Shown: positions 1 to 64,000 of the stretch, piece after piece
Position numbering within the stretch: the stretch's first letter is position 1
Layout of the letters: every line of letters starts with the position of its first letter
NCBI GenBank assembly: GCA_013540605.1
Contig: JABVCK010000027.1
Location: 171,976-235,975, forward strand
From: Bacillota bacterium
GTDB taxonomy: Bacteria; Bacillota; Clostridia; Ch29
Length of the DNA stretch: 64,000 nt
Direction: 5' to 3'
Program-made: the position numbers and the translations under genes
Notes under the pieces: model-generated
What the model was told of the DNA's origin: nothing
The model's database searches: none
The model's input: only the letters and a program-made list of their open reading frames with translations

Positions 1-158
1 TGGATGTCCAAAGGGACTGCAATGAAGTATTTGTCGAGCTCCAGAAGCGTGGAATGATTATAAGGCCTATAAACAAAACCTTTATAAGGATTACAATAGG
101 CACAATGGAACAGAATGAAAGAGTTATTGCTTTGTTAAAGGAAGTCCTTGGAAAATAA
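1..158 (+). CDS. hisC: Histidinol-phosphate aminotransferase, C-terminal end (partial at window edge)
   Basis: Frame reads ...ELQKRGMIIRP...FIRITIGTMEQNERVIALLKEVLGK*, the typical HisC C-terminal R(I/V)T(I/V)GT motif; TAA at 156-158. Confidence 0.75.
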   Translation, partial: DVQRDCNEVFVELQKRGMIIRPINKTFIRITIGTMEQNERVIALLKEVLGK

Positions 159-204
159 TATATCAAGGGGACGGTTCTTCTGATATATCAAAAAACTGTC
201 CCCT
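159..204. repeat. REP-like palindromic unit (AGGGGACGGTTCT ... AAAACTGTCCCCT)
   Basis: Same core as the AGAACCGTCCCCT copies at 1743-1820; lies between convergent genes. Confidence 0.55.
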
Positions 205-850
205 TAATATATTCCATAAAATCTTCAATGCTATCAAAACTCATATCGGGTTCTACATCAAAACTGAAACCGGCGGGCCTGAACCATTTAACCCCTGCCG
301 TAATCACTCCCGCCTGCTTACCGGCCTTTATATCCACGTTGCTGTCCCCTACAAACACCGTTCTCTCTACTGATGTGTTCATCCTTTTTACAGCTATCAG
401 TATGCCCTGCGGGTCCGGTTTCGGATTTACTACATCATCAGCGGTAATTACCACATCGAAATAGGGCAGCATCTCCAGTTCTCTCAAGGATATCTCTGCA
501 CTCCTTTTGCCCTTACCGGTTACCACACCGAGACTGATTCCCCTTGCCCTAAGCATCTGCAGCATCCGGTAGATGCCCGGAGAACTTTTGGCAAGCTCAC
601 GGTGCTTGTTCTTGTAAATGTAGTAGTACCTTTCTATAGCCGGTTCCACACAGCTATACTTTGAAATATGTTTCCTGAAAATCTCGTTTTCCCCCGGCCC
701 GAACATTCCTATGATTTCGTCGGCCGTAAAATCCTTGCCCTCATATTCGGAGAACACCCTCCTGAATGAATATATGATTATGGGAAATGTATCCGCCAAA
801 GTACCGTCAAAGTCGAATAATACTGTGTTTATTTTCATCCTAACCTCCAT
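188..850 (-). CDS. HAD-family phosphatase (PpaX/Gph-like)
   Basis: FDFDGTL motif I, KPDP motif, VGDS..DI motif IV. Confidence 0.9.
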   Translation of the reverse strand: MEVRMKINTVLFDFDGTLADTFPIIIYSFRRVFSEYEGKDFTADEIIGMFGPGENEIFRKHISKYSCVEPAIERYYYIYKNKHRELAKSSPGIYRMLQMLRARGISLGVVTGKGKRSAEISLRELEMLPYFDVVITADDVVNPKPDPQGILIAVKRMNTSVERTVFVGDSNVDIKAGKQAGVITAGVKWFRPAGFSFDVEPDMSFDSIEDFMEYIKGTVF

Positions 851-865
851 TATATCTCTTCAGCA

Positions 866-1318
866 TTACCTCAATGCCCTAATTAGACTAATAATAACCA
901 TAATTATTATAGGAACAGCAAGTATCTTATATATAATATAAAACCTGGCTGCCTTTCTTCTAAATGGCTCGGCAGGCTGTTCTTCTTCACTAACCCCGGA
1001 ATCCATATGTCCAACTAGTTTGCGTGCTTTCTCCAGCCTGTCCCGTGGTACATACAGGTCCACATCTATGACGGTACCGGTGTATACCTTCAGAAAGGTA
1101 CCCATTCCCTTGTACCTTATAACCGCAGGTATACCCTCGGCTTCCAGCATACCCTTCACAATTTCTGCCTCCGTATCGTTGTACACGTTCATCAGGAAAG
1201 CCCACTCCTCGGTATCCTCCACATCGTTATTTCCCATGCGGTCGACGCCTCTGCTGCAAATTGGACACCCTTCGGGACCCTCTTGATACTTGGACCCGCA
1301 TTTTGGACATAAAATCAT
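866..1318 (-). CDS. DUF2007-like protein with N-terminal Zn ribbon and C-terminal TM helix
   Basis: CPKC..CPIC; EAEIVKGMLEAEGIP; hydrophobic C-terminus; RBS GGAGGG. Confidence 0.7.
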   Translation of the reverse strand: MILCPKCGSKYQEGPEGCPICSRGVDRMGNNDVEDTEEWAFLMNVYNDTEAEIVKGMLEAEGIPAVIRYKGMGTFLKVYTGTVIDVDLYVPRDRLEKARKLVGHMDSGVSEEEQPAEPFRRKAARFYIIYKILAVPIIIMVIISLIRALR

Positions 1319-1443
1319 GCTAATCCCTCCTTTGCCCGGAAATATAACTGGATTTGCTTTTGTTATCGTTTCATCTCGTATAATTCTATCATATATACGA
1401 GTTTACAACCTATTATATCTGATATCTGTACCCGTTTGAAACC

Positions 1444-1472
1444 GAATATATTTTTCTTTTTTATAAATACTA
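1444..1472 (+). promoter_or_regulatory. Forespore sigma-G/F type promoter of sspH
   Basis: GAATA-17 nt-AATACTA fits the sigG consensus GHATR-N17/18-CATAHTA upstream of a SASP gene. Confidence 0.55.
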
Positions 1473-1503
1473 CTATCAAAGAATTTAGCGAGGAGGTGTT
1501 TCC

Positions 1504-1701
1504 ATGCAGTTGGAGAGAGTATACGAAATTCTCAAATCTCCGGATAGCATAGAGGTGCTTTACAATAACATCCCTGTGTGGATTGACGACGTTGATGAGG
1601 CCAGAAAAACCGCAAGCGTTAGGCTGCTAACATCGGATGAAAAAATAGATGTGCCGATTAATTCTCTTATAGAAACGGGAAATGATATGACATTTCAATA
1701 A
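1504..1701 (+). CDS. sspH: H-type small acid-soluble spore protein
   Basis: 65 aa, R..EIL.S...IEVLYN..PVWID..D...TA.V pattern; RBS AGGAGG. Confidence 0.85.
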   Translation: MQLERVYEILKSPDSIEVLYNNIPVWIDDVDEARKTASVRLLTSDEKIDVPINSLIETGNDMTFQ

Positions 1702-1711
1702 TTGTAATAGC

Positions 1712-1742
1712 AAACATCGCCTTCTTACGGGCGATGTTTTTT
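1712..1742 (+). terminator. Rho-independent terminator after sspH
   Basis: AAACATCGCC-loop-GGCGATGTTT followed by a T run. Confidence 0.8.
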
Positions 1743-1820
1743 ATATATCAAGAGAACCGTCCCCTTGATATATCCCCTTGATATATCAAGAGAACCGTCC
1801 CCTTGATATACCCTTGATAT
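1743..1820. repeat. Tandem REP-like units ATATATCAAGAGAACCGTCCCCTTGATATA (x2 plus partial copies)
   Basis: Direct repeats read directly from the sequence. Confidence 0.7.
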
Positions 1821-1843
1821 ACAGCAGCAATACTCGATTAAAT

Positions 1844-2572
1844 TTAGAGCATTTCCAGAAGCATAACAAAAAGCGTCCCTATAATGAATGGGAATATAGT
1901 TCCGTGGTTGGTGACCTTCCGCGATGAAGTAGGTATTAGTTCATCCACGCATATAAAAATCATAATCCCTGCCGTAAATGCGATGAGATACCCGATGAGA
2001 ACCATGGATATATTTTTGAAGATGTAATAGGCAGCAATAAATCCCAATAGTATCGGTACGGCCGTAACCGAAGAGACAAGGAAGGACTTCAACCGGTCTC
2101 CCGTACAGTGATAATACGGAGCGGACGTACAAATGCCCTCCGGTATATTATGTATTGCAATTGCTAAGGCGATAATCAAACTGATCTTGGTTTGTGACAC
2201 CGTTCCTATGGCTATTGCCATCCCTTCGGGGAAATTGTGCAAAAATATCCCGAAAATCAGATATATAGAAGTTTTTTTCAGGCTGCACTCTTGGCTGTGG
2301 TCGCAGAATTCCGGATGGGTATGGGGGATCAAGCGGTCCACCGCATACATAACCAGAGAGCCTGAAATAATACCGAGTATGCTGACCAACTCACTGGAAT
2401 AATTTATGCTCTCGGGAATCAGTTCAAGGAAGGATATTGCCATCATAACTCCCGCCGCAAAGGATAACATGGTGAACATAAAGCCTTCCGAGGGTTTTTT
2501 AAGAACTCCGATAAGGGAGCCAATAATAGGTGCAGCCGCAGAAATCATTACTATGGTTACGATAGTATCCAC
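1844..2572 (-). CDS. ZIP (ZupT/GufA) family divalent metal transporter
   Basis: LHNFPEG and IHNIPEG motifs, multiple TM helices. Confidence 0.92.
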   Translation of the reverse strand: MDTIVTIVMISAAAPIIGSLIGVLKKPSEGFMFTMLSFAAGVMMAISFLELIPESINYSSELVSILGIISGSLVMYAVDRLIPHTHPEFCDHSQECSLKKTSIYLIFGIFLHNFPEGMAIAIGTVSQTKISLIIALAIAIHNIPEGICTSAPYYHCTGDRLKSFLVSSVTAVPILLGFIAAYYIFKNISMVLIGYLIAFTAGIMIFICVDELIPTSSRKVTNHGTIFPFIIGTLFVMLLEML

Positions 2573-2606
2573 AACACCAGCTCCTTATATGTACAGTTGT
2601 TCAAAT

Positions 2607-2625
2607 GATAATGATACCTATTATC
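2607..2625. promoter_or_regulatory. Fur-box-like operator upstream of the ZIP gene
   Basis: GATAATGATACCTATTATC, 16/19 identical to GATAATGATAATCATTATC, between promoter and RBS. Confidence 0.65.
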
Positions 2626-2636
2626 ACTACATATAC

Positions 2637-2665
2637 ATTATATATGTACCGCCTTCGAATGTCAA
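2637..2665 (-). promoter_or_regulatory. Consensus sigma-A promoter of the ZIP gene
   Basis: Minus strand TTGACA-17 nt-TATAAT. Confidence 0.85.
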
Positions 2666-2678
2666 AACCCTCCTGCTC

Positions 2679-4630
2679 GGGAGTTTGACAGTTAAGTGAA
2701 TAAAAAAAGCATATAAGCCTTGAAATGGCTTTATTTTTTTGTCAAATTTTCAAAATTTATGTTGCACAATGTTTAACAATGCGTTATAATAACTATATAT
2801 TGCGGAAGAGGTGATGCCATGAGACTCCAAATATCCCGAACGAAAAATGCTGCTTCCTTTTATGTGGTCAAGTCCGTTTATGCAAACGGCAAACGCACTA
2901 ACAAGATCCATGAAAAGCTTGGAACCTACGAAGAACTTAAGGCTAAGCTTGGTGACAGGGATCCCTACGAATGGGCTGAAGAATATGTTGCAGAACTGAA
3001 CCGTCTTGAAAAAGAAGGCAGAGAACCTGTAGTAATTGCAAAGTATTCACCCTCTAGACTGATTAATAAGGGTGAGCAGCGCAGCTTTAATGGGGGATAC
3101 CTGTTTCTGCAGAAAATCTATCACGAGATGGGGATTAATAGGATCTGCAGAGAAATCTCTGACAAATACAAATTTGAATATAATTTGGACTCCATTCTCT
3201 CGAGACTGCTTTACGGCAGAATCCTCTTTCCCTCTTCAAAGCTGTCCACTTATGAGCTTTCATCCGAGTTGCTTGAACCGCCAGATTTCGAACTTCATCA
3301 TATCTACCGCGCGCTTGAGGTCATAGCAAAAGAAACGGATTTCATTCAGTCATCCCTGTACCAGAACAGCCTATCCCTTTCCAAGCGGAATACCGGCATT
3401 CTCTACTATGACTGTACCAACTATTTTTTTGAAATTGAACATGATGAAGGTTTGAAGCAATACGGATTTGCAAAAGATCACAAACCAAATCCTGTAGTCC
3501 AGATGGGCCTATTTATGGATGGAGACGGCATACCTCTCGCTTTTAGTATTACAGAAGGGAACAAAAACGAACAACTTACACTCAAACCCCTGGAAAAGAA
3601 GATTTTATCCGATTTCAAGCTCTCAAAGTTTGTTGTATGCACAGATGCAGGACTTGCCTCGATTAGCAACCGGAAATTCAACGATAAAGGAGGCAGGGCC
3701 TTCATTACTACCCAATCGATTAAAAAGCTAAAAGCTCACTTAAAAGAATGGGCACTTGATCCCGAAGGCTGGCATTTAGACGGTATTGCAAAAACCTACA
3801 ATATTCTTGAATTGGATGAAAAGAAAGACAGAGAGAAAATATTCTACAAAGAACGTTGGATCAAAGAGGATGGGCTGGAGCAGAAACTAATTGTCACCTA
3901 TTCCATTAAATACAGAGAATACAATATTAAAATCCGCAATTCACAGATTGATCGCGCCCTTAAGGCTCTCGATACAAATCCTTCGAAGATTATAAAACAC
4001 CGTCAGAATGACTACAAACGCTTTATTGAAAAAACTACTTGCACCGCCGACGGAGAAGTTGCTGAAAATGAAATCTACAGTCTCAACACCACCCTGATTG
4101 AAAGTGAAGCAGCCTATGATGGCTTTTACGCTGTATGCACGAACCTGGACGAAGACGCCACTGAAATTGCAAAGATCAACAGACGGCGTTGGGAAATTGA
4201 AGAATGCTTCCGAATCCTAAAAAGTGAATTCAAAGCAAGACCCGTATATCTGAAAAGAGATGACAGAATCATAGCGCATTTTACAACTTGCTTCATTGCG
4301 TTGATTATTTACAGGATTCTGGAAAAGAAGTTAAATGAGCAGTTCACATGTGACACCATTATCCGAAGTTTACGAAAAATGAACTTTAAGGAATTAAAGG
4401 GAGAAGGCTATGAGCCGATATATACCAGAACCGACTTTACCGATGCCTTGCACGAAGCATTCGGGTTCCGTACAGATTACGAAATCGTTACATTAAAACA
4501 GATGAAAAAAATTTTTAAGGCAACAAAAGGCAGATAACATTGTGCACTTTTTTAAAATTTACAAAAGCCTGAAATCCAATGGTTTCAATGGATATCAGGC
4601 TTTTTATTATCTGCAACTGTCAAACATGGG
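2679..4630 (+). mobile_element. IS1634-family insertion sequence with a 42-bp target duplication
   Basis: Terminal IR core GTTTGACAGTT (2683-2693) / AACTGTCAAAC (4615-4625); perfect direct repeat at 2637-2678 and 4631-4672. Confidence 0.9.
2819..4537 (+). CDS. IS1634-family DDE transposase
   Basis: YYDCTNYFFE, VCTDAGL, RWEIEECFR..K motifs; promoter TTGCAC-17-TATAAT at 2762-2790. Confidence 0.93.
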   Translation: MRLQISRTKNAASFYVVKSVYANGKRTNKIHEKLGTYEELKAKLGDRDPYEWAEEYVAELNRLEKEGREPVVIAKYSPSRLINKGEQRSFNGGYLFLQKIYHEMGINRICREISDKYKFEYNLDSILSRLLYGRILFPSSKLSTYELSSELLEPPDFELHHIYRALEVIAKETDFIQSSLYQNSLSLSKRNTGILYYDCTNYFFEIEHDEGLKQYGFAKDHKPNPVVQMGLFMDGDGIPLAFSITEGNKNEQLTLKPLEKKILSDFKLSKFVVCTDAGLASISNRKFNDKGGRAFITTQSIKKLKAHLKEWALDPEGWHLDGIAKTYNILELDEKKDREKIFYKERWIKEDGLEQKLIVTYSIKYREYNIKIRNSQIDRALKALDTNPSKIIKHRQNDYKRFIEKTTCTADGEVAENEIYSLNTTLIESEAAYDGFYAVCTNLDEDATEIAKINRRRWEIEECFRILKSEFKARPVYLKRDDRIIAHFTTCFIALIIYRILEKKLNEQFTCDTIIRSLRKMNFKELKGEGYEPIYTRTDFTDALHEAFGFRTDYEIVTLKQMKKIFKATKGR

Positions 4631-4756
4631 ATTATATATGTACCGCCTTCGAATGTCAAAACCCTCCTGCTCTGATTTACGGCGACCTTTCTATCCCTTC
4701 CTATTATCGTACATAGGCACTATACTATTTCAATCTCAGTATGCAGGTTATATAAT

Positions 4757-5487
4757 TCAGTCAATACTTTTGATAAATTTTCTATAAAATACCCATATAT
4801 ATACAAGGTGGACCGCTGTACCCAGCAATATAAATAACCAGTATGCCCCTTTTCCCAGTACCAGGTTTGTCTATGCCGTAACCGGCCAGAAGAACGGTAT
4901 TACACCCAAAAGGGTTTCCCATCGACACTCGGTAAAATATGCTATTACCGGCGCTATCATAAAAATCCCCAGTCCCTTTGACAGTGCCAGGCCTTCCACC
5001 TTATTGCCGGCAAAGGTTGCCAGAAACAGAGCTGTTATCGGAACCTCCATGGCAGCCACCAAAGCAATGGGGGCTACCAGCCTAAGCGCCACTCCCATGA
5101 AGTTTATCATCGGGAATACTGCTGCGGCATAAATAAGCCCAAGTGCTGCGGTAACAAGCATCCTATACTTTATATACCCTGATCTCCCTATGGGGGTAAC
5201 CGCAACAGTGGTCAATATACGGTCATCCCTTTCGTCCAGCAGGAGAAATCCTGTGACCATGCCAACCATAAGAGAAGGTAGAAGCAGTAGAAAACCTGTA
5301 ATCAACGGATAATATTCCTCAATGTCAATATAACCCTTCAGTTTAAGCGTAAGGAACGGAATTATGAATCTTACTGCTGTAAAAGCGAGGACAGGACCAA
5401 GGGATATACAAGGGATATAATAGCAAGCATGGATTCCCTGGTTATATTTCTAAAATCGTTTTTAGCTAGAAAATAGTACCTTTTCAT
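4757..5487 (-). pseudogene. ABC-2 type export permease (fluoroquinolone-exporter-like), disrupted
   Basis: GFLLLDERDD and FAGNKVEGLA motifs; 11-bp tandem duplication CAAGGGATATA (5398-5419) causes a frameshift; in-frame TAG at 4871 with the frame continuing to TGA at 4757. Confidence 0.75.
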
Positions 5488-5488
5488 T

Positions 5489-6057
5489 TTATCTCTCCCC
5501 CTCCTTTAATACGATAAACCTGTAAAATGCCCTGTAAGCAAAGGGGAAGGCCGCAGCTATACAGATAATCAAATAGCTAATAGAATATAAGATCAGCCAG
5601 GCTGCCGGCAATTCGAAGGCTCCCCGGATAAGAACCAGGGATGCCTGCGTGGGGAGCAGGTAGAAAACCCAGCTGCGGTATAGACCAAAATAATCCAGAA
5701 TAGGGAGACAAAAAACTGAAATATACAATAGTGAGGTCAACATGTATTCATTAACCGTCCTGAACCGTGCAACTGCCATAAACCCTATCAGAATGAACAG
5801 CACCGATGTAAGCGCTATACCGGTTACCAACAGCGGCACATTGAACCCGGATAACGGCGACATGGCACTGATAGCTGTTCCTGTCAACAGCGCTAGGGAA
5901 GTCAGGGTAATTACCTTTGAAATCAGGTACTCTCTTATCCTCAGCGGGGTAATTATTATATAGTCCAGGGTGGATTCTCCCCTTTCCAGCAATACAAGGC
6001 CTCCAATAAAGTAAAATCCTAAAAAGGATGGGTCTGAAAAGACGAGCAGCGGAACCA
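5489..6057 (-). pseudogene. ABC-2 type export permease, 5'-truncated at the intron 3' end
   Basis: FSDPSFLGFYFIGGLVLLER motif begins directly at the intron boundary; no N-terminus or RBS. Confidence 0.75.
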
Positions 6058-7708
6058 ATCGAGTAGGAGGGGGTGATTAACCCCCGTCCTCTCAGTCGAG
6101 TAGCCCGAAGGAGTTTCACCTGCAGGCTCTCACAGAACCGTACGTGAACCTCTCGATTCATACGGCGGTTCGAAAAGATATTAATGGACTAATGAATATC
6201 TCTCGGATATCGACTTTAGGCCTAAACTTTTAATGCTTATGTTCAGCTTGTATATCCTGTATTCCATGCTCATCGCATTACTCCTTGAGGTTATCTCCTT
6301 TAGCTTGGCCCTAAACCTTGCCAGTGACTTCGGGTGTACCCTTATCCCTATACCAGTATCTTTGCGGTAAAAGGAAAACCCCAAAAATTTCAGCCGCCAT
6401 GGCCTGTCAACAGCACTCTTTTCCCGGTTTACCTTAAGCTTTAACTCGCCTTCAATAAACCGTGTGATACTGGCCATTACCCTATCCGCTGCCTTTTTGC
6501 TTTTGACATAGATATTTACATCATCGGCATATTCTGCAGAATTTAAGTCCCCTTTTCTCCAGTTCCTTATCCAGTTCGTTTAGCATGATATTGGATAGTA
6601 GCGGACTTAAAGGTTATCTGGAGGAATTTGCGGATAAGGGATATCACTCCCTTATCCTTGATGGTTTTATGGATTAGGCCCATCAGCTTGTCATGGTTTA
6701 CGGTGTCAAAGTATTTGGCAAGGTCAATATCAACAGTCCAGTCTAACCTGCCTCTATGTATTCCTTGCATTTTAACACAGCCTGTTTTGCATCCCTTCCT
6801 GGCCTAAATCCATAGCTTCCTTCTGAAAACTGCTTCTCAAAGATGGGACTTAATACCTGGGCTACTGCCTGCTGTACCACTCTGTCCACTACTGTTGGTA
6901 TGCCAAGTAGTCTTTTGCCTCCGCCCGGCTTTGGTATTTCTACCCGCCGCACAGGTTTTGGCTTATACGTACCCTCCCGGATAGACTGCCTGATTTGGTC
7001 ACCATTTTCTTTTAGGTACTGTAGAAGTTCATCCACTGTCATCCCATCAATTCCATGGCTGCCTTTGTTTGACTTAACCCTCTCGTATGCCCTGTTCATG
7101 TTGTTTCGGTCAAGTATTTTATCAAGCAGACTTCCGGCATATTCACTGCCATCGTTTTGGTCTTTGGAAGACGTAAACGAAATACTCTGCACTCCTGCGC
7201 TGCCTTCGGGTTCCACCCTATTCTCACACAGGTAGTCTTCAATATGAAGTTGGCTGCACTCATTGCATTCCGTAGTGTACCTCAAAATCCCAAAACCATC
7301 CTTTCGTTCGGTCCTTCCCATGCCGTATATATCCGGTACGGTACTATGACCTCTGCTGACTTCTGACAGTTCAGCCATACATCACTGCATGGGTTGTCAT
7401 GGGGAAAATTCATTCCCTGCCTGACGTACCTGCCAGACCTCCCCGATTAAGAGCAGCAACTTTCATCCCATGTCACCGCTGCATTTACACCGTGGAATTC
7501 GGGTAGTGTTGGACTTCGTTTTGTTCAGCAAACTCGTCCGTTCCACATATGCCTTGTATGCAGTTCCTGTCCGTCGGTGCGGGACTTTGCCTGCAGCTTC
7601 CTTCAGATTTCACCTCACGGTGAACACCCTTGCTGTTTAGCTAATGGTTCCCACTACCAAGCCCATAGCGGACTTTCACCGCCTAGTTGCTGCCCATGTC
7701 GGGCGAAC
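6058..7708 (-). mobile_element. Group II intron (class IIC), degenerate
   Basis: 5' end GTTCGCCCGACATGGG directly after a terminator hairpin; DV start GAACCGCCGTA; 3' end ...CCTACTCGAT; RT remnant inside. Confidence 0.88.
6181..7378 (-). pseudogene. ltrA: Group II intron reverse transcriptase/maturase, frameshifted
   Basis: GIDG, RLLGIPTVVDR, SYGFRPGR, DIDL.KYFD, PLSPLLSNIML and YADD (about 6520-6531) spread over different frames; PQG motif deleted. Confidence 0.9.
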
Positions 7709-7710
7709 TG

Positions 7711-7738
7711 AAGGAAAAGCAGGGCAAAAGCCCTGCTT
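7711..7738 (-). terminator. Terminator of the P-type ATPase gene and IIC intron insertion landmark
   Basis: AAGCAGGGC-TTTT-GCCCTGCTT hairpin plus pyrimidine run. Confidence 0.8.
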
Positions 7739-7741
7739 GCT

Positions 7742-10402
7742 CTATACGCTATGCTCTTCGCTTGTGGTATTCAGCTTCAGCAGTTTTACAGTCTCCACAA
7801 CAGCTATAGGAGTCAGCGCCAGCAAACCTACGGCCGTCCACTCGTTGGAGTGCAGTGCAACAAGCTTAAACACCGATGAGAGAAAAGGCACCTCAAGTAC
7901 TATGAATACCAGCAGAGCGGATATTCCCACAGCCCCTAACAGGTATTTGTTTGATGCAAGTCCTACCTTGAACACAGACTGCTTGTTAGAGCGCATATTG
8001 AACGAATGGGTAAGCTGGCTCAGGGCCAATACTGTAAAGGCCATTGTTCTGCCTGCTTCCAGGCTCCTTTGACTCCCTATTATGAAGGCTGCAAGGGTCA
8101 AAACTCCCACCATTATACCCTGATATGCGATTCTCCTTATCATTCCTTTGTCAAAAATATTCTGTTTAGGATCCCTCGGTTTCCTGTCCATTATATTCTT
8201 CTCCGCCGGGTCCACGCCAAGGGCCAGGGCAGGCAGGCTGTCGGTCACAAGGTTAACCCAGAGTATATGAATGGGAAGCAGCGGCTCATCCCAGTTGAGC
8301 ATGGTTGCTATGAAAAGTGTCAGTATCTCTCCCACATTACATGAAAGCAGGAACTGTATTGCTTTGAGTATATTGGCAAAGATTGTCCTGCCCTCCTCAA
8401 CCGCTGCAACTACGGTCGCGAAATTATCATCGGTCAGAACCATATCCGAGGCCTCCTTTGCCACATCGGTACCCACAACACCCATAGCTGCTCCAATATC
8501 GGCAATCTTCAGCGCAGGGGCATCGTTAACCCCATCCCCGGTCATTGCCACTATTTGGCCCTGGGACTGCCAGGCTTTCACTATCCTTACTTTGTGCTCC
8601 GGGGAAACCCTGGCATATACCGAGAATTGCCATACTTTCTGTTCAAGCTCTTCATCGCTCATATCCTCTAACTGTGCCCCGGTTATCGCCTCCTCATCCT
8701 TCTCTAATATACCCAGGTCCCGGGCGATGGCAACAGCTGTAATCCTATGGTCACCGGTTATCATAACCGGTTTAATCCCTGCCCTTTTGCACAGCTTTAC
8801 TGCCTCCCGGGCCTCCGGCCTTGGGGGGTCTATCATCCCCACCATTCCTATAAATATGAGGTCCCCTTCATATACTTCTCCCTTGTTGTACCGGGAAATT
8901 TCATTAATATCTTTATAGGCCATGCCAAGTACCCTCAGGGCATCCGCTGCCATAGCTTCATTTGTTTCCAATATCTTGGCCCTGTGGTGATCATCCAGCT
9001 TTATGGCACGTCCATCCAGCAGAACCCTGCTGGATCTTCTCAATAATTCCTCCACTGCACCCTTTGCATATACACGGTAGCCGTTTTCAGTCCTGTGTAC
9101 GGTGGTCATGAGTTTTCGTTTTGAATCAAAGGGGATCTCATCCACCCTTGGCTCATTTGCATCCAGTACATCCTTGCTTATGTCGGCTTTTATACTCAAA
9201 TCAAGAAGCGCTGTTTCGGTCGGGTCCCCAAAAGTCTTGACCTCTCCATCTGTTAGTCGGAGCTTTGCATCATTACACAATACCCCCGCCATAACAAGTA
9301 ATTCGAATTGTTTGTGATTTTGCACGTCACCAATCCCCTGGTCAACGTCATAAAGCCTGTTCTCGTAAAACACCTTTTCCACTGTCATTCTGTTCTGTGT
9401 CAGGGTTCCGGTCTTGTCAGAACATATGACAGTCGCGCTTCCGAGGGTTTCCACCGAGGGCAGTTTTCTTATAATAGCATTCCGCTTTACCATTCTTTGT
9501 ACCCCTATAGCGAGGACTATGGTGGCAATTGCGGGCAACCCTTCGGGTATGGCAGCCACAGCCAAGCTCACCGCTGTAAGAAACATTTCAAATATCTCTT
9601 TTCCATATAGTATCCCAACAATAAAGATAACCGCACAAATAGCAAGAGCTCCGATACCAAGGGTTTTCCCCAGCGCCTGCAGCCTTCTTTTAAGGGGTGT
9701 CTCCACTTCTTCGGCAGATTGTATCATCTCCGCTATTCTCCCAACCTCCGTATTCATGCCTGTTCCTACTACAATACCTTTACCTCGCCCATAGGTTACT
9801 ATGCTTCCCGAATACCCCATATTCACACGGTCTCCAATGGGAATATTCTTTTTATCAAGTGCCTTGCTGTTCTTTTCCACCGGAACCGACTCTCCGGTCA
9901 GTGCCGCTTCCTGGATTTTGAGATTCGAGGTGTCGAAGAGTCTAAGATCCGCCGGAACTAAATCACCGGTTTCGAGGATTACAATATCCCCTTGCACCAA
10001 CTGCCTTGCGGGTATTACATCATGACTCCCGCCCCTCAGCACCTTTGCGTGCGGCGCTGCCATCTTTTTCAATGCTGATAAAGATTCCTCGGCCTTGCTT
10101 TCCTGTACCACACCCATAACCGCGTTTAATATAACTATCAGCAGTATTACAATAGCGTCCGTCAGCTCTCCCAGCAAGCCTGAGATTATTGCAGCAACTA
10201 TGAGTATTATTATCATAAAATCCTTGAACTGGTCAGCATACATCTGAAGAATTGATTTTCTATCCTTCTGCTGAATTTCGTTGTACCCATATTCCTCCAG
10301 CCTTTTCTCGGCCTCTCTTTCACTTAGTCCCTGAGTCAGTGACGTGGAAAGCTCTTTCGCTACAATCTCTTTTTCAACCGTATACCATTCCAGCTTTGCC
10401 AT
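7742..10402 (-). CDS. P-type IIA cation-transporting ATPase (Ca2+/Mn2+, YoaB-like)
   Basis: TGES, AIPEGL, DKTGTLT, MITGD, GDGVNDAPAL, LWVNLVTDSLPA motifs. Confidence 0.95.
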   Translation of the reverse strand: MAKLEWYTVEKEIVAKELSTSLTQGLSEREAEKRLEEYGYNEIQQKDRKSILQMYADQFKDFMIIILIVAAIISGLLGELTDAIVILLIVILNAVMGVVQESKAEESLSALKKMAAPHAKVLRGGSHDVIPARQLVQGDIVILETGDLVPADLRLFDTSNLKIQEAALTGESVPVEKNSKALDKKNIPIGDRVNMGYSGSIVTYGRGKGIVVGTGMNTEVGRIAEMIQSAEEVETPLKRRLQALGKTLGIGALAICAVIFIVGILYGKEIFEMFLTAVSLAVAAIPEGLPAIATIVLAIGVQRMVKRNAIIRKLPSVETLGSATVICSDKTGTLTQNRMTVEKVFYENRLYDVDQGIGDVQNHKQFELLVMAGVLCNDAKLRLTDGEVKTFGDPTETALLDLSIKADISKDVLDANEPRVDEIPFDSKRKLMTTVHRTENGYRVYAKGAVEELLRRSSRVLLDGRAIKLDDHHRAKILETNEAMAADALRVLGMAYKDINEISRYNKGEVYEGDLIFIGMVGMIDPPRPEAREAVKLCKRAGIKPVMITGDHRITAVAIARDLGILEKDEEAITGAQLEDMSDEELEQKVWQFSVYARVSPEHKVRIVKAWQSQGQIVAMTGDGVNDAPALKIADIGAAMGVVGTDVAKEASDMVLTDDNFATVVAAVEEGRTIFANILKAIQFLLSCNVGEILTLFIATMLNWDEPLLPIHILWVNLVTDSLPALALGVDPAEKNIMDRKPRDPKQNIFDKGMIRRIAYQGIMVGVLTLAAFIIGSQRSLEAGRTMAFTVLALSQLTHSFNMRSNKQSVFKVGLASNKYLLGAVGISALLVFIVLEVPFLSSVFKLVALHSNEWTAVGLLALTPIAVVETVKLLKLNTTSEEHSV

Positions 10403-10452
10403 AAAACTTCCTCCTTTCCAAGAAGCAATTTAATTATTATCATCTTTGGTAC

Positions 10453-10496
10453 AAAAAATACAAGACCTCTATCCAAAAACCATGGATAAAGGTCTT
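10453..10496 (-). terminator. Riboswitch expression-platform terminator
   Basis: AAGACCTTTATCCA / TGGATAGAGGTCTT stem plus T tract, overlapping the aptamer 3' strand. Confidence 0.75.
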
Positions 10497-10585
10497 ACTC
10501 TCATGTTCAGATTACCGCCCGGGTACCTGGATACCGTGATGACGAACGGTAAAGCCATATAAAATGGCGAGTTACTCCCCTTTAT
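10487..10585 (-). ncRNA. yybP-ykoY (Mn2+) riboswitch
   Basis: TAAAGGGGAGTAAC...CGTCATCACG...TAAGACCTTTA signature upstream of a P-type ATPase. Confidence 0.85.
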
Positions 10586-10730
10586 TAAGGCCAGGGGACA
10601 CACTTATAAAGAATGTCCCCCATATATTCAGTTTTATCTGTCTTAGTATAACACAATAGAGCGAATTGGTAAATACGTTATCCGCAAAATTCCTGCATAT
10701 TTTGCTGTACACAATGTATCAATCCAGTTT

Positions 10731-11012
10731 CTATCTATTAACCGCACTCGGGAAACCGCAGCCCCGGCATACAACACATCCGCTTTCATGTTCGAGCCTG
10801 CTGCCGCATTCCGGACATACTGCCTCACTGCCAATACCCTGTTGTTCCTGGCTGCAGCAATAAGTATCGTTCTCTACCGTTAAATCAAGTCTGGTGTCCA
10901 TCTTCATTACCCTTTCAAGGGCTTTGCCTATTGCGTCAGGGCAGGATAGAACCTTAACTCCGTTACCGTTGGCCTTCTGCCTAATAGTTGCGTGGCAGCG
11001 TATTCCCTTCAA
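10731..11012 (-). pseudogene. nrdJ: C-terminal fragment of a class II (B12) ribonucleotide reductase
   Basis: LKGIRC...LSCPDAIGKAL...CPECGS.LEHESGCVVC..CGF; the rest of the gene is absent. Confidence 0.75.
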
Positions 11013-11251
11013 CTCGGCTCACCTTCATGTCCAGTACCCGTTGAAAATTTTTCTATATCCCGCACAGCGTCATAGGACATATCCCCTATTCACTGCCAAT
11101 ATTTGCATCCGGCACACAACCGCCCTTATTATCTCCAGCGGCAAAAGCCATACCTTCCCCGGGCATAAAGTATGCCCTCGGCCATACAAGCAGCAGCGCA
11201 TAAACCCCTGCAACAGAAACCAGGAAGAACACATAGGATGGAACCCTGCCG

Positions 11252-11330
11252 GTGAACTACTCGCCACCTACGCTTTCGCTTAGAGGTGGGAACTTCAAAA
11301 GAAGTTTGATCTTCTAGACCCTTATTCTTT
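11252..11330 (-). ncRNA. IS200/IS605 right end / putative omegaRNA 3' scaffold
   Basis: GAAGTTCCCACCTCTAAGCGAAAGCGTAGGTGGCGAGTAGTTCAC: hairpin ending in TTCAC directly after the tnpB stop. Confidence 0.7.
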
Positions 11331-12449
11331 TGGGCTGGTACACACAACCCCTATTGACTATTCCCTTTATGGACAATTCGCCTTTACATTTTCGCAAGAT
11401 ATTTAGAACTCCATTGACATCCGCATTTATGATTTTTCCTGTTGAAGATAGGAACAGTCCTCGGCTTATTCTTTTACCTTTATAGTCTTCCTGCCTACCT
11501 ATTTCTTCATATGCCAGGGCATCACATTTTGATGTATAGCTTTCTTCTTGGGTTATAACTTCTATTCCATACTTTTCTGCTTTATAGGTAATATAGTGTA
11601 TCAGTTGGATATATGGTATGGATACGAATTTTTGATTGGTTGCTTTACTCATTTTACTTTCGGTTTTCCATTCCACCCTTTATTATAGCCTATACATATG
11701 GTGTTAATATTGTTTTTTACTGCTTCATCAACGATGGTACAGGATATTTTATGCATTTTATCTCTCATATAGTTGTTTCTTTTTTCATAGAGGGATGCTA
11801 TGTTTTTTGTCATATGCCGCCCATTGCATTTCATGACGGTTGATTTTTCCTTTGCCAGTTTCTTGTTAAACAGTCTGTTATAAGATTTTATTTCTCTACC
11901 ATCTATGATGGTAGGCTGACTGAATTTATCCGAAACTATTGTGCATAGGTTATCTATTCCTAAATCTATTGCCATAACAGCAGTATTTTTATCTACTGGA
12001 CTGTGCTCCTTTGTATCTATGTATTTATATGCGATTTTAAATCATCCGTAATAGGGCTGTATTTGTACTTCTTTTACAGGCTGATCTATTATATGGGGCG
12101 GTATGGGAAAATACAGATATTTCACGTTATATTTTATTTTTATTTGCTTCGGTAGGGATAATCGTATTTGGTTTTGAATAATTTTGAAATGTGCCGGTGT
12201 GAAAGTGATTTCTCTTACACCGTCTTTGGGAAGATAGTGAGGAATACTGGCTTTAGCTGTATATTGTCCTGAGCGCTTTTTGTGGATCAGCTCAAAGAAA
12301 GATTTGAATTCTTCATTTACGGATTTCATCACCTGCTGTGCTATCTGTGATGGCAAAAGCTTATAATTCTCATTATATTTCACGGTATGATAGGCTTTCT
12401 CATAAGCAAGATATTTTCCTGTTTCAAAGAAGTACTGTCTTACCGTATA
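11314..12449 (-). pseudogene. tnpB: TnpB RNA-guided endonuclease (IS200/IS605 family), disrupted
   Basis: YTVRQYFFETGKYL, MAIDLGIDNL (RuvC-I), EESYTSKCD, NADVNG; in-frame TGA at 12042, TGGAA duplication frameshift near 11670, 5' end missing. Confidence 0.88.
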
Positions 12450-12824
12450 TTAGGTAAATGCATATCCATTCTTTATCGTCAAGCCCAATCCTATATTGCA
12501 AGTCAACTGAAACCCTACAATGTAGGCAGCGGTCAATATACCTTTCTATTGGCTCTATATGAACGTGACGGAATTAGCCAGGAAGAATTGTCCGATCAGC
12601 TTATGATAGATAAGGGAACCACAGCAAGGGCATTATATAAGCTGGAGAAGGCCGGATATGTAATTTGGCAAACAGATCCTGAGGATCGAAGAGCCTACAA
12701 CGTTTTTATTACGGATAAAGCCAGGGATATAAAACCTGCATTATACAACATATTGAGCTCATGGACTGATATTTTGGTAACCGACTTAAGCCAGGAAGAA
12801 AGAGGAATGTGGAAGTTATTCTAA
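12447..12824 (+). pseudogene. MarR-family regulator, N-terminally truncated, probable C-terminal frameshift
   Basis: GISQEELS..L.IDKGTTARAL.KLE..GY...DRR motif; the called N-terminus is antisense tnpB sequence. Confidence 0.75.
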
Positions 12825-12900
12825 AAAAAATGGTTAACAGTACAATGCTTTATATGAAAGAAAATGGGCAATAGAATCAAACTACAGAAAGAGGTAAAAT

Positions 12901-13385
12901 ATGAAGAATAGAGATTATATGCTTGAAAATGAAAAGATGACACCACTGCTGATAAATCTATCCTTGCCGGCCACGGTAGGGATGCTTGTGAATGCACTGT
13001 ATAATATTGTAGATACAATCTTTATCGGAAGAGGTATTGGTTATCTTGCCATAGGAGGATTGGCGATTGCGTTTCCTGTCCAGATGGTGATAATGGCCAT
13101 TGCACAGATGATAGGAATTGGAGCAGCTTATTTTAAATGGTACCCATTATCGGAGTACAAGTTATTGGGGCAGCATTATTTCAATCGCTTGGCAAGGCAA
13201 TGCCTTCACTATTATTAACTCTTTCGCGACAGGTTCTGTTTTTAATTCCATTTGTTCTAATTTTGCCAAGAATTTATGGACTTGGGTTATTAGGCATCTG
13301 GATTTCATTTCCACTGGCAGATTTTCTATCTACGATTATTACTGTCATGCTGCTGAAAAATGAAATAAAAATAATGGAGAGTTAA
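12901..13385 (+). pseudogene. MATE efflux transporter (MepA-like) with a large internal deletion
   Basis: N-terminal LYNIVDTIFIGR and C-terminal FQSLGKA...GIWISFPLAD parts are joined out of frame; far shorter than a full MATE protein. Confidence 0.85.
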
Positions 13386-13442
13386 CCTCTTGTCAGAATA
13401 CAGTTAATTATGCTAGTATATAATAAATCAATAAATAGTTTT

Positions 13443-13655
13443 ACGACTTTGAAGGAGCTTAGTAGCGCCCCGGGGTTACAACCCCAGAGAGCGGTCCGGC
13501 CGGTGTGAGGGCTGCAGTATCCGGGAGCTGCGAATTACACTCTGGAGTCCCGCAATGCGGCTGCCGCCCGTTAACGCGGCCATGAGGCATTTGATAATGC
13601 GAAGTAAGGTGGTACCACGGGTTCTCTCGTCCTTAGGCGAGGAACCTTTTATTTT
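13443..13655 (+). ncRNA. T-box riboswitch (Tyr)
   Basis: AGAGA and GGTGTGA stem-I motifs, specifier TAC at 13536-13538, T-box AAGGTGGTACCACGG, terminator GGTTCTCTCG...CGAGGAACCTTTT. Confidence 0.92.
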
Positions 13656-13680
13656 GCTCACTAATATTGGGGTCATTCCT

Positions 13681-13839
13681 TCACAGGTGCTAGATCCTAG
13701 ATCACAGTTCGCAGATCGCAGGTGTTAGATCACAGATCACAGTTCGCAGATCGCAGGTGTTAGATCACAGATCACAGGTACTAGGTCCTAGGTGCTAGGT
13801 GCTAGGTGCTAGTCACTGGTCACTGGTCACTGGCAACTG
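13681..13839 (+). repeat. Degenerate heptamer tandem array (about 23 units such as TCACAGA/TGCTAGG/TCACTGG)
   Basis: 7-nt periodicity read directly, including a duplicated 35-bp super-unit. Confidence 0.85.
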
Positions 13840-13879
13840 ATAGACGGTGTGTCCCCTTACCTTAAAGGAGGTTGATCGT

Positions 13880-15106
13880 ATGGTAAACGTATATGATGTT
13901 CTCCAGGAAAGGGGCTTTATCGAGCAGGCAACCCACGAGGAAGAAGTAAGGGAGCTGTTGGGGAAGGAATCGGTTACCTTTTACATCGGATTTGACCCTA
14001 CCGCCGACAGTCTTCACGTAGGCCATTTCCTGCAGATGATAACGATGTCCCATATGCAAAGGGCGGGGCATCGTCCTATAGTGCTTCTCGGAGGCGGTAC
14101 GACTATGGTAGGAGACCCTTCAGGGAAGACCGAGATGAGAAAACTGCTTACACAGGAGCAGATACAGAGCAATGCGGAAAAATTCAAGGTTCAGTTTTCC
14201 AAGCTGATTGACTTTTCAGATGGTAAAGCCCTGATGGTTGACAACGCCGACTGGCTCCTGGGCCTTAATTACATTTCGTTCTTAAGGGATATCGGAAGGC
14301 ACTTCTCAATAAACAGGATGCTTTCCGCGGAATGCTACAAGGGAAGGCTTGAAACCGGACTGACGTTCCTGGAATTCAACTACATGGTTATGCAGTCCTA
14401 TGATTTCCTGGAGCTTTATAAGAGATACAACTGCAAAATGCAGATGGGCGGAAACGACCAGTGGTCCAATATACTGGGTGGCGTTGACCTCATTAGAAAG
14501 GTGGAGGGAGGTTCTGCCTACGGCCTTACCTTTACTCTGCTGACTACGAGCGAAGGCAAGAAGATGGGCAAAACAGAATCCGGGGCAATCTGGCTTGACC
14601 CTGAAAAAACCCCTCCCTATGACTTCTATCAATACTGGCGTAATGTGGATGACCGGGATGTGGAGAAATGCCTATCCCTTCTTACGTTCCTTCCTATGGA
14701 GGAGGTCAGAAGGCTCAGTTCTCTTAAGGGGGCGGAAATCAACCATGCAAAAGAGGTTCTGGCCTATGAGGTGACAAAAATGGTCCACGGCAAGGAAGAA
14801 GCGGACAAGGCCCAGGCTGCCGCAAAGGCGCTGTTCGCAGGCGGTTCCGATATGGAAGCGGTTCCCACAACCGAAATACCCAGGTCACGAGTTAAAGACG
14901 GTATTGGCATCCTCGACCTGCTCATTGATGTCGGCCTGACTTCCTCCAAGGGAGAAGGGAGAAGGCTTGTGCAGCAAGGCGGACTATATCTGGAAGAGGA
15001 ACGGGTGGATGATATAGAGCTTATGTTATCGGAAAAGAACTTTACGGATGGTAAGCTGATGATAAGGAAGGGCAAAAAGGTATACCACCTGGTAAAATTG
15101 GTATAA
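13880..15106 (+). CDS. tyrS: Tyrosine-tRNA ligase
   Basis: [27 protein letters not shown]-terminal S4 domain; ATG 13880 follows AAGGAGG. Confidence 0.97.
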
Positions 15107-15110
15107 GTGT

Positions 15111-15134
15111 GAGGCAGCCCTTAAAGGCTGCCTC
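15111..15134. terminator. Terminator hairpin between convergent genes
   Basis: GAGGCAGCC / GGCTGCCTC stem. Confidence 0.65.
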
Positions 15135-15172
15135 GTGTTTCTTGCCCTGAACCAGGGCCGATTTTATAGTTT

Positions 15173-15367
15173 TCACCCGCTGCAGGAAGGCCCATGGCTT
15201 TCGCTTCCCCTGCCGGCGCCTCCTCCAACCCCGAATACTGAAAATATCCTCTTCGTTTCCTTGCTACCGCATTCCGGGCATTCCATCTCCTCATCCCTGC
15301 TGCAGGTCTTTGTAAGCTTTTCAAAAACCTTACCGCACTTTTGACAGCTATACTCATATATTGGCAT
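15173..15367 (-). CDS. FmdB-family zinc ribbon protein
   Basis: MPIYEYSC..CG..FE...CPECGS motif; RBS AAGGAGG. Confidence 0.88.
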   Translation of the reverse strand: MPIYEYSCQKCGKVFEKLTKTCSRDEEMECPECGSKETKRIFSVFGVGGGAGRGSESHGPSCSG

Positions 15368-15545
15368 GCAAAAACCTCCTTTACTCACAGACAACTTCGT
15401 ATAGGGTAGGGGGGTATTTATAAATATTATACCACTCCCGGTTACAAAGTAAACACCTAAATAGTAAAATATTTTTAATAGATTTATTTATCTCACTTGC
15501 GCTATATTTATATAAATATATAGAAAGATAGACTGGAGGAATACT

Positions 15546-17225
15546 ATGCGGTTCCTTGATGCATTGAGATCCCGCAGAGTTTTGGTCGCAGACAGCGATA
15601 TAAGGTCACAGCTTGCAGGAATTGATGCCGTTCGGTGCAAATGCCCTGAAGCGGTTAATGTACTGGTGCCCGAGCTTATTATGAATATTCACAGAACAGA
15701 AATCAATTCCGGTGCTTCCATCATCACATGCAATTCAATGGGATGCAGCCGGTATAATCTCTCAAAATACAGTTTGGAAGGCTGCCAGGAAGAAATTATT
15801 AAGTCTTCTATATTCAATGCAGCTAAAGCCAGCCAGGGGAATGCATATATTGCCTACAGCCTGGGCCCCACCGGCCGACCAGGGATGGATTTTAATTGGT
15901 ATTACAATCAGTTCAGGGAACAAGTAGCCATACTTAACAGGTTTCCGGTAGACGTAGTATTCATAGAGGGATTTGCCTGCCTTCAGGAAGCAAGGGCTGC
16001 CCTCTTGGCAGTAAAGGAAACCTGCATTGTCCCTGTTGTTTGCGCTATGACCTTCGGAGATGCGGAAACCCTTCCCCATGCCGCCGCTGTAGTACTGGGT
16101 TCCCTTGGCGCCGATGCCGTAGGGATATACGGCAACACGCCGGAGGAAATTCATAACTGGATAAGTGAAATGTACAGGGTTTCGTCAAAACCGCTGGTAA
16201 TTAGGCCCGGTATTGGCGGCATAACACCGGAGGTATTTGCTGAAAAATGTGAAAGACTATTGGCTTTTGGCGCTGTAGTTCTCGGCGGCGGTCCGGGTAC
16301 AGGGCCGATCCACACCAGATTTCTGGATACAAAGGTGTCAAACAGACCCGCAGTGCGGATGGAAATGAATTCTTTGATAGCAGCCTCCGGAAAAAAGGTG
16401 GTAGAAATAGGCTCCGGGAAAAAACTGGTTATCATAGGTGAGCGGATAAACCCCACCGGTAAACCGGATATGGCCGAAGAACTTGAGCGCTCAGTATTCG
16501 ACCGTGTGGTTCATGAGGCGGCTGACCAGCAACGGGAAGGGGCTGACATGCTCGATGTCAATGTCTTTACACCGGGTTTAGACGAAGAGCAGGTTCTGCC
16601 GTCAGCCATCAGGGAACTATCCAACACTGTCAGCCTTCCCCTATCTATAGATACGCGAAATCCCGGTGCCCTGGCAAAGGCCTTGCGGATTTACCCGGGG
16701 AGGGCGCTTGTTAATTCGATTGACCTGTGTCCTGCCACCCTCGGAGGCATGCTACCGGTTATAAAGAAATACGGCGCGGCAGTGATAGCCCTTACCATGG
16801 GAGAAAGCGGAGTTCCTGCGTCTGCCGCAATGAGATTGGATATGGCCTGTAAACTGGTTGAACTGATCGAACAGGAGGGGATCGACAGAACCGACGTATT
16901 GATGGACTGCCTGGCTCTGCCCCTTTCGTCGGGGGGAAGCGCCTGCACAACGACCCTTGACGCTCTCAGTCTCATAAAGGATAGACTTGGGGCCCCCACA
17001 GTGCTTGGCATAAGCAACGTATCCTACGGTATGACCGGCAGAAGCGAAATCAACTCGGTTTTCCTGGCGATGGCGGTATCCAGGGGTTTGAATTCCGCCA
17101 TTGTGAATACAGGACAAGACAGCATAAGGAAAACTATAAGGGCAATAAACCTCATGGATAATCCTGAAAATTCCGTACCCGGCATATTTAAGATTAAGGG
17201 GAGTGATATTAATGATCAGGCATGA
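15546..17225 (+). CDS. MetH-like homocysteine-binding plus pterin-binding domain protein
   Basis: N-terminal S-methyltransferase fold; C-terminal IIGERINPTGK, LDVN, LSIDT, LVNSI, LGISNVSYG. Confidence 0.8.
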   Translation: MRFLDALRSRRVLVADSDIRSQLAGIDAVRCKCPEAVNVLVPELIMNIHRTEINSGASIITCNSMGCSRYNLSKYSLEGCQEEIIKSSIFNAAKASQGNAYIAYSLGPTGRPGMDFNWYYNQFREQVAILNRFPVDVVFIEGFACLQEARAALLAVKETCIVPVVCAMTFGDAETLPHAAAVVLGSLGADAVGIYGNTPEEIHNWISEMYRVSSKPLVIRPGIGGITPEVFAEKCERLLAFGAVVLGGGPGTGPIHTRFLDTKVSNRPAVRMEMNSLIAASGKKVVEIGSGKKLVIIGERINPTGKPDMAEELERSVFDRVVHEAADQQREGADMLDVNVFTPGLDEEQVLPSAIRELSNTVSLPLSIDTRNPGALAKALRIYPGRALVNSIDLCPATLGGMLPVIKKYGAAVIALTMGESGVPASAAMRLDMACKLVELIEQEGIDRTDVLMDCLALPLSSGGSACTTTLDALSLIKDRLGAPTVLGISNVSYGMTGRSEINSVFLAMAVSRGLNSAIVNTGQDSIRKTIRAINLMDNPENSVPGIFKIKGSDINDQA

Positions 17226-17523
17226 AGGAATTGCTTATCTCGATTCGGAAGAAATATACTACCATCATTGCCACCTCGGACAAGATGACGAAAAGGCATT
17301 TACAAACAAATGGTATAAGGTAATATGCATACTGAGGCTGGATAAGCTCCCAAACCATAAAAATACTTACTATATGCCAAACCATAAACTCGACCGCTTT
17401 CTGCGGAATAATCCCGAAGAGGTCCTACATATCGAGCCTGTCGACGAAAAGGAGGTTGCCGGCATAATCGGTTTGTATTCCAACTCTTCCACAGCTTCGC
17501 AGACCGGCGATGGCATTGATTAA
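17203..17523 (+). CDS. Hypothetical protein
   Basis: ORF coupled to the upstream gene and followed by a hairpin at about 17524-17575. Confidence 0.55.
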   Translation: MILMIRHEGIAYLDSEEIYYHHCHLGQDDEKAFTNKWYKVICILRLDKLPNHKNTYYMPNHKLDRFLRNNPEEVLHIEPVDEKEVAGIIGLYSNSSTASQTGDGID

Positions 17524-17593
17524 AAGGCGGGGCCCCGATACCAACACAGATGCTGTGTATCCAGGCTCCGCCCTTTAGCGTACTATCTGCATT

Positions 17594-18268
17594 TTAAGAT
17601 TCGTTCTCAAGTTTTTTGTAAATATAGTAGGAATACAATATAGGACTTAAGCTTAGTCCCAGCAGCAGCACCAGGAATATCCACATGTTTGTAATGAAAC
17701 CTATAAAGGCGTTGAGAACGAATATAAGCCCTACTATTACGAAAACCCTGCCGCCGAACCTGTGGGTCTTTTCCCAGACCTTTTCATTGGAGAGCGTCCA
17801 GGGTGTTTTTATCCCTACAAACCAGCTTTGTTTTATCCTACTCATATAGTTGCCCAGTACAACAAACAGAAGCCCGACGATTGCAGGTACCCACACATCT
17901 ATCCTGACCTGTTTCCCGAAGGCCGCCATTATGCTTATTAAATATATGGCAGCGAGAAGACCCATAATGATCTGTCGTATCAATATATATTCTCCTTTAA
18001 ACTTGGGGTAGTTTGCCTTTTTCGGATCAACCTTTGGAAGCACGGCAGTCAGCACATAGATAAATGCAGTAATAATTGGGCCGATTAAAACTACCTCCAG
18101 TTTGGAACCGTACCTGTCCGGTTCCCCCTTGAAGGACCAGTGAACCGGGTACTGCTTATCCGAAGGAAGCTCAATATATGCATATATTGCTACTGCAAAC
18201 ACTATAATCAATATCGCCAGCATGAGAATATTGTCTCTTTTTTTCAACTCAGAATCCTCCCTAATCAT
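17594..18268 (-). CDS. sdpI: SdpI-family immunity membrane protein
   Basis: PVHW...G.PDRY, GIKTPWTL...VWEKTHR.GG motifs. Confidence 0.9.
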   Translation of the reverse strand: MIREDSELKKRDNILMLAILIIVFAVAIYAYIELPSDKQYPVHWSFKGEPDRYGSKLEVVLIGPIITAFIYVLTAVLPKVDPKKANYPKFKGEYILIRQIIMGLLAAIYLISIMAAFGKQVRIDVWVPAIVGLLFVVLGNYMSRIKQSWFVGIKTPWTLSNEKVWEKTHRFGGRVFVIVGLIFVLNAFIGFITNMWIFLVLLLGLSLSPILYSYYIYKKLENES

Positions 18269-18518
18269 TAAATTTCATTAGCCAGGCCATTATATCCTGA
18301 AACACTGTGGTATTTAGCGAATATATTATATTTTGCCCCTTTCTCTCTACAAAGACGAGCTTGGCATCCTTAAGAATTTTCAGGTGGTGGGAAACGGTAG
18401 CATGCCTGGTAGCAAACTTATCCGCAATCTCTCCTGCCGTCATTTCCCCATCGCGAAGCATCATCAGTATCTCTCTCCTCGTTTTATCCGAAAGCGCCCT
18501 GAAGGTATCTCCAATCAA
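18261..18518 (-). CDS. sdpR: ArsR-family autorepressor (SdpR-like)
   Basis: FRALSD.TRREIL, SHHLKILK, YSLNTTVFQ; coupled to sdpI. Confidence 0.88.
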   Translation of the reverse strand: MIGDTFRALSDKTRREILMMLRDGEMTAGEIADKFATRHATVSHHLKILKDAKLVFVERKGQNIIYSLNTTVFQDIMAWLMKFND

Positions 18519-18532
18519 TATCCCACCTCGCT

Positions 18533-18588
18533 TATTTAGATATTTAGATTTATATCTAAATATTACTTGATAAAAGTGTTTTTGTCAA
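18533..18588 (-). promoter_or_regulatory. sdpR promoter and operator
   Basis: TTGACA-17-TAATAT; palindrome TATTTAGAT-N4-ATCTAAATA (18541-18562) plus an extra half-site. Confidence 0.75.
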
Positions 18589-18642
18589 TACCTGAAACTG
18601 ATTCAGGTTTTCCAAAAACATCCTCATTAATAAAAGTTTGGG

Positions 18643-19332
18643 TTAATCCTGTATTACGTGCTCTCTAAGCTTGTCTATTGTTGGGAAATAGTAATCCGCA
18701 TTCTCCATCATATAATTCCGTATCTTTTCAATGCTGTGGCTCCAGCCAGCTGCCGCAAACTCTACACCGCATCTTTTCGCCATCACCAAACCGGGTTTCA
18801 GGTCATCCACCACCAATACCTCGGATTTTTTTAACCCGTATCTTTTGATTATCTCATTCACAGGGTATGGATTGGGTTTCCTTTGGTGCGCTTCCAGTTC
18901 CCATCCAAATATAAGGTCCGGAATTATGCTACAGTGGGCCCTGTAATCCCGTTCTATCCGCTGGCTTTCAGAATGTGAAACCACCGTTATTATTCCACCC
19001 AATTTCCTGTACTCCGCAAGAAAATCGGTGAAACCGGGATAAAACTCGGGTACTTTCCGAGTATAATCAAGCCAAACCTTGTATTGGTATTCCTGCTCTT
19101 CATCGCTTAGCTTAAGAACATCTTTACATAGTTCTGAAAAGCCCGGTTCAAAGCAGTGCAGAATGAACTCTTCAAGATGAAACGGCTCCATATCAGGCCT
19201 TAAAACGCTCAAGGCTTTCACAAATGAAGGATAATGGATTTCCGGAGTACTTTTAACCGCCGTATCATCATGGTCCAGAACCAGACATCGGTATCTTATT
19301 CCCATATTGACCTCCCAAATACTCTTGCGCAA
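18643..19332 (-). CDS. HAD-family hydrolase
   Basis: LDHDDT, KPNP, VVDDLKPG motifs; true start probably ATG near 19305. Confidence 0.85.
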   Translation of the reverse strand: MRKSIWEVNMGIRYRCLVLDHDDTAVKSTPEIHYPSFVKALSVLRPDMEPFHLEEFILHCFEPGFSELCKDVLKLSDEEQEYQYKVWLDYTRKVPEFYPGFTDFLAEYRKLGGIITVVSHSESQRIERDYRAHCSIIPDLIFGWELEAHQRKPNPYPVNEIIKRYGLKKSEVLVVDDLKPGLVMAKRCGVEFAAAGWSHSIEKIRNYMMENADYYFPTIDKLREHVIQD

Positions 19333-19427
19333 ATTATCTTTTTACCCGTTTCCCGTCTCCAACAGCATCCCGTATTTCGGACAATGGCTTACTTCTGTCC
19401 TGAAGTCTAACCAATAATCGGACATTT

Positions 19428-19865
19428 TTACTCAAGGCCGAAGTGCTTTTCAAGATATACCGCTTCATCCACAAACCCATGCTTTCTATAGAACTCCTTT
19501 GCCTTCACGTTATCCGGCATGGTTGTAACTGAAATTTCGGCACAACCTGATTGTGCTGCTCTTTTGATTACCTCTTTTATCAACGCGCTCCCAACATCTT
19601 TGCCCCTAAACTGTTCTTCTACCACAAGTTCGTCTATGAGATATGAATTGGCTGCATGGTAGAGATTGGGCCTGACAGAGTAGCTGAGTAGGCCGACGCA
19701 CCGTCCGTCCGCTTCGGCCACAAGCAATCCGTTATTAACCTCTCCAAGATAGCCTGCCACATATTCATCTGTCAACGGGCTGGTTTCACCAATCTGCCCG
19801 GCCAGTTGACCAACCAATCCGACGATAGCAGCAGCATCCTCCGGTTTTGCTTCCCGTATTTTCAT
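19428..19865 (-). CDS. GNAT acetyltransferase
   Basis: IDELVV...RGK.VG..L and N..A..FY.K.GF motifs. Confidence 0.88.
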   Translation of the reverse strand: MKIREAKPEDAAAIVGLVGQLAGQIGETSPLTDEYVAGYLGEVNNGLLVAEADGRCVGLLSYSVRPNLYHAANSYLIDELVVEEQFRGKDVGSALIKEVIKRAAQSGCAEISVTTMPDNVKAKEFYRKHGFVDEAVYLEKHFGLE

Positions 19866-19889
19866 TCTTTTACACCTCCATGGTATCTA

Positions 19890-20198
19890 TCAGCCTATCC
19901 ACCGGTGGCGTTCCATGTTCACCCGCCCATGCCGGTCAAAAGTAACCCCTTCCCCCTCCAGCAGCGCCCTTTGAATATGGGCTCCCCCAAAGACGTAATC
20001 GGGCGCCATTTCTCCCAGCCTGTTAATTACCCTGTGGCAGGGTAGGTCAAGGTGCTCAGGTGCAGCTCGCATTGCCCAGCCCACCAGCCTTGCTCCCCTT
20101 GGTTTTCCCAGCATTTGCGCTATCTGGCCGTAGGTGGCTACCTTGCCCTCCGGTATACGGGCAACTATCTCATATACGCTGTGGAATGTACCATTCAT
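19890..20198 (-). CDS. MGMT-family alkylated-DNA repair protein
   Basis: IPEGKVATYGQIA, ARLVG, PCHRVI. Confidence 0.9.
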   Translation of the reverse strand: MNGTFHSVYEIVARIPEGKVATYGQIAQMLGKPRGARLVGWAMRAAPEHLDLPCHRVINRLGEMAPDYVFGGAHIQRALLEGEGVTFDRHGRVNMERHRWIG

Positions 20199-20233
20199 GA
20201 AACTTCCTCCCGTTCACTGTATCCATTTCAACC

Positions 20234-21322
20234 TTACCGGGTAGTTTCAATACCTAATAGCGCCCTTACCCAATCCCTTTTTTCCCATAGTGCGCATCCA
20301 CCTTCGCCCTCGCTTAGCTCCCTGTAATTCTGCCTTATTTTAAGCAGAAATTTGGACTGCAGCGCTTCCTTAAGGGTGCGGTTGGCCAGACTGGCATCCG
20401 AATACGGAGCAAATGGGCAGGGCTCCACATTCCCCCCCGGGCTTATATGAATAAAACCCCGTCCCGACGATAAGCAGCCGCCGAATTTCTGTTCATCACC
20501 GGGAAATGCAATGAACAGGCTGTTATATTGTTTTCTAAGAACGTCCAGTCTTCTAAGCAGCCCTTCCCTGTGTTCTACGGACACTACCATGGGTTCGGTT
20601 CCTTCTTTGACAGGTATATATTCCACAAAGAAAAACAATTTACATCCCATAGCAATAAGGTCTTTGATTAGCGCATCTCCGGTTACAGTATCATGGTTCA
20701 TTTCGGTTACTGTAAAGGAAACTCCCCAGAATATCCTGTCCCTGCTTAGTCTGCTGAACACTTCTCTTAATGTCTTAGCAACCCCTGATCCCCTTCTGGC
20801 ATCCGTATTCTCTTCAAGGCCCTCAATACTAATGACCGGAACGATATTCTTATACTTTTTCAGCTTGCTGCTAATCCCATCATCGATCAGCATACCGTTT
20901 GTAAACAGGGGAAAGATAATATGCGGGAAACTTCCGGCTACGTCCACAATCTCAGGTCTTGCCAATGGTTCTCCCCCGGCAATAAGAATTATGGAAATAC
21001 CAAGCTTGCCTGCTTCTGCGTATATATCTGCCAGTTTCTCGATTTGCATTTCCTCTTCCAAATCTCTGTTCTGGGCCATGGCATAGCATCCCTTGCACCT
21101 CAGGTTACATCTTTTTGTGATACTGGTAATCATGAACGCGGGCACATGTATTCCCCTGTCCTCCCAATTCATCCTCAATCCCGCCGCCCTTCTCTGCTCT
21201 CCAATTGTCCTGATAAGAAACGCGGCCTTTGAGGGTTCGCCCACAGTTATTTTCAAGGCCCTTTTAAAAAGCCCTGATATAGATTTATTCATTTCATTTA
21301 CGTACTGCAAATCCATGTCCAA
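20234..21322 (-). CDS. Radical SAM / SPASM-like protein
   Basis: CNLRCKGCY, GGEP, FTNG, GC.S.GRG..HI...G.VEPCPF. Confidence 0.9.
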   Translation of the reverse strand: MDMDLQYVNEMNKSISGLFKRALKITVGEPSKAAFLIRTIGEQRRAAGLRMNWEDRGIHVPAFMITSITKRCNLRCKGCYAMAQNRDLEEEMQIEKLADIYAEAGKLGISIILIAGGEPLARPEIVDVAGSFPHIIFPLFTNGMLIDDGISSKLKKYKNIVPVISIEGLEENTDARRGSGVAKTLREVFSRLSRDRIFWGVSFTVTEMNHDTVTGDALIKDLIAMGCKLFFFVEYIPVKEGTEPMVVSVEHREGLLRRLDVLRKQYNSLFIAFPGDEQKFGGCLSSGRGFIHISPGGNVEPCPFAPYSDASLANRTLKEALQSKFLLKIRQNYRELSEGEGGCALWEKRDWVRALLGIETTR

Positions 21323-21417
21323 AATACATTCCCCCAGTTAATTCTGTTCCCTGATTGGCTCTTATCAATTTGATGCTCAATTAAGTATAGTATAATATAT
21401 GTCAAGCGGAAATAACA

Positions 21418-21455
21418 ATGTCCTTCTCCCCTGTTTGAGAAGAAGGACATCGTTT
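21418..21455 (-). terminator. Terminator hairpin after the PRK06851-family gene
   Basis: ATGTCCTTCT / AGAAGGACAT stem. Confidence 0.55.
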
Positions 21456-22256
21456 TTAATTGTACCCGAGAATCCTTTCTATTGTTCTTTCTCTCAGTTT
21501 ATCTACTCCTTCAAAGTCCATGTTCGGCACATAATAGGTTTCCAGTTCGTCATGAACCGTCTTTGCTGCCAGAATTGAGTTAAGCGCCTCTTCAAGGAGA
21601 AGGTCAAAGGCTTCATAGTCCCTTTTAATAAGGTCCCCGACTTCATCCATATAATTCTCATCTAAGTATTCGTTCAGGTCGACTATCCTATCGGCATAGT
21701 CTTTCCCCTTGGAACTGCAGGTTACCGCTAATCCCAGTTCCTTTATAACTATGCTGTCAAGCTTTTGGGGTTTGAGAGGCGCGTGGAAATATTCTACGCA
21801 CAGACCCCTCTCCAACGCATGCAGCGCCAGTTTGTTCAGCATATTCGTCTTTCCGGTTCCCGGCCTGCCCTCGATGCAGAAAACTCTATCGACCTTATCC
21901 AGCACTGTATCAGAATAATCGACAAAGCCTCCTGGGGTATAGGCGCTCCCGAAAAGGTGTCTCTCTTTCCCGGGGCAGTCAGCCGCTGCCATACTCCCCA
22001 TCAATTCCTTTAAGAGCTTTTCTGTTATTATGTTGATTTTGCCAAAGTGCATCGCTGCAGTGGTCATATCTTCTATGTCATCCATTATCTCCTTTGCGGA
22101 AGTGAGGAATTTATATGCCCTTGCGAAGTGTTTTCCCACTTTTTTATTGCTTATAAGTATCTCGCTCTTGTTTTTTTCCATTGCATCGGTATCCCAGTAA
22201 TCCCCGAGGTGAAGAATTTCATCAACGCATCCCGGGTTCTTGGGGTCGACCACATG
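21456..22256 (-). pseudogene. 3' part of a PRK06851-family P-loop protein, interrupted by the integrated element
   Basis: Begins at the internal HVVDPKNPG.VDEI..LG.YWD motif; second Walker A G.PGTGKT present; N-terminal part absent. Confidence 0.78.
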
Positions 22257-22274
22257 CAGTGTTGTTTCCTCCTC

Positions 22275-23819
22275 TTAAATGCTCACCGCTATATCCGAGG
22301 GTATCCTCGCTTTAATAATAATCTTGTCCCTGTACACCACAACCTCCCTGACCACCGCCCTGATTATCTCATATTTATCGTCAAAAGTCAGTTCCCCTAT
22401 GGTTTTCTTCAACCTTCCCGAAATCTCCTCAAGGACCTCCCTGTCGTTCTCGGCAAGCCTGCTTTTGCCTATTTCAGTCTCCAGCGCAGCCATTTTGTCC
22501 TCCAGAATTCTCGACCGGGTTACGATATCCCTCATCCTCTTCTCCATCTCGTCCTCCGTAATAAACTCCTTCTGGAACATGGTTGCTACCCTGTCCTTCT
22601 CGGCAGCCAGCCTTCCGATATCCGCCCTGATTTCTTCGAGTTCCCTTTCCCTGGCCTTTATATCCTCCGGCCTGCTGTTCTCAAGCTCCTTCTGAAGCTC
22701 TTCCGGATTGTTTATCCACCTTAGTATATGATCCCACACCGCATCCTCTATCTCATCCGCTCTTATAAAGCCTAGTTCGCACTTCTCCCTTCCCGTTATC
22801 CCTGGTGAGCGGGCCGTACATACGTAGTACCTGTACTTCCTTCCGCCTTGCTGCGTAATCAGGTTTCCGTGAATGGTGCTCCCGCACAGGCCGCACGTAA
22901 TCATGGCGCTCAACAAATAGCAGGCCTTGCCGTAACTCCTCCACTTACGCCGCGCCTGCTTCATTATCTCCTGAACCTCATTCCATGTTTCCTCATCGAT
23001 GATGGCAGGCACTTCTATCGGCACCCACTCCTCCCTGGGCCTTTCAACTCTCTTGACCTTCTCTTCAGGGTCCTTATACTTGTTAAATTTCGTCTCTCTC
23101 GTATCATACCTCCTAATATACAGAACACCCTTATAAGCAGTATTAACCAGAATACGCTTTACAGTGTTCTTGTACCACATCTTGCTCCGGGGAGCCGGTA
23201 TACCCTTATCATTCAATCTTCTGGCTATGGAATGGGGACCCATATCCTCATCCAGGAGCATTCTGTACATCATCCGTACAATCTCTGCTTCCTTCTCATT
23301 TATACTCAGAATGTCCGTCTCCTTGTCAAAATCATACCCGTACAGCCCAGGGCTGTGCGTCAGCTTGCCCTGCGCCGCCTTGGCCCTCTTCCCCAGTTCG
23401 CTCCTCAGCTGCATCCTGGCCCTCTCGTACTCATCCACCGCCGCCATTATCGTTATCTGAAACCTTCCCTCGGGACTGTCCTCGTATGTATTTTTAACAA
23501 ATACCAGATGGACATTCGCTTTTTTTATTTCATCTATAATTATGAGCTGGTGCGCTGTATTTCTTGAAAGCCTGCTGGAATCCAGGCTTATAAAATAGTC
23601 AATATCCCCCTTGCCGATCCTGTCCAAGGCCTCCATCAGTTCCGGCCTTTCGAGTATGGAGCCGGAAACCCCCTCCTCGCAAAACTCCAGAACATCGTCC
23701 CTGCTGCACCCCAGTTCCAGCGCCTTCCTGTAACACTCATCTCTCTGTGCCTGTATGGAGAACCCTTTCTCGGCCTGTTCTTCCGTCGACACCCTTATGT
23801 ATATTACCGCCTTTTTCAT
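22275..23819 (-). CDS. Large serine recombinase (SpoIVCA/CisA-like)
   Basis: YIRVSTEEQ, G.SG...ERP, SRLSR, recombinase domain, C..CG...Y.C Zn ribbon, coiled coil. Confidence 0.95.
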   Translation of the reverse strand: MKKAVIYIRVSTEEQAEKGFSIQAQRDECYRKALELGCSRDDVLEFCEEGVSGSILERPELMEALDRIGKGDIDYFISLDSSRLSRNTAHQLIIIDEIKKANVHLVFVKNTYEDSPEGRFQITIMAAVDEYERARMQLRSELGKRAKAAQGKLTHSPGLYGYDFDKETDILSINEKEAEIVRMMYRMLLDEDMGPHSIARRLNDKGIPAPRSKMWYKNTVKRILVNTAYKGVLYIRRYDTRETKFNKYKDPEEKVKRVERPREEWVPIEVPAIIDEETWNEVQEIMKQARRKWRSYGKACYLLSAMITCGLCGSTIHGNLITQQGGRKYRYYVCTARSPGITGREKCELGFIRADEIEDAVWDHILRWINNPEELQKELENSRPEDIKARERELEEIRADIGRLAAEKDRVATMFQKEFITEDEMEKRMRDIVTRSRILEDKMAALETEIGKSRLAENDREVLEEISGRLKKTIGELTFDDKYEIIRAVVREVVVYRDKIIIKARIPSDIAVSI

Positions 23820-23943
23820 TGTGCACGACCTCGCCATAGCATTTTCTTATAATATAACGCAGAGCCTTTCTGTATGCATCCATTCTTTCCCGTTCGTTTC
23901 CCACTCTTTCCACCGATACAGTATATCTTCCCGGCTCTTTCAA
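23737..23943 (-). CDS. Small basic protein overlapping the recombinase start; candidate recombination directionality factor
   Basis: TTG start with strong RBS (GGAGGGGGAG); RDF role inferred from position only. Confidence 0.45.
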   Translation of the reverse strand: MKEPGRYTVSVERVGNERERMDAYRKALRYIIRKCYGEVVHNEKGGNIHKGVDGRTGRERVLHTGTER

Positions 23944-24031
23944 ACACTCCCCCTCCCTTCAAACCATATCATTAATATATATGAGCCTCACGCCTGTACC
24001 CTTGCCCTAAAAGATAAAAAAGAAATTCAAG

Positions 24032-24340
24032 CTATTCCTGTTTTAACACCAGCTTGCCTATTTCTCTCAATACCACCGCAACCGTCCTTGCATCCACATC
24101 CCCAAGCCCGCTTCTCATCTTCTCATAGTTATAAAACACATCGGACAGATCCGAAGACAACCCGGTCCCATAATCCCAGCCCGGCAGGCATACGAACCAA
24201 CCTCCGCTGTACTCTCCCAGGACAAGATGAATACCGGACCGGCTTTCTATATATACCTCATAAATCCCGTCCCGCTTTTCAAACCTTGTAACCTTTGCCT
24301 TCCACTGCTCTCCCTCATGTTTAACGGTAACCTCCAGCAC
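24032..24340 (-). CDS. Hypothetical protein (possibly DUF6618-like)
   Basis: 102-aa ORF, G.Y..G.F.CLP and LSDVFYN pattern. Confidence 0.55.
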   Translation of the reverse strand: MLEVTVKHEGEQWKAKVTRFEKRDGIYEVYIESRSGIHLVLGEYSGGWFVCLPGWDYGTGLSSDLSDVFYNYEKMRSGLGDVDARTVAVVLREIGKLVLKQE

Positions 24341-24515
24341 TCCATTTCACCACCCAACACTTTTTTATGTTTATATGCTCATAAAACACCATTAATGCCG
24401 GGATAAAAATAAAAAGGCCTTTAAGCCTTTTATTATTCTCAATCCTCCGACTTTTTTCCTTTACATTTTACCCGCTGCTCCGCAACCCCAAAATTGGGCG
24501 CACTTCACCCGTAAT

Positions 24516-25136
24516 TTATTTTTGCATGTTCGTTTCACCCCCTGCTTTCTTTTTTATCAATCTTAAATGTGTTTTTACAGAATTAATGCTTATATTCAAA
24601 GACTCTGCAATTTCCCGTCTTGTTTTCCTCTGCTGGTAAAGTCTATATACCTTCTCCTGCTGCGGGCTCAACCCCGGCGGTATCCCTTCCTTTTCCTTCT
24701 CCTTATACTTTTCTATCTTCCTTATAGCCTGTTTATATGCCCGGAACACCGTACTGGGTTCTAATTCCAGCATACTTGCAACCTCGGTACAGGAATGGTT
24801 CTGCCTTAGTCTTGCCACCTCCCGCTGTCTTTCTGTAAGTATCGAATTCTCCAGGTCATCCTTATTGAGGGCTCCGAATTCATACAGAGTTCTCTTTTTC
24901 AACTCCCTCACCGCTTCCGTAAGATCGCTTTTCATGCTGCCCAGAAGTTCCAGTTCTACTTCTTCCAATACCGTCCTGCCTTTAGCATCGTTTTGTCCTT
25001 TCAGACCGGTCCTATAGTCATCAACCTTCCTGCAGCTATCCTTGTATTCAACGTGCAGCTCAACCCAGGATGACCATTCCTGCCTGCTGCTTAACTCTCT
25101 CTTTTCGGCAACCTCACTCATGCCCAAACCTCCCAA
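24516..25136 (-). CDS. Sigma-70 region-4/LuxR-type double-HTH regulator
   Basis: LTERQREV...EVA..L...STV and LSPQQ...EIA..L.IS.NSVKTHL. Confidence 0.8.
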   Translation of the reverse strand: MGGLGMSEVAEKRELSSRQEWSSWVELHVEYKDSCRKVDDYRTGLKGQNDAKGRTVLEEVELELLGSMKSDLTEAVRELKKRTLYEFGALNKDDLENSILTERQREVARLRQNHSCTEVASMLELEPSTVFRAYKQAIRKIEKYKEKEKEGIPPGLSPQQEKVYRLYQQRKTRREIAESLNISINSVKTHLRLIKKKAGGETNMQK

Positions 25137-25159
25137 ATTGAATCTATTGACTTCTTTAA

Positions 25160-25399
25160 TTAGGCAACTTCGTCATCTATAAAAAGTTCAGCTATTTTTA
25201 GGATTTCTCCCTTCGTAAACTCCAAAACTTTGCATATGTTAATAAATTGCTCCAAAGTTACTTTAACTCTACCATTTTCTACATTGTAATAGCTGCTTTT
25301 ACTTTTATATCCCAGTTTTTCAGCCATATTTTGTAATGTTATACCTTTTTGAATTCTTTTGCTTTTTATTAACTCAATAAGATTTCTATACATATACAC
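25160..25399 (-). CDS. Cro-like XRE HTH regulator
   Basis: MAEKLGY.SKSSY.N.ENG; divergent from the repressor. Confidence 0.85.
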   Translation of the reverse strand: MYMYRNLIELIKSKRIQKGITLQNMAEKLGYKSKSSYYNVENGRVKVTLEQFINICKVLEFTKGEILKIAELFIDDEVA

Positions 25400-25410
25400 A
25401 CCTCTATAGT

Positions 25411-25502
25411 GTTCTAGTTTCTAGAACTTTATATTATAATTATAGTTCTATATATCAGAACTGTCAAGTCCATTTATGAAATTAATTCTAATTATACGAA
25501 CA
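25411..25502. promoter_or_regulatory. Divergent switch region with three GTTCT-N7-AGAAC-like operators and a leftward consensus promoter
   Basis: Operators at 25411-25427, 25445-25461 and about 25485-25501; TTGACA-17-TATAAT on minus strand at 25439-25467. Confidence 0.8.
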
Positions 25503-25573
25503 TTATTTAATTAATTATCTATAAATGGTAATATAAAATTAATAAGTTCTTGATTTTAGAACGGAGTGCTTCT

Positions 25574-25969
25574 ATGAATTTAGGTTATAGAATTAGACAG
25601 TTAAGAAAAGAAAATAATTTGACTCAAGAAAAATTCGGCAAACTATTTAATATTGCCAAAAATACTGTTTCTCAATATGAAAACGGTATTAGCACTCCTG
25701 ATATTCAAACTCAAAAAAAAATTTGCGAATACTTCAATATTTCCTTGGATTGGCTGCATGGCAGAACCAACATCCGTAACGAAGAAACCGTTCAAAACAT
25801 AAAAAACGCAATAGATGACAACCCTGAACTCCTGGAACTCTGGAACCGCCTTGTACAGCGGGAAGACCTGCAGTACATGTTCGAGCAGACAAAACGCCTT
25901 ACCCCTGAAAGCATCAGAAAAATTATCGAAGTAATAAAGCTTATAGAAGACGAGGAAAGCCAGGAATAG
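25574..25969 (+). CDS. ImmR/CI-like XRE repressor
   Basis: RIRQLRKE..LTQ..FG......TVSQYENG...PD, F.ISLDWL.GRT. Confidence 0.9.
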   Translation: MNLGYRIRQLRKENNLTQEKFGKLFNIAKNTVSQYENGISTPDIQTQKKICEYFNISLDWLHGRTNIRNEETVQNIKNAIDDNPELLELWNRLVQREDLQYMFEQTKRLTPESIRKIIEVIKLIEDEESQE

Positions 25970-26070
25970 CACAATACTTTAGGGGTAAACGAAGGCAAAT
26001 GTGTGTTCTGTGAGGAGGGAGTAAAATAATTACTGGCAATGCGGAGCTATACAAGCTCCTGGAACACATA

Positions 26071-26298
26071 ATGAGCAAGGAATCCAGTTTAAAGAAAGAT
26101 CTAACCAAATACGATATCAATATCTTATTTGAAGACTTGAGATCGCAAGTAAGGGCTATGGTGTACACATCATCCTGGGGAAAACGTTACATTATAATAA
26201 ATTCCGCAATAACATACGATCGATTGCAGCATCTATTTTTACACGAACTAACACATATCCTGAACGATTTCCCAAAACACGGACATATAATATTTTAA
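26071..26298 (+). CDS. ImmA/IrrE-like metallopeptidase (short, possibly truncated)
   Basis: YIIINS...FLHELTHI (HExxH) directly after the repressor. Confidence 0.6.
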   Translation: MSKESSLKKDLTKYDINILFEDLRSQVRAMVYTSSWGKRYIIINSAITYDRLQHLFLHELTHILNDFPKHGHIIF

Positions 26299-26838
26299 TA
26301 TAAAGTACAGGCACAAAAAATAAGCGTACACATTTGCCGGAAAACTGACAGCAGTCTATGGGAAATGAGATAGACAAGCTGTTCCGGATTATAAAGGGGT
26401 ATCTTTTTATAATAGAACTCCTAAAATTTTAAGCCTATTGCAGTAATATTTCCCATAACTAGCATATCACGGCTTATCTAATATGTATTGTCAATAATGC
26501 GAAGAGACAAAGCTACAATAGATAACAAAAAATCAATAATTTGTCTATGCTAGCAATACTCTTTAAGCACTACTCTCTTTACACTAGTAAAAGTATATTC
26601 CAGACTACTTTCTAAGCATATATATTTAGAGAATTTTAACGGCCCATAAGAACAAAGCGAATGTATTTACAGTTATGAAAAGCTTCATCTATAGACCGGT
26701 ATTCCCGAACAATAGATTCGCAAACACCGGAACATTTCCGGTATTCCCGAACTACTTACTTCGGGGTTATAGAAGTTATCTGAAAGCTACCCAAAACCCT
26801 ATAAAAACTTTGTGAAAGATATTTTAGGAGAAACTTAT

Positions 26839-27660
26839 ATGAGTTATTATGGGTGGACAGGCTGTCCTATAATTGTCAAAACACAAATACAACGTTTCCT
26901 AAGTATTGCTCAGAGTGCATTATCCGATAATCTAGTAGGTGTTTACCTGCATGGTTCTCTAGCTATGGGGTGCTTTAACCCAGAGCTAAGTGATATTGAT
27001 ATTCTGGTTGCAATGCGAGAGAGTATATCTGTTGAAACAAAACGTAATATTATTCAAGAGTTGTTATATCTGTCTCGCGTTCCTAACCCTATTGAAGTAA
27101 GTTTTTTAAGCAGAGATAATCTTAAACTATGGAGGTATCCAACGCCATATGATTTGCATTACAGTGAATTGTGGCGAGAAAAGTACAACAGTCAACTGTT
27201 AAATGATGAATGGAAAGATTGGAACAAAAGAACAAATAAAGATCCAGATTTAGCAGCTCATATTACTATTGTATTACATAGAGGAATTTGCCTTTATGGT
27301 AGTCCAGTAGAAACAGTTTTTCCAAATGTTCCGAGTGAACATTATCAGGCATCTATATTACTCGACTATGAAGATGCTCGCAAAAGAATTATTGAGAATC
27401 CTATATATGGTGTTTTAAATCTCTGTCGTGTGTACTGGTACCTTCTTGAAAACTGTATCTGCTCAAAAGAAGAAGCAGGAGTATGGGCAGTCAATTTTCT
27501 ACCTGAAGAATTCAGAGTACTCGTTACACAGATATTGGAGGTTTATCAAGGGAGTAATAAACAGGAACAGTTTAGTAATATGATATTGAAGAGATTTGCA
27601 AGTTATATAGATAGAGAGATTAGAAGATTAATCAATAAAGAGGGGGCAGCCATCAGATAA
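26839..27660 (+). CDS. Aminoglycoside nucleotidyltransferase-like protein (AadA/ANT(9)-like, DUF4111 C-terminus)
   Basis: GVYLHGSLAMG.F....SDIDI, DPDLAAH, YGVLNLCR, SKEEAG.W; substrate not determinable from sequence. Confidence 0.85.
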   Translation: MSYYGWTGCPIIVKTQIQRFLSIAQSALSDNLVGVYLHGSLAMGCFNPELSDIDILVAMRESISVETKRNIIQELLYLSRVPNPIEVSFLSRDNLKLWRYPTPYDLHYSELWREKYNSQLLNDEWKDWNKRTNKDPDLAAHITIVLHRGICLYGSPVETVFPNVPSEHYQASILLDYEDARKRIIENPIYGVLNLCRVYWYLLENCICSKEEAGVWAVNFLPEEFRVLVTQILEVYQGSNKQEQFSNMILKRFASYIDREIRRLINKEGAAIR

Positions 27661-27781
27661 CACATTAGAGATTTATGATGTTGGCAGGATATAAAACAAA
27701 AATGACCCTGCTGAGTATATATCAGCAAGGCCATCTAAATTTCACAAGATTATCTCAAACATCATGAATCTCCTGTTGTAC
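27648..27781 (+). other. attC-like recombination site
   Basis: Inverse core AGCCATCAGATAAC, 14/15 inverted repeat (27668-27682 / 27758-27772), inner hairpin, core GTTGTAC. Confidence 0.55.
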
Positions 27782-27913
27782 TGAACCGTCTGCCACACAG
27801 GGTTAGCTATGGGGGATCAATTTTCACCATAACCACAGAAACTGCCAAATGACAGTATACAGAATAGCCGACATGCCTAATATAAGGCTGATAACACAGC
27901 AAAAAGTGCAAAA

Positions 27914-29080
27914 TTAAGCATAGTTCCCCCCTCCCCCAATATCAAAACTGTAATTTCTGCCCAAACGGACATAATCTTTGGTTACTCTATTCATGCTCTC
28001 TGTGAAACTGTTTGTAAGGTTTTCATCAGGAAATTTGAAGTAGTTAATTACTTCTTGTTTGCATCGGTTCAGAGCGTTTTTGATTTTTACAAAGTGTTTC
28101 ATTGACTTTGGAACGTTTTCTTCCCACAAGTAGAACAGTTCAAATGCTTCTTTTGAATCTGCTGCAAGGTACACATCTCTCAAGTCTTCCTTTAGCCAGT
28201 ATGCAATCTTCAATTCATCATACTTTTTGAATATTGCATCCCTTTTGGCTACTTTGTCAGGTGTAAGTTTTTCTTTGCCAGTGAGAAGTATTTTTCTTAC
28301 GCCCCATAACTCCTGTGTCTCCGCTGTATTCGCCTTGTTTTTTATAGCATTGAAATATTTTAACAATGCTTTATTGGCAAAAGCGATAACGTGGAACTTG
28401 TCAATAATAACCTTTGCATTTGGAATCAATTCCTTACATACATACTTGTACGCTGGACACATATCCATCGTAACGGCTTCAATATTCTCATAGCCCTCCA
28501 TACTGCTGATAAATGCCTTTAAAGCCGCTTTTGTGTTGCTCTCCAGCATCTCAATCATTATGCCTTTTTCAATGTCCATAAGAACCGCTCTGGCTCGTTT
28601 ACAGATATACACTTCATCAATTCCTAATACCCTTGGAGCCTTTATTTTAGTGTTGTTGCGGATTTCCATTACAACCTCATCAAAGTACCGTTTAACTGTC
28701 TGGCTTGATAATCCAACTTCATCACCAATATCTTCATAACTCCTTTTAACTGCCTGTTCCATGATGTATTCTTTAAGCCTTTTAGTTACCTTTGCAAATG
28801 TGTCAATACCGTTTAATGGCTCATAGAATGTCTCACCACACGCTGAACACTTGTATCTACGATGCTTTATTCTAAGTAATACTCTCTTGCCTTGCGAAGG
28901 TATATCTACAACATCTCTATATCTAACCGAATGTTTTGTAAACTTTACGTCAATGCTTCCACAGTGAATACATACATAAGGCGGTTCTTCGGGTTCAATC
29001 ACATAGAGGTAATCGTATTTGTTTTGTTTGAAATCCAGAATCCTGTATCCTGGCAAATGCAATGCGTTCACCCAAATCAC
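27914..29080 (-). CDS. ISL3-family transposase, probably C-terminally truncated
   Basis: C..CG zinc finger, LGIDE, VTMDM, IDKFHV, TNSFTESMN. Confidence 0.88.
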   Translation of the reverse strand: MIWVNALHLPGYRILDFKQNKYDYLYVIEPEEPPYVCIHCGSIDVKFTKHSVRYRDVVDIPSQGKRVLLRIKHRRYKCSACGETFYEPLNGIDTFAKVTKRLKEYIMEQAVKRSYEDIGDEVGLSSQTVKRYFDEVVMEIRNNTKIKAPRVLGIDEVYICKRARAVLMDIEKGIMIEMLESNTKAALKAFISSMEGYENIEAVTMDMCPAYKYVCKELIPNAKVIIDKFHVIAFANKALLKYFNAIKNKANTAETQELWGVRKILLTGKEKLTPDKVAKRDAIFKKYDELKIAYWLKEDLRDVYLAADSKEAFELFYLWEENVPKSMKHFVKIKNALNRCKQEVINYFKFPDENLTNSFTESMNRVTKDYVRLGRNYSFDIGGGGNYA

Positions 29081-29290
29081 TCCCTATCATCTTGAAATGC
29101 ACTTCTAAATCGTGCAGATGATAGAAAATGATTTTTTATAATTTCAAGTATTTTTTAAGCAGTCACCTTTTTGTAATCTTCAAATCTTTCACAACTTCTA
29201 AAAATAAACTTGTTGTTTACCCACCGCTGAAGTTCACGAATTTTTTTAGGAGCATTTTGTTTGTCATATATCATTACATAAGGGTCATTA

Positions 29291-30730
29291 TAATGATACC
29301 AAAAAACAAGACAGACAAAACGGCTAAAATAAGTTAGAATGAGACTATGGAAAAGAGAAGACATTTCACACCGGAAGAAAAAGCGAAAATAGTGATTGAG
29401 GTCTTGAGGGAAGAAAAAACGCTGAATGAAATTGCAGTAGAGCATGAGGTACACCCTAATTTGGTAAGCCGCTGGAAGGCGGAATTCTTAAACAATGCAG
29501 CAAGAGCATTCAGCAAGGAAGCTGAAGAAGTAGAGAAGGTCAGACAGTCGTATGAAAAGGAGAAGGACGAACTGCTTAGGCAAATAGGTCAACTTTCATA
29601 TGAGGTTACCTGGCTTAAAAAAAAATCTGGCCGAATCTAACTCCCGTGAAGACCGCATGAAAATGATTGATAGGGATAACAAAAGGCTTAGTATCAGCAG
29701 GCAGGCAAAACTCCTGAGCATTAACCGGTCAAGCCTTTATTACAAGCCTGTCCAGATAAGCGATGAAGAGTACCGTATCAAGCGTATCATTGACGAGGTG
29801 TATACAGCGCATCCGGAATACGGCTATCGTAGGATGACGGTGATACTGAACAGAGATTATGGGATTCTTATCAACCGGAAGAGAACCCGCCGCTATATGC
29901 GAGAGATGGGCATACATGGGTTTTGCCCTGGTCCCAACCTCAGCAAGCGGCTGCACAGCAAATATGTATACCCCTACCTTCTCAGAGACTTGAATATTAA
30001 CCATCCGAACCAGGTATGGTCTGTGGATATAACATATTGCCGGATGAAGAGAGGTTTCATGTATATGGTAGCTATCATAGACTGGTATTCCCGTTATATT
30101 GTTGGCTATGCCTTGTCAAATACGCTTGAGAGGTCATTTGTTATACAAGCAATCAAGAAGGCAATAAAGAGGTATGGGGCCCCTGAAATCATTAACAGTG
30201 ATCAAGGCTGTCAGTTTACTTGTGACGATTACATAAACCTGCTAAAGGAGAAGCATATCAAGATATCAATGGACGGAAAAGGCAGAGCATTGGACAATCA
30301 AAGGATAGAGAGGTTCTTCAGGTCTTACAAATGGGAGAAGCTATATTTGGAAGAATACGAAACCGGGCATCAGCTAAGGCAAATAACTCAGGAATATGTT
30401 GAATACTATAACAACAGGCGACCACATCAGTCATTGGGCTACAAAACACCGGCAGAATACTATTTTGGAGGCTGTCAGCAACTTCCGGCAGTTGTATAAA
30501 ACCTTGGGGCTCTGCCCCAAACCCCGTCCTCGTCGGAAGGCAGCCGGTCTGTCATAACAGACCGGAAAGCAAAAGGATGTATGCGGATTGGATGTCAAGG
30601 GCCAAGTGAACTCGCATACGCTCGCCCTTGACATCCACCAACAGAGTGTATTGATGTAAGTATCTAAAATAAAAGAAAGGAGACCTAACTTAGCCCGGCA
30701 AAAAAATTGTCTTGACAATGGGGAGCATCA
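29291..30730 (+). mobile_element. IS3-family insertion sequence
   Basis: Imperfect about 46-bp IRs sharing CAAGACA and TAAGTTAG; orfA/orfB; no target duplication seen. Confidence 0.85.
29347..30499 (+). CDS. IS3-family transposase OrfAB (-1 frameshift)
   Basis: OrfA HTH 29347-29640; A9 slippery run 29617-29625; OrfB WSVDITY, NSDQG.QF, DN..IERF. Confidence 0.92.
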
Positions 30731-31486
30731 TACATAATCTAGTTCTTTCAACTTGTATATACGATATAAGTCAAATTCGAATTCGGTATTATAATTTACT
30801 AATACATAAACCCTAGTTTTCCTCATGTTTATATCAGTTTGCTTTTTAAAATATTTAAGGTTTTGGATTATTAAGTCTGACTGCTCATTTGTATCCCAGG
30901 CAAAGTGAAGCATTTTTAACTTTAGTTGCTTAATTTTGTCAATTACCTCATCTGTCATAAGCCTTATATCTAACCCTTGAGTAAAATCAATATATGCTTT
31001 GCTCTCTATAAGTTGGTCAAGTAATTCTATTTTGTCAGGGCAAGCAAGTAAGTTAGGGTCTAATAGTTTAATCTCTTTTTGTCCATTCCAAAATTGTCTT
31101 AAAGACGCTACTTGATAACTGTACCTTCCTTCTTTTTTACTTACTATGCAAAACGGACAATTTCTTGGGCAGCCTCTCGTTAGAAAACCGTAAGCAACAT
31201 TTTTTATTCCATATAGTTCATAATCAGGATAAATATTTTCAATTTCGTAAGGTAATTTGTTTTCAAGTCCATATCCAGTTCCACCTTTAATTATTTCATC
31301 TGCCTGGATGCACATTTCATAATCTGGTGTGAAATCGAATACTTTAGAAACATATACTCTGTCATATCGATTTAAAGGGAAAAACCATTCTACATCATCA
31401 CCTAAACTTTTATGAAAAGCAGATATTTTCATTAAAGGCAAGTTTGGAAAATTGTGACCGTCAACATCTATTAAACCTATCTTCAA
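30728..31486 (-). pseudogene. Phage-type radical SAM protein truncated by IS3
   Basis: KIGLIDVDGHNFPNLPLMK, GCPRNCPFC; the stop codon comes from the IS end. Confidence 0.75.
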
Positions 31487-31588
31487 ATTGTCACCCCCAC
31501 CATGAAAGTTGTTTGAAATGTTGTATAATTTTTTATGCTTATTTCTGTAAACCACCATCAAAGTTGTTTACCCACATTAACAGTTATT

Positions 31589-33337
31589 CTACCATTCACC
31601 TATCCTATTCGCTTTGAATAACTCCTCCGGCGTATTAAAAGCTGTAAAAAACAACGGAGACCCAGCAAAGGACAATGGTGAAACTGGTCCTACACTCATA
31701 AATGAATACTGTCTGGATGCTATATCAAAAGAGCTATGAGGATCACGAAAAGTCTGATATAGTTTAAGAGCATTAGGATCTCCTCCAATAATTTCTCTTA
31801 AAGATATAAATTCTGTCCCTAAAGCCAATCCAAATCCAAAAAATAAGATCCTAAGCTGATTTATAATCTCCCTATGCAAACTGGAAAGTGTCTGACTAAT
31901 GAACATCCATCCAAGTCCATACTTCCTAGTAGTTCTTACTGCATCAATTAAAGAGAGCCTCACTCTTTCCTGTCTTTCATCTTCCCTCTTTTCCCTTGAA
32001 GCTAGTCTATGGGCCTCATCTAAGACAACTAACGTATTCAGAAACCTGCTTTCTTGATATGCCGTTTCTGCTAAATAACCGATTGCATCTAGTAGCCTTT
32101 TTATAACCAATGCTTGGATTGTGTCGTTCCAGAAAAGCCCAGTAGCCGTTTCTTTCGATAAATCAATGATAACCACTGGGCGGTTGTCTCCATCAAGGTT
32201 GAACACCTGATTAATTAAGGCATCAACACTTATTGCGCCATCTCGTTCCTTTCTAAACAACTCGGTTATGGGTGCCCAATAGCTATTGAAAAAATCATCT
32301 TTATCTGCTTCTTCATATGCAGCTATAAATCTATTACGTGATGTATCACTTTTATATATTTGGCATTGTATATTTTTATCACCAAGTATCTTCCATGCAC
32401 GTTCAAAAGCCTCACGACTATATAAATCCTTTAACTTCACCTTACTTTTGTCTAACTTCTCAGCCAATAATTCGCAAGCAGTATTTCTATTTTCACCTTT
32501 CCGTATTGTAAGACGATCAAAAAAGGGAGACTCATATAGAATCTCACTAAAAAGATCCCATCTATCCAATACTAAATCTTTAATGCTCTTAACTATTACT
32601 TTTTTACTCATTCTCTTAAATATATCTGCCAAATTCAAAGGAAATCCTTCAGTTCTAATTTGCCCCCTCACATCTTTTGAAAATTCTCCTTGAGGATCAA
32701 TAACAAAAATAGCCATTTCAGAGTACCTAGCATATGCAAGAAGAATCATTTTGGCAAGAACTGATTTCCCTGAACCGGTCTTTCCAAATATCCCTAGATG
32801 ATAAGCTTCTCCTGCTCCATGTGGTCCTCTACCGAAATGTTTAAACCATAGTGGTAATTTAGGTTTTGATCCATATACATGTCCTAAATAAAAAATCTCA
32901 TCTTTATATCTTTCCAATAATTTGTCCAGCATAGCCTCAGTTGCTAAATTAATAAACGTGCCGGTAGCCGGAACTGTTCCCAAAATACTTGGTTCATACC
33001 GGTTACCCTCGTCGCTAAAAACAGCGCTGACCGCCATCTGCCCAAGATGTGTATCCTGCTGTCCGCTTACGGGGTTAACTTGTCCTCTTTGTCTAGCAAG
33101 TGATCTCATAGTCGGATCTTCAAGCCAAATATTTCTCAATTGTACTTCTGTTATCTGACCTAATGCATAATGTGCTTTTCCTTCCTGAGAAAAACTGAAA
33201 AACGCCAATTCTCCAACTAGCTTCTTATTAACAGCAGTTCCCAAAATGTCCAAGGACAGTTCACTTGTTGAAGAAGGTGAACCTATTGTACCGATACGTT
33301 CAGAAATACTTAATAGATTTTGAATACTGCTACTCAT
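31589..33337 (-). CDS. herA: HerA-like ATPase/helicase (HAS barrel plus DUF87)
   Basis: HLGIFGKTGSGKS, VIDPQGEF, VVLDEAH, RKYGLG...SQ; adjacent to nurA. Confidence 0.85.
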   Translation of the reverse strand: MSSSIQNLLSISERIGTIGSPSSTSELSLDILGTAVNKKLVGELAFFSFSQEGKAHYALGQITEVQLRNIWLEDPTMRSLARQRGQVNPVSGQQDTHLGQMAVSAVFSDEGNRYEPSILGTVPATGTFINLATEAMLDKLLERYKDEIFYLGHVYGSKPKLPLWFKHFGRGPHGAGEAYHLGIFGKTGSGKSVLAKMILLAYARYSEMAIFVIDPQGEFSKDVRGQIRTEGFPLNLADIFKRMSKKVIVKSIKDLVLDRWDLFSEILYESPFFDRLTIRKGENRNTACELLAEKLDKSKVKLKDLYSREAFERAWKILGDKNIQCQIYKSDTSRNRFIAAYEEADKDDFFNSYWAPITELFRKERDGAISVDALINQVFNLDGDNRPVVIIDLSKETATGLFWNDTIQALVIKRLLDAIGYLAETAYQESRFLNTLVVLDEAHRLASREKREDERQERVRLSLIDAVRTTRKYGLGWMFISQTLSSLHREIINQLRILFFGFGLALGTEFISLREIIGGDPNALKLYQTFRDPHSSFDIASRQYSFMSVGPVSPLSFAGSPLFFTAFNTPEELFKANRIGEW

Positions 33338-33339
33338 TT

Positions 33340-34473
33340 CTATTTCCCCCTTTCTGTCCTATATCCATGCATATTAAAGAATATTTCAGATATATCTCCG
33401 CTATATAATTCAGTCATCCTACGAGTAGCGGTCTGCCTAAAAGCTGGGATAGCACTACCTAGATGCTTTACCATTCTATCGGCCAAATAAAGAGGATAAG
33501 GTTCCATGATGCCAGCAGTGCTACTCTGATATTTAAGCCCTTGAAACAGAATAGCTAATCGGGAACGGTTAGTTGCAATGGAATAAGCCATTTCTATCCT
33601 TAAAGCCGGTGTCCATCTATGTGGTCTATAATAAACTACACAAAGTCTATTAATGCCTGTTAGAACTTCGTCTCTTAATTTAGTAAGCTCATTATCTTTT
33701 AAAGGTACCTTTAAATGCCATGGTTGTTCAGGTTTCTCCAAACGTATTGGCACAGTAAACTCTCCTGGTAATAGAAGGGAGGTTAAAATTGCTCTATCAT
33801 CGTAATATGAAGGCCAACCGAATTTTTCGCCTAATTCCCTTCGTGTAGTATATTTAGGTAAACCGACCCACAATTTATCCGTCCTTGGAGCTTCAATTAT
33901 AGTTTTATATGAGATCAAAAACTCTTTGAACTCATTCGTTAATTTTTCACTAAGGTGTCCGTTCCCATAATCTGGCAAGCTATTTAAAGCCTGATTCATA
34001 TATATCAAAGGTGTTGTAAGAGAACCGTCTAACATCACTACATCATGAGGAGCTTTAACAGCTAGATTAAATTCCATTCCCATCATAATACCTCTAATAA
34101 CTGTTCCACTGCTAGGATTATGCCTTTCAGGAGAAATGAATACGAGATGGTTCGGTTTTTGCCAATATCTTGTTTCTGATGGAGGTGCCAATCCTTCAAT
34201 AGCGACTGCTGCACATGCTATGAGATCAGTAGAAAGTAACCTTTCAACAACATATGAACCGTCCACTCCACAAGTTGTTGGAATCCCAGGATACCCAAAA
34301 TCACTATCATTTTTTAAGATTCCTTTGTCCTTCAGTTGCTTTCTAATTTCTTCTTTATTCTTTTGTAATTTCATGAAAGAATTAAACAACTCTTCTCCAA
34401 TTTTTTCGCTCTTCAATAACATCTCATCCACTAAAGCTTCCGGTAACTGTGAAAATACGGTTTGATTTTCCAT
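33340..34473 (-). CDS. nurA: NurA-family nuclease
   Basis: CGVDGS, VMLDGSL, G.PK, EPYPLYLAD..VK motifs. Confidence 0.85.
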   Translation of the reverse strand: MENQTVFSQLPEALVDEMLLKSEKIGEELFNSFMKLQKNKEEIRKQLKDKGILKNDSDFGYPGIPTTCGVDGSYVVERLLSTDLIACAAVAIEGLAPPSETRYWQKPNHLVFISPERHNPSSGTVIRGIMMGMEFNLAVKAPHDVVMLDGSLTTPLIYMNQALNSLPDYGNGHLSEKLTNEFKEFLISYKTIIEAPRTDKLWVGLPKYTTRRELGEKFGWPSYYDDRAILTSLLLPGEFTVPIRLEKPEQPWHLKVPLKDNELTKLRDEVLTGINRLCVVYYRPHRWTPALRIEMAYSIATNRSRLAILFQGLKYQSSTAGIMEPYPLYLADRMVKHLGSAIPAFRQTATRRMTELYSGDISEIFFNMHGYRTERGK

Positions 34474-34700
34474 CTACAATCCTCCCGTATGTATATAAGA
34501 CCTTTCAAAACTACAAATTTACTTCTTACTTTTAGTAAAAAAACTCTTATTTCTAAACAATCCCACCTTTTATATCCTAATTCCACAAAAACTGTTATTA
34601 TCCTTCAATGTTATGATATTACATATAAATAAAAAAGCCCACAGTTTATACACTGCAGGCTTCTAAGTATAAAATAAATATTAAAAACTAAATAACAGCC

Positions 34701-35918
34701 TTATATATCCTTAATTAGTAAGCTTCTTTTTATTTCACCTTTATCCCATTTCTTCCATAACGTATTGCTTTCTGCCCTATTCTTCATATATCTTTCTTTC
34801 CAGTAATCAGCCAATTCTTTAAACTTATAATCATGAAATTTTATTTCGTTGTCCAATCCACTGACATATTCCTTTACATTAGCCGCTAAAGGAAATAAAA
34901 ATACTTCCCGTTGGACATCATGCTGGACTAGCTCATTAATACTCTTTACTTTCAAACGTTTCTTTATATCTATTTCTTCATTAATCTTTCTCAGGGTTGT
35001 GTTAATTAGTCTAAATTTATAATTAGGTCCGTTACCATAACCGCCTTCCACTTTTATCCCATCCATTAACAAATATTCTTTCATTAAGTTGCATATCTCA
35101 TCGGTATACTTAAATGTTCCAATACCTTTTGTATAACCTAAAGAAAAACATAACAGCTCATTTTTATACTTAACTCTATTATAAAGTGAGCTCCTTCCAT
35201 ATGCTGAAGTCGTAGTCAACAAAATTAAATTAGGCGATACTGGATTATCCTCCATTTCGGTTCTTCTATTACCGTATTTCTCTTTATAGAAATTCCTAAC
35301 CTCATTTGATACCGAGCACATCGCAACCAATTTCCCTCCTAAAAGCATATTATATGGGGGTACGGCTCCCAGTGTAAATATGTCCATAGTCTCATTCAAC
35401 TTATAGACCTTTTCTCTGCCTTTAAGACCTAGCCATTGATTTCTTAGTGACAAACCTAGAGTAGGAGATTGACATCCAAGAATTCCTATTAATTTACCAT
35501 TACTTCTATCCATTATTAAAAAACATAGTCTTCTTCCATATCCAAATGTGTATGGCAAACTCCAAGTAAACCTGGCCGTTTTAAAAATGTCCCATTGTAG
35601 CTTATCACGAACGGGAACTAACTGAGGCTCAATATTTTCAGGGATTATATCGGTACCATTAGCGAAATACTTGTCAATAATCATGTTCCCCCTAGTGGTA
35701 AGAAACTTCCTATGTTTTATCAATAATTCTACACGAGCTTTTTCATGTATTTTCTTTAAGACATCTTTATCATCACCATTATTTCTATGTAAAGGATACT
35801 CTTCGATTTTTCTAATAATTTTATTTAAAAGCATCTTCTTTTTTCTTTCAAATTTCTTTACCTGTTCAATTGACTTGTTTGAAATATCAGCTTTTTCTTC
35901 TGACTTCATAATATACAC
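34701..35918 (-). CDS. DruA-like (DUF4338) protein
   Basis: WSLPY..GYGRR, GKLIGI, LGAVPPYN.LLGGKL, TTTSAYGRSSLYNR, GYTKG.G. Confidence 0.8.
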   Translation of the reverse strand: MYIMKSEEKADISNKSIEQVKKFERKKKMLLNKIIRKIEEYPLHRNNGDDKDVLKKIHEKARVELLIKHRKFLTTRGNMIIDKYFANGTDIIPENIEPQLVPVRDKLQWDIFKTARFTWSLPYTFGYGRRLCFLIMDRSNGKLIGILGCQSPTLGLSLRNQWLGLKGREKVYKLNETMDIFTLGAVPPYNMLLGGKLVAMCSVSNEVRNFYKEKYGNRRTEMEDNPVSPNLILLTTTSAYGRSSLYNRVKYKNELLCFSLGYTKGIGTFKYTDEICNLMKEYLLMDGIKVEGGYGNGPNYKFRLINTTLRKINEEIDIKKRLKVKSINELVQHDVQREVFLFPLAANVKEYVSGLDNEIKFHDYKFKELADYWKERYMKNRAESNTLWKKWDKGEIKRSLLIKDI

Positions 35919-36008
35919 CTCCGCTTATCGAATAGGATATTCTTAAAGTTAGTATAAACTCCGTTATTTTTCATTATTGTAGCATTGTAATGCCATCTTT
36001 AAAATATT

Positions 36009-37685
36009 CTATACTCTTCTAACTATTACCTTCCTTATCTCAAATTCCGGAAACTTTTTCAGCATGAAAACCTCTCCAACGCCCAGCCTCTTTATCTCAT
36101 CCGGATGCACGATAAAACTCCTTTGCTCGCTGACGGTACCCATACCGGTCATTCCCGCTTGGTCAATCTGTCTGGTAATTGACATATCCTCCCTGGTACC
36201 TATCAACGACGACAGCAGTTCGGCCGATGCCGGCACGTCCTGCCGATGAATTATCTTGATGTTGGTATTCCCCAGCACCTGCTCCATCAGCTCTTCTTCT
36301 CCGCCCGTTCTCAGATCAGCAAGCTCCTGAGTGCTTAAGATAACGTGAAATCCCGCGCCCCTCGACTTGTTAATATAATCGGTCACCTGGGACCCGGCAA
36401 ATACCCCAAACTCATCGAAGATACTGAATACCTTCTTTCCCCTCCCGAACATCCTTGCCGCCGTCGTCTTCAGATCTATCACAATAAGCCTACCCAGCAG
36501 CCGCGAATACTCCGGAAACCTGAGACTGTCTAAACTAAAAAATACAACTCCATCGCTGTCTATGGCGGATACCAGGTCAATGGTTGTATCTTCATCCTCA
36601 TCCGTATCCTTTAGAAGATGCCCTATCTCGCTCTCCGCAAAAACCGCAAGTCTGTTCACCAGCCCCCCGATATCCCTCTTCGACTCTTCCACCATCCCCG
36701 CAAACCGCTTAAGCTCGTACTCGTCAATCATCCCCTCCCTGGCCAGCTTCCTGGCGGCAAGGACGATGTCCCCCGGATCCAGCAAATCCGCAATATTGCT
36801 CAGATCAATCTTCACTCCCAGCATCTGGAGCACCCTTATTGACGACTGCAGATACCTCTCCGCCATCAGCTTATAATGCGGCTCGGTCCACTCGGTTATG
36901 GAAATCAGCTTGTCCTTCAACTCCGAGTAGTTCCCCCTCCTCAGCGGATTGTAATGCAGAGAGCCGCTATCGGCGGCCATGGAGAACCCGAAAAACCTCC
37001 TGCCGCACCTCTTCGCAATATTCCTTACCCGCTCCATAAACTCAATCTCTCCCTTACCGTCCACTACAATAAGGGGTATGCCCCTGAGCGCCGCACTCTC
37101 CACAAAATTCATGAGCGTAGTGGTTTTACCGGCTCCGGTGGCCCCCAGGACAAGACAGTGGCCATTAAGCTCCGCGTCCGTAACATGTACCGGCTTCCCG
37201 TCCATGCTTATCCCCAGCGCCGTACCCTCCGGGGGATGAACCAGCCTCTCCATCATCTCCGCGGCCTTTTTCCCGGAGATTGTTTTTCCCGGTTTATCGT
37301 GCCTATCTTTCATCCATTCCGGCCGGGATGCCTTTATCATTTCAATTATTAGGCCCATTACAACCCCTATGGGTACCCCTGCCTTAACGAACACAGCCCA
37401 GTTTATAGTCCCGCCGCTCCGATGCCCTGCCAGGCGTTTAAAAAGCATTACCTGCTGATGGCAATACTCAAATACAAATTCCTTGAATCCAAAGGCCAGA
37501 AATACCGCAAAGGCCATTCCTATGACGGCACCTGTACCATACACCATTAGCTTTTTATCCTTAAAGCCTTCCGCAAGCGCATACATAAGCGCCGCAACCG
37601 GCAGCGCCGGCCAAAAAAACAAAAAAACCCCTATTCCAAGGGCAGCAATCATAATCCTGTCGGTATCACACAATCGGTTATGCAT
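36009..37685 (-). CDS. Type IV coupling protein (TraD/TrwB/VirD4-like)
   Basis: N-terminal TM helices, H.LVLGATGAGKT, VDGKG, IFDEF, RGAG..V..STQ. Confidence 0.88.
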   Translation of the reverse strand: MHNRLCDTDRIMIAALGIGVFLFFWPALPVAALMYALAEGFKDKKLMVYGTGAVIGMAFAVFLAFGFKEFVFEYCHQQVMLFKRLAGHRSGGTINWAVFVKAGVPIGVVMGLIIEMIKASRPEWMKDRHDKPGKTISGKKAAEMMERLVHPPEGTALGISMDGKPVHVTDAELNGHCLVLGATGAGKTTTLMNFVESAALRGIPLIVVDGKGEIEFMERVRNIAKRCGRRFFGFSMAADSGSLHYNPLRRGNYSELKDKLISITEWTEPHYKLMAERYLQSSIRVLQMLGVKIDLSNIADLLDPGDIVLAARKLAREGMIDEYELKRFAGMVEESKRDIGGLVNRLAVFAESEIGHLLKDTDEDEDTTIDLVSAIDSDGVVFFSLDSLRFPEYSRLLGRLIVIDLKTTAARMFGRGKKVFSIFDEFGVFAGSQVTDYINKSRGAGFHVILSTQELADLRTGGEEELMEQVLGNTNIKIIHRQDVPASAELLSSLIGTREDMSITRQIDQAGMTGMGTVSEQRSFIVHPDEIKRLGVGEVFMLKKFPEFEIRKVIVRRV

Positions 37686-38280
37686 CCTTCAACACCTCCT
37701 CCAGCTTTATTACCCTGATAAAATCAATCCCTTCCGTTGCCTTCCTCACTGCATTCTCCACCGCTGCACCGTCAACAAAATACCAGACTTCGTCGTACTC
37801 TATATTCCGCTTGTATATCGCTAAATTCCTGTCCATGGACCTTACCGACTTCCTTGTTAATTCAAGCTCGCATGCTATCCTTCTTCCTTCCATAAGCAGA
37901 ACACCGTCCGGTACCTTTTTCCTGTAATCCCCTCCTCGTCTCAACTCCCTTTCCGATAACCACACGCCCCTTTTTTCAAGCTCAATGCTCAGGTCGATAA
38001 CCCCAAGGTCATGCCTGAACGTAGCAATATTGATCTTCCTCGGCGGAGCCCACAGCCCGGTACCCGACATCCTAGCCCCCGCCTCCGTACACAGCCATAC
38101 TCCCGGAGCATCCCTGAGCGGCCTCACGTGAACCAGGTACCCCTCAACATCCAGTTTTCTGAGCCTCTTATACGTATACCAAATGCCGATTCCAAACCTA
38201 ATACCCACCTGCTTTGCAGTTGCAAACCTCATTCTGTTTATCCATCCCAAAATTTCAATATCCCTCTCGGTAACCTGCAT
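37678..38280 (-). CDS. Replication-relaxation family protein (wHTH plus PD-(D/E)xK); putative relaxase
   Basis: TERD.EIL wHTH, HDL, PDG...A.ELELT.KS; translationally coupled to the coupling protein. Confidence 0.78.
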   Translation of the reverse strand: MQVTERDIEILGWINRMRFATAKQVGIRFGIGIWYTYKRLRKLDVEGYLVHVRPLRDAPGVWLCTEAGARMSGTGLWAPPRKINIATFRHDLGVIDLSIELEKRGVWLSERELRRGGDYRKKVPDGVLLMEGRRIACELELTRKSVRSMDRNLAIYKRNIEYDEVWYFVDGAAVENAVRKATEGIDFIRVIKLEEVLKDA

Positions 38281-38329
38281 GCAACCATCTCCTTTGCGAT
38301 ATATTCCTTGCCCTGAAAAGTATCACTCA

Positions 38330-38360
38330 ATCCTGCAGCATTGCGCCCTATTCAAAACCG
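38330..38360 (+). other. Candidate oriT/nic site
   Basis: CATTGCGCCCT directly upstream of the relaxase, resembling the IncQ-type nic TAAGTGCG|CCCT. Confidence 0.35.
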
Positions 38361-38492
38361 TCTGTACCAGTGCTTACTTCCAATTCCGCCTCTTTCAACG
38401 CCCAGGCTCTTCCTGTCCGCCCAAAAAGTAAAAAAAACCTCCGGTCCCGAAAGACCGGAAGCTTTCATCCTTATACGAATGTCCTATGTACC

Positions 38493-38798
38493 TTACTTTG
38501 CACCCTTGATAACCCTTATCTCCACTTCCTGTTTGTCTACCCTTTCAGCCAATGCATCAAGTTTGGTCTCCAACCTATTAATAGCTTCTGTATTCTGTAT
38601 ATACCCGTCAAAAAGGGCATCAATTTTTCCCCCAAGCTTGTTTTCAAGCCCTGCAATTTTAGTATTAACTTCATCAAATCTCTTGTCCACATGCTCAAAT
38701 TTTTCATCGATTTGCTCGAATTTTTTATTCATTTGTTCAAATCTCTTATTCATCTCACTGTACATAGATTCAATCAGGTTAAATATCTTTTCTTCCAT
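38493..38798 (-). CDS. Small heptad-repeat coiled-coil protein
   Basis: KRFEQMN/KKFEQID/EKFEHVD/KRFDEVN heptads; RBS AAGGAG; terminator at 38431-38461. Confidence 0.75.
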   Translation of the reverse strand: MEEKIFNLIESMYSEMNKRFEQMNKKFEQIDEKFEHVDKRFDEVNTKIAGLENKLGGKIDALFDGYIQNTEAINRLETKLDALAERVDKQEVEIRVIKGAK

Positions 38799-38977
38799 AT
38801 GCTCAACTCCTTCAAAATTATTTTACCACAGAATATCCCATTCAAAAAGCCGTTTTTCCCTTTTAATTTCCATACCCGCCTGTCCGTTTCCCACCAGCAA
38901 CACCAAACCAAACTTAAACCCGTTACCTTCCTCTCATCAAAACCGCCTCCTTCACAGAGATATTAAAAAATCAAATT

Positions 38978-39157
38978 TTCCAAATCCCCCAACTACAAAC
39001 AAGCCGGCGGCAGGCCGGTGTCAAGGATTTTCCACAGGAAAAAGCAGAAAAAATTTTTGTGCTTGCCCCGAAAGTACAGCTTCACACAAAAATTTTTTCG
39101 CGGTCCTTGACACCGGCCCCAAGCCGCCGGATATAATTTTATGGTGGGGATTTGGAA
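38978..39157 (+). promoter_or_regulatory. Long stem-loop carrying TTGACA/TATAAT; Frpo-like ssDNA promoter candidate
   Basis: Four nested perfect stems of 12, 8, 15 and 15 bp; -35 at 39107 and -10 at 39132. Confidence 0.65.
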
Positions 39158-39191
39158 GACAAATCGACCCGCAAGTATGCCACAAAAATTC

Positions 39192-39451
39192 CATACGGTG
39201 TCCTGCCCTATTCACGGGCTTAACATAAGGACACGGTATGCTGAAAGGACCCAGGGAACAAGGAAGCGATCTTCTTCTTTGTTGCCGTAGGGCACATTCA
39301 GTATGAGATTAAGCGTGAGACCCGGACATTCCAAAAAAGGGGGGGGCCTGGAACGCAGTGAACAGGCAGCGGGCAAGGGGTGCGGACCCCGCCCATTTTA
39401 TGGGGGGGTCACGGCTTTTGGCGAATGCCAAAAGGGTTGCTCTTGCCCGGC
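39192..39451. repeat. About 260-bp GC-rich structured direct repeat, copy 1
   Basis: Near-identical to 40394-40662. Confidence 0.92.
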
Positions 39452-39586
39452 GACCCAGGAGCTTTTCACTCCCGGGATTTGTTCCTCTGCCTAATTTATC
39501 TGCCGTCCGGCGCAAGGGCCTTGCGGCCCCCGCCGGAATTTCTTCCGTCCCTTATATCAAACCTCCTCTGAAACTCATATACGTCA

Positions 39587-40057
39587 TCAACAAGATCGAC
39601 CTGCCCAGCGCGCACCCATCAAACCTCCTTCCCTGAAGCTCATATACCCGTCATCGCCTATTATAAGATGGTCTAAAACATTAATCCCCATTATTTCGCC
39701 CGCTTCCACCAGCCTTTTAGTTGTTTTTATATCCTCCTGGCTCGGATTAATGTCACCGCTCGGATGATTATGCAGCAAGATTATTGAATTAGCATTGTTT
39801 AATACCGCAGCCTTATATACTTCCCAGAGATGGACTATAGCGGAGTTTAGACAACCAATCGCTATCGTATGTACCCCGGCAATCCGGTTCTTGGCGTTCA
39901 GGCATATTATGCAAAAATGCTCTTCCGGCTTCTCGTGCAGAAGTAAAATCTCTCTTGCCGCTTTATGTACCGCTTGCGGACAATTCAGTTCCGGTACATC
40001 ATATAGCCCACCATCCTCTTTCACTAACCTGAGACTGTAAAAGTTAACCCTTGTCAT
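39587..40057 (-). CDS. radC: RadC/JAB-domain protein
   Basis: EEHF..ICLN.KN, HNHPSGD..PS.ED, LDHLIIG. Confidence 0.9.
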   Translation of the reverse strand: MTRVNFYSLRLVKEDGGLYDVPELNCPQAVHKAAREILLLHEKPEEHFCIICLNAKNRIAGVHTIAIGCLNSAIVHLWEVYKAAVLNNANSIILLHNHPSGDINPSQEDIKTTKRLVEAGEIMGINVLDHLIIGDDGYMSFREGGLMGARWAGRSC

Positions 40058-40393
40058 TATAATGGCCCTCCTTTTAATTGCCCGGGGCCGGTGATATAAT
40101 GAACATACACGGCTCCGGCTGTGTGTTCTGGCAGCCCGATTTCACTTTGACCGGTGCGGGCTGCTATTGCTTGTGCTTGTATTCCACCGCCTGCACTCAA
40201 CGCAGTTTTTTCCGCTTCCCTAACATCCTTTCACCTCCGCTTCCGAATAAATAAAAATACAACAAAATACCCTGCACCGATGCCTTAAACGCAAATACAC
40301 CGACACTATATGTCGGTGTATTGCGACCGGGTTCAGGAGGAATCGGTTCCTCCCGGTGGGGTATGGGTGGTAAAACCCCGGGAAGTAATCGAG

Positions 40394-40662
40394 CATACGG
40401 TGTCCTGCCCTATTCACGGGCTTAACATAAGGACACGGTATGCTGAAAGGACCCAGGGAACAAGGAAGCGATCTTCTTCTTTGTTGCCGTAGGGCACGTT
40501 CTATATGAGATTAAGCGTGAGACCCGGACATTCCAAAAAAGGGGGGGGCCTGGAACGCAGTGAACAGGCAGCGGGCAAGGGGTGCGGACCCCGCCCGCAA
40601 GCGCAGCGCAGTGGGGGGGTCACGGCTTTTGGCGTATGCCAAAAGGGTTGCTCTTGCCCGGC
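40394..40662. repeat. About 260-bp GC-rich structured direct repeat, copy 2
   Basis: Near-identical to 39192-39451; differs mainly in one hairpin loop. Confidence 0.92.
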
Positions 40663-40705
40663 TGTTGCCTCATCCCGGCCCCAAGCCGTACGCTGGAATA
40701 TCCAA

Positions 40706-40903
40706 TCAAACCGGCACCTTAAAATCAAACAGGCAATCTTTACAGATATATTCATCATCTTCAACAACCAGTTTAATTGCAGCAGCAACATTTTTAAAAG
40801 GTACTACATTCACACTGCCGCATTCCGGACATCTCAGACCCGATAGTGTACAATTGTCCGAGACAGCTTCCGACGTATCATGATTCGCTTTTTCAATAAT
40901 CAT
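40706..40903 (-). CDS. Small Zn-ribbon protein
   Basis: CPECGS...C.DC; ATG 40903 with RBS GAGGAGG. Confidence 0.6.
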   Translation of the reverse strand: MIIEKANHDTSEAVSDNCTLSGLRCPECGSVNVVPFKNVAAAIKLVVEDDEYICKDCLFDFKVPV

Positions 40904-41416
40904 AAAGACCTCCTCTTCCTGAAAGAATACCCTAAATAACACCTCAAACGAATACCCTAATAAATACCCCGGGAAACCCCTCTGAAAAGACCCTGAATAA
41001 ATATCTCGAAAAGACCCCTGGACGAACGCCTCGAAAACCCCACTCTCACCATCCCAGATATTTCCCCCCAAAAAACCCGCCGCCTCTCACACCATAACAT
41101 GCGAACCGAACCCCGCTCCTGACCCCCCTATCATGCCATGGTTACGAAGTATGGTGTGAGAGGGGGGTCAGGAGCGGAAAGGGTGAGGTGAGCAGCACAA
41201 TAACGGAAGAGGCGGCGGGCCCTAAACCCTTTGAAAATGCTGGCCTTTACCGTCATATAAAATTTGCTTTTCAGCCCCCTACCCTGTCCAATTACACGTC
41301 CAAGTCACTTGGTACACCTCTTGGATATACGGTTGGATATATAATTGGACTACCGGGGCAAAATAAAAAAGCCCTTACAAAGGCCTTTCTATTCTCCGGT
41401 CATTGTTTGTGAATGC

Positions 41417-41722
41417 CTAAAGGTTCAGCAGGTCCCTCACGCTCTCTGAAAGTATCTGCTCATAATCATCACGGTCCTGCTCTGCCTCTCTGTTCTCTTC
41501 ATGACCGACGGACCGACAGACTGACATGCCGTCCAACCTGCTTAATATATCCCGTATCCCCGAGGAGATCTCGTCTAACTTGTTGATTTTATCCGCATAC
41601 CTGATGTAAAAACCCAGGGCTTCCCGTATAAAATCGCTCTTCTCCTTGCCGCTCTTCCCGGCAAGTATCTTCTCAAGCTCATGATCCTCATTTTTCAGTC
41701 TGAAGCTATGCACCGCAGCCAT
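41417..41722 (-). CDS. Ribbon-helix-helix DNA-binding protein (ParR-like)
   Basis: HSFRL...KSDFIREAL..Y; near parM and the repeat cluster. Confidence 0.7.
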   Translation of the reverse strand: MAAVHSFRLKNEDHELEKILAGKSGKEKSDFIREALGFYIRYADKINKLDEISSGIRDILSRLDGMSVCRSVGHEENREAEQDRDDYEQILSESVRDLLNL

Positions 41723-41759
41723 TTAACCACCCGCCTATCCGTTTCGTTCAGAATGTACT

Positions 41760-42082
41760 TGTAAACACCCTGCACACCGCATATCTACTTACATTAAGAG
41801 TGCTAATTCATCATTCTGTAAACAAATCGTGTTTACATGCTCAAACCAAGTAAAATGAAGAGTTTTGGCACAATAATTTTACAGTTTGTAAACAAAACCA
41901 GGACATGAAATGTTTACAAAATCAAGTTCTAAGTACCCATCCTCCTGTAAATAACAGGCTTTGAACATGTTTACATGCAATGTTTACAAATTACGCTTTT
42001 ACAGCGTTCAATCCCAGTATTCGCAAGGGATTAAGCTGTAAACACGTATCTAATGATAGACAAAATAAAAAAACCTGTAAAT
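41760..42082. repeat. parC-like cluster of TGTAAACA/TGTTTACA boxes
   Basis: Exact copies at 41760, 41817, 41830, 41887, 41911, 41968, 41981 and 42037, plus TGTAAATA variants. Confidence 0.75.
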
Positions 42083-42113
42083 ACAGGTTCGTCCGTCCAT
42101 GATACTTCATATA

Positions 42114-42350
42114 TTAAAGGAATACCGTGATACTATTTGCACCCATGGTTACTCTTATTTCTACCTCTTGTTTATCTACCTTTTCCGCTAACTGGTCAAA
42201 TTTGGCCTCCAGCCTGTTAATAGCTTCCGTATTCTCCTTGTAACCGTCAAAGAGAGTATCGATTTTTTCCCCAAGCTTATTTTCAGGCCCTGCTATAGAT
42301 GTGCTGATCTTGGATATTTCTTCTACTCCTTTTACTTCTTTACTGTTCAA
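42114..42350 (-). CDS. Coiled-coil protein, paralog or remnant of 38493-38798
   Basis: Shares ENKLG.KID.LFDGY..NTEAINRLE.K.D.LAE.VDKQEVEIRV. Confidence 0.55.
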   Translation of the reverse strand: MNSKEVKGVEEISKISTSIAGPENKLGEKIDTLFDGYKENTEAINRLEAKFDQLAEKVDKQEVEIRVTMGANSITVFL

Positions 42351-42478
42351 TCTTTCATCCCCTCCGTATTAAATTCGTCCGCACATTCCAATAAGTGCGG
42401 ACGTTTTTACACGCTTATTGTCTAATTCAAATCCCATCAATTAATCTGCATCTACACAATTCAATTAAAAGATATAGA

Positions 42479-43504
42479 TTATCTTCCTTCTTCCAGTTCC
42501 GCGACCTTTAGAAATCCCAGGGCATTGGCCATCTGGGCGTTTTTCACCGTCACAACGTTGCTATACAGGTCGTTCATATGCCCCTTCAGCTGTTTTGCTC
42601 CTCCGCCGGCCAGGAATACGGTATGGAAAAAGTCCAGCTTATTGCCCCATACCACCTTCACCCTGTCCTTGAGCACCCTTGCCACCTCGCTCCTTACCGC
42701 ATCTACCTCCCTGCCGAACTCGATCTTCTCGCCCCGATAGTAAATACTCCCGCTCTCGACCAGGTGCATGAGCTCTGCTATGTCCAGCCTTGTTCCCGTC
42801 CTCTGAGTGAACAGCTTGTCTACCGCATTGTTCAGCGCCGACATCCCCATATCCAGGGTCCCGGACAGGTCCTCCCGCAGCACCAGTTTCCCCTTGTTAA
42901 CCACGAACACGATATAGTCGGTCGTCCTGAACCCGATGTCCACAAGCCCTATATACGCACCTTCCACAAGGTACCTGTCCAGCTCGTCCATTATTGCGTA
43001 ATACACGGCACCGGCAGCCTGCATAAAGGGCGTAGCCCTCTGGAATTTCACAACCCTGGTCCTGTCGCTCCCTTTTATCCCTACAACCGCCTTGAACCCC
43101 TCCAGCATTCGTCTGAACTCGTTCTTCTGATGCACATACTGCTCCAGGGGAAGCCCGGAAACTATGTGGACCGGCACCTCCTCCTCAGGGAACAGCAAAA
43201 ACGACGCGGCCGCCAGCAAGGCCCTTGTGTTGGGATGGTTTATCTTGTCCTCGTCAAACGCGTATGAAGTGTTCTTACCTTCCCTCCTGGCAAGCTCTCC
43301 TACAAAATACTCCTGGCCGTTACGCCCATCGCTTATCACCACGTGCATATTTTCAATAATATCCTCATGCGCTTTTCCGGCAAAAATGCTCCCCAGTTTC
43401 CTGTCGTACGCAGCACCTACCAGTGACGGGAAAGCCACCTTCCTCCCCGCCTCGTTAACTCCCTTCGTATACCCGTAACCCAGGTCCAAACCTATCTTGA
43501 ACAT
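42479..43504 (-). CDS. parM: ParM/StbA actin-like ATPase
   Basis: GLDLGYGYTK, SGLPL, VDIGFRTTD, LAGGGA, ANALGF. Confidence 0.9.
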   Translation of the reverse strand: MFKIGLDLGYGYTKGVNEAGRKVAFPSLVGAAYDRKLGSIFAGKAHEDIIENMHVVISDGRNGQEYFVGELARREGKNTSYAFDEDKINHPNTRALLAAASFLLFPEEEVPVHIVSGLPLEQYVHQKNEFRRMLEGFKAVVGIKGSDRTRVVKFQRATPFMQAAGAVYYAIMDELDRYLVEGAYIGLVDIGFRTTDYIVFVVNKGKLVLREDLSGTLDMGMSALNNAVDKLFTQRTGTRLDIAELMHLVESGSIYYRGEKIEFGREVDAVRSEVARVLKDRVKVVWGNKLDFFHTVFLAGGGAKQLKGHMNDLYSNVVTVKNAQMANALGFLKVAELEEGR

Positions 43505-44016
43505 ACCAGCTCATCCTCCTTTTGAATTGTCAGAAACAGTTTCACCAGTTCCGGGTCGAACTGCGTACCCGAACACCGGAATATCTCATTGACCGCCTTA
43601 AAAGAAGCAACGGGTTCCCTGTAGGGCCTCCCGCTCACCATGGCATCGTATGCATCCGCAATGGATATAATCCTCGAATACAGCGGTATCTCCTCACCCT
43701 TCAACCCGTCGGGATAACCGGTACCGTCCCACCGCTCGTGATGATGCTTCACCGCCTCAACCACTGCAGGATCGAACCCGTCCTTCCGTAGGATATCGGC
43801 CCCAATAACCGGGTGCATCTTTATTATTTCGTATTCTCCCGGCGTCAGCTTACCTTTCCTGAAAAGTATACTGCTAGAGATGAATTTCTTACCTACATCA
43901 TGAAAACCCGCCGCCATCCCCAGACATTTCATTTCCTTCCCCGTCAGCCCGTATCGACTTCCCAGCTTCCGGCTCAACACCGCCACATTGTACATGTGCC
44001 TCCTTAGATTTTTCAT
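43492..44016 (-). CDS. Stand-alone HD-GYP phosphodiesterase
   Basis: HDVGK, HHERWDGTGYPDGL, IADAYDAM...RPY. Confidence 0.9.
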   Translation of the reverse strand: MKNLRRHMYNVAVLSRKLGSRYGLTGKEMKCLGMAAGFHDVGKKFISSSILFRKGKLTPGEYEIIKMHPVIGADILRKDGFDPAVVEAVKHHHERWDGTGYPDGLKGEEIPLYSRIISIADAYDAMVSGRPYREPVASFKAVNEIFRCSGTQFDPELVKLFLTIQKEDELVCSR

Positions 44017-44058
44017 GTAACGCCCTCCTTTCCTCCCGTAAGTCCCCTTCCGTGTGCG

Positions 44059-44649
44059 TTAAAGCTTGATGACTGTAATAATAACCGCAGCATAAACAAA
44101 AGGCGCCAGGGGTATCGCATCTTTCATTTTCACCTTTCCCCCCAGCATAAGCAGGCAGCCTGCACAGGCGCCGATAAGGAATGTTATAACCATAATACAA
44201 ATAATCTTAACGTACCCGAACAGTAATCCCAGCGACGCAATCAATTTTACGTCGCCGCCGCCCATGCCCCCTATAAGGGCCAGACCCAAAAATATAAGGC
44301 CGGACAATAAAAATCCCGCCGCATAGGACCATATAGAATTTTGATTTACAATGAAGTTTATAACTCCCATGCATAATATAGCCCGGTAAAGGAATGCCGG
44401 TATTTCCCTGTAGTGGATATCCACTACCGCCGCCGTCAACAGTACGGTAAGCGTTACACCGTATATTACGGCAAGATATATTGAAGAATAAAGGTAGCCC
44501 ACAGAACCACAGCTAAGCCCTGCGGCTACACACAAAACCGGACCCGTTCTTTCGGGAACTGCATACCCCCGGTTATTCATCAACCGTATCAAGGTATATT
44601 CCGCTATAACCCCTAGTACCAAAGCTGCGCACATACCCGGCGTCCCCAT
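44059..44649 (-). CDS. A24 prepilin peptidase (TadV/CpaA-like)
   Basis: VDI...EIP, GMGGGDVKL, IPLAPF. Confidence 0.88.
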   Translation of the reverse strand: MGTPGMCAALVLGVIAEYTLIRLMNNRGYAVPERTGPVLCVAAGLSCGSVGYLYSSIYLAVIYGVTLTVLLTAAVVDIHYREIPAFLYRAILCMGVINFIVNQNSIWSYAAGFLLSGLIFLGLALIGGMGGGDVKLIASLGLLFGYVKIICIMVITFLIGACAGCLLMLGGKVKMKDAIPLAPFVYAAVIITVIKL

Positions 44650-44650
44650 C

Positions 44651-44890
44651 CTATACATCCCCCGGAGCCGGCAGGTCGCCCGCAGCCTTATCCATGTCCC
44701 GGTCCGTATCGCTTTTATCGTCCGGCTGCATATTATCGTATATATCATGCAGCTCCCCCTGCGGCAAATCGTACAGGTTATATCCCAGCACAAGGGTGCT
44801 TACATACCCCCGTATAAAGGGTGCCATCAGTATCACCGCGAGCGATACGAGGCATATAAGTATAAGCTTCTTATTCTCTTTCATCCTCAT
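44651..44890 (-). CDS. Small membrane-anchored hypothetical protein
   Basis: Basic N-terminus, TM helix, acidic tail; sits inside the operon. Confidence 0.55.
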   Translation of the reverse strand: MRMKENKKLILICLVSLAVILMAPFIRGYVSTLVLGYNLYDLPQGELHDIYDNMQPDDKSDTDRDMDKAAGDLPAPGDV

Positions 44891-44964
44891 CCCTCCCCAT
44901 AAAAAATAGCCCTCCGGTTCATCGGCCTGCAGCGGCCTCCCCGGAGGTGCTTTTCGTTTACAAT

Positions 44965-47900
44965 TCAATAGATCCTGTTCACTCTGGCATCTTCCAGGGC
45001 GGTCCCCGTAACTGTCAGGGCCCTTCCGTCCCACCCTTCGCGGGTGTTATAGTCGTACGTGCTCTCGCCTTTATCGGCCGTCAGTATAAAGGTTATAACC
45101 GAGCCAACAGCCGTCCTTGCCCCTGCATAGTACCTGCCCTGCCATATCTGGTACGGGCCGGACGAGCCTACCGGCACCATATCCACCGTTTTGTCCAGGC
45201 TTCCGTTTATCCTGATTTCCGCCCGTACGGCGTCCGGGTTGCCCAGAGAATCTATCCTAAATGTCACGTAATACCCCGTCTTATAATCAACCGGCAGATC
45301 GTCCTTCGCTATCGGGAAGGTATGCCACGGGTGGTTCACCATGTCGGTTATTGCAAAATCTTTTAGCATTAAATTTTGCAATCTAAACTCTTTTTCTACT
45401 ATTTGAGTTTCCCCGTTATATGTCTTTGCGGTAAATACTGCCGTATAATAACCATCGGGCAGATTATTTGGCGGAGTGTATTCATATTCCCATACTTTTT
45501 TGTTGCCCACTACTATGTTATTGTTATCATTAAGCGTTATAATGTCTCCCAACAATGTTATGGTTATCGTTTCTACATATTTTGAAGTCTCTGCTTTTAG
45601 GGTTGCAGCATTGCCTGCGGCTATTTCACCGGGCATATCAGGTGCTAATTCTATTGGCGTTTCTATCCTTATCTCCCATTCTTTTTCCGCTGTTGCTTTA
45701 TCTGATGCGGCTTTCAGTATAGCTGTATAACTACCGTCACGCAGGTACGAATTGTTAATATCCCTTGGAGTTATTACGTAATCCCTAATATCCTTCCATG
45801 CAGTTTCTATCCCGTCTGTTTCGAGTATATCGCTTGGGCTGTTAAGCTGAACCAATCCGGTGCGTCGGGTATCATTGCTATAGAGGGCAAATTCTATCCT
45901 GTCTACTTCATCGGGCGATACTGTTATTATATCCGTTACTTTTAACGCTTCTGTGCTCGGTATACTGGTCAGGCTAAAGGATGAAACTTCCGGGTTAAGT
46001 TTAGCCAATAACTGTAGCTGTAATTCTTCGCTTGGGATAAGGGCTTCTACCACTGTATCCGAAGCCCCGTGGTAGTCCCATACGGTTAAGCTGTAATTGA
46101 CAACTTCTTGACCGCCCATAGTTTTTGGGATGATGGTATTTACTGACGTACTCCAATCATACCAGTCACCGTTTTCTAGCTGATATCGCCACAAATATTC
46201 CTGTATCCCGTTATTAGGCTTACTGTACTGATAGTCTATATCGTATGAATTCCTGCCTGACAATATGATACCATTTTCTCTTACAGCCGATTCTACTACA
46301 GCTTTTGGTTTTTCATGGACAATGAACAGATACATCTCTACATCCGAATATTTATCATACCTTGCATCACCCGTGGTGTCCGAGGCTTTCACTTCCATTA
46401 TCCATTCGCCCCGAAGCTCTGGCGATGCCCGGTCTAATACATATTCATCGTTTATGTTTTCAATTACTCTCCATAAGCCATTGCTTTTTTCATGAGTAGC
46501 TGCGGGGTTGTCAAACACGCTCGGGTCGTGAGTGTACCTTATTTGCATACTACCTTGTTTCGGCGTTTTAAGTGTATTCGCTAATACCTGATTTCCCTTT
46601 AGTTTGTCGCTTATCGTTATATCGCTATAATCCTTTTCTATGTCCGTAAACCCCAAGCTATTTTTCAAATAATCTCCCGTCACATATAGACTGGTTTCAA
46701 TTGGCTCAAATTCTCTATGCTTTTCTAGAATGTAATCCAGCAAATAATGTGAATTTACTTGCGTGGGTAATACATAGTTTACCGTATTCATTTTAAACAT
46801 ATTGGTAAGATTATTTTCAATATAGGCTCTTGTACTGCCATCCCTACCGATAAAAAACAGGTTGCTATCCAAATCTTTTATTAAATTGGAGATATTACTA
46901 ATCATATTATTATTTTCGTTGCTGCCGGTTATATTGTTGTCAGTATTTATCACAACGCATCTTATGTCTTCGTTTTTGTATGTCGGTATATAGGATGATG
47001 TTAGTTGATTGATAATATTCAATATGCTTCTTACTTCAATATCTGTTTTATAAATTTCCGAAGACATTCTGCCATTATCGGCCCATATCTTTAATACGTA
47101 CTTGCCGGATGGTATATTGCTGTCTAAAGGTATTTTAGCTTGGAAGTTTAAATTCCCTCCGTTTGATATTAAAACGGCAGGGTTAATCAGAGTAGCTTTC
47201 TTGTTAGTATGCTCGGATATACCCGAGACGGTATAGTATAAGTTTATTTGCCGTCCTTGGGAAACATCTCTTATACTGCCGTTTATATTAATTTCTTGAT
47301 CGTTAATCAGTGACGTCTTATCAATATTAATGCTCTGTATGGAAGGCGGGTGATTAAACCTTATATTGTTTATGGTAATAGTGTTTGATGTGCCCCCCTG
47401 GTTATCTGTAACCCAAATAGTCATAGATGTTGCTTGTTCCGGGATGGTTCCGCTCAATTGTATAGTTGCCGTAAAATTTTGATTATTGCCGTTAGCTGTT
47501 ATGGTAGTTAAAACTTTGTTGTTATGTGAAGGGGCTCCATTTATCGTATATCTTATAGTTAAGATATCGCCTGCATTTTCGTCACGAACTTGCCCGCTTA
47601 CAGTAATGGTCCCGTTATAGTCAAACTCCGAACCGTTTGCAGGTTGGATTATTGATATAGCCGGAATAGCATTAGCATTAAAAAGCCAACTGCCAGGGAT
47701 AACACCTACGGTTCTTTCCTCTGTAGTTGCAACAACCAAATTATAATCATCAAAAGCCGCACTGCGTAAAACATAACCACCCGGAATACTTAATCGCCTT
47801 TCTATCCACAATATACCATCGGTTGATGAATAGAACCTCCAATCGGCGGTAATGAACCAAAGCTTGTTATCGTAGTAAAAGTAATCCGCAATATCGGTAG

Positions 47901-48810
47901 CTGTTGTGAGTTTTAGTTCCCATTCGGTTCCGAGAGCGTCTTTTGCTATATATATATTTCGCCCATTTCTGCCTATCAGGTTTCCGTTGATTGTATATAA
48001 TGCGCTTATTCTATGGGAAGAAAGGTGTTTTATCCAGCTAGTGCCATTATCAGAGGTATATGTGACATTATAGTTCGGGCCGGTCGATATTAATTCTTCC
48101 CTTTCAATTCCAACAACAATATGTCTGCCATTGGCATATATTCCGTCATAGAATTGTCCTGGATTTAAAGTGATAACACCGCTGCTGTTATTTTGAAACT
48201 GTATTATCTGCCTTGTAAGCGAGTAATACCCCGGTGGAAACTCTTCGTTTGAAATCCAACGTATGTCACTTTCATGCCCCACGCACATAAAGCTATTCCC
48301 GTTATTATAGGCATAGAACCCATTATACTTATGGTATTTGTCCGGATGCCGATATGCTGTAATAATAGATGTAAGCCTTCCTGAAGATTCAGGGAGTACA
48401 ATGCTATAAGAATCCGACCCTTCTTCATAAGTAGTTCTGCACAATACAACATACGTGACATCTGTCGGTTCGTAATAAAATTTATTACTATACCTATAAT
48501 CTCTCGATGATTCGTAATAGTTCTCCGCAAAACCATAGTTATCATCTTCTCTTCGTGTTATCGTATAATTTCTAGCATACCAGTACCCTGAACTGTTGTC
48601 ACGCACTCTATATGTCAGAACACTTGAGTTTCCTCCCCTGTAAGTTAATATGCCTCCGTCTATCCGGAAAGTTTTCGTACTGCTTGGAATGGGCAGTATA
48701 TACCAAATAGCGTCATCTAATTGCGAACCATAAGCTAAATTGTGAGGGAAGCAATTCAATAGAAGATTCATGATAATTATAGTTAACAGTACCTTGCCAG
48801 TAAGCTTCAT
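44965..48810 (-). CDS. Large secreted protein (propeller-like N-part, repeated Ig-like/PKD-like domains); putative adhesin
   Basis: Signal peptide; S.DNG.SW / S.DG..W Asp-box-like motifs; beta-rich repeats; 1281 aa. Confidence 0.7.
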   Translation of the reverse strand: MKLTGKVLLTIIIMNLLLNCFPHNLAYGSQLDDAIWYILPIPSSTKTFRIDGGILTYRGGNSSVLTYRVRDNSSGYWYARNYTITRREDDNYGFAENYYESSRDYRYSNKFYYEPTDVTYVVLCRTTYEEGSDSYSIVLPESSGRLTSIITAYRHPDKYHKYNGFYAYNNGNSFMCVGHESDIRWISNEEFPPGYYSLTRQIIQFQNNSSGVITLNPGQFYDGIYANGRHIVVGIEREELISTGPNYNVTYTSDNGTSWIKHLSSHRISALYTINGNLIGRNGRNIYIAKDALGTEWELKLTTATDIADYFYYDNKLWFITADWRFYSSTDGILWIERRLSIPGGYVLRSAAFDDYNLVVATTEERTVGVIPGSWLFNANAIPAISIIQPANGSEFDYNGTITVSGQVRDENAGDILTIRYTINGAPSHNNKVLTTITANGNNQNFTATIQLSGTIPEQATSMTIWVTDNQGGTSNTITINNIRFNHPPSIQSINIDKTSLINDQEININGSIRDVSQGRQINLYYTVSGISEHTNKKATLINPAVLISNGGNLNFQAKIPLDSNIPSGKYVLKIWADNGRMSSEIYKTDIEVRSILNIINQLTSSYIPTYKNEDIRCVVINTDNNITGSNENNNMISNISNLIKDLDSNLFFIGRDGSTRAYIENNLTNMFKMNTVNYVLPTQVNSHYLLDYILEKHREFEPIETSLYVTGDYLKNSLGFTDIEKDYSDITISDKLKGNQVLANTLKTPKQGSMQIRYTHDPSVFDNPAATHEKSNGLWRVIENINDEYVLDRASPELRGEWIMEVKASDTTGDARYDKYSDVEMYLFIVHEKPKAVVESAVRENGIILSGRNSYDIDYQYSKPNNGIQEYLWRYQLENGDWYDWSTSVNTIIPKTMGGQEVVNYSLTVWDYHGASDTVVEALIPSEELQLQLLAKLNPEVSSFSLTSIPSTEALKVTDIITVSPDEVDRIEFALYSNDTRRTGLVQLNSPSDILETDGIETAWKDIRDYVITPRDINNSYLRDGSYTAILKAASDKATAEKEWEIRIETPIELAPDMPGEIAAGNAATLKAETSKYVETITITLLGDIITLNDNNNIVVGNKKVWEYEYTPPNNLPDGYYTAVFTAKTYNGETQIVEKEFRLQNLMLKDFAITDMVNHPWHTFPIAKDDLPVDYKTGYYVTFRIDSLGNPDAVRAEIRINGSLDKTVDMVPVGSSGPYQIWQGRYYAGARTAVGSVITFILTADKGESTYDYNTREGWDGRALTVTGTALEDARVNRIY

Positions 48811-48837
48811 TTTCTCACCTCCGTCCGTATATTGTTT

Positions 48838-51729
48838 TTAATAATCAGGTTTATATATTTCTACTTTCCCTTCCCTGTCTATCACATAAATAACAGCATT
48901 GATCCTATTAGCTTTCAGTTGCTGCATTAAAACATCAACATTGATTTTATTGCCATTTATTTCAAATATGAATAATTCTAGCGTATATTCTCTAGTAGTC
49001 GAAATATCGATAATTGGCCTTAAATTATCTACTAATACGGTTTTTTCGTTTACATCTATGCAGTCTGTACTGGCTGTTTGGGAAGGTATATACTCCAGCC
49101 CGTTATTTTCATCAATATAATTAGGCGGATCTGGCTCTTCTACCGCCAGAAAATCAAATTTGAAAGTCCCAAACAGATTTTTGTATTCATTATCCACGAC
49201 AAAAGTAAATTCTGCCCTGTCCTCTTTAAAGTTCCTGGCTGCTATACTGATATATTCCGATAAGTTTTCATCGTTCTTCGTAACCCACATACCCGAATGC
49301 GCTCCATCGTTACTGAAATCACCATCACCGTTATAATCATACGAAACAAGCAGCTTGCTTTGATCTGTGTCGATTTTATCATCCGGGCTGGTGTAGTTGA
49401 TGACTACATCAAAAACCACCTTTAATAAATTGTTTGGGTCACGATATACTATGGCATTCGGTATATTGACGCCAACAACCGGTGAAAGCTCAGACTGTAC
49501 ATAAACATTCTTTTCCGCATAGTCACTTTCCCGCATCTCATTGACTACCTTGTATTTGATCCTATACCAACCTTCTTTATCAATCCTGATATCCTGCATT
49601 TGCCTACCCCTGAATACAACTCTGCCGTCAATTATTTCTTTCCCCATTCCTTTTACGTAGTCATTTCTCGATATATCTATCTCCCCGTTTAAATCTGCCA
49701 ACGGTTCCACAACAAACATTGTATTGGGATTTTCAAACAGAATAGGGTATTTGCTTTGTAATTCAGGACCGGTTTTGTCTATTGACAGAGAACCGTCAAG
49801 CGATATTTTTTTATACATTTTTGTATGCCCTGTAATATTAAAATCCGCAGTGGGTTTTGTCGATAAGAACTCAACGCTTCGAGTTGTGCTGCTCGTATCG
49901 CTTGTAAGCGAGAAAAACCCGTCCCCCGATAATTTTACAATATAAACGCCCGCTTCCCGCATCGTGAATTTGTCATTAGAATTCAGTATTAAATCTGCGT
50001 AATAATCCTCTTCATCACGTCGTATTTGCCATTGTTTATTGTCAGCCCCTTTTGACTTATCAATTACTTGTGCATATTCTCCTTCATATAGTACGTCCGG
50101 AACAATACTGAAATCTAAAACGGCAAACTTATAAAATTCTTTCCTGTCGAGAGCTTCATTATTTAAAATGTTTGTAGCGTATTGGGTAACGGTAAATGCC
50201 CCGGTTGTGAAACGTGCATCAAGGTCAACCCATTCAGGGGCTTTCCCTTCGCCTGAAATCAGTATTTCTCCATTCTGGTTTTTGATATCCCAATAAGTGT
50301 ATATAGTGTTGAATATATTTTCGATTTCTTCGTCCAGATGATTCTCTACCGTAATGCCTAACCGCTCCTCTTGACTATCATCCAGTATAAGCTCAATATC
50401 CGGGTATGGATTAATTACCTCGAAACTTCTGCTGCTTTCAGAGCTTTCTTGATTGTTTTGGTCTACTACTATAACTCTGATCCTGTATTCCTGTCCCGCA
50501 TTGCCTTCAAATTTAAACTCCCTGTCTGTTTGAATTTTATTGCTTATAATGGTTTCCCATTCATGGTCGCCAATGCTTCTGTCAATCGAAACAATAGAAT
50601 GCTTATACGGTGCATCTACAGGGCTTTCATAGCTCCATGCAATAGTATTTTGGTAATCTCCACTGCTTGTTATCTCTATCGGGTATACAGGTTCAGGAAC
50701 AATGATACTGGTTGTGGGAGGTCTGGCAGGCGGGCTTATTTCGGTAAACCTTAATCCTACCTTCGCTTTCTCCGACCATTTGCCTTTATACTTCACCATC
50801 AATGATACTGTATACATAACTTTTTGTGTCTCGATAATCGAAGGCGGGTTTTTATATGCGACATTATCAGTAGTATAAACCGTACCTCCGATATTCCAAT
50901 ACCATTGTTCTATGTTATTGTCTATGTTTGCATCGTTTAAGTCCCTGGCCCAACCCTCCAAGCTGACAGGCACTCCCAACGGTGCATCAAACCATTTTAT
51001 CCCTTGTTCACTGTTTGCCGTTACGCTATCCATTTGCTGTAACGATATAACATAACTTGCCCTTATGTGTGCAATAGCTTCACAGTTCGGGTCAGGGTCA
51101 GGCGCATCAGGGTCATCGGGCGGGTCTAACAACCCGTGGTCTATCTCCCACTGTTCGGGATCTTCTATATATGCATTGTCCGTAAACACCGCCACAAAGC
51201 AGGCGTAAGTCCTGTAAACATCATTACCCATATTTTGGGCTGTGCTTGTTCCCCGCAGTTCAAGGCCAACATAAGGGATTATGGTTGTGCCGGATTGCCC
51301 TAAATAGTCAGCCACGTCAAATATCCGCATGTCATAGGCATAATATTGGTTAATTCTCTGCAAAGTGTCCCATATTTGCCACTCGTTTATTTTTGAATCG
51401 TCTCTTGGGTCCCAATCAAATTTATATGCGTACAGTGCCGTTAATTGATGTGTACTCGGGATGGTAATCGGGGTAAAAACGATATTTACCCTCTGCCCTT
51501 CCGGATCGGAACTCCCAAGTTCATAAACGCCACCAAAATATGACTGGTACCTGTAGATGCCGTCCCCACCCTTCCAGTATTCAAAATACCCTTCAATAAA
51601 AACATGCCTGTGAGGGGAAGGCTCTGCCCCCGCAACGTTATATGAGGGCAGAGCCAATATGATCATCACCAGTACCAGAATTATGCTGATTGTCTTTTGG
51701 TTTTTCCATGATTTAATCATATAAACCAC
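48838..51729 (-). CDS. Large secreted Ig/PKD-like repeat protein; putative adhesin
   Basis: Signal peptide, PPDDPDAPDPDP linker, PTADF..ISLDGS.S PKD-like motif; 963 aa. Confidence 0.7.
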   Translation of the reverse strand: MVYMIKSWKNQKTISIILVLVMIILALPSYNVAGAEPSPHRHVFIEGYFEYWKGGDGIYRYQSYFGGVYELGSSDPEGQRVNIVFTPITIPSTHQLTALYAYKFDWDPRDDSKINEWQIWDTLQRINQYYAYDMRIFDVADYLGQSGTTIIPYVGLELRGTSTAQNMGNDVYRTYACFVAVFTDNAYIEDPEQWEIDHGLLDPPDDPDAPDPDPNCEAIAHIRASYVISLQQMDSVTANSEQGIKWFDAPLGVPVSLEGWARDLNDANIDNNIEQWYWNIGGTVYTTDNVAYKNPPSIIETQKVMYTVSLMVKYKGKWSEKAKVGLRFTEISPPARPPTTSIIVPEPVYPIEITSSGDYQNTIAWSYESPVDAPYKHSIVSIDRSIGDHEWETIISNKIQTDREFKFEGNAGQEYRIRVIVVDQNNQESSESSRSFEVINPYPDIELILDDSQEERLGITVENHLDEEIENIFNTIYTYWDIKNQNGEILISGEGKAPEWVDLDARFTTGAFTVTQYATNILNNEALDRKEFYKFAVLDFSIVPDVLYEGEYAQVIDKSKGADNKQWQIRRDEEDYYADLILNSNDKFTMREAGVYIVKLSGDGFFSLTSDTSSTTRSVEFLSTKPTADFNITGHTKMYKKISLDGSLSIDKTGPELQSKYPILFENPNTMFVVEPLADLNGEIDISRNDYVKGMGKEIIDGRVVFRGRQMQDIRIDKEGWYRIKYKVVNEMRESDYAEKNVYVQSELSPVVGVNIPNAIVYRDPNNLLKVVFDVVINYTSPDDKIDTDQSKLLVSYDYNGDGDFSNDGAHSGMWVTKNDENLSEYISIAARNFKEDRAEFTFVVDNEYKNLFGTFKFDFLAVEEPDPPNYIDENNGLEYIPSQTASTDCIDVNEKTVLVDNLRPIIDISTTREYTLELFIFEINGNKINVDVLMQQLKANRINAVIYVIDREGKVEIYKPDY

Positions 51730-51738
51730 CTTTTTTAT

Positions 51739-53037
51739 CTAATCTATCTTTATCTTTAGCACGTCGGACTTATAGGGCTTACCTTCATGTCCAGTATAGT
51801 ACAGCAATACCGTCTTTACTTTGTCCGCATCTTCGGAGCTTAACATGTACATAAGCGTTACCTTGCCGGAATCCCTTAGAGTCCCAATCTGATACTTTGA
51901 TACGGGCAAGTTTGGATAGTTCTCCAGCGCTTTTTTGTTCATTGGGTCATTGAGTTGATTCCCTGCTATATACAATGCGGTCTTTTTAACAATCAAATTA
52001 TTGTTTTTGTCAAGAAATACTGCGGTATAGCAGGCTGGATCTCTTTCATCCAACAATTCTCCTTCGACAATAAACAGGTCTACGGGCCTGCCCAGACCCC
52101 AATAAAAAGCGTTCGTTCCCTTTATGAAGGTATCTTCATATGCGTCAAACCTGTAGCTTTCCAGTTTCAGCCCTTCGTATTTCAAGGGCAGCAGTTTTTT
52201 GTCGACCTCTATAATGTCTTTGGGGTGGTATGTTCCATCGTAGTTTACCAAAATCCTTTCATCTATTACCAATCTATCTTCGATGTCAGCCAGCCCTTCT
52301 TCTTCAAAGGATTTGCCCGGTAATTTGTTTGCGTCCACAAGCCCGTCCCCGTTCCTATACTGCTCCATTTCTTCTTCTATGCCTGTCAGGTAGTCGAGGG
52401 CGTTTATAACCATAGTGCTTGCTTCCGCTCTGGTGGCTTCGCCGTAGGGCTTGAAGGTCAGGTCGGGGTATCCGTTTATGATCCCGTTGTCGCTTGCTAT
52501 GATGATGTAGCCCCTGTCCTGCGATGGAATATCATTATTGTCAACAAATTTTGTATTATCTCCCGCCATACCTTCTGCCTGTTCGACCATGCCTACCGCC
52601 CGGACTATCATCTTCGCCATTTCAAGGCGTGTGATGTTTTTATCGGGCATATAAGAAGCTCCGTACTCCGATTTGTCGATTACGCCTGCTTCTACCAGTG
52701 TGTGTACCTCATTTTTAGCCCAGTGGTTGCTGGTATCGTCAAACGAGTTGCCGATCACTTCATCATATTTAAAAGCCTTTCTGATAATGGTACTGAATTC
52801 CGCTCTGGTGATTGTATTGTCCGGCTTGAACGTGCCGTCACCGTAACCGTTTATGACGCCAAGTCCCACAAGTTTACCTACGGTTACATCGCCCCAATGG
52901 CTGCCCATGTCGGTAAACCGACCGCCTATGCCCGTATCGGCCAAAACCTGCGAAGGCCCCGCAACGCTTATTAACAACATTACCGTTACCATTACAGCAA
53001 TATACCTATGCTTTTTCACACTAATTCCTCCTCGCAT
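51739..53037 (-). CDS. S-layer homology (SLH) domain protein
   Basis: Signal peptide; GY.DGTFKPD..ITRAE, ITRLE and ATRAE (three SLH repeats). Confidence 0.9.
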   Translation of the reverse strand: MRGGISVKKHRYIAVMVTVMLLISVAGPSQVLADTGIGGRFTDMGSHWGDVTVGKLVGLGVINGYGDGTFKPDNTITRAEFSTIIRKAFKYDEVIGNSFDDTSNHWAKNEVHTLVEAGVIDKSEYGASYMPDKNITRLEMAKMIVRAVGMVEQAEGMAGDNTKFVDNNDIPSQDRGYIIIASDNGIINGYPDLTFKPYGEATRAEASTMVINALDYLTGIEEEMEQYRNGDGLVDANKLPGKSFEEEGLADIEDRLVIDERILVNYDGTYHPKDIIEVDKKLLPLKYEGLKLESYRFDAYEDTFIKGTNAFYWGLGRPVDLFIVEGELLDERDPACYTAVFLDKNNNLIVKKTALYIAGNQLNDPMNKKALENYPNLPVSKYQIGTLRDSGKVTLMYMLSSEDADKVKTVLLYYTGHEGKPYKSDVLKIKID

Positions 53038-53097
53038 ACATATTTTACCTATACATATTGTACCACATGACAGCAGTGCAATAGCAAATATAGCCAG

Positions 53098-53556
53098 TTA
53101 TATATGTTTACACCGGGAACCTACAGACGAACATACTAACATTAAAGGATATATGATAAATGATGCTGCTATGAAATAAACAACAATTTCAAAAGCAATC
53201 ATGAAAATACATTTGATTGTATACCCTCCTGAAAACAATGGAGGCCATGTAATAAACGTTGATAAAGGAAAGATAAAAGCAACCAATAAAAAACATATTA
53301 AAATAAGCTCCCGTCTCTTGTTTACAACTTCTGCCATAATTACCCCTAACCCCATAAATATAAAGGTTAAACCTATCCATGCAAGCCAAAGTTTAGCTCC
53401 AGCTATATCGTTATAGTGAATTCCATCTACTAGGTTTGGGTTTATAATTACCAAAAGGAAATTCTTTAAAGATATAGAATTTGTAATATATAGAATACCG
53501 AAATCTATTATAAAAAATATCGTACCCAGGTTTGCGCAGCATACAAAAAAGTCCAT
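53098..53556 (-). CDS. Multi-TM membrane protein (start uncertain, possibly truncated)
   Basis: Four hydrophobic segments in the 3' part of ORF 53098-53850. Confidence 0.45.
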   Translation of the reverse strand: MDFFVCCANLGTIFFIIDFGILYITNSISLKNFLLVIINPNLVDGIHYNDIAGAKLWLAWIGLTFIFMGLGVIMAEVVNKRRELILICFLLVAFIFPLSTFITWPPLFSGGYTIKCIFMIAFEIVVYFIAASFIIYPLMLVCSSVGSRCKHI

Positions 53557-53595
53557 GGCTTGTAATAACCTGCGGGATAAAGGAAGCGGTTTCGA

Positions 53596-54195
53596 TTGAA
53601 AACTTTTTATAGAATTTGGTCCACCTTCAGATATGGTTTTGATTTTATCAGGTATGTTTTTGGTTTTACCGGAACAATCTTTTTTATAGCATCCGTGCTT
53701 ATTATCCGCCACATTAGTATTGTTACTATACGCATTATACTTGCCCTTGGTATGGTATATATTCTTTATGTATGGAAGTTTCCAGCAATAAGCAGATACT
53801 TCCTTTTTATCCAAACTTCTATTAATGAGTTTCATATTTATAAACGCCACCTTCCGTCAATAAGACTATTTGCAACCAAAAAACCTTTTATCGCAGTAAG
53901 AATCCTTTATAGAGACTTAGTCGAACAGGCTGCCCTTAAAGCAATTTCCAGAACCGAACCCGGCAGCAAAATAGTTCTTGAAACCCACCTTCTGAACGAT
54001 AAAGTATTGAACCGCTTGCCCGATGGTTTCGAGATTGCAGAATACGACTCTTCCTTTATAAAAAGGTTTTCTGCCAAGATTTGCGCCAAAGCCGCATCCT
54101 TGGTACGCCCGGTTTCCTGCAAGAAACAATATCCTGTAAATACAGACAAAAACAAATGGTATCGTATTACCATAAAAAATATCTCCACCCTCTGA
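53596..54195 (+). CDS. Hypothetical membrane protein, opposite to the operon
   Basis: 199-aa ORF, two TM helices followed by a soluble domain. Confidence 0.5.
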   Translation: MKTFYRIWSTFRYGFDFIRYVFGFTGTIFFIASVLIIRHISIVTIRIILALGMVYILYVWKFPAISRYFLFIQTSINEFHIYKRHLPSIRLFATKKPFIAVRILYRDLVEQAALKAISRTEPGSKIVLETHLLNDKVLNRLPDGFEIAEYDSSFIKRFSAKICAKAASLVRPVSCKKQYPVNTDKNKWYRITIKNISTL

Positions 54196-54216
54196 AATAA
54201 GAGGGCGAAGATATTA

Positions 54217-54738
54217 TTAATCATATACGCTTGTCAGCTGCGAACCTGACAGCTTATCCACCACAAGCGTTTTCCTTATCAGCATCCCCCGTACCGTAAA
54301 CTCCACCACTGCAATTACGGAGGGATGTTCTATCGAATACGCCCTCCCCAGGGTGGTCGATACGTAGCTGGAGGGATAGTCGTTCTCCACTGCCAGTTCC
54401 TTAATCTCCGGCCTGCCGGAAAGTATGCTGCCCGGCAAGGGCTCCAGGGTGGTTTCGTCCAGCCCCAGGTTGTGTGCAAGCACCGCCCTGAAATTATCCT
54501 GTGCCGCATCTGGGTCTATCAGGAATACCCCGTCCGCCATCCCGTCGCCCTCTCTGACCGCAAGGGCCCCCGCCAGGGTTGCCCTGTTCATTGCATGCTT
54601 CACCTGCTTCGACTTTATATACAGGTTTGCAAAGTCGAATACCAGAGCGGTAACGCCGGCAAAGGTAAAGACCAGTATTATGAGCCATATGTAAACGTTG
54701 CCCCCGTTGCTTTTCAATGTTTCCCTTATCCTTACCAT
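54217..54738 (-). CDS. TadE/TadG-like pseudopilin
   Basis: LKSNGG/N leader plus hydrophobic helix, D......K...K.AMNRA..AGA. Confidence 0.75.
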   Translation of the reverse strand: MVRIRETLKSNGGNVYIWLIILVFTFAGVTALVFDFANLYIKSKQVKHAMNRATLAGALAVREGDGMADGVFLIDPDAAQDNFRAVLAHNLGLDETTLEPLPGSILSGRPEIKELAVENDYPSSYVSTTLGRAYSIEHPSVIAVVEFTVRGMLIRKTLVVDKLSGSQLTSVYD

Positions 54739-55187
54739 TTTTCGCTCATCCCCGTGACCCTGGCCCCTATATAGAATCTCTGCTCGCTTATGCCCGGCGC
54801 CATGACCCTGTTAATGTAATAAAACGGGTGCGGCGACCTGTACAGTACCGTAATGCCCATCTCCCGCCCCCTGGGCACGTACGTCTCGTCGCTGCCGTCA
54901 AAGGCCTCCTCCGGCGTTACCTCAATCTCAAGCTTTTCCCTCTCAAACCCCATACCGCTCAACCCATCTACCAGTTCCGCCTTCAGTTCCGCCGTGAACT
55001 GTCCCTCCAAAAGCGCGCGGTCAAACTTCGTGTTAATCAGGTTTACCATATCGTTCCTCCTCATGAAATACGCCCCGCCCAGCACCAGGTACATGAAAAA
55101 CCACAGGAGGAAGGGGGCCACCACTACATACCCCACCACAGACGACCCCCTCTCGTCTTTCAACGTATAAACCAGCCGCCCTTTCAT
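54732..55187 (-). CDS. TadE-like pseudopilin
   Basis: LKDERG/S leader plus hydrophobic helix. Confidence 0.75.
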   Translation of the reverse strand: MKGRLVYTLKDERGSSVVGYVVVAPFLLWFFMYLVLGGAYFMRRNDMVNLINTKFDRALLEGQFTAELKAELVDGLSGMGFEREKLEIEVTPEEAFDGSDETYVPRGREMGITVLYRSPHPFYYINRVMAPGISEQRFYIGARVTGMSEKW

Positions 55188-55203
55188 GCCGCCTTCCGCC
55201 CCG

Positions 55204-55389
55204 TTATTCCAGTATCTCGTCCAGGTCGTCCATCCTGTCAATGGACGTATTGGCCTTCTCGCTTATCTTGTTGTTCAGTCCGGGCAGGGCAACTACCGCT
55301 ATTATGGCCACTATGGCAATTATGATTATGAACTGGAATATCTCCGAACCCCTGTTGTCCTTCAATATTTTCCTGATTTTTTCAAGCAT
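55204..55389 (-). CDS. flp: Flp/type IVc pilin
   Basis: 61 aa, LKDNRG/SEIFQFIIIIAIVAII. Confidence 0.75.
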   Translation of the reverse strand: MLEKIRKILKDNRGSEIFQFIIIIAIVAIIAVVALPGLNNKISEKANTSIDRMDDLDEILE

Positions 55390-55427
55390 CTTGATTCCTC
55401 CTCAAAATTTGTTGTTGATTGAATTAT

Positions 55428-55601
55428 TTACTCATCTTCAATTTCCGTCAGCGTGTCGCAGCTGTTGTACTGCCGTGCTGTAATGCCGGCCCTGTTTTCG
55501 ATTGCGCTCTTCAGTCCGGGAATTATCCCCGCTGCCAATATGGCGGCCACAGCTACGATTATCATATATTCCACTATGCCGTTTCCCCTGTCGTCCAGCA
55601 C
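55428..55601 (-). CDS. flp: Flp/type IVc pilin
   Basis: GTG start; DDRG/NGIVEYMIIVAVAAIL (G/xxxxEY motif). Confidence 0.78.
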   Translation of the reverse strand: MLDDRGNGIVEYMIIVAVAAILAAGIIPGLKSAIENRAGITARQYNSCDTLTEIEDE

Positions 55602-55615
55602 CGTTGCCACCCCCT

Positions 55616-56530
55616 TTAAATGGGTACCATGTCGAGCAGTTTTACCGAGTACACGAACCACGGGTATCCGCCCACCATCAGGAAGGCCAATAGCGGAAAT
55701 ATCATCAGCAGAACGCCCACTATGCTCTTCCTGGCGTTTCTCTCCCTCCGGTTTATCCTGTTCAGTTCCTTCCCCAGCATCCTGTGCCCCTCCAGGTACC
55801 TCAGGGCTACCTCCCTGTCGCTGTCCAGAGCTTGCCGCAGCGCTATGCATATCTTTTCAAAGTTGGGATGTCCGGTTTCGCATTTCAGCCGCTCAAGTGT
55901 ACCCTCCGGGTCCGCCGAGTAACCGTTTACCGCGGCCTCCAGCGGTGCCCTGTACACTTTCGCCCGCTCGTACAGGGACAACAGTATCTGCTTCACGCTT
56001 TTCCCCGCCTTCAGCATCATTATGGTGTAGGTCTGCAGCATAACCGTTTCCCTGTAACCCCTGGCGTTGCGGTAAGAGATCAGCAGCTTCAGGGCTCCGT
56101 ACGGCAGCCTGTGAAAAATCAGGGCTATTGCAAGGTACAAAACCCATTCCTGTCCGCCTATCCGCATGCTGACATGCGCCAGAGCCGGGTTCCCCACCTT
56201 TTCGGCTATCGCCCTCAGCTTGTCCATATGCGCCAGGCTGTTCAGCGCGTTGGTGTACCTGGCCGCTATTGCCAGGATAACCGCCGCCGCCGGCAGCAGG
56301 TATGTAACGGTCTGAAACCCCTCCGGGCTCATACCGCCACCAGCCTGTTTCAGCCTTGCTTTCAGGTTCTTATACGTCCGGCTGCCCGGTTTCGAATGCA
56401 ACAGCCTGACATGCCTGTTGCTTCCCAGACCCTCGATTTGCTTCAGCAAGCCCCTTCTTATCCTCCTCCTTCTTTTGCCCGCAAAAAGGTCCCACAGGAC
56501 CAGGGCCAGCGATACCGCCGCAAAAATCAT
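55616..56530 (-). CDS. tadC: TadC-like pilus assembly membrane protein
   Basis: TM / LKARLKQAG / TM / T2SSF-like domain / C-terminal TM; follows tadB. Confidence 0.72.
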   Translation of the reverse strand: MIFAAVSLALVLWDLFAGKRRRRIRRGLLKQIEGLGSNRHVRLLHSKPGSRTYKNLKARLKQAGGGMSPEGFQTVTYLLPAAAVILAIAARYTNALNSLAHMDKLRAIAEKVGNPALAHVSMRIGGQEWVLYLAIALIFHRLPYGALKLLISYRNARGYRETVMLQTYTIMMLKAGKSVKQILLSLYERAKVYRAPLEAAVNGYSADPEGTLERLKCETGHPNFEKICIALRQALDSDREVALRYLEGHRMLGKELNRINRRERNARKSIVGVLLMIFPLLAFLMVGGYPWFVYSVKLLDMVPI

Positions 56531-56562
56531 ATATACCGGTTTAATGGTCCTTCCCCCCTTCC

Positions 56563-57477
56563 CTATATGCGTTCCATGACCGTCATAACGCTTATGCCCA
56601 GCACTATGACCACCACCCACACAAACACGATTACATTGCCGGCGGGCGTGTAAAAGTACAGGTCCCCTGCTATCGGATTGAACATGATGTTCAGTATGAA
56701 GGCAAGGGCAGTGCTGGCGGTTATGACTATGAACAGCATCCTGTTCGTGCTTAATTCGGTCTTCGTTTCTTCCTCGTTCTTCAGGTCGTCGTTCATCAGC
56801 TCGTTGAGGAACAGCAGTTCTTCGCTTATGTCCCCCGCCCCTTCGTAGCTCGTCAGGAGAAGCTCCGAAAAGGCGTACGCCCATACATAATCAAGGCTCT
56901 CCGCAAATTCCCGTATGGGTCTCCGGTAATCGTGGCTGCCCGACAGCTGCCTTGCCATCCTCTCGAAAACCGCACCTATTGCCGGGTCCATCCTCCTGTA
57001 GGATTCGTTTATGGCGGCCTTAATGTTTTTATGGGACATATAGCTGTCAATGAACAGCTGCAGGGCTGCCGGAAGCTTTTTCCTCACAGCCGCCAGCCTG
57101 ATGTTCAGCCATGCGTCAAAAACATACAGGACCGTGTATCCCGCCAGCACAGACAGCAGCAGGGCTGTATACCACATGGCGAAAAGGTTGAAAAACACAA
57201 GGGCGGACATAACGCCGGCGGCAGCCGCGGCCAGCATCACCCACAAGGCCACCGCTTCATTCTCGCGGTAAGACCCGGAATTTATCACCGACAGCTTCCC
57301 GGCCAGCCTTGTCTTGAGCCCGTTCAACGCATCATACCTGCATACCAGCTTCCCGAACCTGCGTATTAACCCCGTGTCCGGCCTGACCGACCACTTCCTT
57401 CTGATGCGGGGCCTTTTCCTGAGCCTGTCGTAGAGTACCGGCACGCCTGCCAGGGACAGAATTATCAGGTATTTCAA
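56563..57477 (-). CDS. tadB: TadB-like pilus assembly membrane protein
   Basis: KKLPAAL.LF, I...F..M, G.GDI...L, LYF.T..G motifs; TTG start overlaps the cpaF stop. Confidence 0.78.
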   Translation of the reverse strand: MKYLIILSLAGVPVLYDRLRKRPRIRRKWSVRPDTGLIRRFGKLVCRYDALNGLKTRLAGKLSVINSGSYRENEAVALWVMLAAAAAGVMSALVFFNLFAMWYTALLLSVLAGYTVLYVFDAWLNIRLAAVRKKLPAALQLFIDSYMSHKNIKAAINESYRRMDPAIGAVFERMARQLSGSHDYRRPIREFAESLDYVWAYAFSELLLTSYEGAGDISEELLFLNELMNDDLKNEEETKTELSTNRMLFIVITASTALAFILNIMFNPIAGDLYFYTPAGNVIVFVWVVVIVLGISVMTVMERI

Positions 57478-58778
57478 TCGCCTCCCTCCCCTGCGTCCGG
57501 GAACACGGCGTTTATCGCGCTCATCTTTACGCCGTACTCGTTCAGCTTCTTCTTCAAACCCCTGGAAATGCCGTGCTTCCTCACGTGCCTGCCGGTATCC
57601 TCCGGATTTTCCTCGTCTATCTCGAACTCGAACATCGGCACCGCCCGGTAGCTCATGCTCCTGCCGTCCGCAATCATTTCGTATATGCCGGAGCACACCC
57701 GCCTCCTGTTGGGCAGCTTCCTGAACTTCACCACTATGTCTATAGCCCTCGCTATGCGGTATTTGAGCGCCTGAAGGTCTACTCTCTTCCCCGATTCCAG
57801 TATCATGTCCGCAAAGTCGTCTATCACCTCCATGGGACCCAGGGAGTGGACAGTGCCTATGCTTCCGCTGTGCCCCCGGCTCATGGCCTTTACCAGTTCG
57901 TTCACCTCATGGCTTCGGCTTTCGCCCACCATCACCACGTCCACGTTCATGCGCAGCATGACGGCGAACAGGTCCTTGAGGGGGTAGTCCGGCTGCTCCT
58001 CCAGCTGCACCCAGTGCTTGTGCGGATACAGTTTCTCCGGCTGAACTTCAAAGGTGGTCTCAAGCAGGCCGTACACCAGGTCGTCCCGCATAAAGCTGAT
58101 CAGCCATTTCAGGAAAGTGGTCTTCCCGCTGCCCATCTCTCCCACAACCACCATGTTCGCCCTGCCCTTTACCAGGATATCCAGCACCTTTACCATTTCT
58201 TCCGTAACCGTCTCGGTCCTCAGCATGTTTTCAGTGGTGGGGACGAAGCTCTCAAACTTGCGTATGTTCAGGTAGGGCACCTTGCCGACCCTCGGGATTA
58301 CCGCCGTCACGCGGCTGCCGTCCATACGCTTCGCAAGGACGATACAGTTCTTCTCGTTTATGTCGATAGACCTGTTAAACTCCAGGCACCGCCGAATAAC
58401 CGCCAGAATCTCGTCAACGTTTTCAAACCTTTCGGGCACTTCCCTTACTTCCCCCCTGCGCTGGATGAGGATTTTGGTGCCATGCACCATAATCTCGTCA
58501 ACATCCTCCGTATCGTACTTCTCCAAAAGCCCCAGTCCCCAGTTCTTTGCGTATATGCGGTCGGTCGCCTCCTCCAGGTCGCACCCGTCCGTTATTCCCT
58601 CCCGTACCAGTTCCTGCCGTATTAAAGCCTTTACGTATTTCCTCGCCTCCGGGTCGCCTGCAGAGCAGTTTATAAGCATTTCCGTATGCTTCTGCCGTAT
58701 CTCCGGGCTGCCGTCCCGCAGCGTGATCCTCTCCCGTATAATGCCGTTGAGCCTCTCAATCTCGTTGTCCTGCAGCAT
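57474..58778 (-). CDS. cpaF: CpaF/TadA pilus ATPase
   Basis: VDEIMV.G, DGSRV, IRKF, GEMGSGKTT, LRMN.D...VGESR, GHSGS.GTVH. Confidence 0.93.
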   Translation of the reverse strand: MLQDNEIERLNGIIRERITLRDGSPEIRQKHTEMLINCSAGDPEARKYVKALIRQELVREGITDGCDLEEATDRIYAKNWGLGLLEKYDTEDVDEIMVHGTKILIQRRGEVREVPERFENVDEILAVIRRCLEFNRSIDINEKNCIVLAKRMDGSRVTAVIPRVGKVPYLNIRKFESFVPTTENMLRTETVTEEMVKVLDILVKGRANMVVVGEMGSGKTTFLKWLISFMRDDLVYGLLETTFEVQPEKLYPHKHWVQLEEQPDYPLKDLFAVMLRMNVDVVMVGESRSHEVNELVKAMSRGHSGSIGTVHSLGPMEVIDDFADMILESGKRVDLQALKYRIARAIDIVVKFRKLPNRRRVCSGIYEMIADGRSMSYRAVPMFEFEIDEENPEDTGRHVRKHGISRGLKKKLNEYGVKMSAINAVFPDAGEGGD

Positions 58779-58805
58779 TACAATCGCCTCCCTCCTTATC
58801 CCTTC

Positions 58806-59609
58806 TCAGTTGAAGATGTTCCTGACGGCCTTCAGCCGGCTTACCGGGCCCCTGCCTGTCTTTTGCCCGACAGCCCTTCCTGCCATCGCCTCCGTCAGCC
58901 GGTTCAGGCTTTCACCGTTCCTTACATCCGGGCGATACCTGTACCCGTTTGCAAAATCAACCAGCGCCGGTGAATAGTACAGCTTTATCATACGGTTCCT
59001 GCCCGAAAACTCCTTTACATACCCTTCATCGAAGGAAACGCTGTCGTCACACCGGTTCAACACCAGGACGCCCTTTTCATCGATGATCTCCATAAGCCTT
59101 TCCGCATCCTTCTTGTCCATGCCCTCCAACTGCCTTCTGAAATGTGCGAATTCGCTCCTTGACGGTAAGGCTACTATTACCAGCTTGTCGGCAGCACCGG
59201 CTATGCCCATATTCTCCTCACAGGTTAAGCCCGCCCTGCCGTCCAGGAGTATATAGTCAAACAAGCCGCAGGCTGCGTCCTTTATCGTTTCTATATCGTC
59301 CGCCCCGAGAATGTCCATGTGATTATCCAGCCTGCTGCCCGCCAGCATGTACAGGTTATCCGACACCACGGTGCACAGGCCCTTTAACGTGTCGCCGGTA
59401 AGGCTTCGGGACGCAAGGAAGGGCTTGACATCGTCTGTACCGTACTTCGCATCGACCATAAAATATCTTTCTACGTCGCAGTACCGGAAATTGTTGTCAA
59501 TAACCAGCACCCTCTCTCCCGCCCCCGCCAGCTGCATTGCCGCCAGGCAGGCGACCGTTGTCCTCCCGGTACCGCACCTTATACTCTCAACAACGATCAG
59601 CTTTGTCAC
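58806..59609 (-). CDS. CpaE/TadZ MinD-like protein
   Basis: S...GTGRTT deviant Walker A, RVLVID, FDYILLD. Confidence 0.8.
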   Translation of the reverse strand: MTKLIVVESIRCGTGRTTVACLAAMQLAGAGERVLVIDNNFRYCDVERYFMVDAKYGTDDVKPFLASRSLTGDTLKGLCTVVSDNLYMLAGSRLDNHMDILGADDIETIKDAACGLFDYILLDGRAGLTCEENMGIAGAADKLVIVALPSRSEFAHFRRQLEGMDKKDAERLMEIIDEKGVLVLNRCDDSVSFDEGYVKEFSGRNRMIKLYYSPALVDFANGYRYRPDVRNGESLNRLTEAMAGRAVGQKTGRGPVSRLKAVRNIFN

Positions 59610-60319
59610 TGTTCACCGCCTCCTTCGCCGTTTTCGTCTCCGATCTGATGGATATCGCTGATTATGTCATAATGCCTGTTATCGCCGTGCAGGGCAACCC
59701 TGAACCTGTACAGGTGCTGTTCTATGCCGAGCAGCCTTATTATTTCGCCGTCACTCAGCATCACGATTATGTTCGCGGGATATGTCCCGTCCCTGGCCGC
59801 TCTGTCCGACGACGGGCTTTCATCCCTTACCGAAATCACCTCCAGCTTTTCAAACACCTTCTCCGGCACCCTGCCCGACTCCAGCCCCGCCTGGTTCGGC
59901 TGTATCCACAGGTCCACGTAACTGCCCTTCAGTATGCCGAGAACCCTGTCCTCCTTCGCCACCGGTATCGCAAACAGTGTGCCCTTTCTGCCGTCCATGT
60001 ACCTTTCGTCTTCGACAAGCCTTCCCGTATGGACGGGCTCGTTTTTGAACACCGGCGCCAGGGTCCTCTTTCCCACAACCTTGTCCGGTGATGAAACCAG
60101 CTGTTTTCCTTCCTTGACCAGGTCCGGCGCATATCTCCGGTCGATAGCCACCATATCCCCGGTTACTACCGTATTGGCCGGTATATCGACGGCCGCCACC
60201 ACCACACTGGCAAAAGGCACCTCGGTTTTTTGCTCTCTTATCTGTTCGTAGTAATAGACGACACCGGTTACGATAATTATGGCAATGGCAATAACGGTTT
60301 TTCCGCCCATCCTTTTCAA
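59606..60319 (-). CDS. cpaB: CpaB/RcpC SAF-domain pilus protein
   Basis: N-terminal TM, VVVAAVDIPANTVVT, VVGK, GSYVDL. Confidence 0.8.
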   Translation of the reverse strand: MKRMGGKTVIAIAIIIVTGVVYYYEQIREQKTEVPFASVVVAAVDIPANTVVTGDMVAIDRRYAPDLVKEGKQLVSSPDKVVGKRTLAPVFKNEPVHTGRLVEDERYMDGRKGTLFAIPVAKEDRVLGILKGSYVDLWIQPNQAGLESGRVPEKVFEKLEVISVRDESPSSDRAARDGTYPANIIVMLSDGEIIRLLGIEQHLYRFRVALHGDNRHYDIISDIHQIGDENGEGGGEQ

Positions 60320-61605
60320 TTATCCTTCCTCCCTCTCTTCAGACTGAACAGCTTCCCGAGACTGAAACCCCTTTCTTCTTCCCTGACGGGGTATATGTCC
60401 GAGCAGATAGCATCCGCCTGTTTCTCTATGGCTTCCGGCACCTTCCGGCGGTAGTCCATGTACATGTACGATTCCAGCAGGTACCTGTAAAATTCGGGTT
60501 CAAAGTCAACGGCAAACGCCTTTTCCATGCCCAGGCCGCTCTCCGGGCCGTCATTCTCAATTCCCGGTATGGGCCCGTTGAACATGGCCAGTATATCCCC
60601 GGCCTTTACCCCGCATCTCATATGCCTGTTCACCACCAGACGCATCTTGCTGGGGTTGACGCCCGCCCCTGCCAGCTTCTTCAGGTATTCTTTGGTTGCC
60701 GGCACGTCCATAATGTTCAGATCGCACACAACGAAAAGGGCGTTCACCCCGTACTTCAGCAGGCTGTAATCGGTGTCGAAGTCCATGTCCACCAGCACAA
60801 CGTCGCTGTCGTACCGCACCTGCTCCAGGGCATTGAAAAAGTCGAATTCGTCGAGGCTTCCCTCCACCTGCGTGTACAGGCGGTAGTTCTCGCTCACCGC
60901 TACAGGATGTCTCATCCCTTTGTTCAGGTATTCCAGGCCCCTTTTCTCCTTGCCCTGCGCCCCATCCCCCCAGCATTTCAAATAAAAAAGCCGCTTGTTA
61001 GCGGTTAAATCAAGTACCACCACCTTTTTTCCCTTTTTGCCGAAACGGTCCGCAACCAGGTCTACCAGGGTTGTGGTGCCCGCCTTGCGGTTGCCCACAA
61101 AGGCCGCCACCTTGAAGTAGTCGGAGGGGATGCTGTACAGGTATTCCCTCCTTACCCTGGTCACTATACGCGTTTCTGGTTTCGCCCCGTTAATGCCTAC
61201 GCCGTCCGTGCCCTTTGCCGCGTCACCGGCAACCCTGCTCCTGACCATCCCGGCCACATCCGAAAAACTCCTGGGCCTCTCTATCAGCTCCGCCACATCC
61301 TCCGGCCTGACCGGGTCAAAAAGGATATCGTACACGCCCGCTGCCAGAGCCGCCCTTGCCGCATTGCTCCAGTTTCCGGCCAGAAATATTACCCTTACGC
61401 CCATACACCTGAGCCCGTATATAACGTCCGATATATCCTTCTCGCCCGGAAGGGATTCTGACAGTACCGCCACGTTCGCATTTTCTGCAGCCCGTTCCAC
61501 CGCCTCCCTGTAATACACCTCGTTCGGAAACTCGACGGAGCCGTTGCAGAGCGACTTAATGCCCTCGTCCAGGGCCCTGATGTTCGTAGCCAACAACACC
61601 TTCAT
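60316..61605 (-). CDS. TadZ/CpaE-like receiver-plus-ATPase protein
   Basis: Atypical receiver domain (GVYDILF.P) plus G...AGTTT, VVVLD, DVVLVD; RBS GGAGGTG. Confidence 0.72.
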   Translation of the reverse strand: MKVLLATNIRALDEGIKSLCNGSVEFPNEVYYREAVERAAENANVAVLSESLPGEKDISDVIYGLRCMGVRVIFLAGNWSNAARAALAAGVYDILFDPVRPEDVAELIERPRSFSDVAGMVRSRVAGDAAKGTDGVGINGAKPETRIVTRVRREYLYSIPSDYFKVAAFVGNRKAGTTTLVDLVADRFGKKGKKVVVLDLTANKRLFYLKCWGDGAQGKEKRGLEYLNKGMRHPVAVSENYRLYTQVEGSLDEFDFFNALEQVRYDSDVVLVDMDFDTDYSLLKYGVNALFVVCDLNIMDVPATKEYLKKLAGAGVNPSKMRLVVNRHMRCGVKAGDILAMFNGPIPGIENDGPESGLGMEKAFAVDFEPEFYRYLLESYMYMDYRRKVPEAIEKQADAICSDIYPVREEERGFSLGKLFSLKRGRKDN

Positions 61606-61671
61606 GCACTTTCACCTCCGATTCGAATCTCGTGGTCAGGGGCGTCCAGCCCCTGAAACACGGCATTTCTT

Positions 61672-61695
61672 ACAGCGACTACATGTAGTCGCTGT
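61672..61695. repeat. Perfect 24-bp palindrome at the transposon-remnant end
   Basis: ACAGCGACTACATGTAGTCGCTGT. Confidence 0.8.
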
Positions 61696-61698
61696 TGA

Positions 61699-62074
61699 CT
61701 ATTTCATACTGTATAGCAAACCTCTCAGATGTTCTACTTCAACTTTTAGTCTTTTTGTTTTCTTCTTCGAGTTTGGCTATACGTCTGTCTTTTGCCGCTA
61801 TGATCACATCCTTGGATTTTGATGTCTTGTCATATCTGGCTCTATTGTTCATTTCTTTACACACTTCTGCCAAGCGGAGCTGCTCGATTCTTTCCCTGGT
61901 TGTTCTATCATCGTACAGGAAACTCTTTGATACACCGCTTGTTTTGGCCACACTATTAAAGTTAATCTTAGCACCTTTTATTTGAAGTTCATTGATTGCA
62001 GCTTCAGCCCTTGCACGTGCTCCGTCTGCCCTTTGTTTCCAGTTTGCCTCAAGCCCCTTCATGCTTCCTGCCAT
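61699..62074 (-). pseudogene. Tn554 TnpC-like (DUF6262) protein, frameshifted near the C-terminus
   Basis: INFNSVAK.SGVSKSFLY; the coiled coil continues in another frame to TAG at about 61699. Confidence 0.72.
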
Positions 62075-62631
62075 CTAGCATTCCTCCCGGAGGCTGCCGT
62101 TCTTATGGACGGTCCCCTCCTTACGGATACGCTCCAGCATCTTCTCCAGCAAGTTCAGGTACTCCGTATTCTTTTTCTCCCAGTCTTGTCGTCCGGTCTT
62201 CCGGCTGATATCTATTAGTTCCAATACCCGCCTGATTTCCTCCTCGAATTCGGGAATGTTCTCCTTGGTACTGCAGAAGCTGGAACATTCCAGGCAGTGG
62301 ACCATCTGCTGTCTGCAGGCAATCTTTGAGGGCTTGAAACATGTGCCGAATGGTACACGCACAGCATCCAGGTTCTTCCTGACGTATTCGTAACGTATGC
62401 TTTTTTCCTGTTCCTGCCCTGTGCCGGTTTTTTGGGTCTGGCGGCTGTCTTCCAGATGGAACAGGTTAAGCTTTTCGATCTCCTTCCATTTCTCATATAG
62501 GGCATTCTCGGAGACCTTTGCATAGTGCAGTGTCATCTGGAGGCTGCAATGCCCGAGGATCTGCTGGATGATGCCTATCGGCATCCCCTGTTCCGCATAC
62601 TCCATGGCTCTTGTATGCCGAAAATGGGGAG
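62075..62631 (-). pseudogene. C-terminal fragment of a Tn554 TnpB-like tyrosine recombinase
   Basis: FRHT, IQQILGH.S..MT.HYA, Cys-rich C-terminus. Confidence 0.78.
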
Positions 62632-62810
62632 CTCCCCATTATCGGCATACAACGGCGATGCATTTACTTCAATCGGGAGTTGACATTAATCTTATTCGCA
62701 TGTGGCTTGGGCATGTCAATCTCGACACCACACATGGCTATATCGAGGCCGACGTTGAAATGAAAAGGGCCGCCCTTGAAAAAGGCGGCATTACACCAGG
62801 GAATGCTTCG
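62632..62810 (+). pseudogene. C-terminal fragment of a RIT-type tyrosine recombinase
   Basis: RHTTAMHLLQSGVDI..IR.WLGH..LDTT..Y..AD.EMKR.AL. Confidence 0.78.
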
Positions 62811-62818
62811 TACACGTC

Positions 62819-63148
62819 AAGGGCGGCCATGTGCCTGTGCTTTTATGGACACTCAAGGAAAAAGACCTGCGGGCCCTTGACCACTATGAGGGATATCCCC
62901 ACTTTTACCGCAAGAAAATTCTCAATGTGGAGCTAAAAGGCAAGACCGTCCCCGCCATGGGGTATATCATGAACGACGGCCATCCTTTCGGCGCGCCCTC
63001 GGATTATTACCTGAACACCATCCTGGAAGGTTATGAAAGCGCGGGTTTTGACACCGAGGTTCTGGAGCGGGCGGTGGAGAAATCCATCCGGCTGGCCGGG
63101 GAACAGCAACCGGAACAGGAAAACCTGTTTGACCTGAAGTGGTGGTGA
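62819..63148 (+). pseudogene. Gamma-glutamylcyclotransferase-family protein, 5'-truncated
   Basis: VPVLLW....D..ALD.YEGYP.FY.K, PS..YL.TI.EGY. Confidence 0.72.
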
Positions 63149-64000
63149 TGGCGATGGCCGATCCCGCAACCATTACCCTTGCGGTCAGGGCCGCCATCGC
63201 CGCGGCAACCGACAAAAGGACGTGGAAGGCCGCCGGCATCCTCGTCGCCGCCATCCTGACGCCCTTTATCCTTATCATCGTGATGATCGTGAGCCTGCTC
63301 TCAGCCACGGCGGATCATAACAACGCAGCCATAGACCTCTGTTTTAACGGCGGCGCGATTTCCTCCCAAATGCCGGATGATTACGCCGCTTACATTCGGG
63401 ATATGCGCGACAGCTTTGCCAAGCTCGACACCGCCATCTCCGACATATCCTCACGGGTGGAAGACGGGGGCATCGACGGTATCAGGGTTAAGGCGATTTT
63501 TTATTCTCTGTTTTTCGGCGCCGAAAATCTCCGGATGGACGGCGCGGACTACCGGGCCTTCGCCGAATGCTTTGTGCGGTACGAAACCCGCACCCGCGCC
63601 GTGGAGGATGTGGACGGCAACGAAACCGGGGAAACCTACACCGTGGCCGTGCCGCTCAAGTCCCTGCCGGAGATCTACGGCAACCTCGAAAGTACCTTGG
63701 GCAGGACGGTCACCAATGAGGATAAGGCCAACGCATCGGAGATTTACTACCGCGTTTTATATGGCGGCAGCGTCCCCACCTATGGTGAGGAATTCAATGC
63801 ATGGGCAAACGGACTGCCGCTGTCCGACGCGCCCTTTGTCGGAGCGGACGGCTTCTGTTCTCCCCTTGGTGAAAACTGGCGCGACATGGTCACCTCGGAA
63901 TTCGGCTACAGGACCGATCCCTTCACCGGCCAGCGCAAGGGACACTCCGGACTGGACCTGGGCGCGCCCAAAGGGACGCCAATCCGCGTGGCGCTGGACG
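63148..64000 (+). CDS. Conjugation-associated M23 peptidase / cell wall hydrolase (partial, runs off the window; missing from the ORF track)
   Basis: Open frame from ATG 63148: N-terminal TM, then VTSEFGYRTDP...HSGLDLGAP.GTPI. Confidence 0.85.
   Translation, partial: MAMADPATITLAVRAAIAAATDKRTWKAAGILVAAILTPFILIIVMIVSLLSATADHNNAAIDLCFNGGAISSQMPDDYAAYIRDMRDSFAKLDTAISDISSRVEDGGIDGIRVKAIFYSLFFGAENLRMDGADYRAFAECFVRYETRTRAVEDVDGNETGETYTVAVPLKSLPEIYGNLESTLGRTVTNEDKANASEIYYRVLYGGSVPTYGEEFNAWANGLPLSDAPFVGADGFCSPLGENWRDMVTSEFGYRTDPFTGQRKGHSGLDLGAPKGTPIRVALD

Follow-up and report, generated by a model that had tools for sequence, protein, structure and literature searches.

Surveys, in the excerpts drawn on here, describe the Firmicutes as essentially without integrons for reasons called unclear, and report no more from the phylum than a single complete integron and a few CALINs (PMC4889954, PMC9024848). 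Insertions of the IS91 family lie beside a 5'-GTTC/CTTG tetranucleotide and do not duplicate the target, and its members are able to mobilise the DNA next to them, according to the portions considered of PMC13181058 and, for ISCR, PMC8876359; an IS91 subgroup with a tyrosine recombinase gene upstream is described in the part of 10.1101/542381 used here. We analysed a stretch of 64,000 nucleotides from a bacterium of the same phylum (hereafter the window), in which a nucleotidyltransferase gene is situated between an attI-like site and the remains of an IS91-type element (Table 1). This gene is probably the cargo of a mobile cassette in an integron-like system of anaerobic Firmicutes.

Table 1. 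Features at the putative cassette locus, in window coordinates
Feature	Position	Strand	Basis and remarks
attI-like element U	26678..26777	+	15-nt direct repeats at 26696-26710 and 26738-26752; ends in ..GAAGTT
Putative cassette 5' terminus	26775..26792	+	GTT, 4-nt variable box, GAAAG..; 15/18 against the reverse complement of 27644-27661; homology to the X2 contig starts at 26770; joint in the X1 minor contig at 26779
Cargo gene, 273-aa ANT(3'')/ANT(9)-like nucleotidyltransferase	26839..27660	+	AGGAG ribosome-binding site at 26826-30; stop TAA at 27658-60
Putative cassette 3' terminus	27644..27661	+	inverse-core-like box ending ..CAGATAAC; also the IS91-type insertion point; X2 homology stops at 27664; X1 joint at 27657
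IS91-family stump (ori-side end)	27662..27941	-	transposase and recombinase genes missing
Outer 14/15 palindrome of the IS end	27668..27772	.	arms 27668-82 and 27758-72; loop varies among IS subfamilies
Inner hairpin, then T-run on the minus strand	27700..27736	-	terminator-like site of the transposase operon, now lost
Inner inverted repeat of the IS	27775..27788	+	partner is the element's far end ..CGGTTTAGTGCAAC; earlier read as a new GTT core
ISL3-family transposase gene	27914..29080	-	NF033550, 241 bits against a cut-off of 180, residues 27-377 of 388

The cargo gene and its paired ends

The cargo protein shares its two-domain layout, a nucleotidyltransferase domain plus AadA_C, with AadA/ANT(3'') and ANT(9). 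Both domains score above their Pfam gathering thresholds (AadA_C PF13427, 77 bits against 22.2; among the NTP_transf_2 and Polbeta nucleotidyltransferase domains, PF18765 with 32.3 against 26.9 and PF01909 with 27.3 against 21), placing the protein among the AadA_C-domain nucleotidyltransferases (PF13427). It differs from the named enzymes in falling under all curated cut-offs: the 12 NCBIfam families matched gave 49-106 bits where 193-595 are required (best match NF010309, 106 bits against 193), so that by these cut-offs it is not counted among the ANT(3'')/ANT(9) resistance enzymes, and its nearest homologues, mostly unnamed environmental proteins, are at most 58% identical. The label "resistance-type" in the original prediction thus fits at the level of domains and goes too far at the level of curated families. 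A megablast search with 26300-27900 returned no match among plasmids and phages, and a search for loci of protein relatives confirmed none of its pattern stretches (68 in genome contigs, 86 in metagenome contigs and 1 in viral contigs). By eye only, the last 60 nt of the gene resemble the 3' repeat of relatives, and BLAST at E 1e-3 found no match.

As had been described from the sequence, a GTT-led 14-mer at 26775-26788 and an AAC-ended 14-mer at 27648-27661 agree as reverse complements at 12 of 14 positions, and the second box contains the stop codon of the cargo gene. A repeat search extended the pair to 18 nt (83% complementary). On its own, the 12/14 pair is only mildly unusual: 14 of 500 shuffles produced an equal or better match, as did 4 of the 294 segment pairs taken from the window at the same spacing, and 1.65 kb of sequence yielded 72 inverted pairs, this one included. 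Its significance comes from the comparison with other loci and from a whole-genome scan, not from the single-locus match.

Among independent Firmicute loci, 12 of 22 carry 18 nt ending in AAC together with a GTT-led inverted partner, located 379-1758 nt upstream and complementary at 14-17 of the 18 positions. In a control with 200 shuffles per locus, the observed score was never reached in ten of these loci, and once and seven times in the other two. Positions 4-7 of the end box pair perfectly in all 12 loci despite nine different sequences, and at position 11 an A always stands opposite a C (12/12), a fixed A·C mismatch. The inverted repeats are longer, about 60-90 nt, in three genomes (G010, G005 and G002). 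No good partner was found in the remaining ten loci, one of which has only 191 nt of upstream sequence and several at most 1.5 kb. A scan of the whole genome for paired ends gave eight matches (six pairs), against none in the reversed genome.

Two contigs bear on the boundaries directly. In an unrelated metagenome, contig X2 carries a copy of the cassette whose match, at about 96% identity with 32 differences, is confined to 26770-27664; its neighbours are different, the switch falling at 26770-77 and 27661-64. An attC-like right arm precedes this copy; after it follows AAC-ACA-GTGTTCCCAC.., which resembles the sites in the G401 genome and in the C35 array described below, as an uninterrupted palindrome with the IS absent. 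Conversely, X1 record 4, a minor contig (depth 27.8 against about 193) from what is probably the source sample, has 680 other letters between 26779 and 27657. Neither a recombination product nor a circle was seen in the runs, which consist of contigs only, where rare forms are invisible; X3 and X4 cover short parts of the stretch, and 27703-28100 is covered by X1 alone. At a resolution of about ±5 nt, units are thus swapped at the GTT box, which is what the original prediction had proposed to look for. In four genomes, moreover, different cassettes come after the upstream site U. These comparisons support the delimitation of the cassette from GTT 26775 to AAC 27661 as a discrete unit with complementary GTT.. 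and ..AAC boxes, and suggest that such units are exchanged by recombination at these sites. The window holds a single cassette and no array, with one attI-like site and one split site only.

IS91-family sequence downstream of the cassette

The 14/15 inverted repeat, the inner hairpin and the GTT at 27775 are all present as first reported; their reading as the attC of the cassette had to be given up, as they belong to an IS91-plus-recombinase element for which 22 insertion sites were found. The segment 27658-27941 is 80% identical to G010:C89, where the C-terminus of an IS91 transposase follows. X1 contigs break at 27942, and ISL3 sequence begins at about the same position, so that the last nine codons of the ISL3-family transposase ORF are read from the IS91 stump. 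Sequence comparison identifies 27662-27941, with the GTT at 27775, as one end of an IS91-family element and not as the cassette's own attC. With tblastn, neither a Y2 HUH transposase gene nor any remnant of a transposase or recombinase was found beside the gene in the window, so that the window copy is a stump. Read by eye on the opposite strand, loops of other subfamilies also resemble G+C-rich hairpins with T-runs after them.

Complete relatives of the stump have genes for a recombinase and for an IS91 transposase that reaches 432.5 bits, the cut-off being 125. IS91 members carrying such a recombinase are listed in ISfinder. In keeping with the family, the element has a tetranucleotide target and subterminal palindromes and makes no target duplication, none being present at four G401 copies; the tetranucleotide by the ori-side end is GTTA in 20 of the 22 sites and GTTC in two. 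All 22 flanks end in ..C-R-N-N-(T/G) and then AAC, i.e. in a cassette-type terminus, and a transposase is encoded in the downstream DNA of nine of these loci. The complete element itself follows the plan of a cassette and comprises a GTT-led box, genes, an AAC-ended box and a hairpin body.

Several other assignments of this region were tried and rejected. The end from 27776 onwards does not belong to the neighbouring IS3, as no matching repeat is present at the far end of that element, and no ISL3 terminal repeats were found around the hairpin. An IS91 copy on contig C23 of the same genome is of a different type (about 24% identical, no like ends). A 171-nt element beside the G401 IS copies does not form an array of its own, with only five full copies, four of them IS-linked, and one 30-nt fragment; it may be borne by the IS or be a favoured target of it. 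The hairpin motif gave no matches in viral contigs.

Given this setting, the gene might be ordinary cargo trapped amid IS debris, its 5' box a by-product of one-ended transposition by a rolling-circle IS91 element that picks a GTTA or GTTC target with an extended sequence preference. The excerpted accounts of the family's target and of its ability to mobilise adjacent DNA (PMC13181058, PMC8876359) would fit, and each of the 22 flanks, ending in (T/G)AAC, reads GTTA or GTTC on the other strand. We nevertheless regard this as unlikely, since the array on contig C35 has five clean junctions and is without IS91 sequence, and the X2 copy keeps the same boundaries, its palindrome being uninterrupted and free of an IS. 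The 5' GTT boxes, furthermore, adjoin attC-like arms or attI-like sites and not IS ends, and rolling-circle read-through does not predict 4-nt boxes that co-vary at both ends.

Arrays, attI-like sites and recombinases

Other such sites and arrays, the existence of which the original prediction had left to be checked, are present both in this genome and in relatives. On another contig of the same genome (G000:C35:386250-393260), a co-oriented gene array contains five clean AAC..GTT palindromic junctions and one degenerate junction. The order within a junction is AAC, short spacer, L'' .. L', spacer and GTT, and with 146-173 nt the sites are longer than the 57-141 nt of attC sites, which are imperfect palindromes made up of R''..AAC and GTT..R' boxes, inner L boxes and unpaired bases. 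The boxes, the inner stems and spacers of unequal length are seen in all five. Four of the five fold with z-scores of -3.0 to -7.3, the fifth with z about 0. The cargo genes are unrelated (HNH, DUF6431, SDR, hydrolase, GNAT, M50), and the units at 386300, 387961 and 391537 have ends that are not well matched. Judged by structure, the array would fit a CALIN (two attC sites or more and, within a few kb, no integrase). A central palindrome is common to several site bodies from three genomes.

Upstream of the cassette, one of the two degenerate sites originally proposed (26685-26780) coincides with the conserved element U; the other (26450-26685) found no support: its pair amounts, by eye, to a 7-nt match, and the motif turns up about 1.4 times in each kb of the window. 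Element U is 75-90% identical to copies at G010:C33, G010:C49 and G002:C6, each followed by a different cassette, and it folds with z-scores of -3.2 to -4.5. It was found in 4 of 399 genomes at class level and in one metagenome stretch with the same sequence as the G002 copy; Rfam gave no matches over 25900-28100 at E up to 1. Similarity to the relatives fades over about 20 nt beyond the GTT without a sharp stop, this stretch being a semi-conserved cassette terminus. The idea that U is the far end of the IS91 element was rejected, as nhmmer finds U in none of the IS loci, and is also disfavoured by the presence of U in intergenic regions of core genes.

At G010:C33 the U copy begins 6 nt past the stop of a gene for a 368-aa tyrosine recombinase. 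More generally, arrays of the relatives start after Xer/IntI-like recombinases of 354-368 aa (NF040815, 226.9 and 236.5 bits, cut-off 220). Among 11 loci with full-length homologues of these recombinases, seven have direct repeats with a GTT-led box after them, no more than about 210 nt from the stop; three are cut by contig ends and one is unclear. An attI-like site beside a recombinase gene is seen at G010:C33, in G401 and in 7 of the 11 homologue loci, and in the window the attI-like element stands without a recombinase gene. No array-type recombinase was detected in the window by tblastn, in agreement with the earlier statement that it holds no IntI, nor was there a match reaching E 1e-40 in the whole genome. 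None of the 17 matches to the IntI model TIGR02249 in this genome exceeds the cut-off (best 83.8 bits against 265), and the recombinases heading the relatives' arrays also stay below the IntI models (207.9 and 219.6 against 265, and 133.9 and 136.2 against 435, in two stretches each). An IntI with the additional segment was accordingly found neither in this genome nor among the recombinases of the relatives. Since no close copy is present in the window or the genome, any recombinase would have to act in trans; the original suggestion of a tyrosine recombinase acting in this way gains from the Xer/IntI-like genes that head the relatives' arrays.

These arrays also speak to a second alternative, that of small non-autonomous transposons: the units would end in terminal inverted repeats of 18 bp, carry passenger genes and be moved by some transposase, tending to land in palindromic intergenic repeats. 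Single genes bracketed by inverted repeats, with the repeats reaching 60-90 nt in three genomes, are what would be expected, but we think this quite improbable. The 4-nt box is of nine types in 12 units and yet complementary, which the site of a sequence-specific transposase would not tolerate, and no target duplications were seen. The units are in addition tandem and co-oriented, parted by one AAC..GTT palindrome each, and a tyrosine recombinase with a direct-repeat site stands at the head of arrays. That the 12/14 match is due to chance, the gene being a normal chromosomal or island gene with an IS beside it, is very improbable indeed: the shuffles, the segment pairs and the many inverted pairs of the region speak for it, and against it stand the recurrence with co-variation, the genome scan with its empty reversed control, and the X2 and X1 contigs, two independent contigs that break homology within 5 nt of both boxes.

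Under the preferred reading, that of a mobile cassette in an integron-like system, a tyrosine recombinase would exchange cassettes at AAC..GTT sites that presumably fold as single-stranded DNA, and the nucleotidyltransferase cassette is the first one after the attI-like site. An IS91-family element, equipped with an IntI-like recombinase of its own and with a hairpin end like that of a cassette, would then have inserted exactly after the AAC, parting the cassette from its own attC-like palindrome, and an ISL3 element would afterwards have removed most of the IS91-type element. The window copy is probably stranded now, because the genome has no cognate recombinase gene.

Implications and comparison with known systems

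A broader reading, to which we give roughly even chances, is that anaerobic Firmicutes carry their own widespread integron-like gene-capture platform, and that an IS91-plus-recombinase family mimics its cassettes and homes to the AAC box. Such a platform may comprise an Xer-like recombinase without the signature segment of IntI, its gene co-oriented with the cassettes, direct-repeat attI-like sites, and long attC-like palindromes, several with a common central palindrome; its cassette ends may pair over at least 18 nt, apart from one fixed A·C mismatch. In that case the way in which integrons are defined and looked for would account in part for their reported near-absence from the phylum. The recombinase heading the relatives' arrays would not count under integron search rules. 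This locus, the C35 array and the related loci display cassette arrays and mobile cassettes in Clostridia-type genomes, and illustrate how an aminoglycoside-nucleotidyltransferase-like gene can travel as a cassette in Gram-positive anaerobes. As a recombinase, an attI-like site and a cassette site, one of each, can now be named, the integron question becomes testable, and an insertion sequence that disrupts such sites specifically is identified.

Compared with integrons and CALINs as characterised in the survey excerpts (PMC4889954, PMC9024848), the units described here are likewise co-oriented and single-gene. The sites are imperfect AAC..GTT palindromes with inner L''/L' stems and unequal spacers, the cassette ends are mutually complementary as R'/R'' boxes are, and the same cassette occurs in different contexts. 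In the relatives, a recombinase gene is followed by a direct-repeat site and a GTT box, and the recombinase clade is IntI-related according to the part of 10.1101/542381 considered. Unlike in integrons, however, the relatives' recombinase is without the IntI-specific segment, carries about 90 additional aa at its N-terminal end and lies in the same orientation as the cassettes, and the complementarity of the ends extends over 18 nt (60-90 nt in some relatives) with the fixed A·C mismatch.

The IS element resembles IS91 in its transposase, in the subterminal palindromes, in the GTTN at the ori-side end and in making no target duplication, as judged from complete relatives. It differs in a target that goes beyond 4 nt and always lies after the AAC of a cassette-type terminus (22/22), and in being cassette-like itself; the window copy is only a 280-nt stump. 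IS1111-attC elements are mobile elements that target attC. Group IIC-attC introns, in the account excerpted from PMC8876359, are another such case. What these have in common with the locus here is that cassette and attC are parted by a mobile element, and at a fixed position. In contrast to both, the enzymes here would be an HUH transposase together with a tyrosine recombinase; the point of insertion, right behind the first box's AAC, and the range of hosts differ as well.

A probable nucleotidyltransferase cassette in an integrated element

The ANT(3'')/ANT(9)-like nucleotidyltransferase gene (ANT gene) is best read as a cassette that occupies an orphan attI-like site, within an integrated mobile element (window positions 22275-48810) that also encodes cI-like and sigma-like regulators. 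The product comprises 273 aa with AadA_C and nucleotidyltransferase domains, and translation likely starts at ATG 26839, judging from an AGGAG at 26826-30 ahead of it. The motifs on which the original prediction of an integron-like cassette was built are present: the GTT-led and AAC-ended 14-mers are reverse complements at 12/14 positions, the latter contains the stop codon, and an inverted pair follows (27668-82 / 27758-72, 14/15 matching in a repeat search). The 12/14 pair is by itself unremarkable, being reached by 14/500 shuffles and by 4/294 equally spaced segment pairs of the window. In the repeat search the paired ends lengthen to 18 nt with 83% matching (26775-92 / 27644-61); scored as 15/18, this pair was reached by 0/200 shuffles.

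The gene had also been described as resistance-type, which holds as a statement on fold and family only, because the scores lie far under the ANT cut-offs (best 106 bits vs 193, no curated ANT family cut-off being reached) and the relatives are distant and mostly unnamed. Besides an identical sequence, the nearest homologues are at most 58% identical (1481 proteins at E ≤0.001, from 1924 candidates), and most are unnamed or annotated as 'DUF4111 / predicted nucleotidyltransferase'. The locus is present once in its own genome (G000). The ANT gene was not found in the 11 genomes of its family (which is also its order), in which two flanking pieces recur, 26678-26785 and 27645/59-27868.

Features of the window and of related loci (bare coordinates are window positions; G, genome; C, contig; L, extracted locus)
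Feature	Location	Role or content	Basis or remark
GTT-led 14-mer	26775-26788	5' end of unit	sequence reading
AAC-ended 14-mer	27648-27661	3' end of unit	contains TAA stop 27658-60
ORF	26812-27660	ANT gene	
Large serine recombinase	22275-23837		
ImmA-like gene fragment	26071-26298	HExxH motif in translation	adjoins the 26300-26680 ORF-free stretch
HerA/DUF87 + NurA pair	31589-34473		
DruA	34701-35918		
TraG/T4CP-like ATPase	36009-37685	coupling-protein gene	
Actin-like partition gene	42479-43504		
Cassette array	G000:C35:386250-393260 (L059, about 850-7860)	co-oriented genes	end complementarity, junction sites
Shared central palindrome	G000:C35 389560-389590, 391490-391515, 393160-393180; L044 (G010:C33); G401 loci L021-L026		
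Remnant region at end of C35	G000:C35:409030-410295 (L048, L060)		

Contigs of four public sequencing runs were compared with 26300-28100. A 2091-nt contig from a different study (run X2) matches 26770-27664 only, with 32 differences. An attC-like right arm lies ahead of the matching stretch and AAC-ACA-GTGTTCCCAC.. follows, like the starts of site bodies in C35, G401 and L027, the view of the cassette's own palindrome being limited to the 30 nt between the AAC and the contig end. In run X1, which is probably the source sample and as such not independent, a minor contig (depth 27.8 vs about 193) joins 26724-26779 to 680 other letters and then to a diverged IS end from 27657. Both breaks therefore lie no more than 5 nt from the GTT or AAC box, bearing out the expectation that neighbours change at the cassette boundaries.

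The IS91-type element and its insertion sites

The hairpin downstream of the gene, which had been taken together with a 'GTT core' at 27775 for the attC of the ANT cassette, was found to belong to the end of an IS91-type element. A 24-nt motif from the left arm of the hairpin was recovered from named Firmicute contigs, in 23 stretches that often lie at a contig end, and these together with the family loci provided 22 distinct left flanks. Four copies in the related genome G401 delimit a repeated unit of 2535 bp, which encodes an IS91-family transposase (NF033538, 432.5 bits vs 125) and a 279-aa Xer/IntI-like tyrosine recombinase; the DNA downstream of the 22 loci encodes the transposase in 9 and the recombinase in 7, the remainder being cut by contig ends or solo ends. 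The far end of the element, ..CGGTTTAGTGCAAC, is the inverted partner of GTTGTACTGAACCG, which holds GTT 27775, and on the minus strand, the strand of the transposase, the window's inner hairpin has the form of a terminator. The supposed single attC is a composite of the AAC box of the cassette, the IS hairpin and the inner GTT box of the IS.

The element with its recombinase sits after AAC at 22/22 distinct sites (loci L019-L041 and L002-L011), each left flank terminating in (T/G)AAC immediately ahead of a conserved A(A/C)ATTAGAG. Its own layout is that of a cassette, in which a GTT-led box, two opposite-strand genes and an AAC-ended box are completed by a hairpin body. IS subfamilies differ in the loop enclosed by the conserved arms, and copies L007 and L011 are without the roughly 100-nt hairpin. 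The remnant in the window is limited to 27662-27941, where similarity to G010:C89 ends; X1 contigs break at 27942, and no transposase or recombinase remnant was found beside the ANT gene in the window. Beyond the stump lie an ISL3 element and then an IS3 element. The last 9 codons of the ISL3 transposase ORF (27914-29080) are supplied by the IS91 stump (junction 27941/27942), and the ISL3 copy looks truncated there because its profile match stops at residue 377/388 (profile position 357/370) and ISL3 terminal repeats were not found.

The flanks of the IS91-type insertions are non-random: counting back from AAC, position -5 is C and position -4 a purine in all 22, and most have A-C at -9/-8. 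In a search upstream of each flank for an inverted, GTT-led partner to its last 18 nt, 12 loci had one, 379-1758 nt away and matching at 14-17 of 18 positions; the observed score was reached by 0/200 shuffles in 10 of these, and by 1/200 and 7/200 in the other two. No good partner was found in 10/22 loci, one of which had just 191 nt upstream. Across the 12 loci, complementarity at positions 4-7 is perfect despite nine different sequences, and position 11 always pairs A (5' end) opposite C (3' end). The 45 nt ahead of GTT end in ..AC in 10/12, and several loci have a common ..GGCTCAGG..CGTCGGGAA.. arm there. In three contigs of relatives (G010:C33, G005:C7 and G002:C6), cargo genes lie between long inverted repeats, with GTT at the start and AAC at the end, and are spaced by palindromes running AAC to GTT. 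The IS of G005:C7 lies precisely at such a boundary, with AAC on one side and the beginning of a palindrome of this kind on the other. Some cassettes of relatives have far longer complementary ends of about 60-90 nt (L044, G010:C33 reverse strand about 3500-5490; L029, 3140-4330; L045, 4000-4710), including a common leader of about 95 nt after GTT, ahead of three different genes, which may act as a promoter or form part of the site.

Recombinases, attI-like sites and arrays

On G010:C33, cassettes lie behind a homologue of the window's upstream element (26678-26777), which itself starts 6 nt after a gene for a 368-aa recombinase. This enzyme scores 236.5 bits with NF040815 (cut-off 220) and matches IntI models under cut-off in two stretches. 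A 354-aa homologue in G401 precedes a short site ending in ..AAACGTT, after which the first cassette has ends matching at 16/18. Homologues occur in 24/401 class genomes (E 1e-40 or better); G000 has none at this threshold and no IntI-model hit over cut-off. In 7/11 full-length homologue loci, the first 210 nt or so past the stop contain two or three direct repeats with a GTT-led box behind them; of the others, three end at a contig edge about 125 nt past the stop and one is ambiguous. The window's upstream element has two 15-nt direct repeats. In the place that the recombinase gene takes in relatives, it is preceded by an A+T-rich, ORF-free stretch of about 380 nt.

Many full-length homologues lie 120-800 nt from a contig end with the 3' end facing the edge (L062, L063, L067, L068, L071). 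Such placement would be expected if repeated downstream sites break short-read assemblies, in which case these arrays may be under-assembled in MAGs.

A scan of G000 for GTT-N4-GA(A/T)A with an inverted partner (at least 15/18) within 150-3000 nt gave 8 hits (6 pairs) vs 0 in the reversed genome, including the ANT unit and two units on C35. The cargo of the C35 array comprises HNH, an 81-aa unknown, DUF6431, SDR, a 222-aa unknown, α/β-hydrolase, GNAT and M50 peptidase. Its five clean AAC..GTT palindromic junctions (146-173 nt) contain inner L''/L' stems and on folding gave z of -3.0 to -7.3 in four and about 0 in one; one further junction is degenerate. The array opens with a site similar to the 3' half of the upstream element in the window. 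Three of its units are without well-matched ends, and it terminates at an IS4-like transposase; no recombinase gene adjoins it. Several site bodies of three genomes contain the same central palindrome, some 21 nt long (..CTAAGATAAGAGCTATCTAAG..), suggesting a putative conserved apical binding site, which classical attC sites are not known to have.

At the end of C35, a roughly 100-nt stump of the IS91-type far end lies directly after glyQS, followed by an RHH-PIN toxin-antitoxin unit and an attC-like site and then by a truncated ANT paralogue (53% identity over 47 aa). The GTT-led start of this paralogue resembles that in the window, and another IS end, at the edge of the contig, truncates the gene after ..TTTTAAC.

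Comparison with known integrons and IS91 elements

From the architecture and the IntI kinship of the recombinases we infer that a tyrosine recombinase carries out the exchange at folded sites; the attC-like body of the ANT cassette was probably separated off by the IS91-type insertion. On integrons in this phylum, a 2016 study reports no complete integrons in Firmicutes and notes CALINs (PMC4889954), a 2022 study one complete Firmicute integron (Limnochorda pilosa) and 'a few CALIN' (PMC9024848), and a review counts Firmicutes among the integron-bearing phyla (PMC8618304). Neither this Firmicute platform nor homing of IS91-type elements to attC boxes was found described in open-access text; some of the loci may be listed as CALINs in supplementary tables, for instance of the IntegronFinder papers. 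A preprint assigns the recombinases of such elements to an 'integron-like' subgroup without the IntI insertion (10.1101/542381). The traits of the element itself fit published IS91 biology, in which a tetranucleotide of the GTTC/CTTG type adjoins oriIS, palindromes lie subterminally and insertion causes no duplication (PMC13181058).
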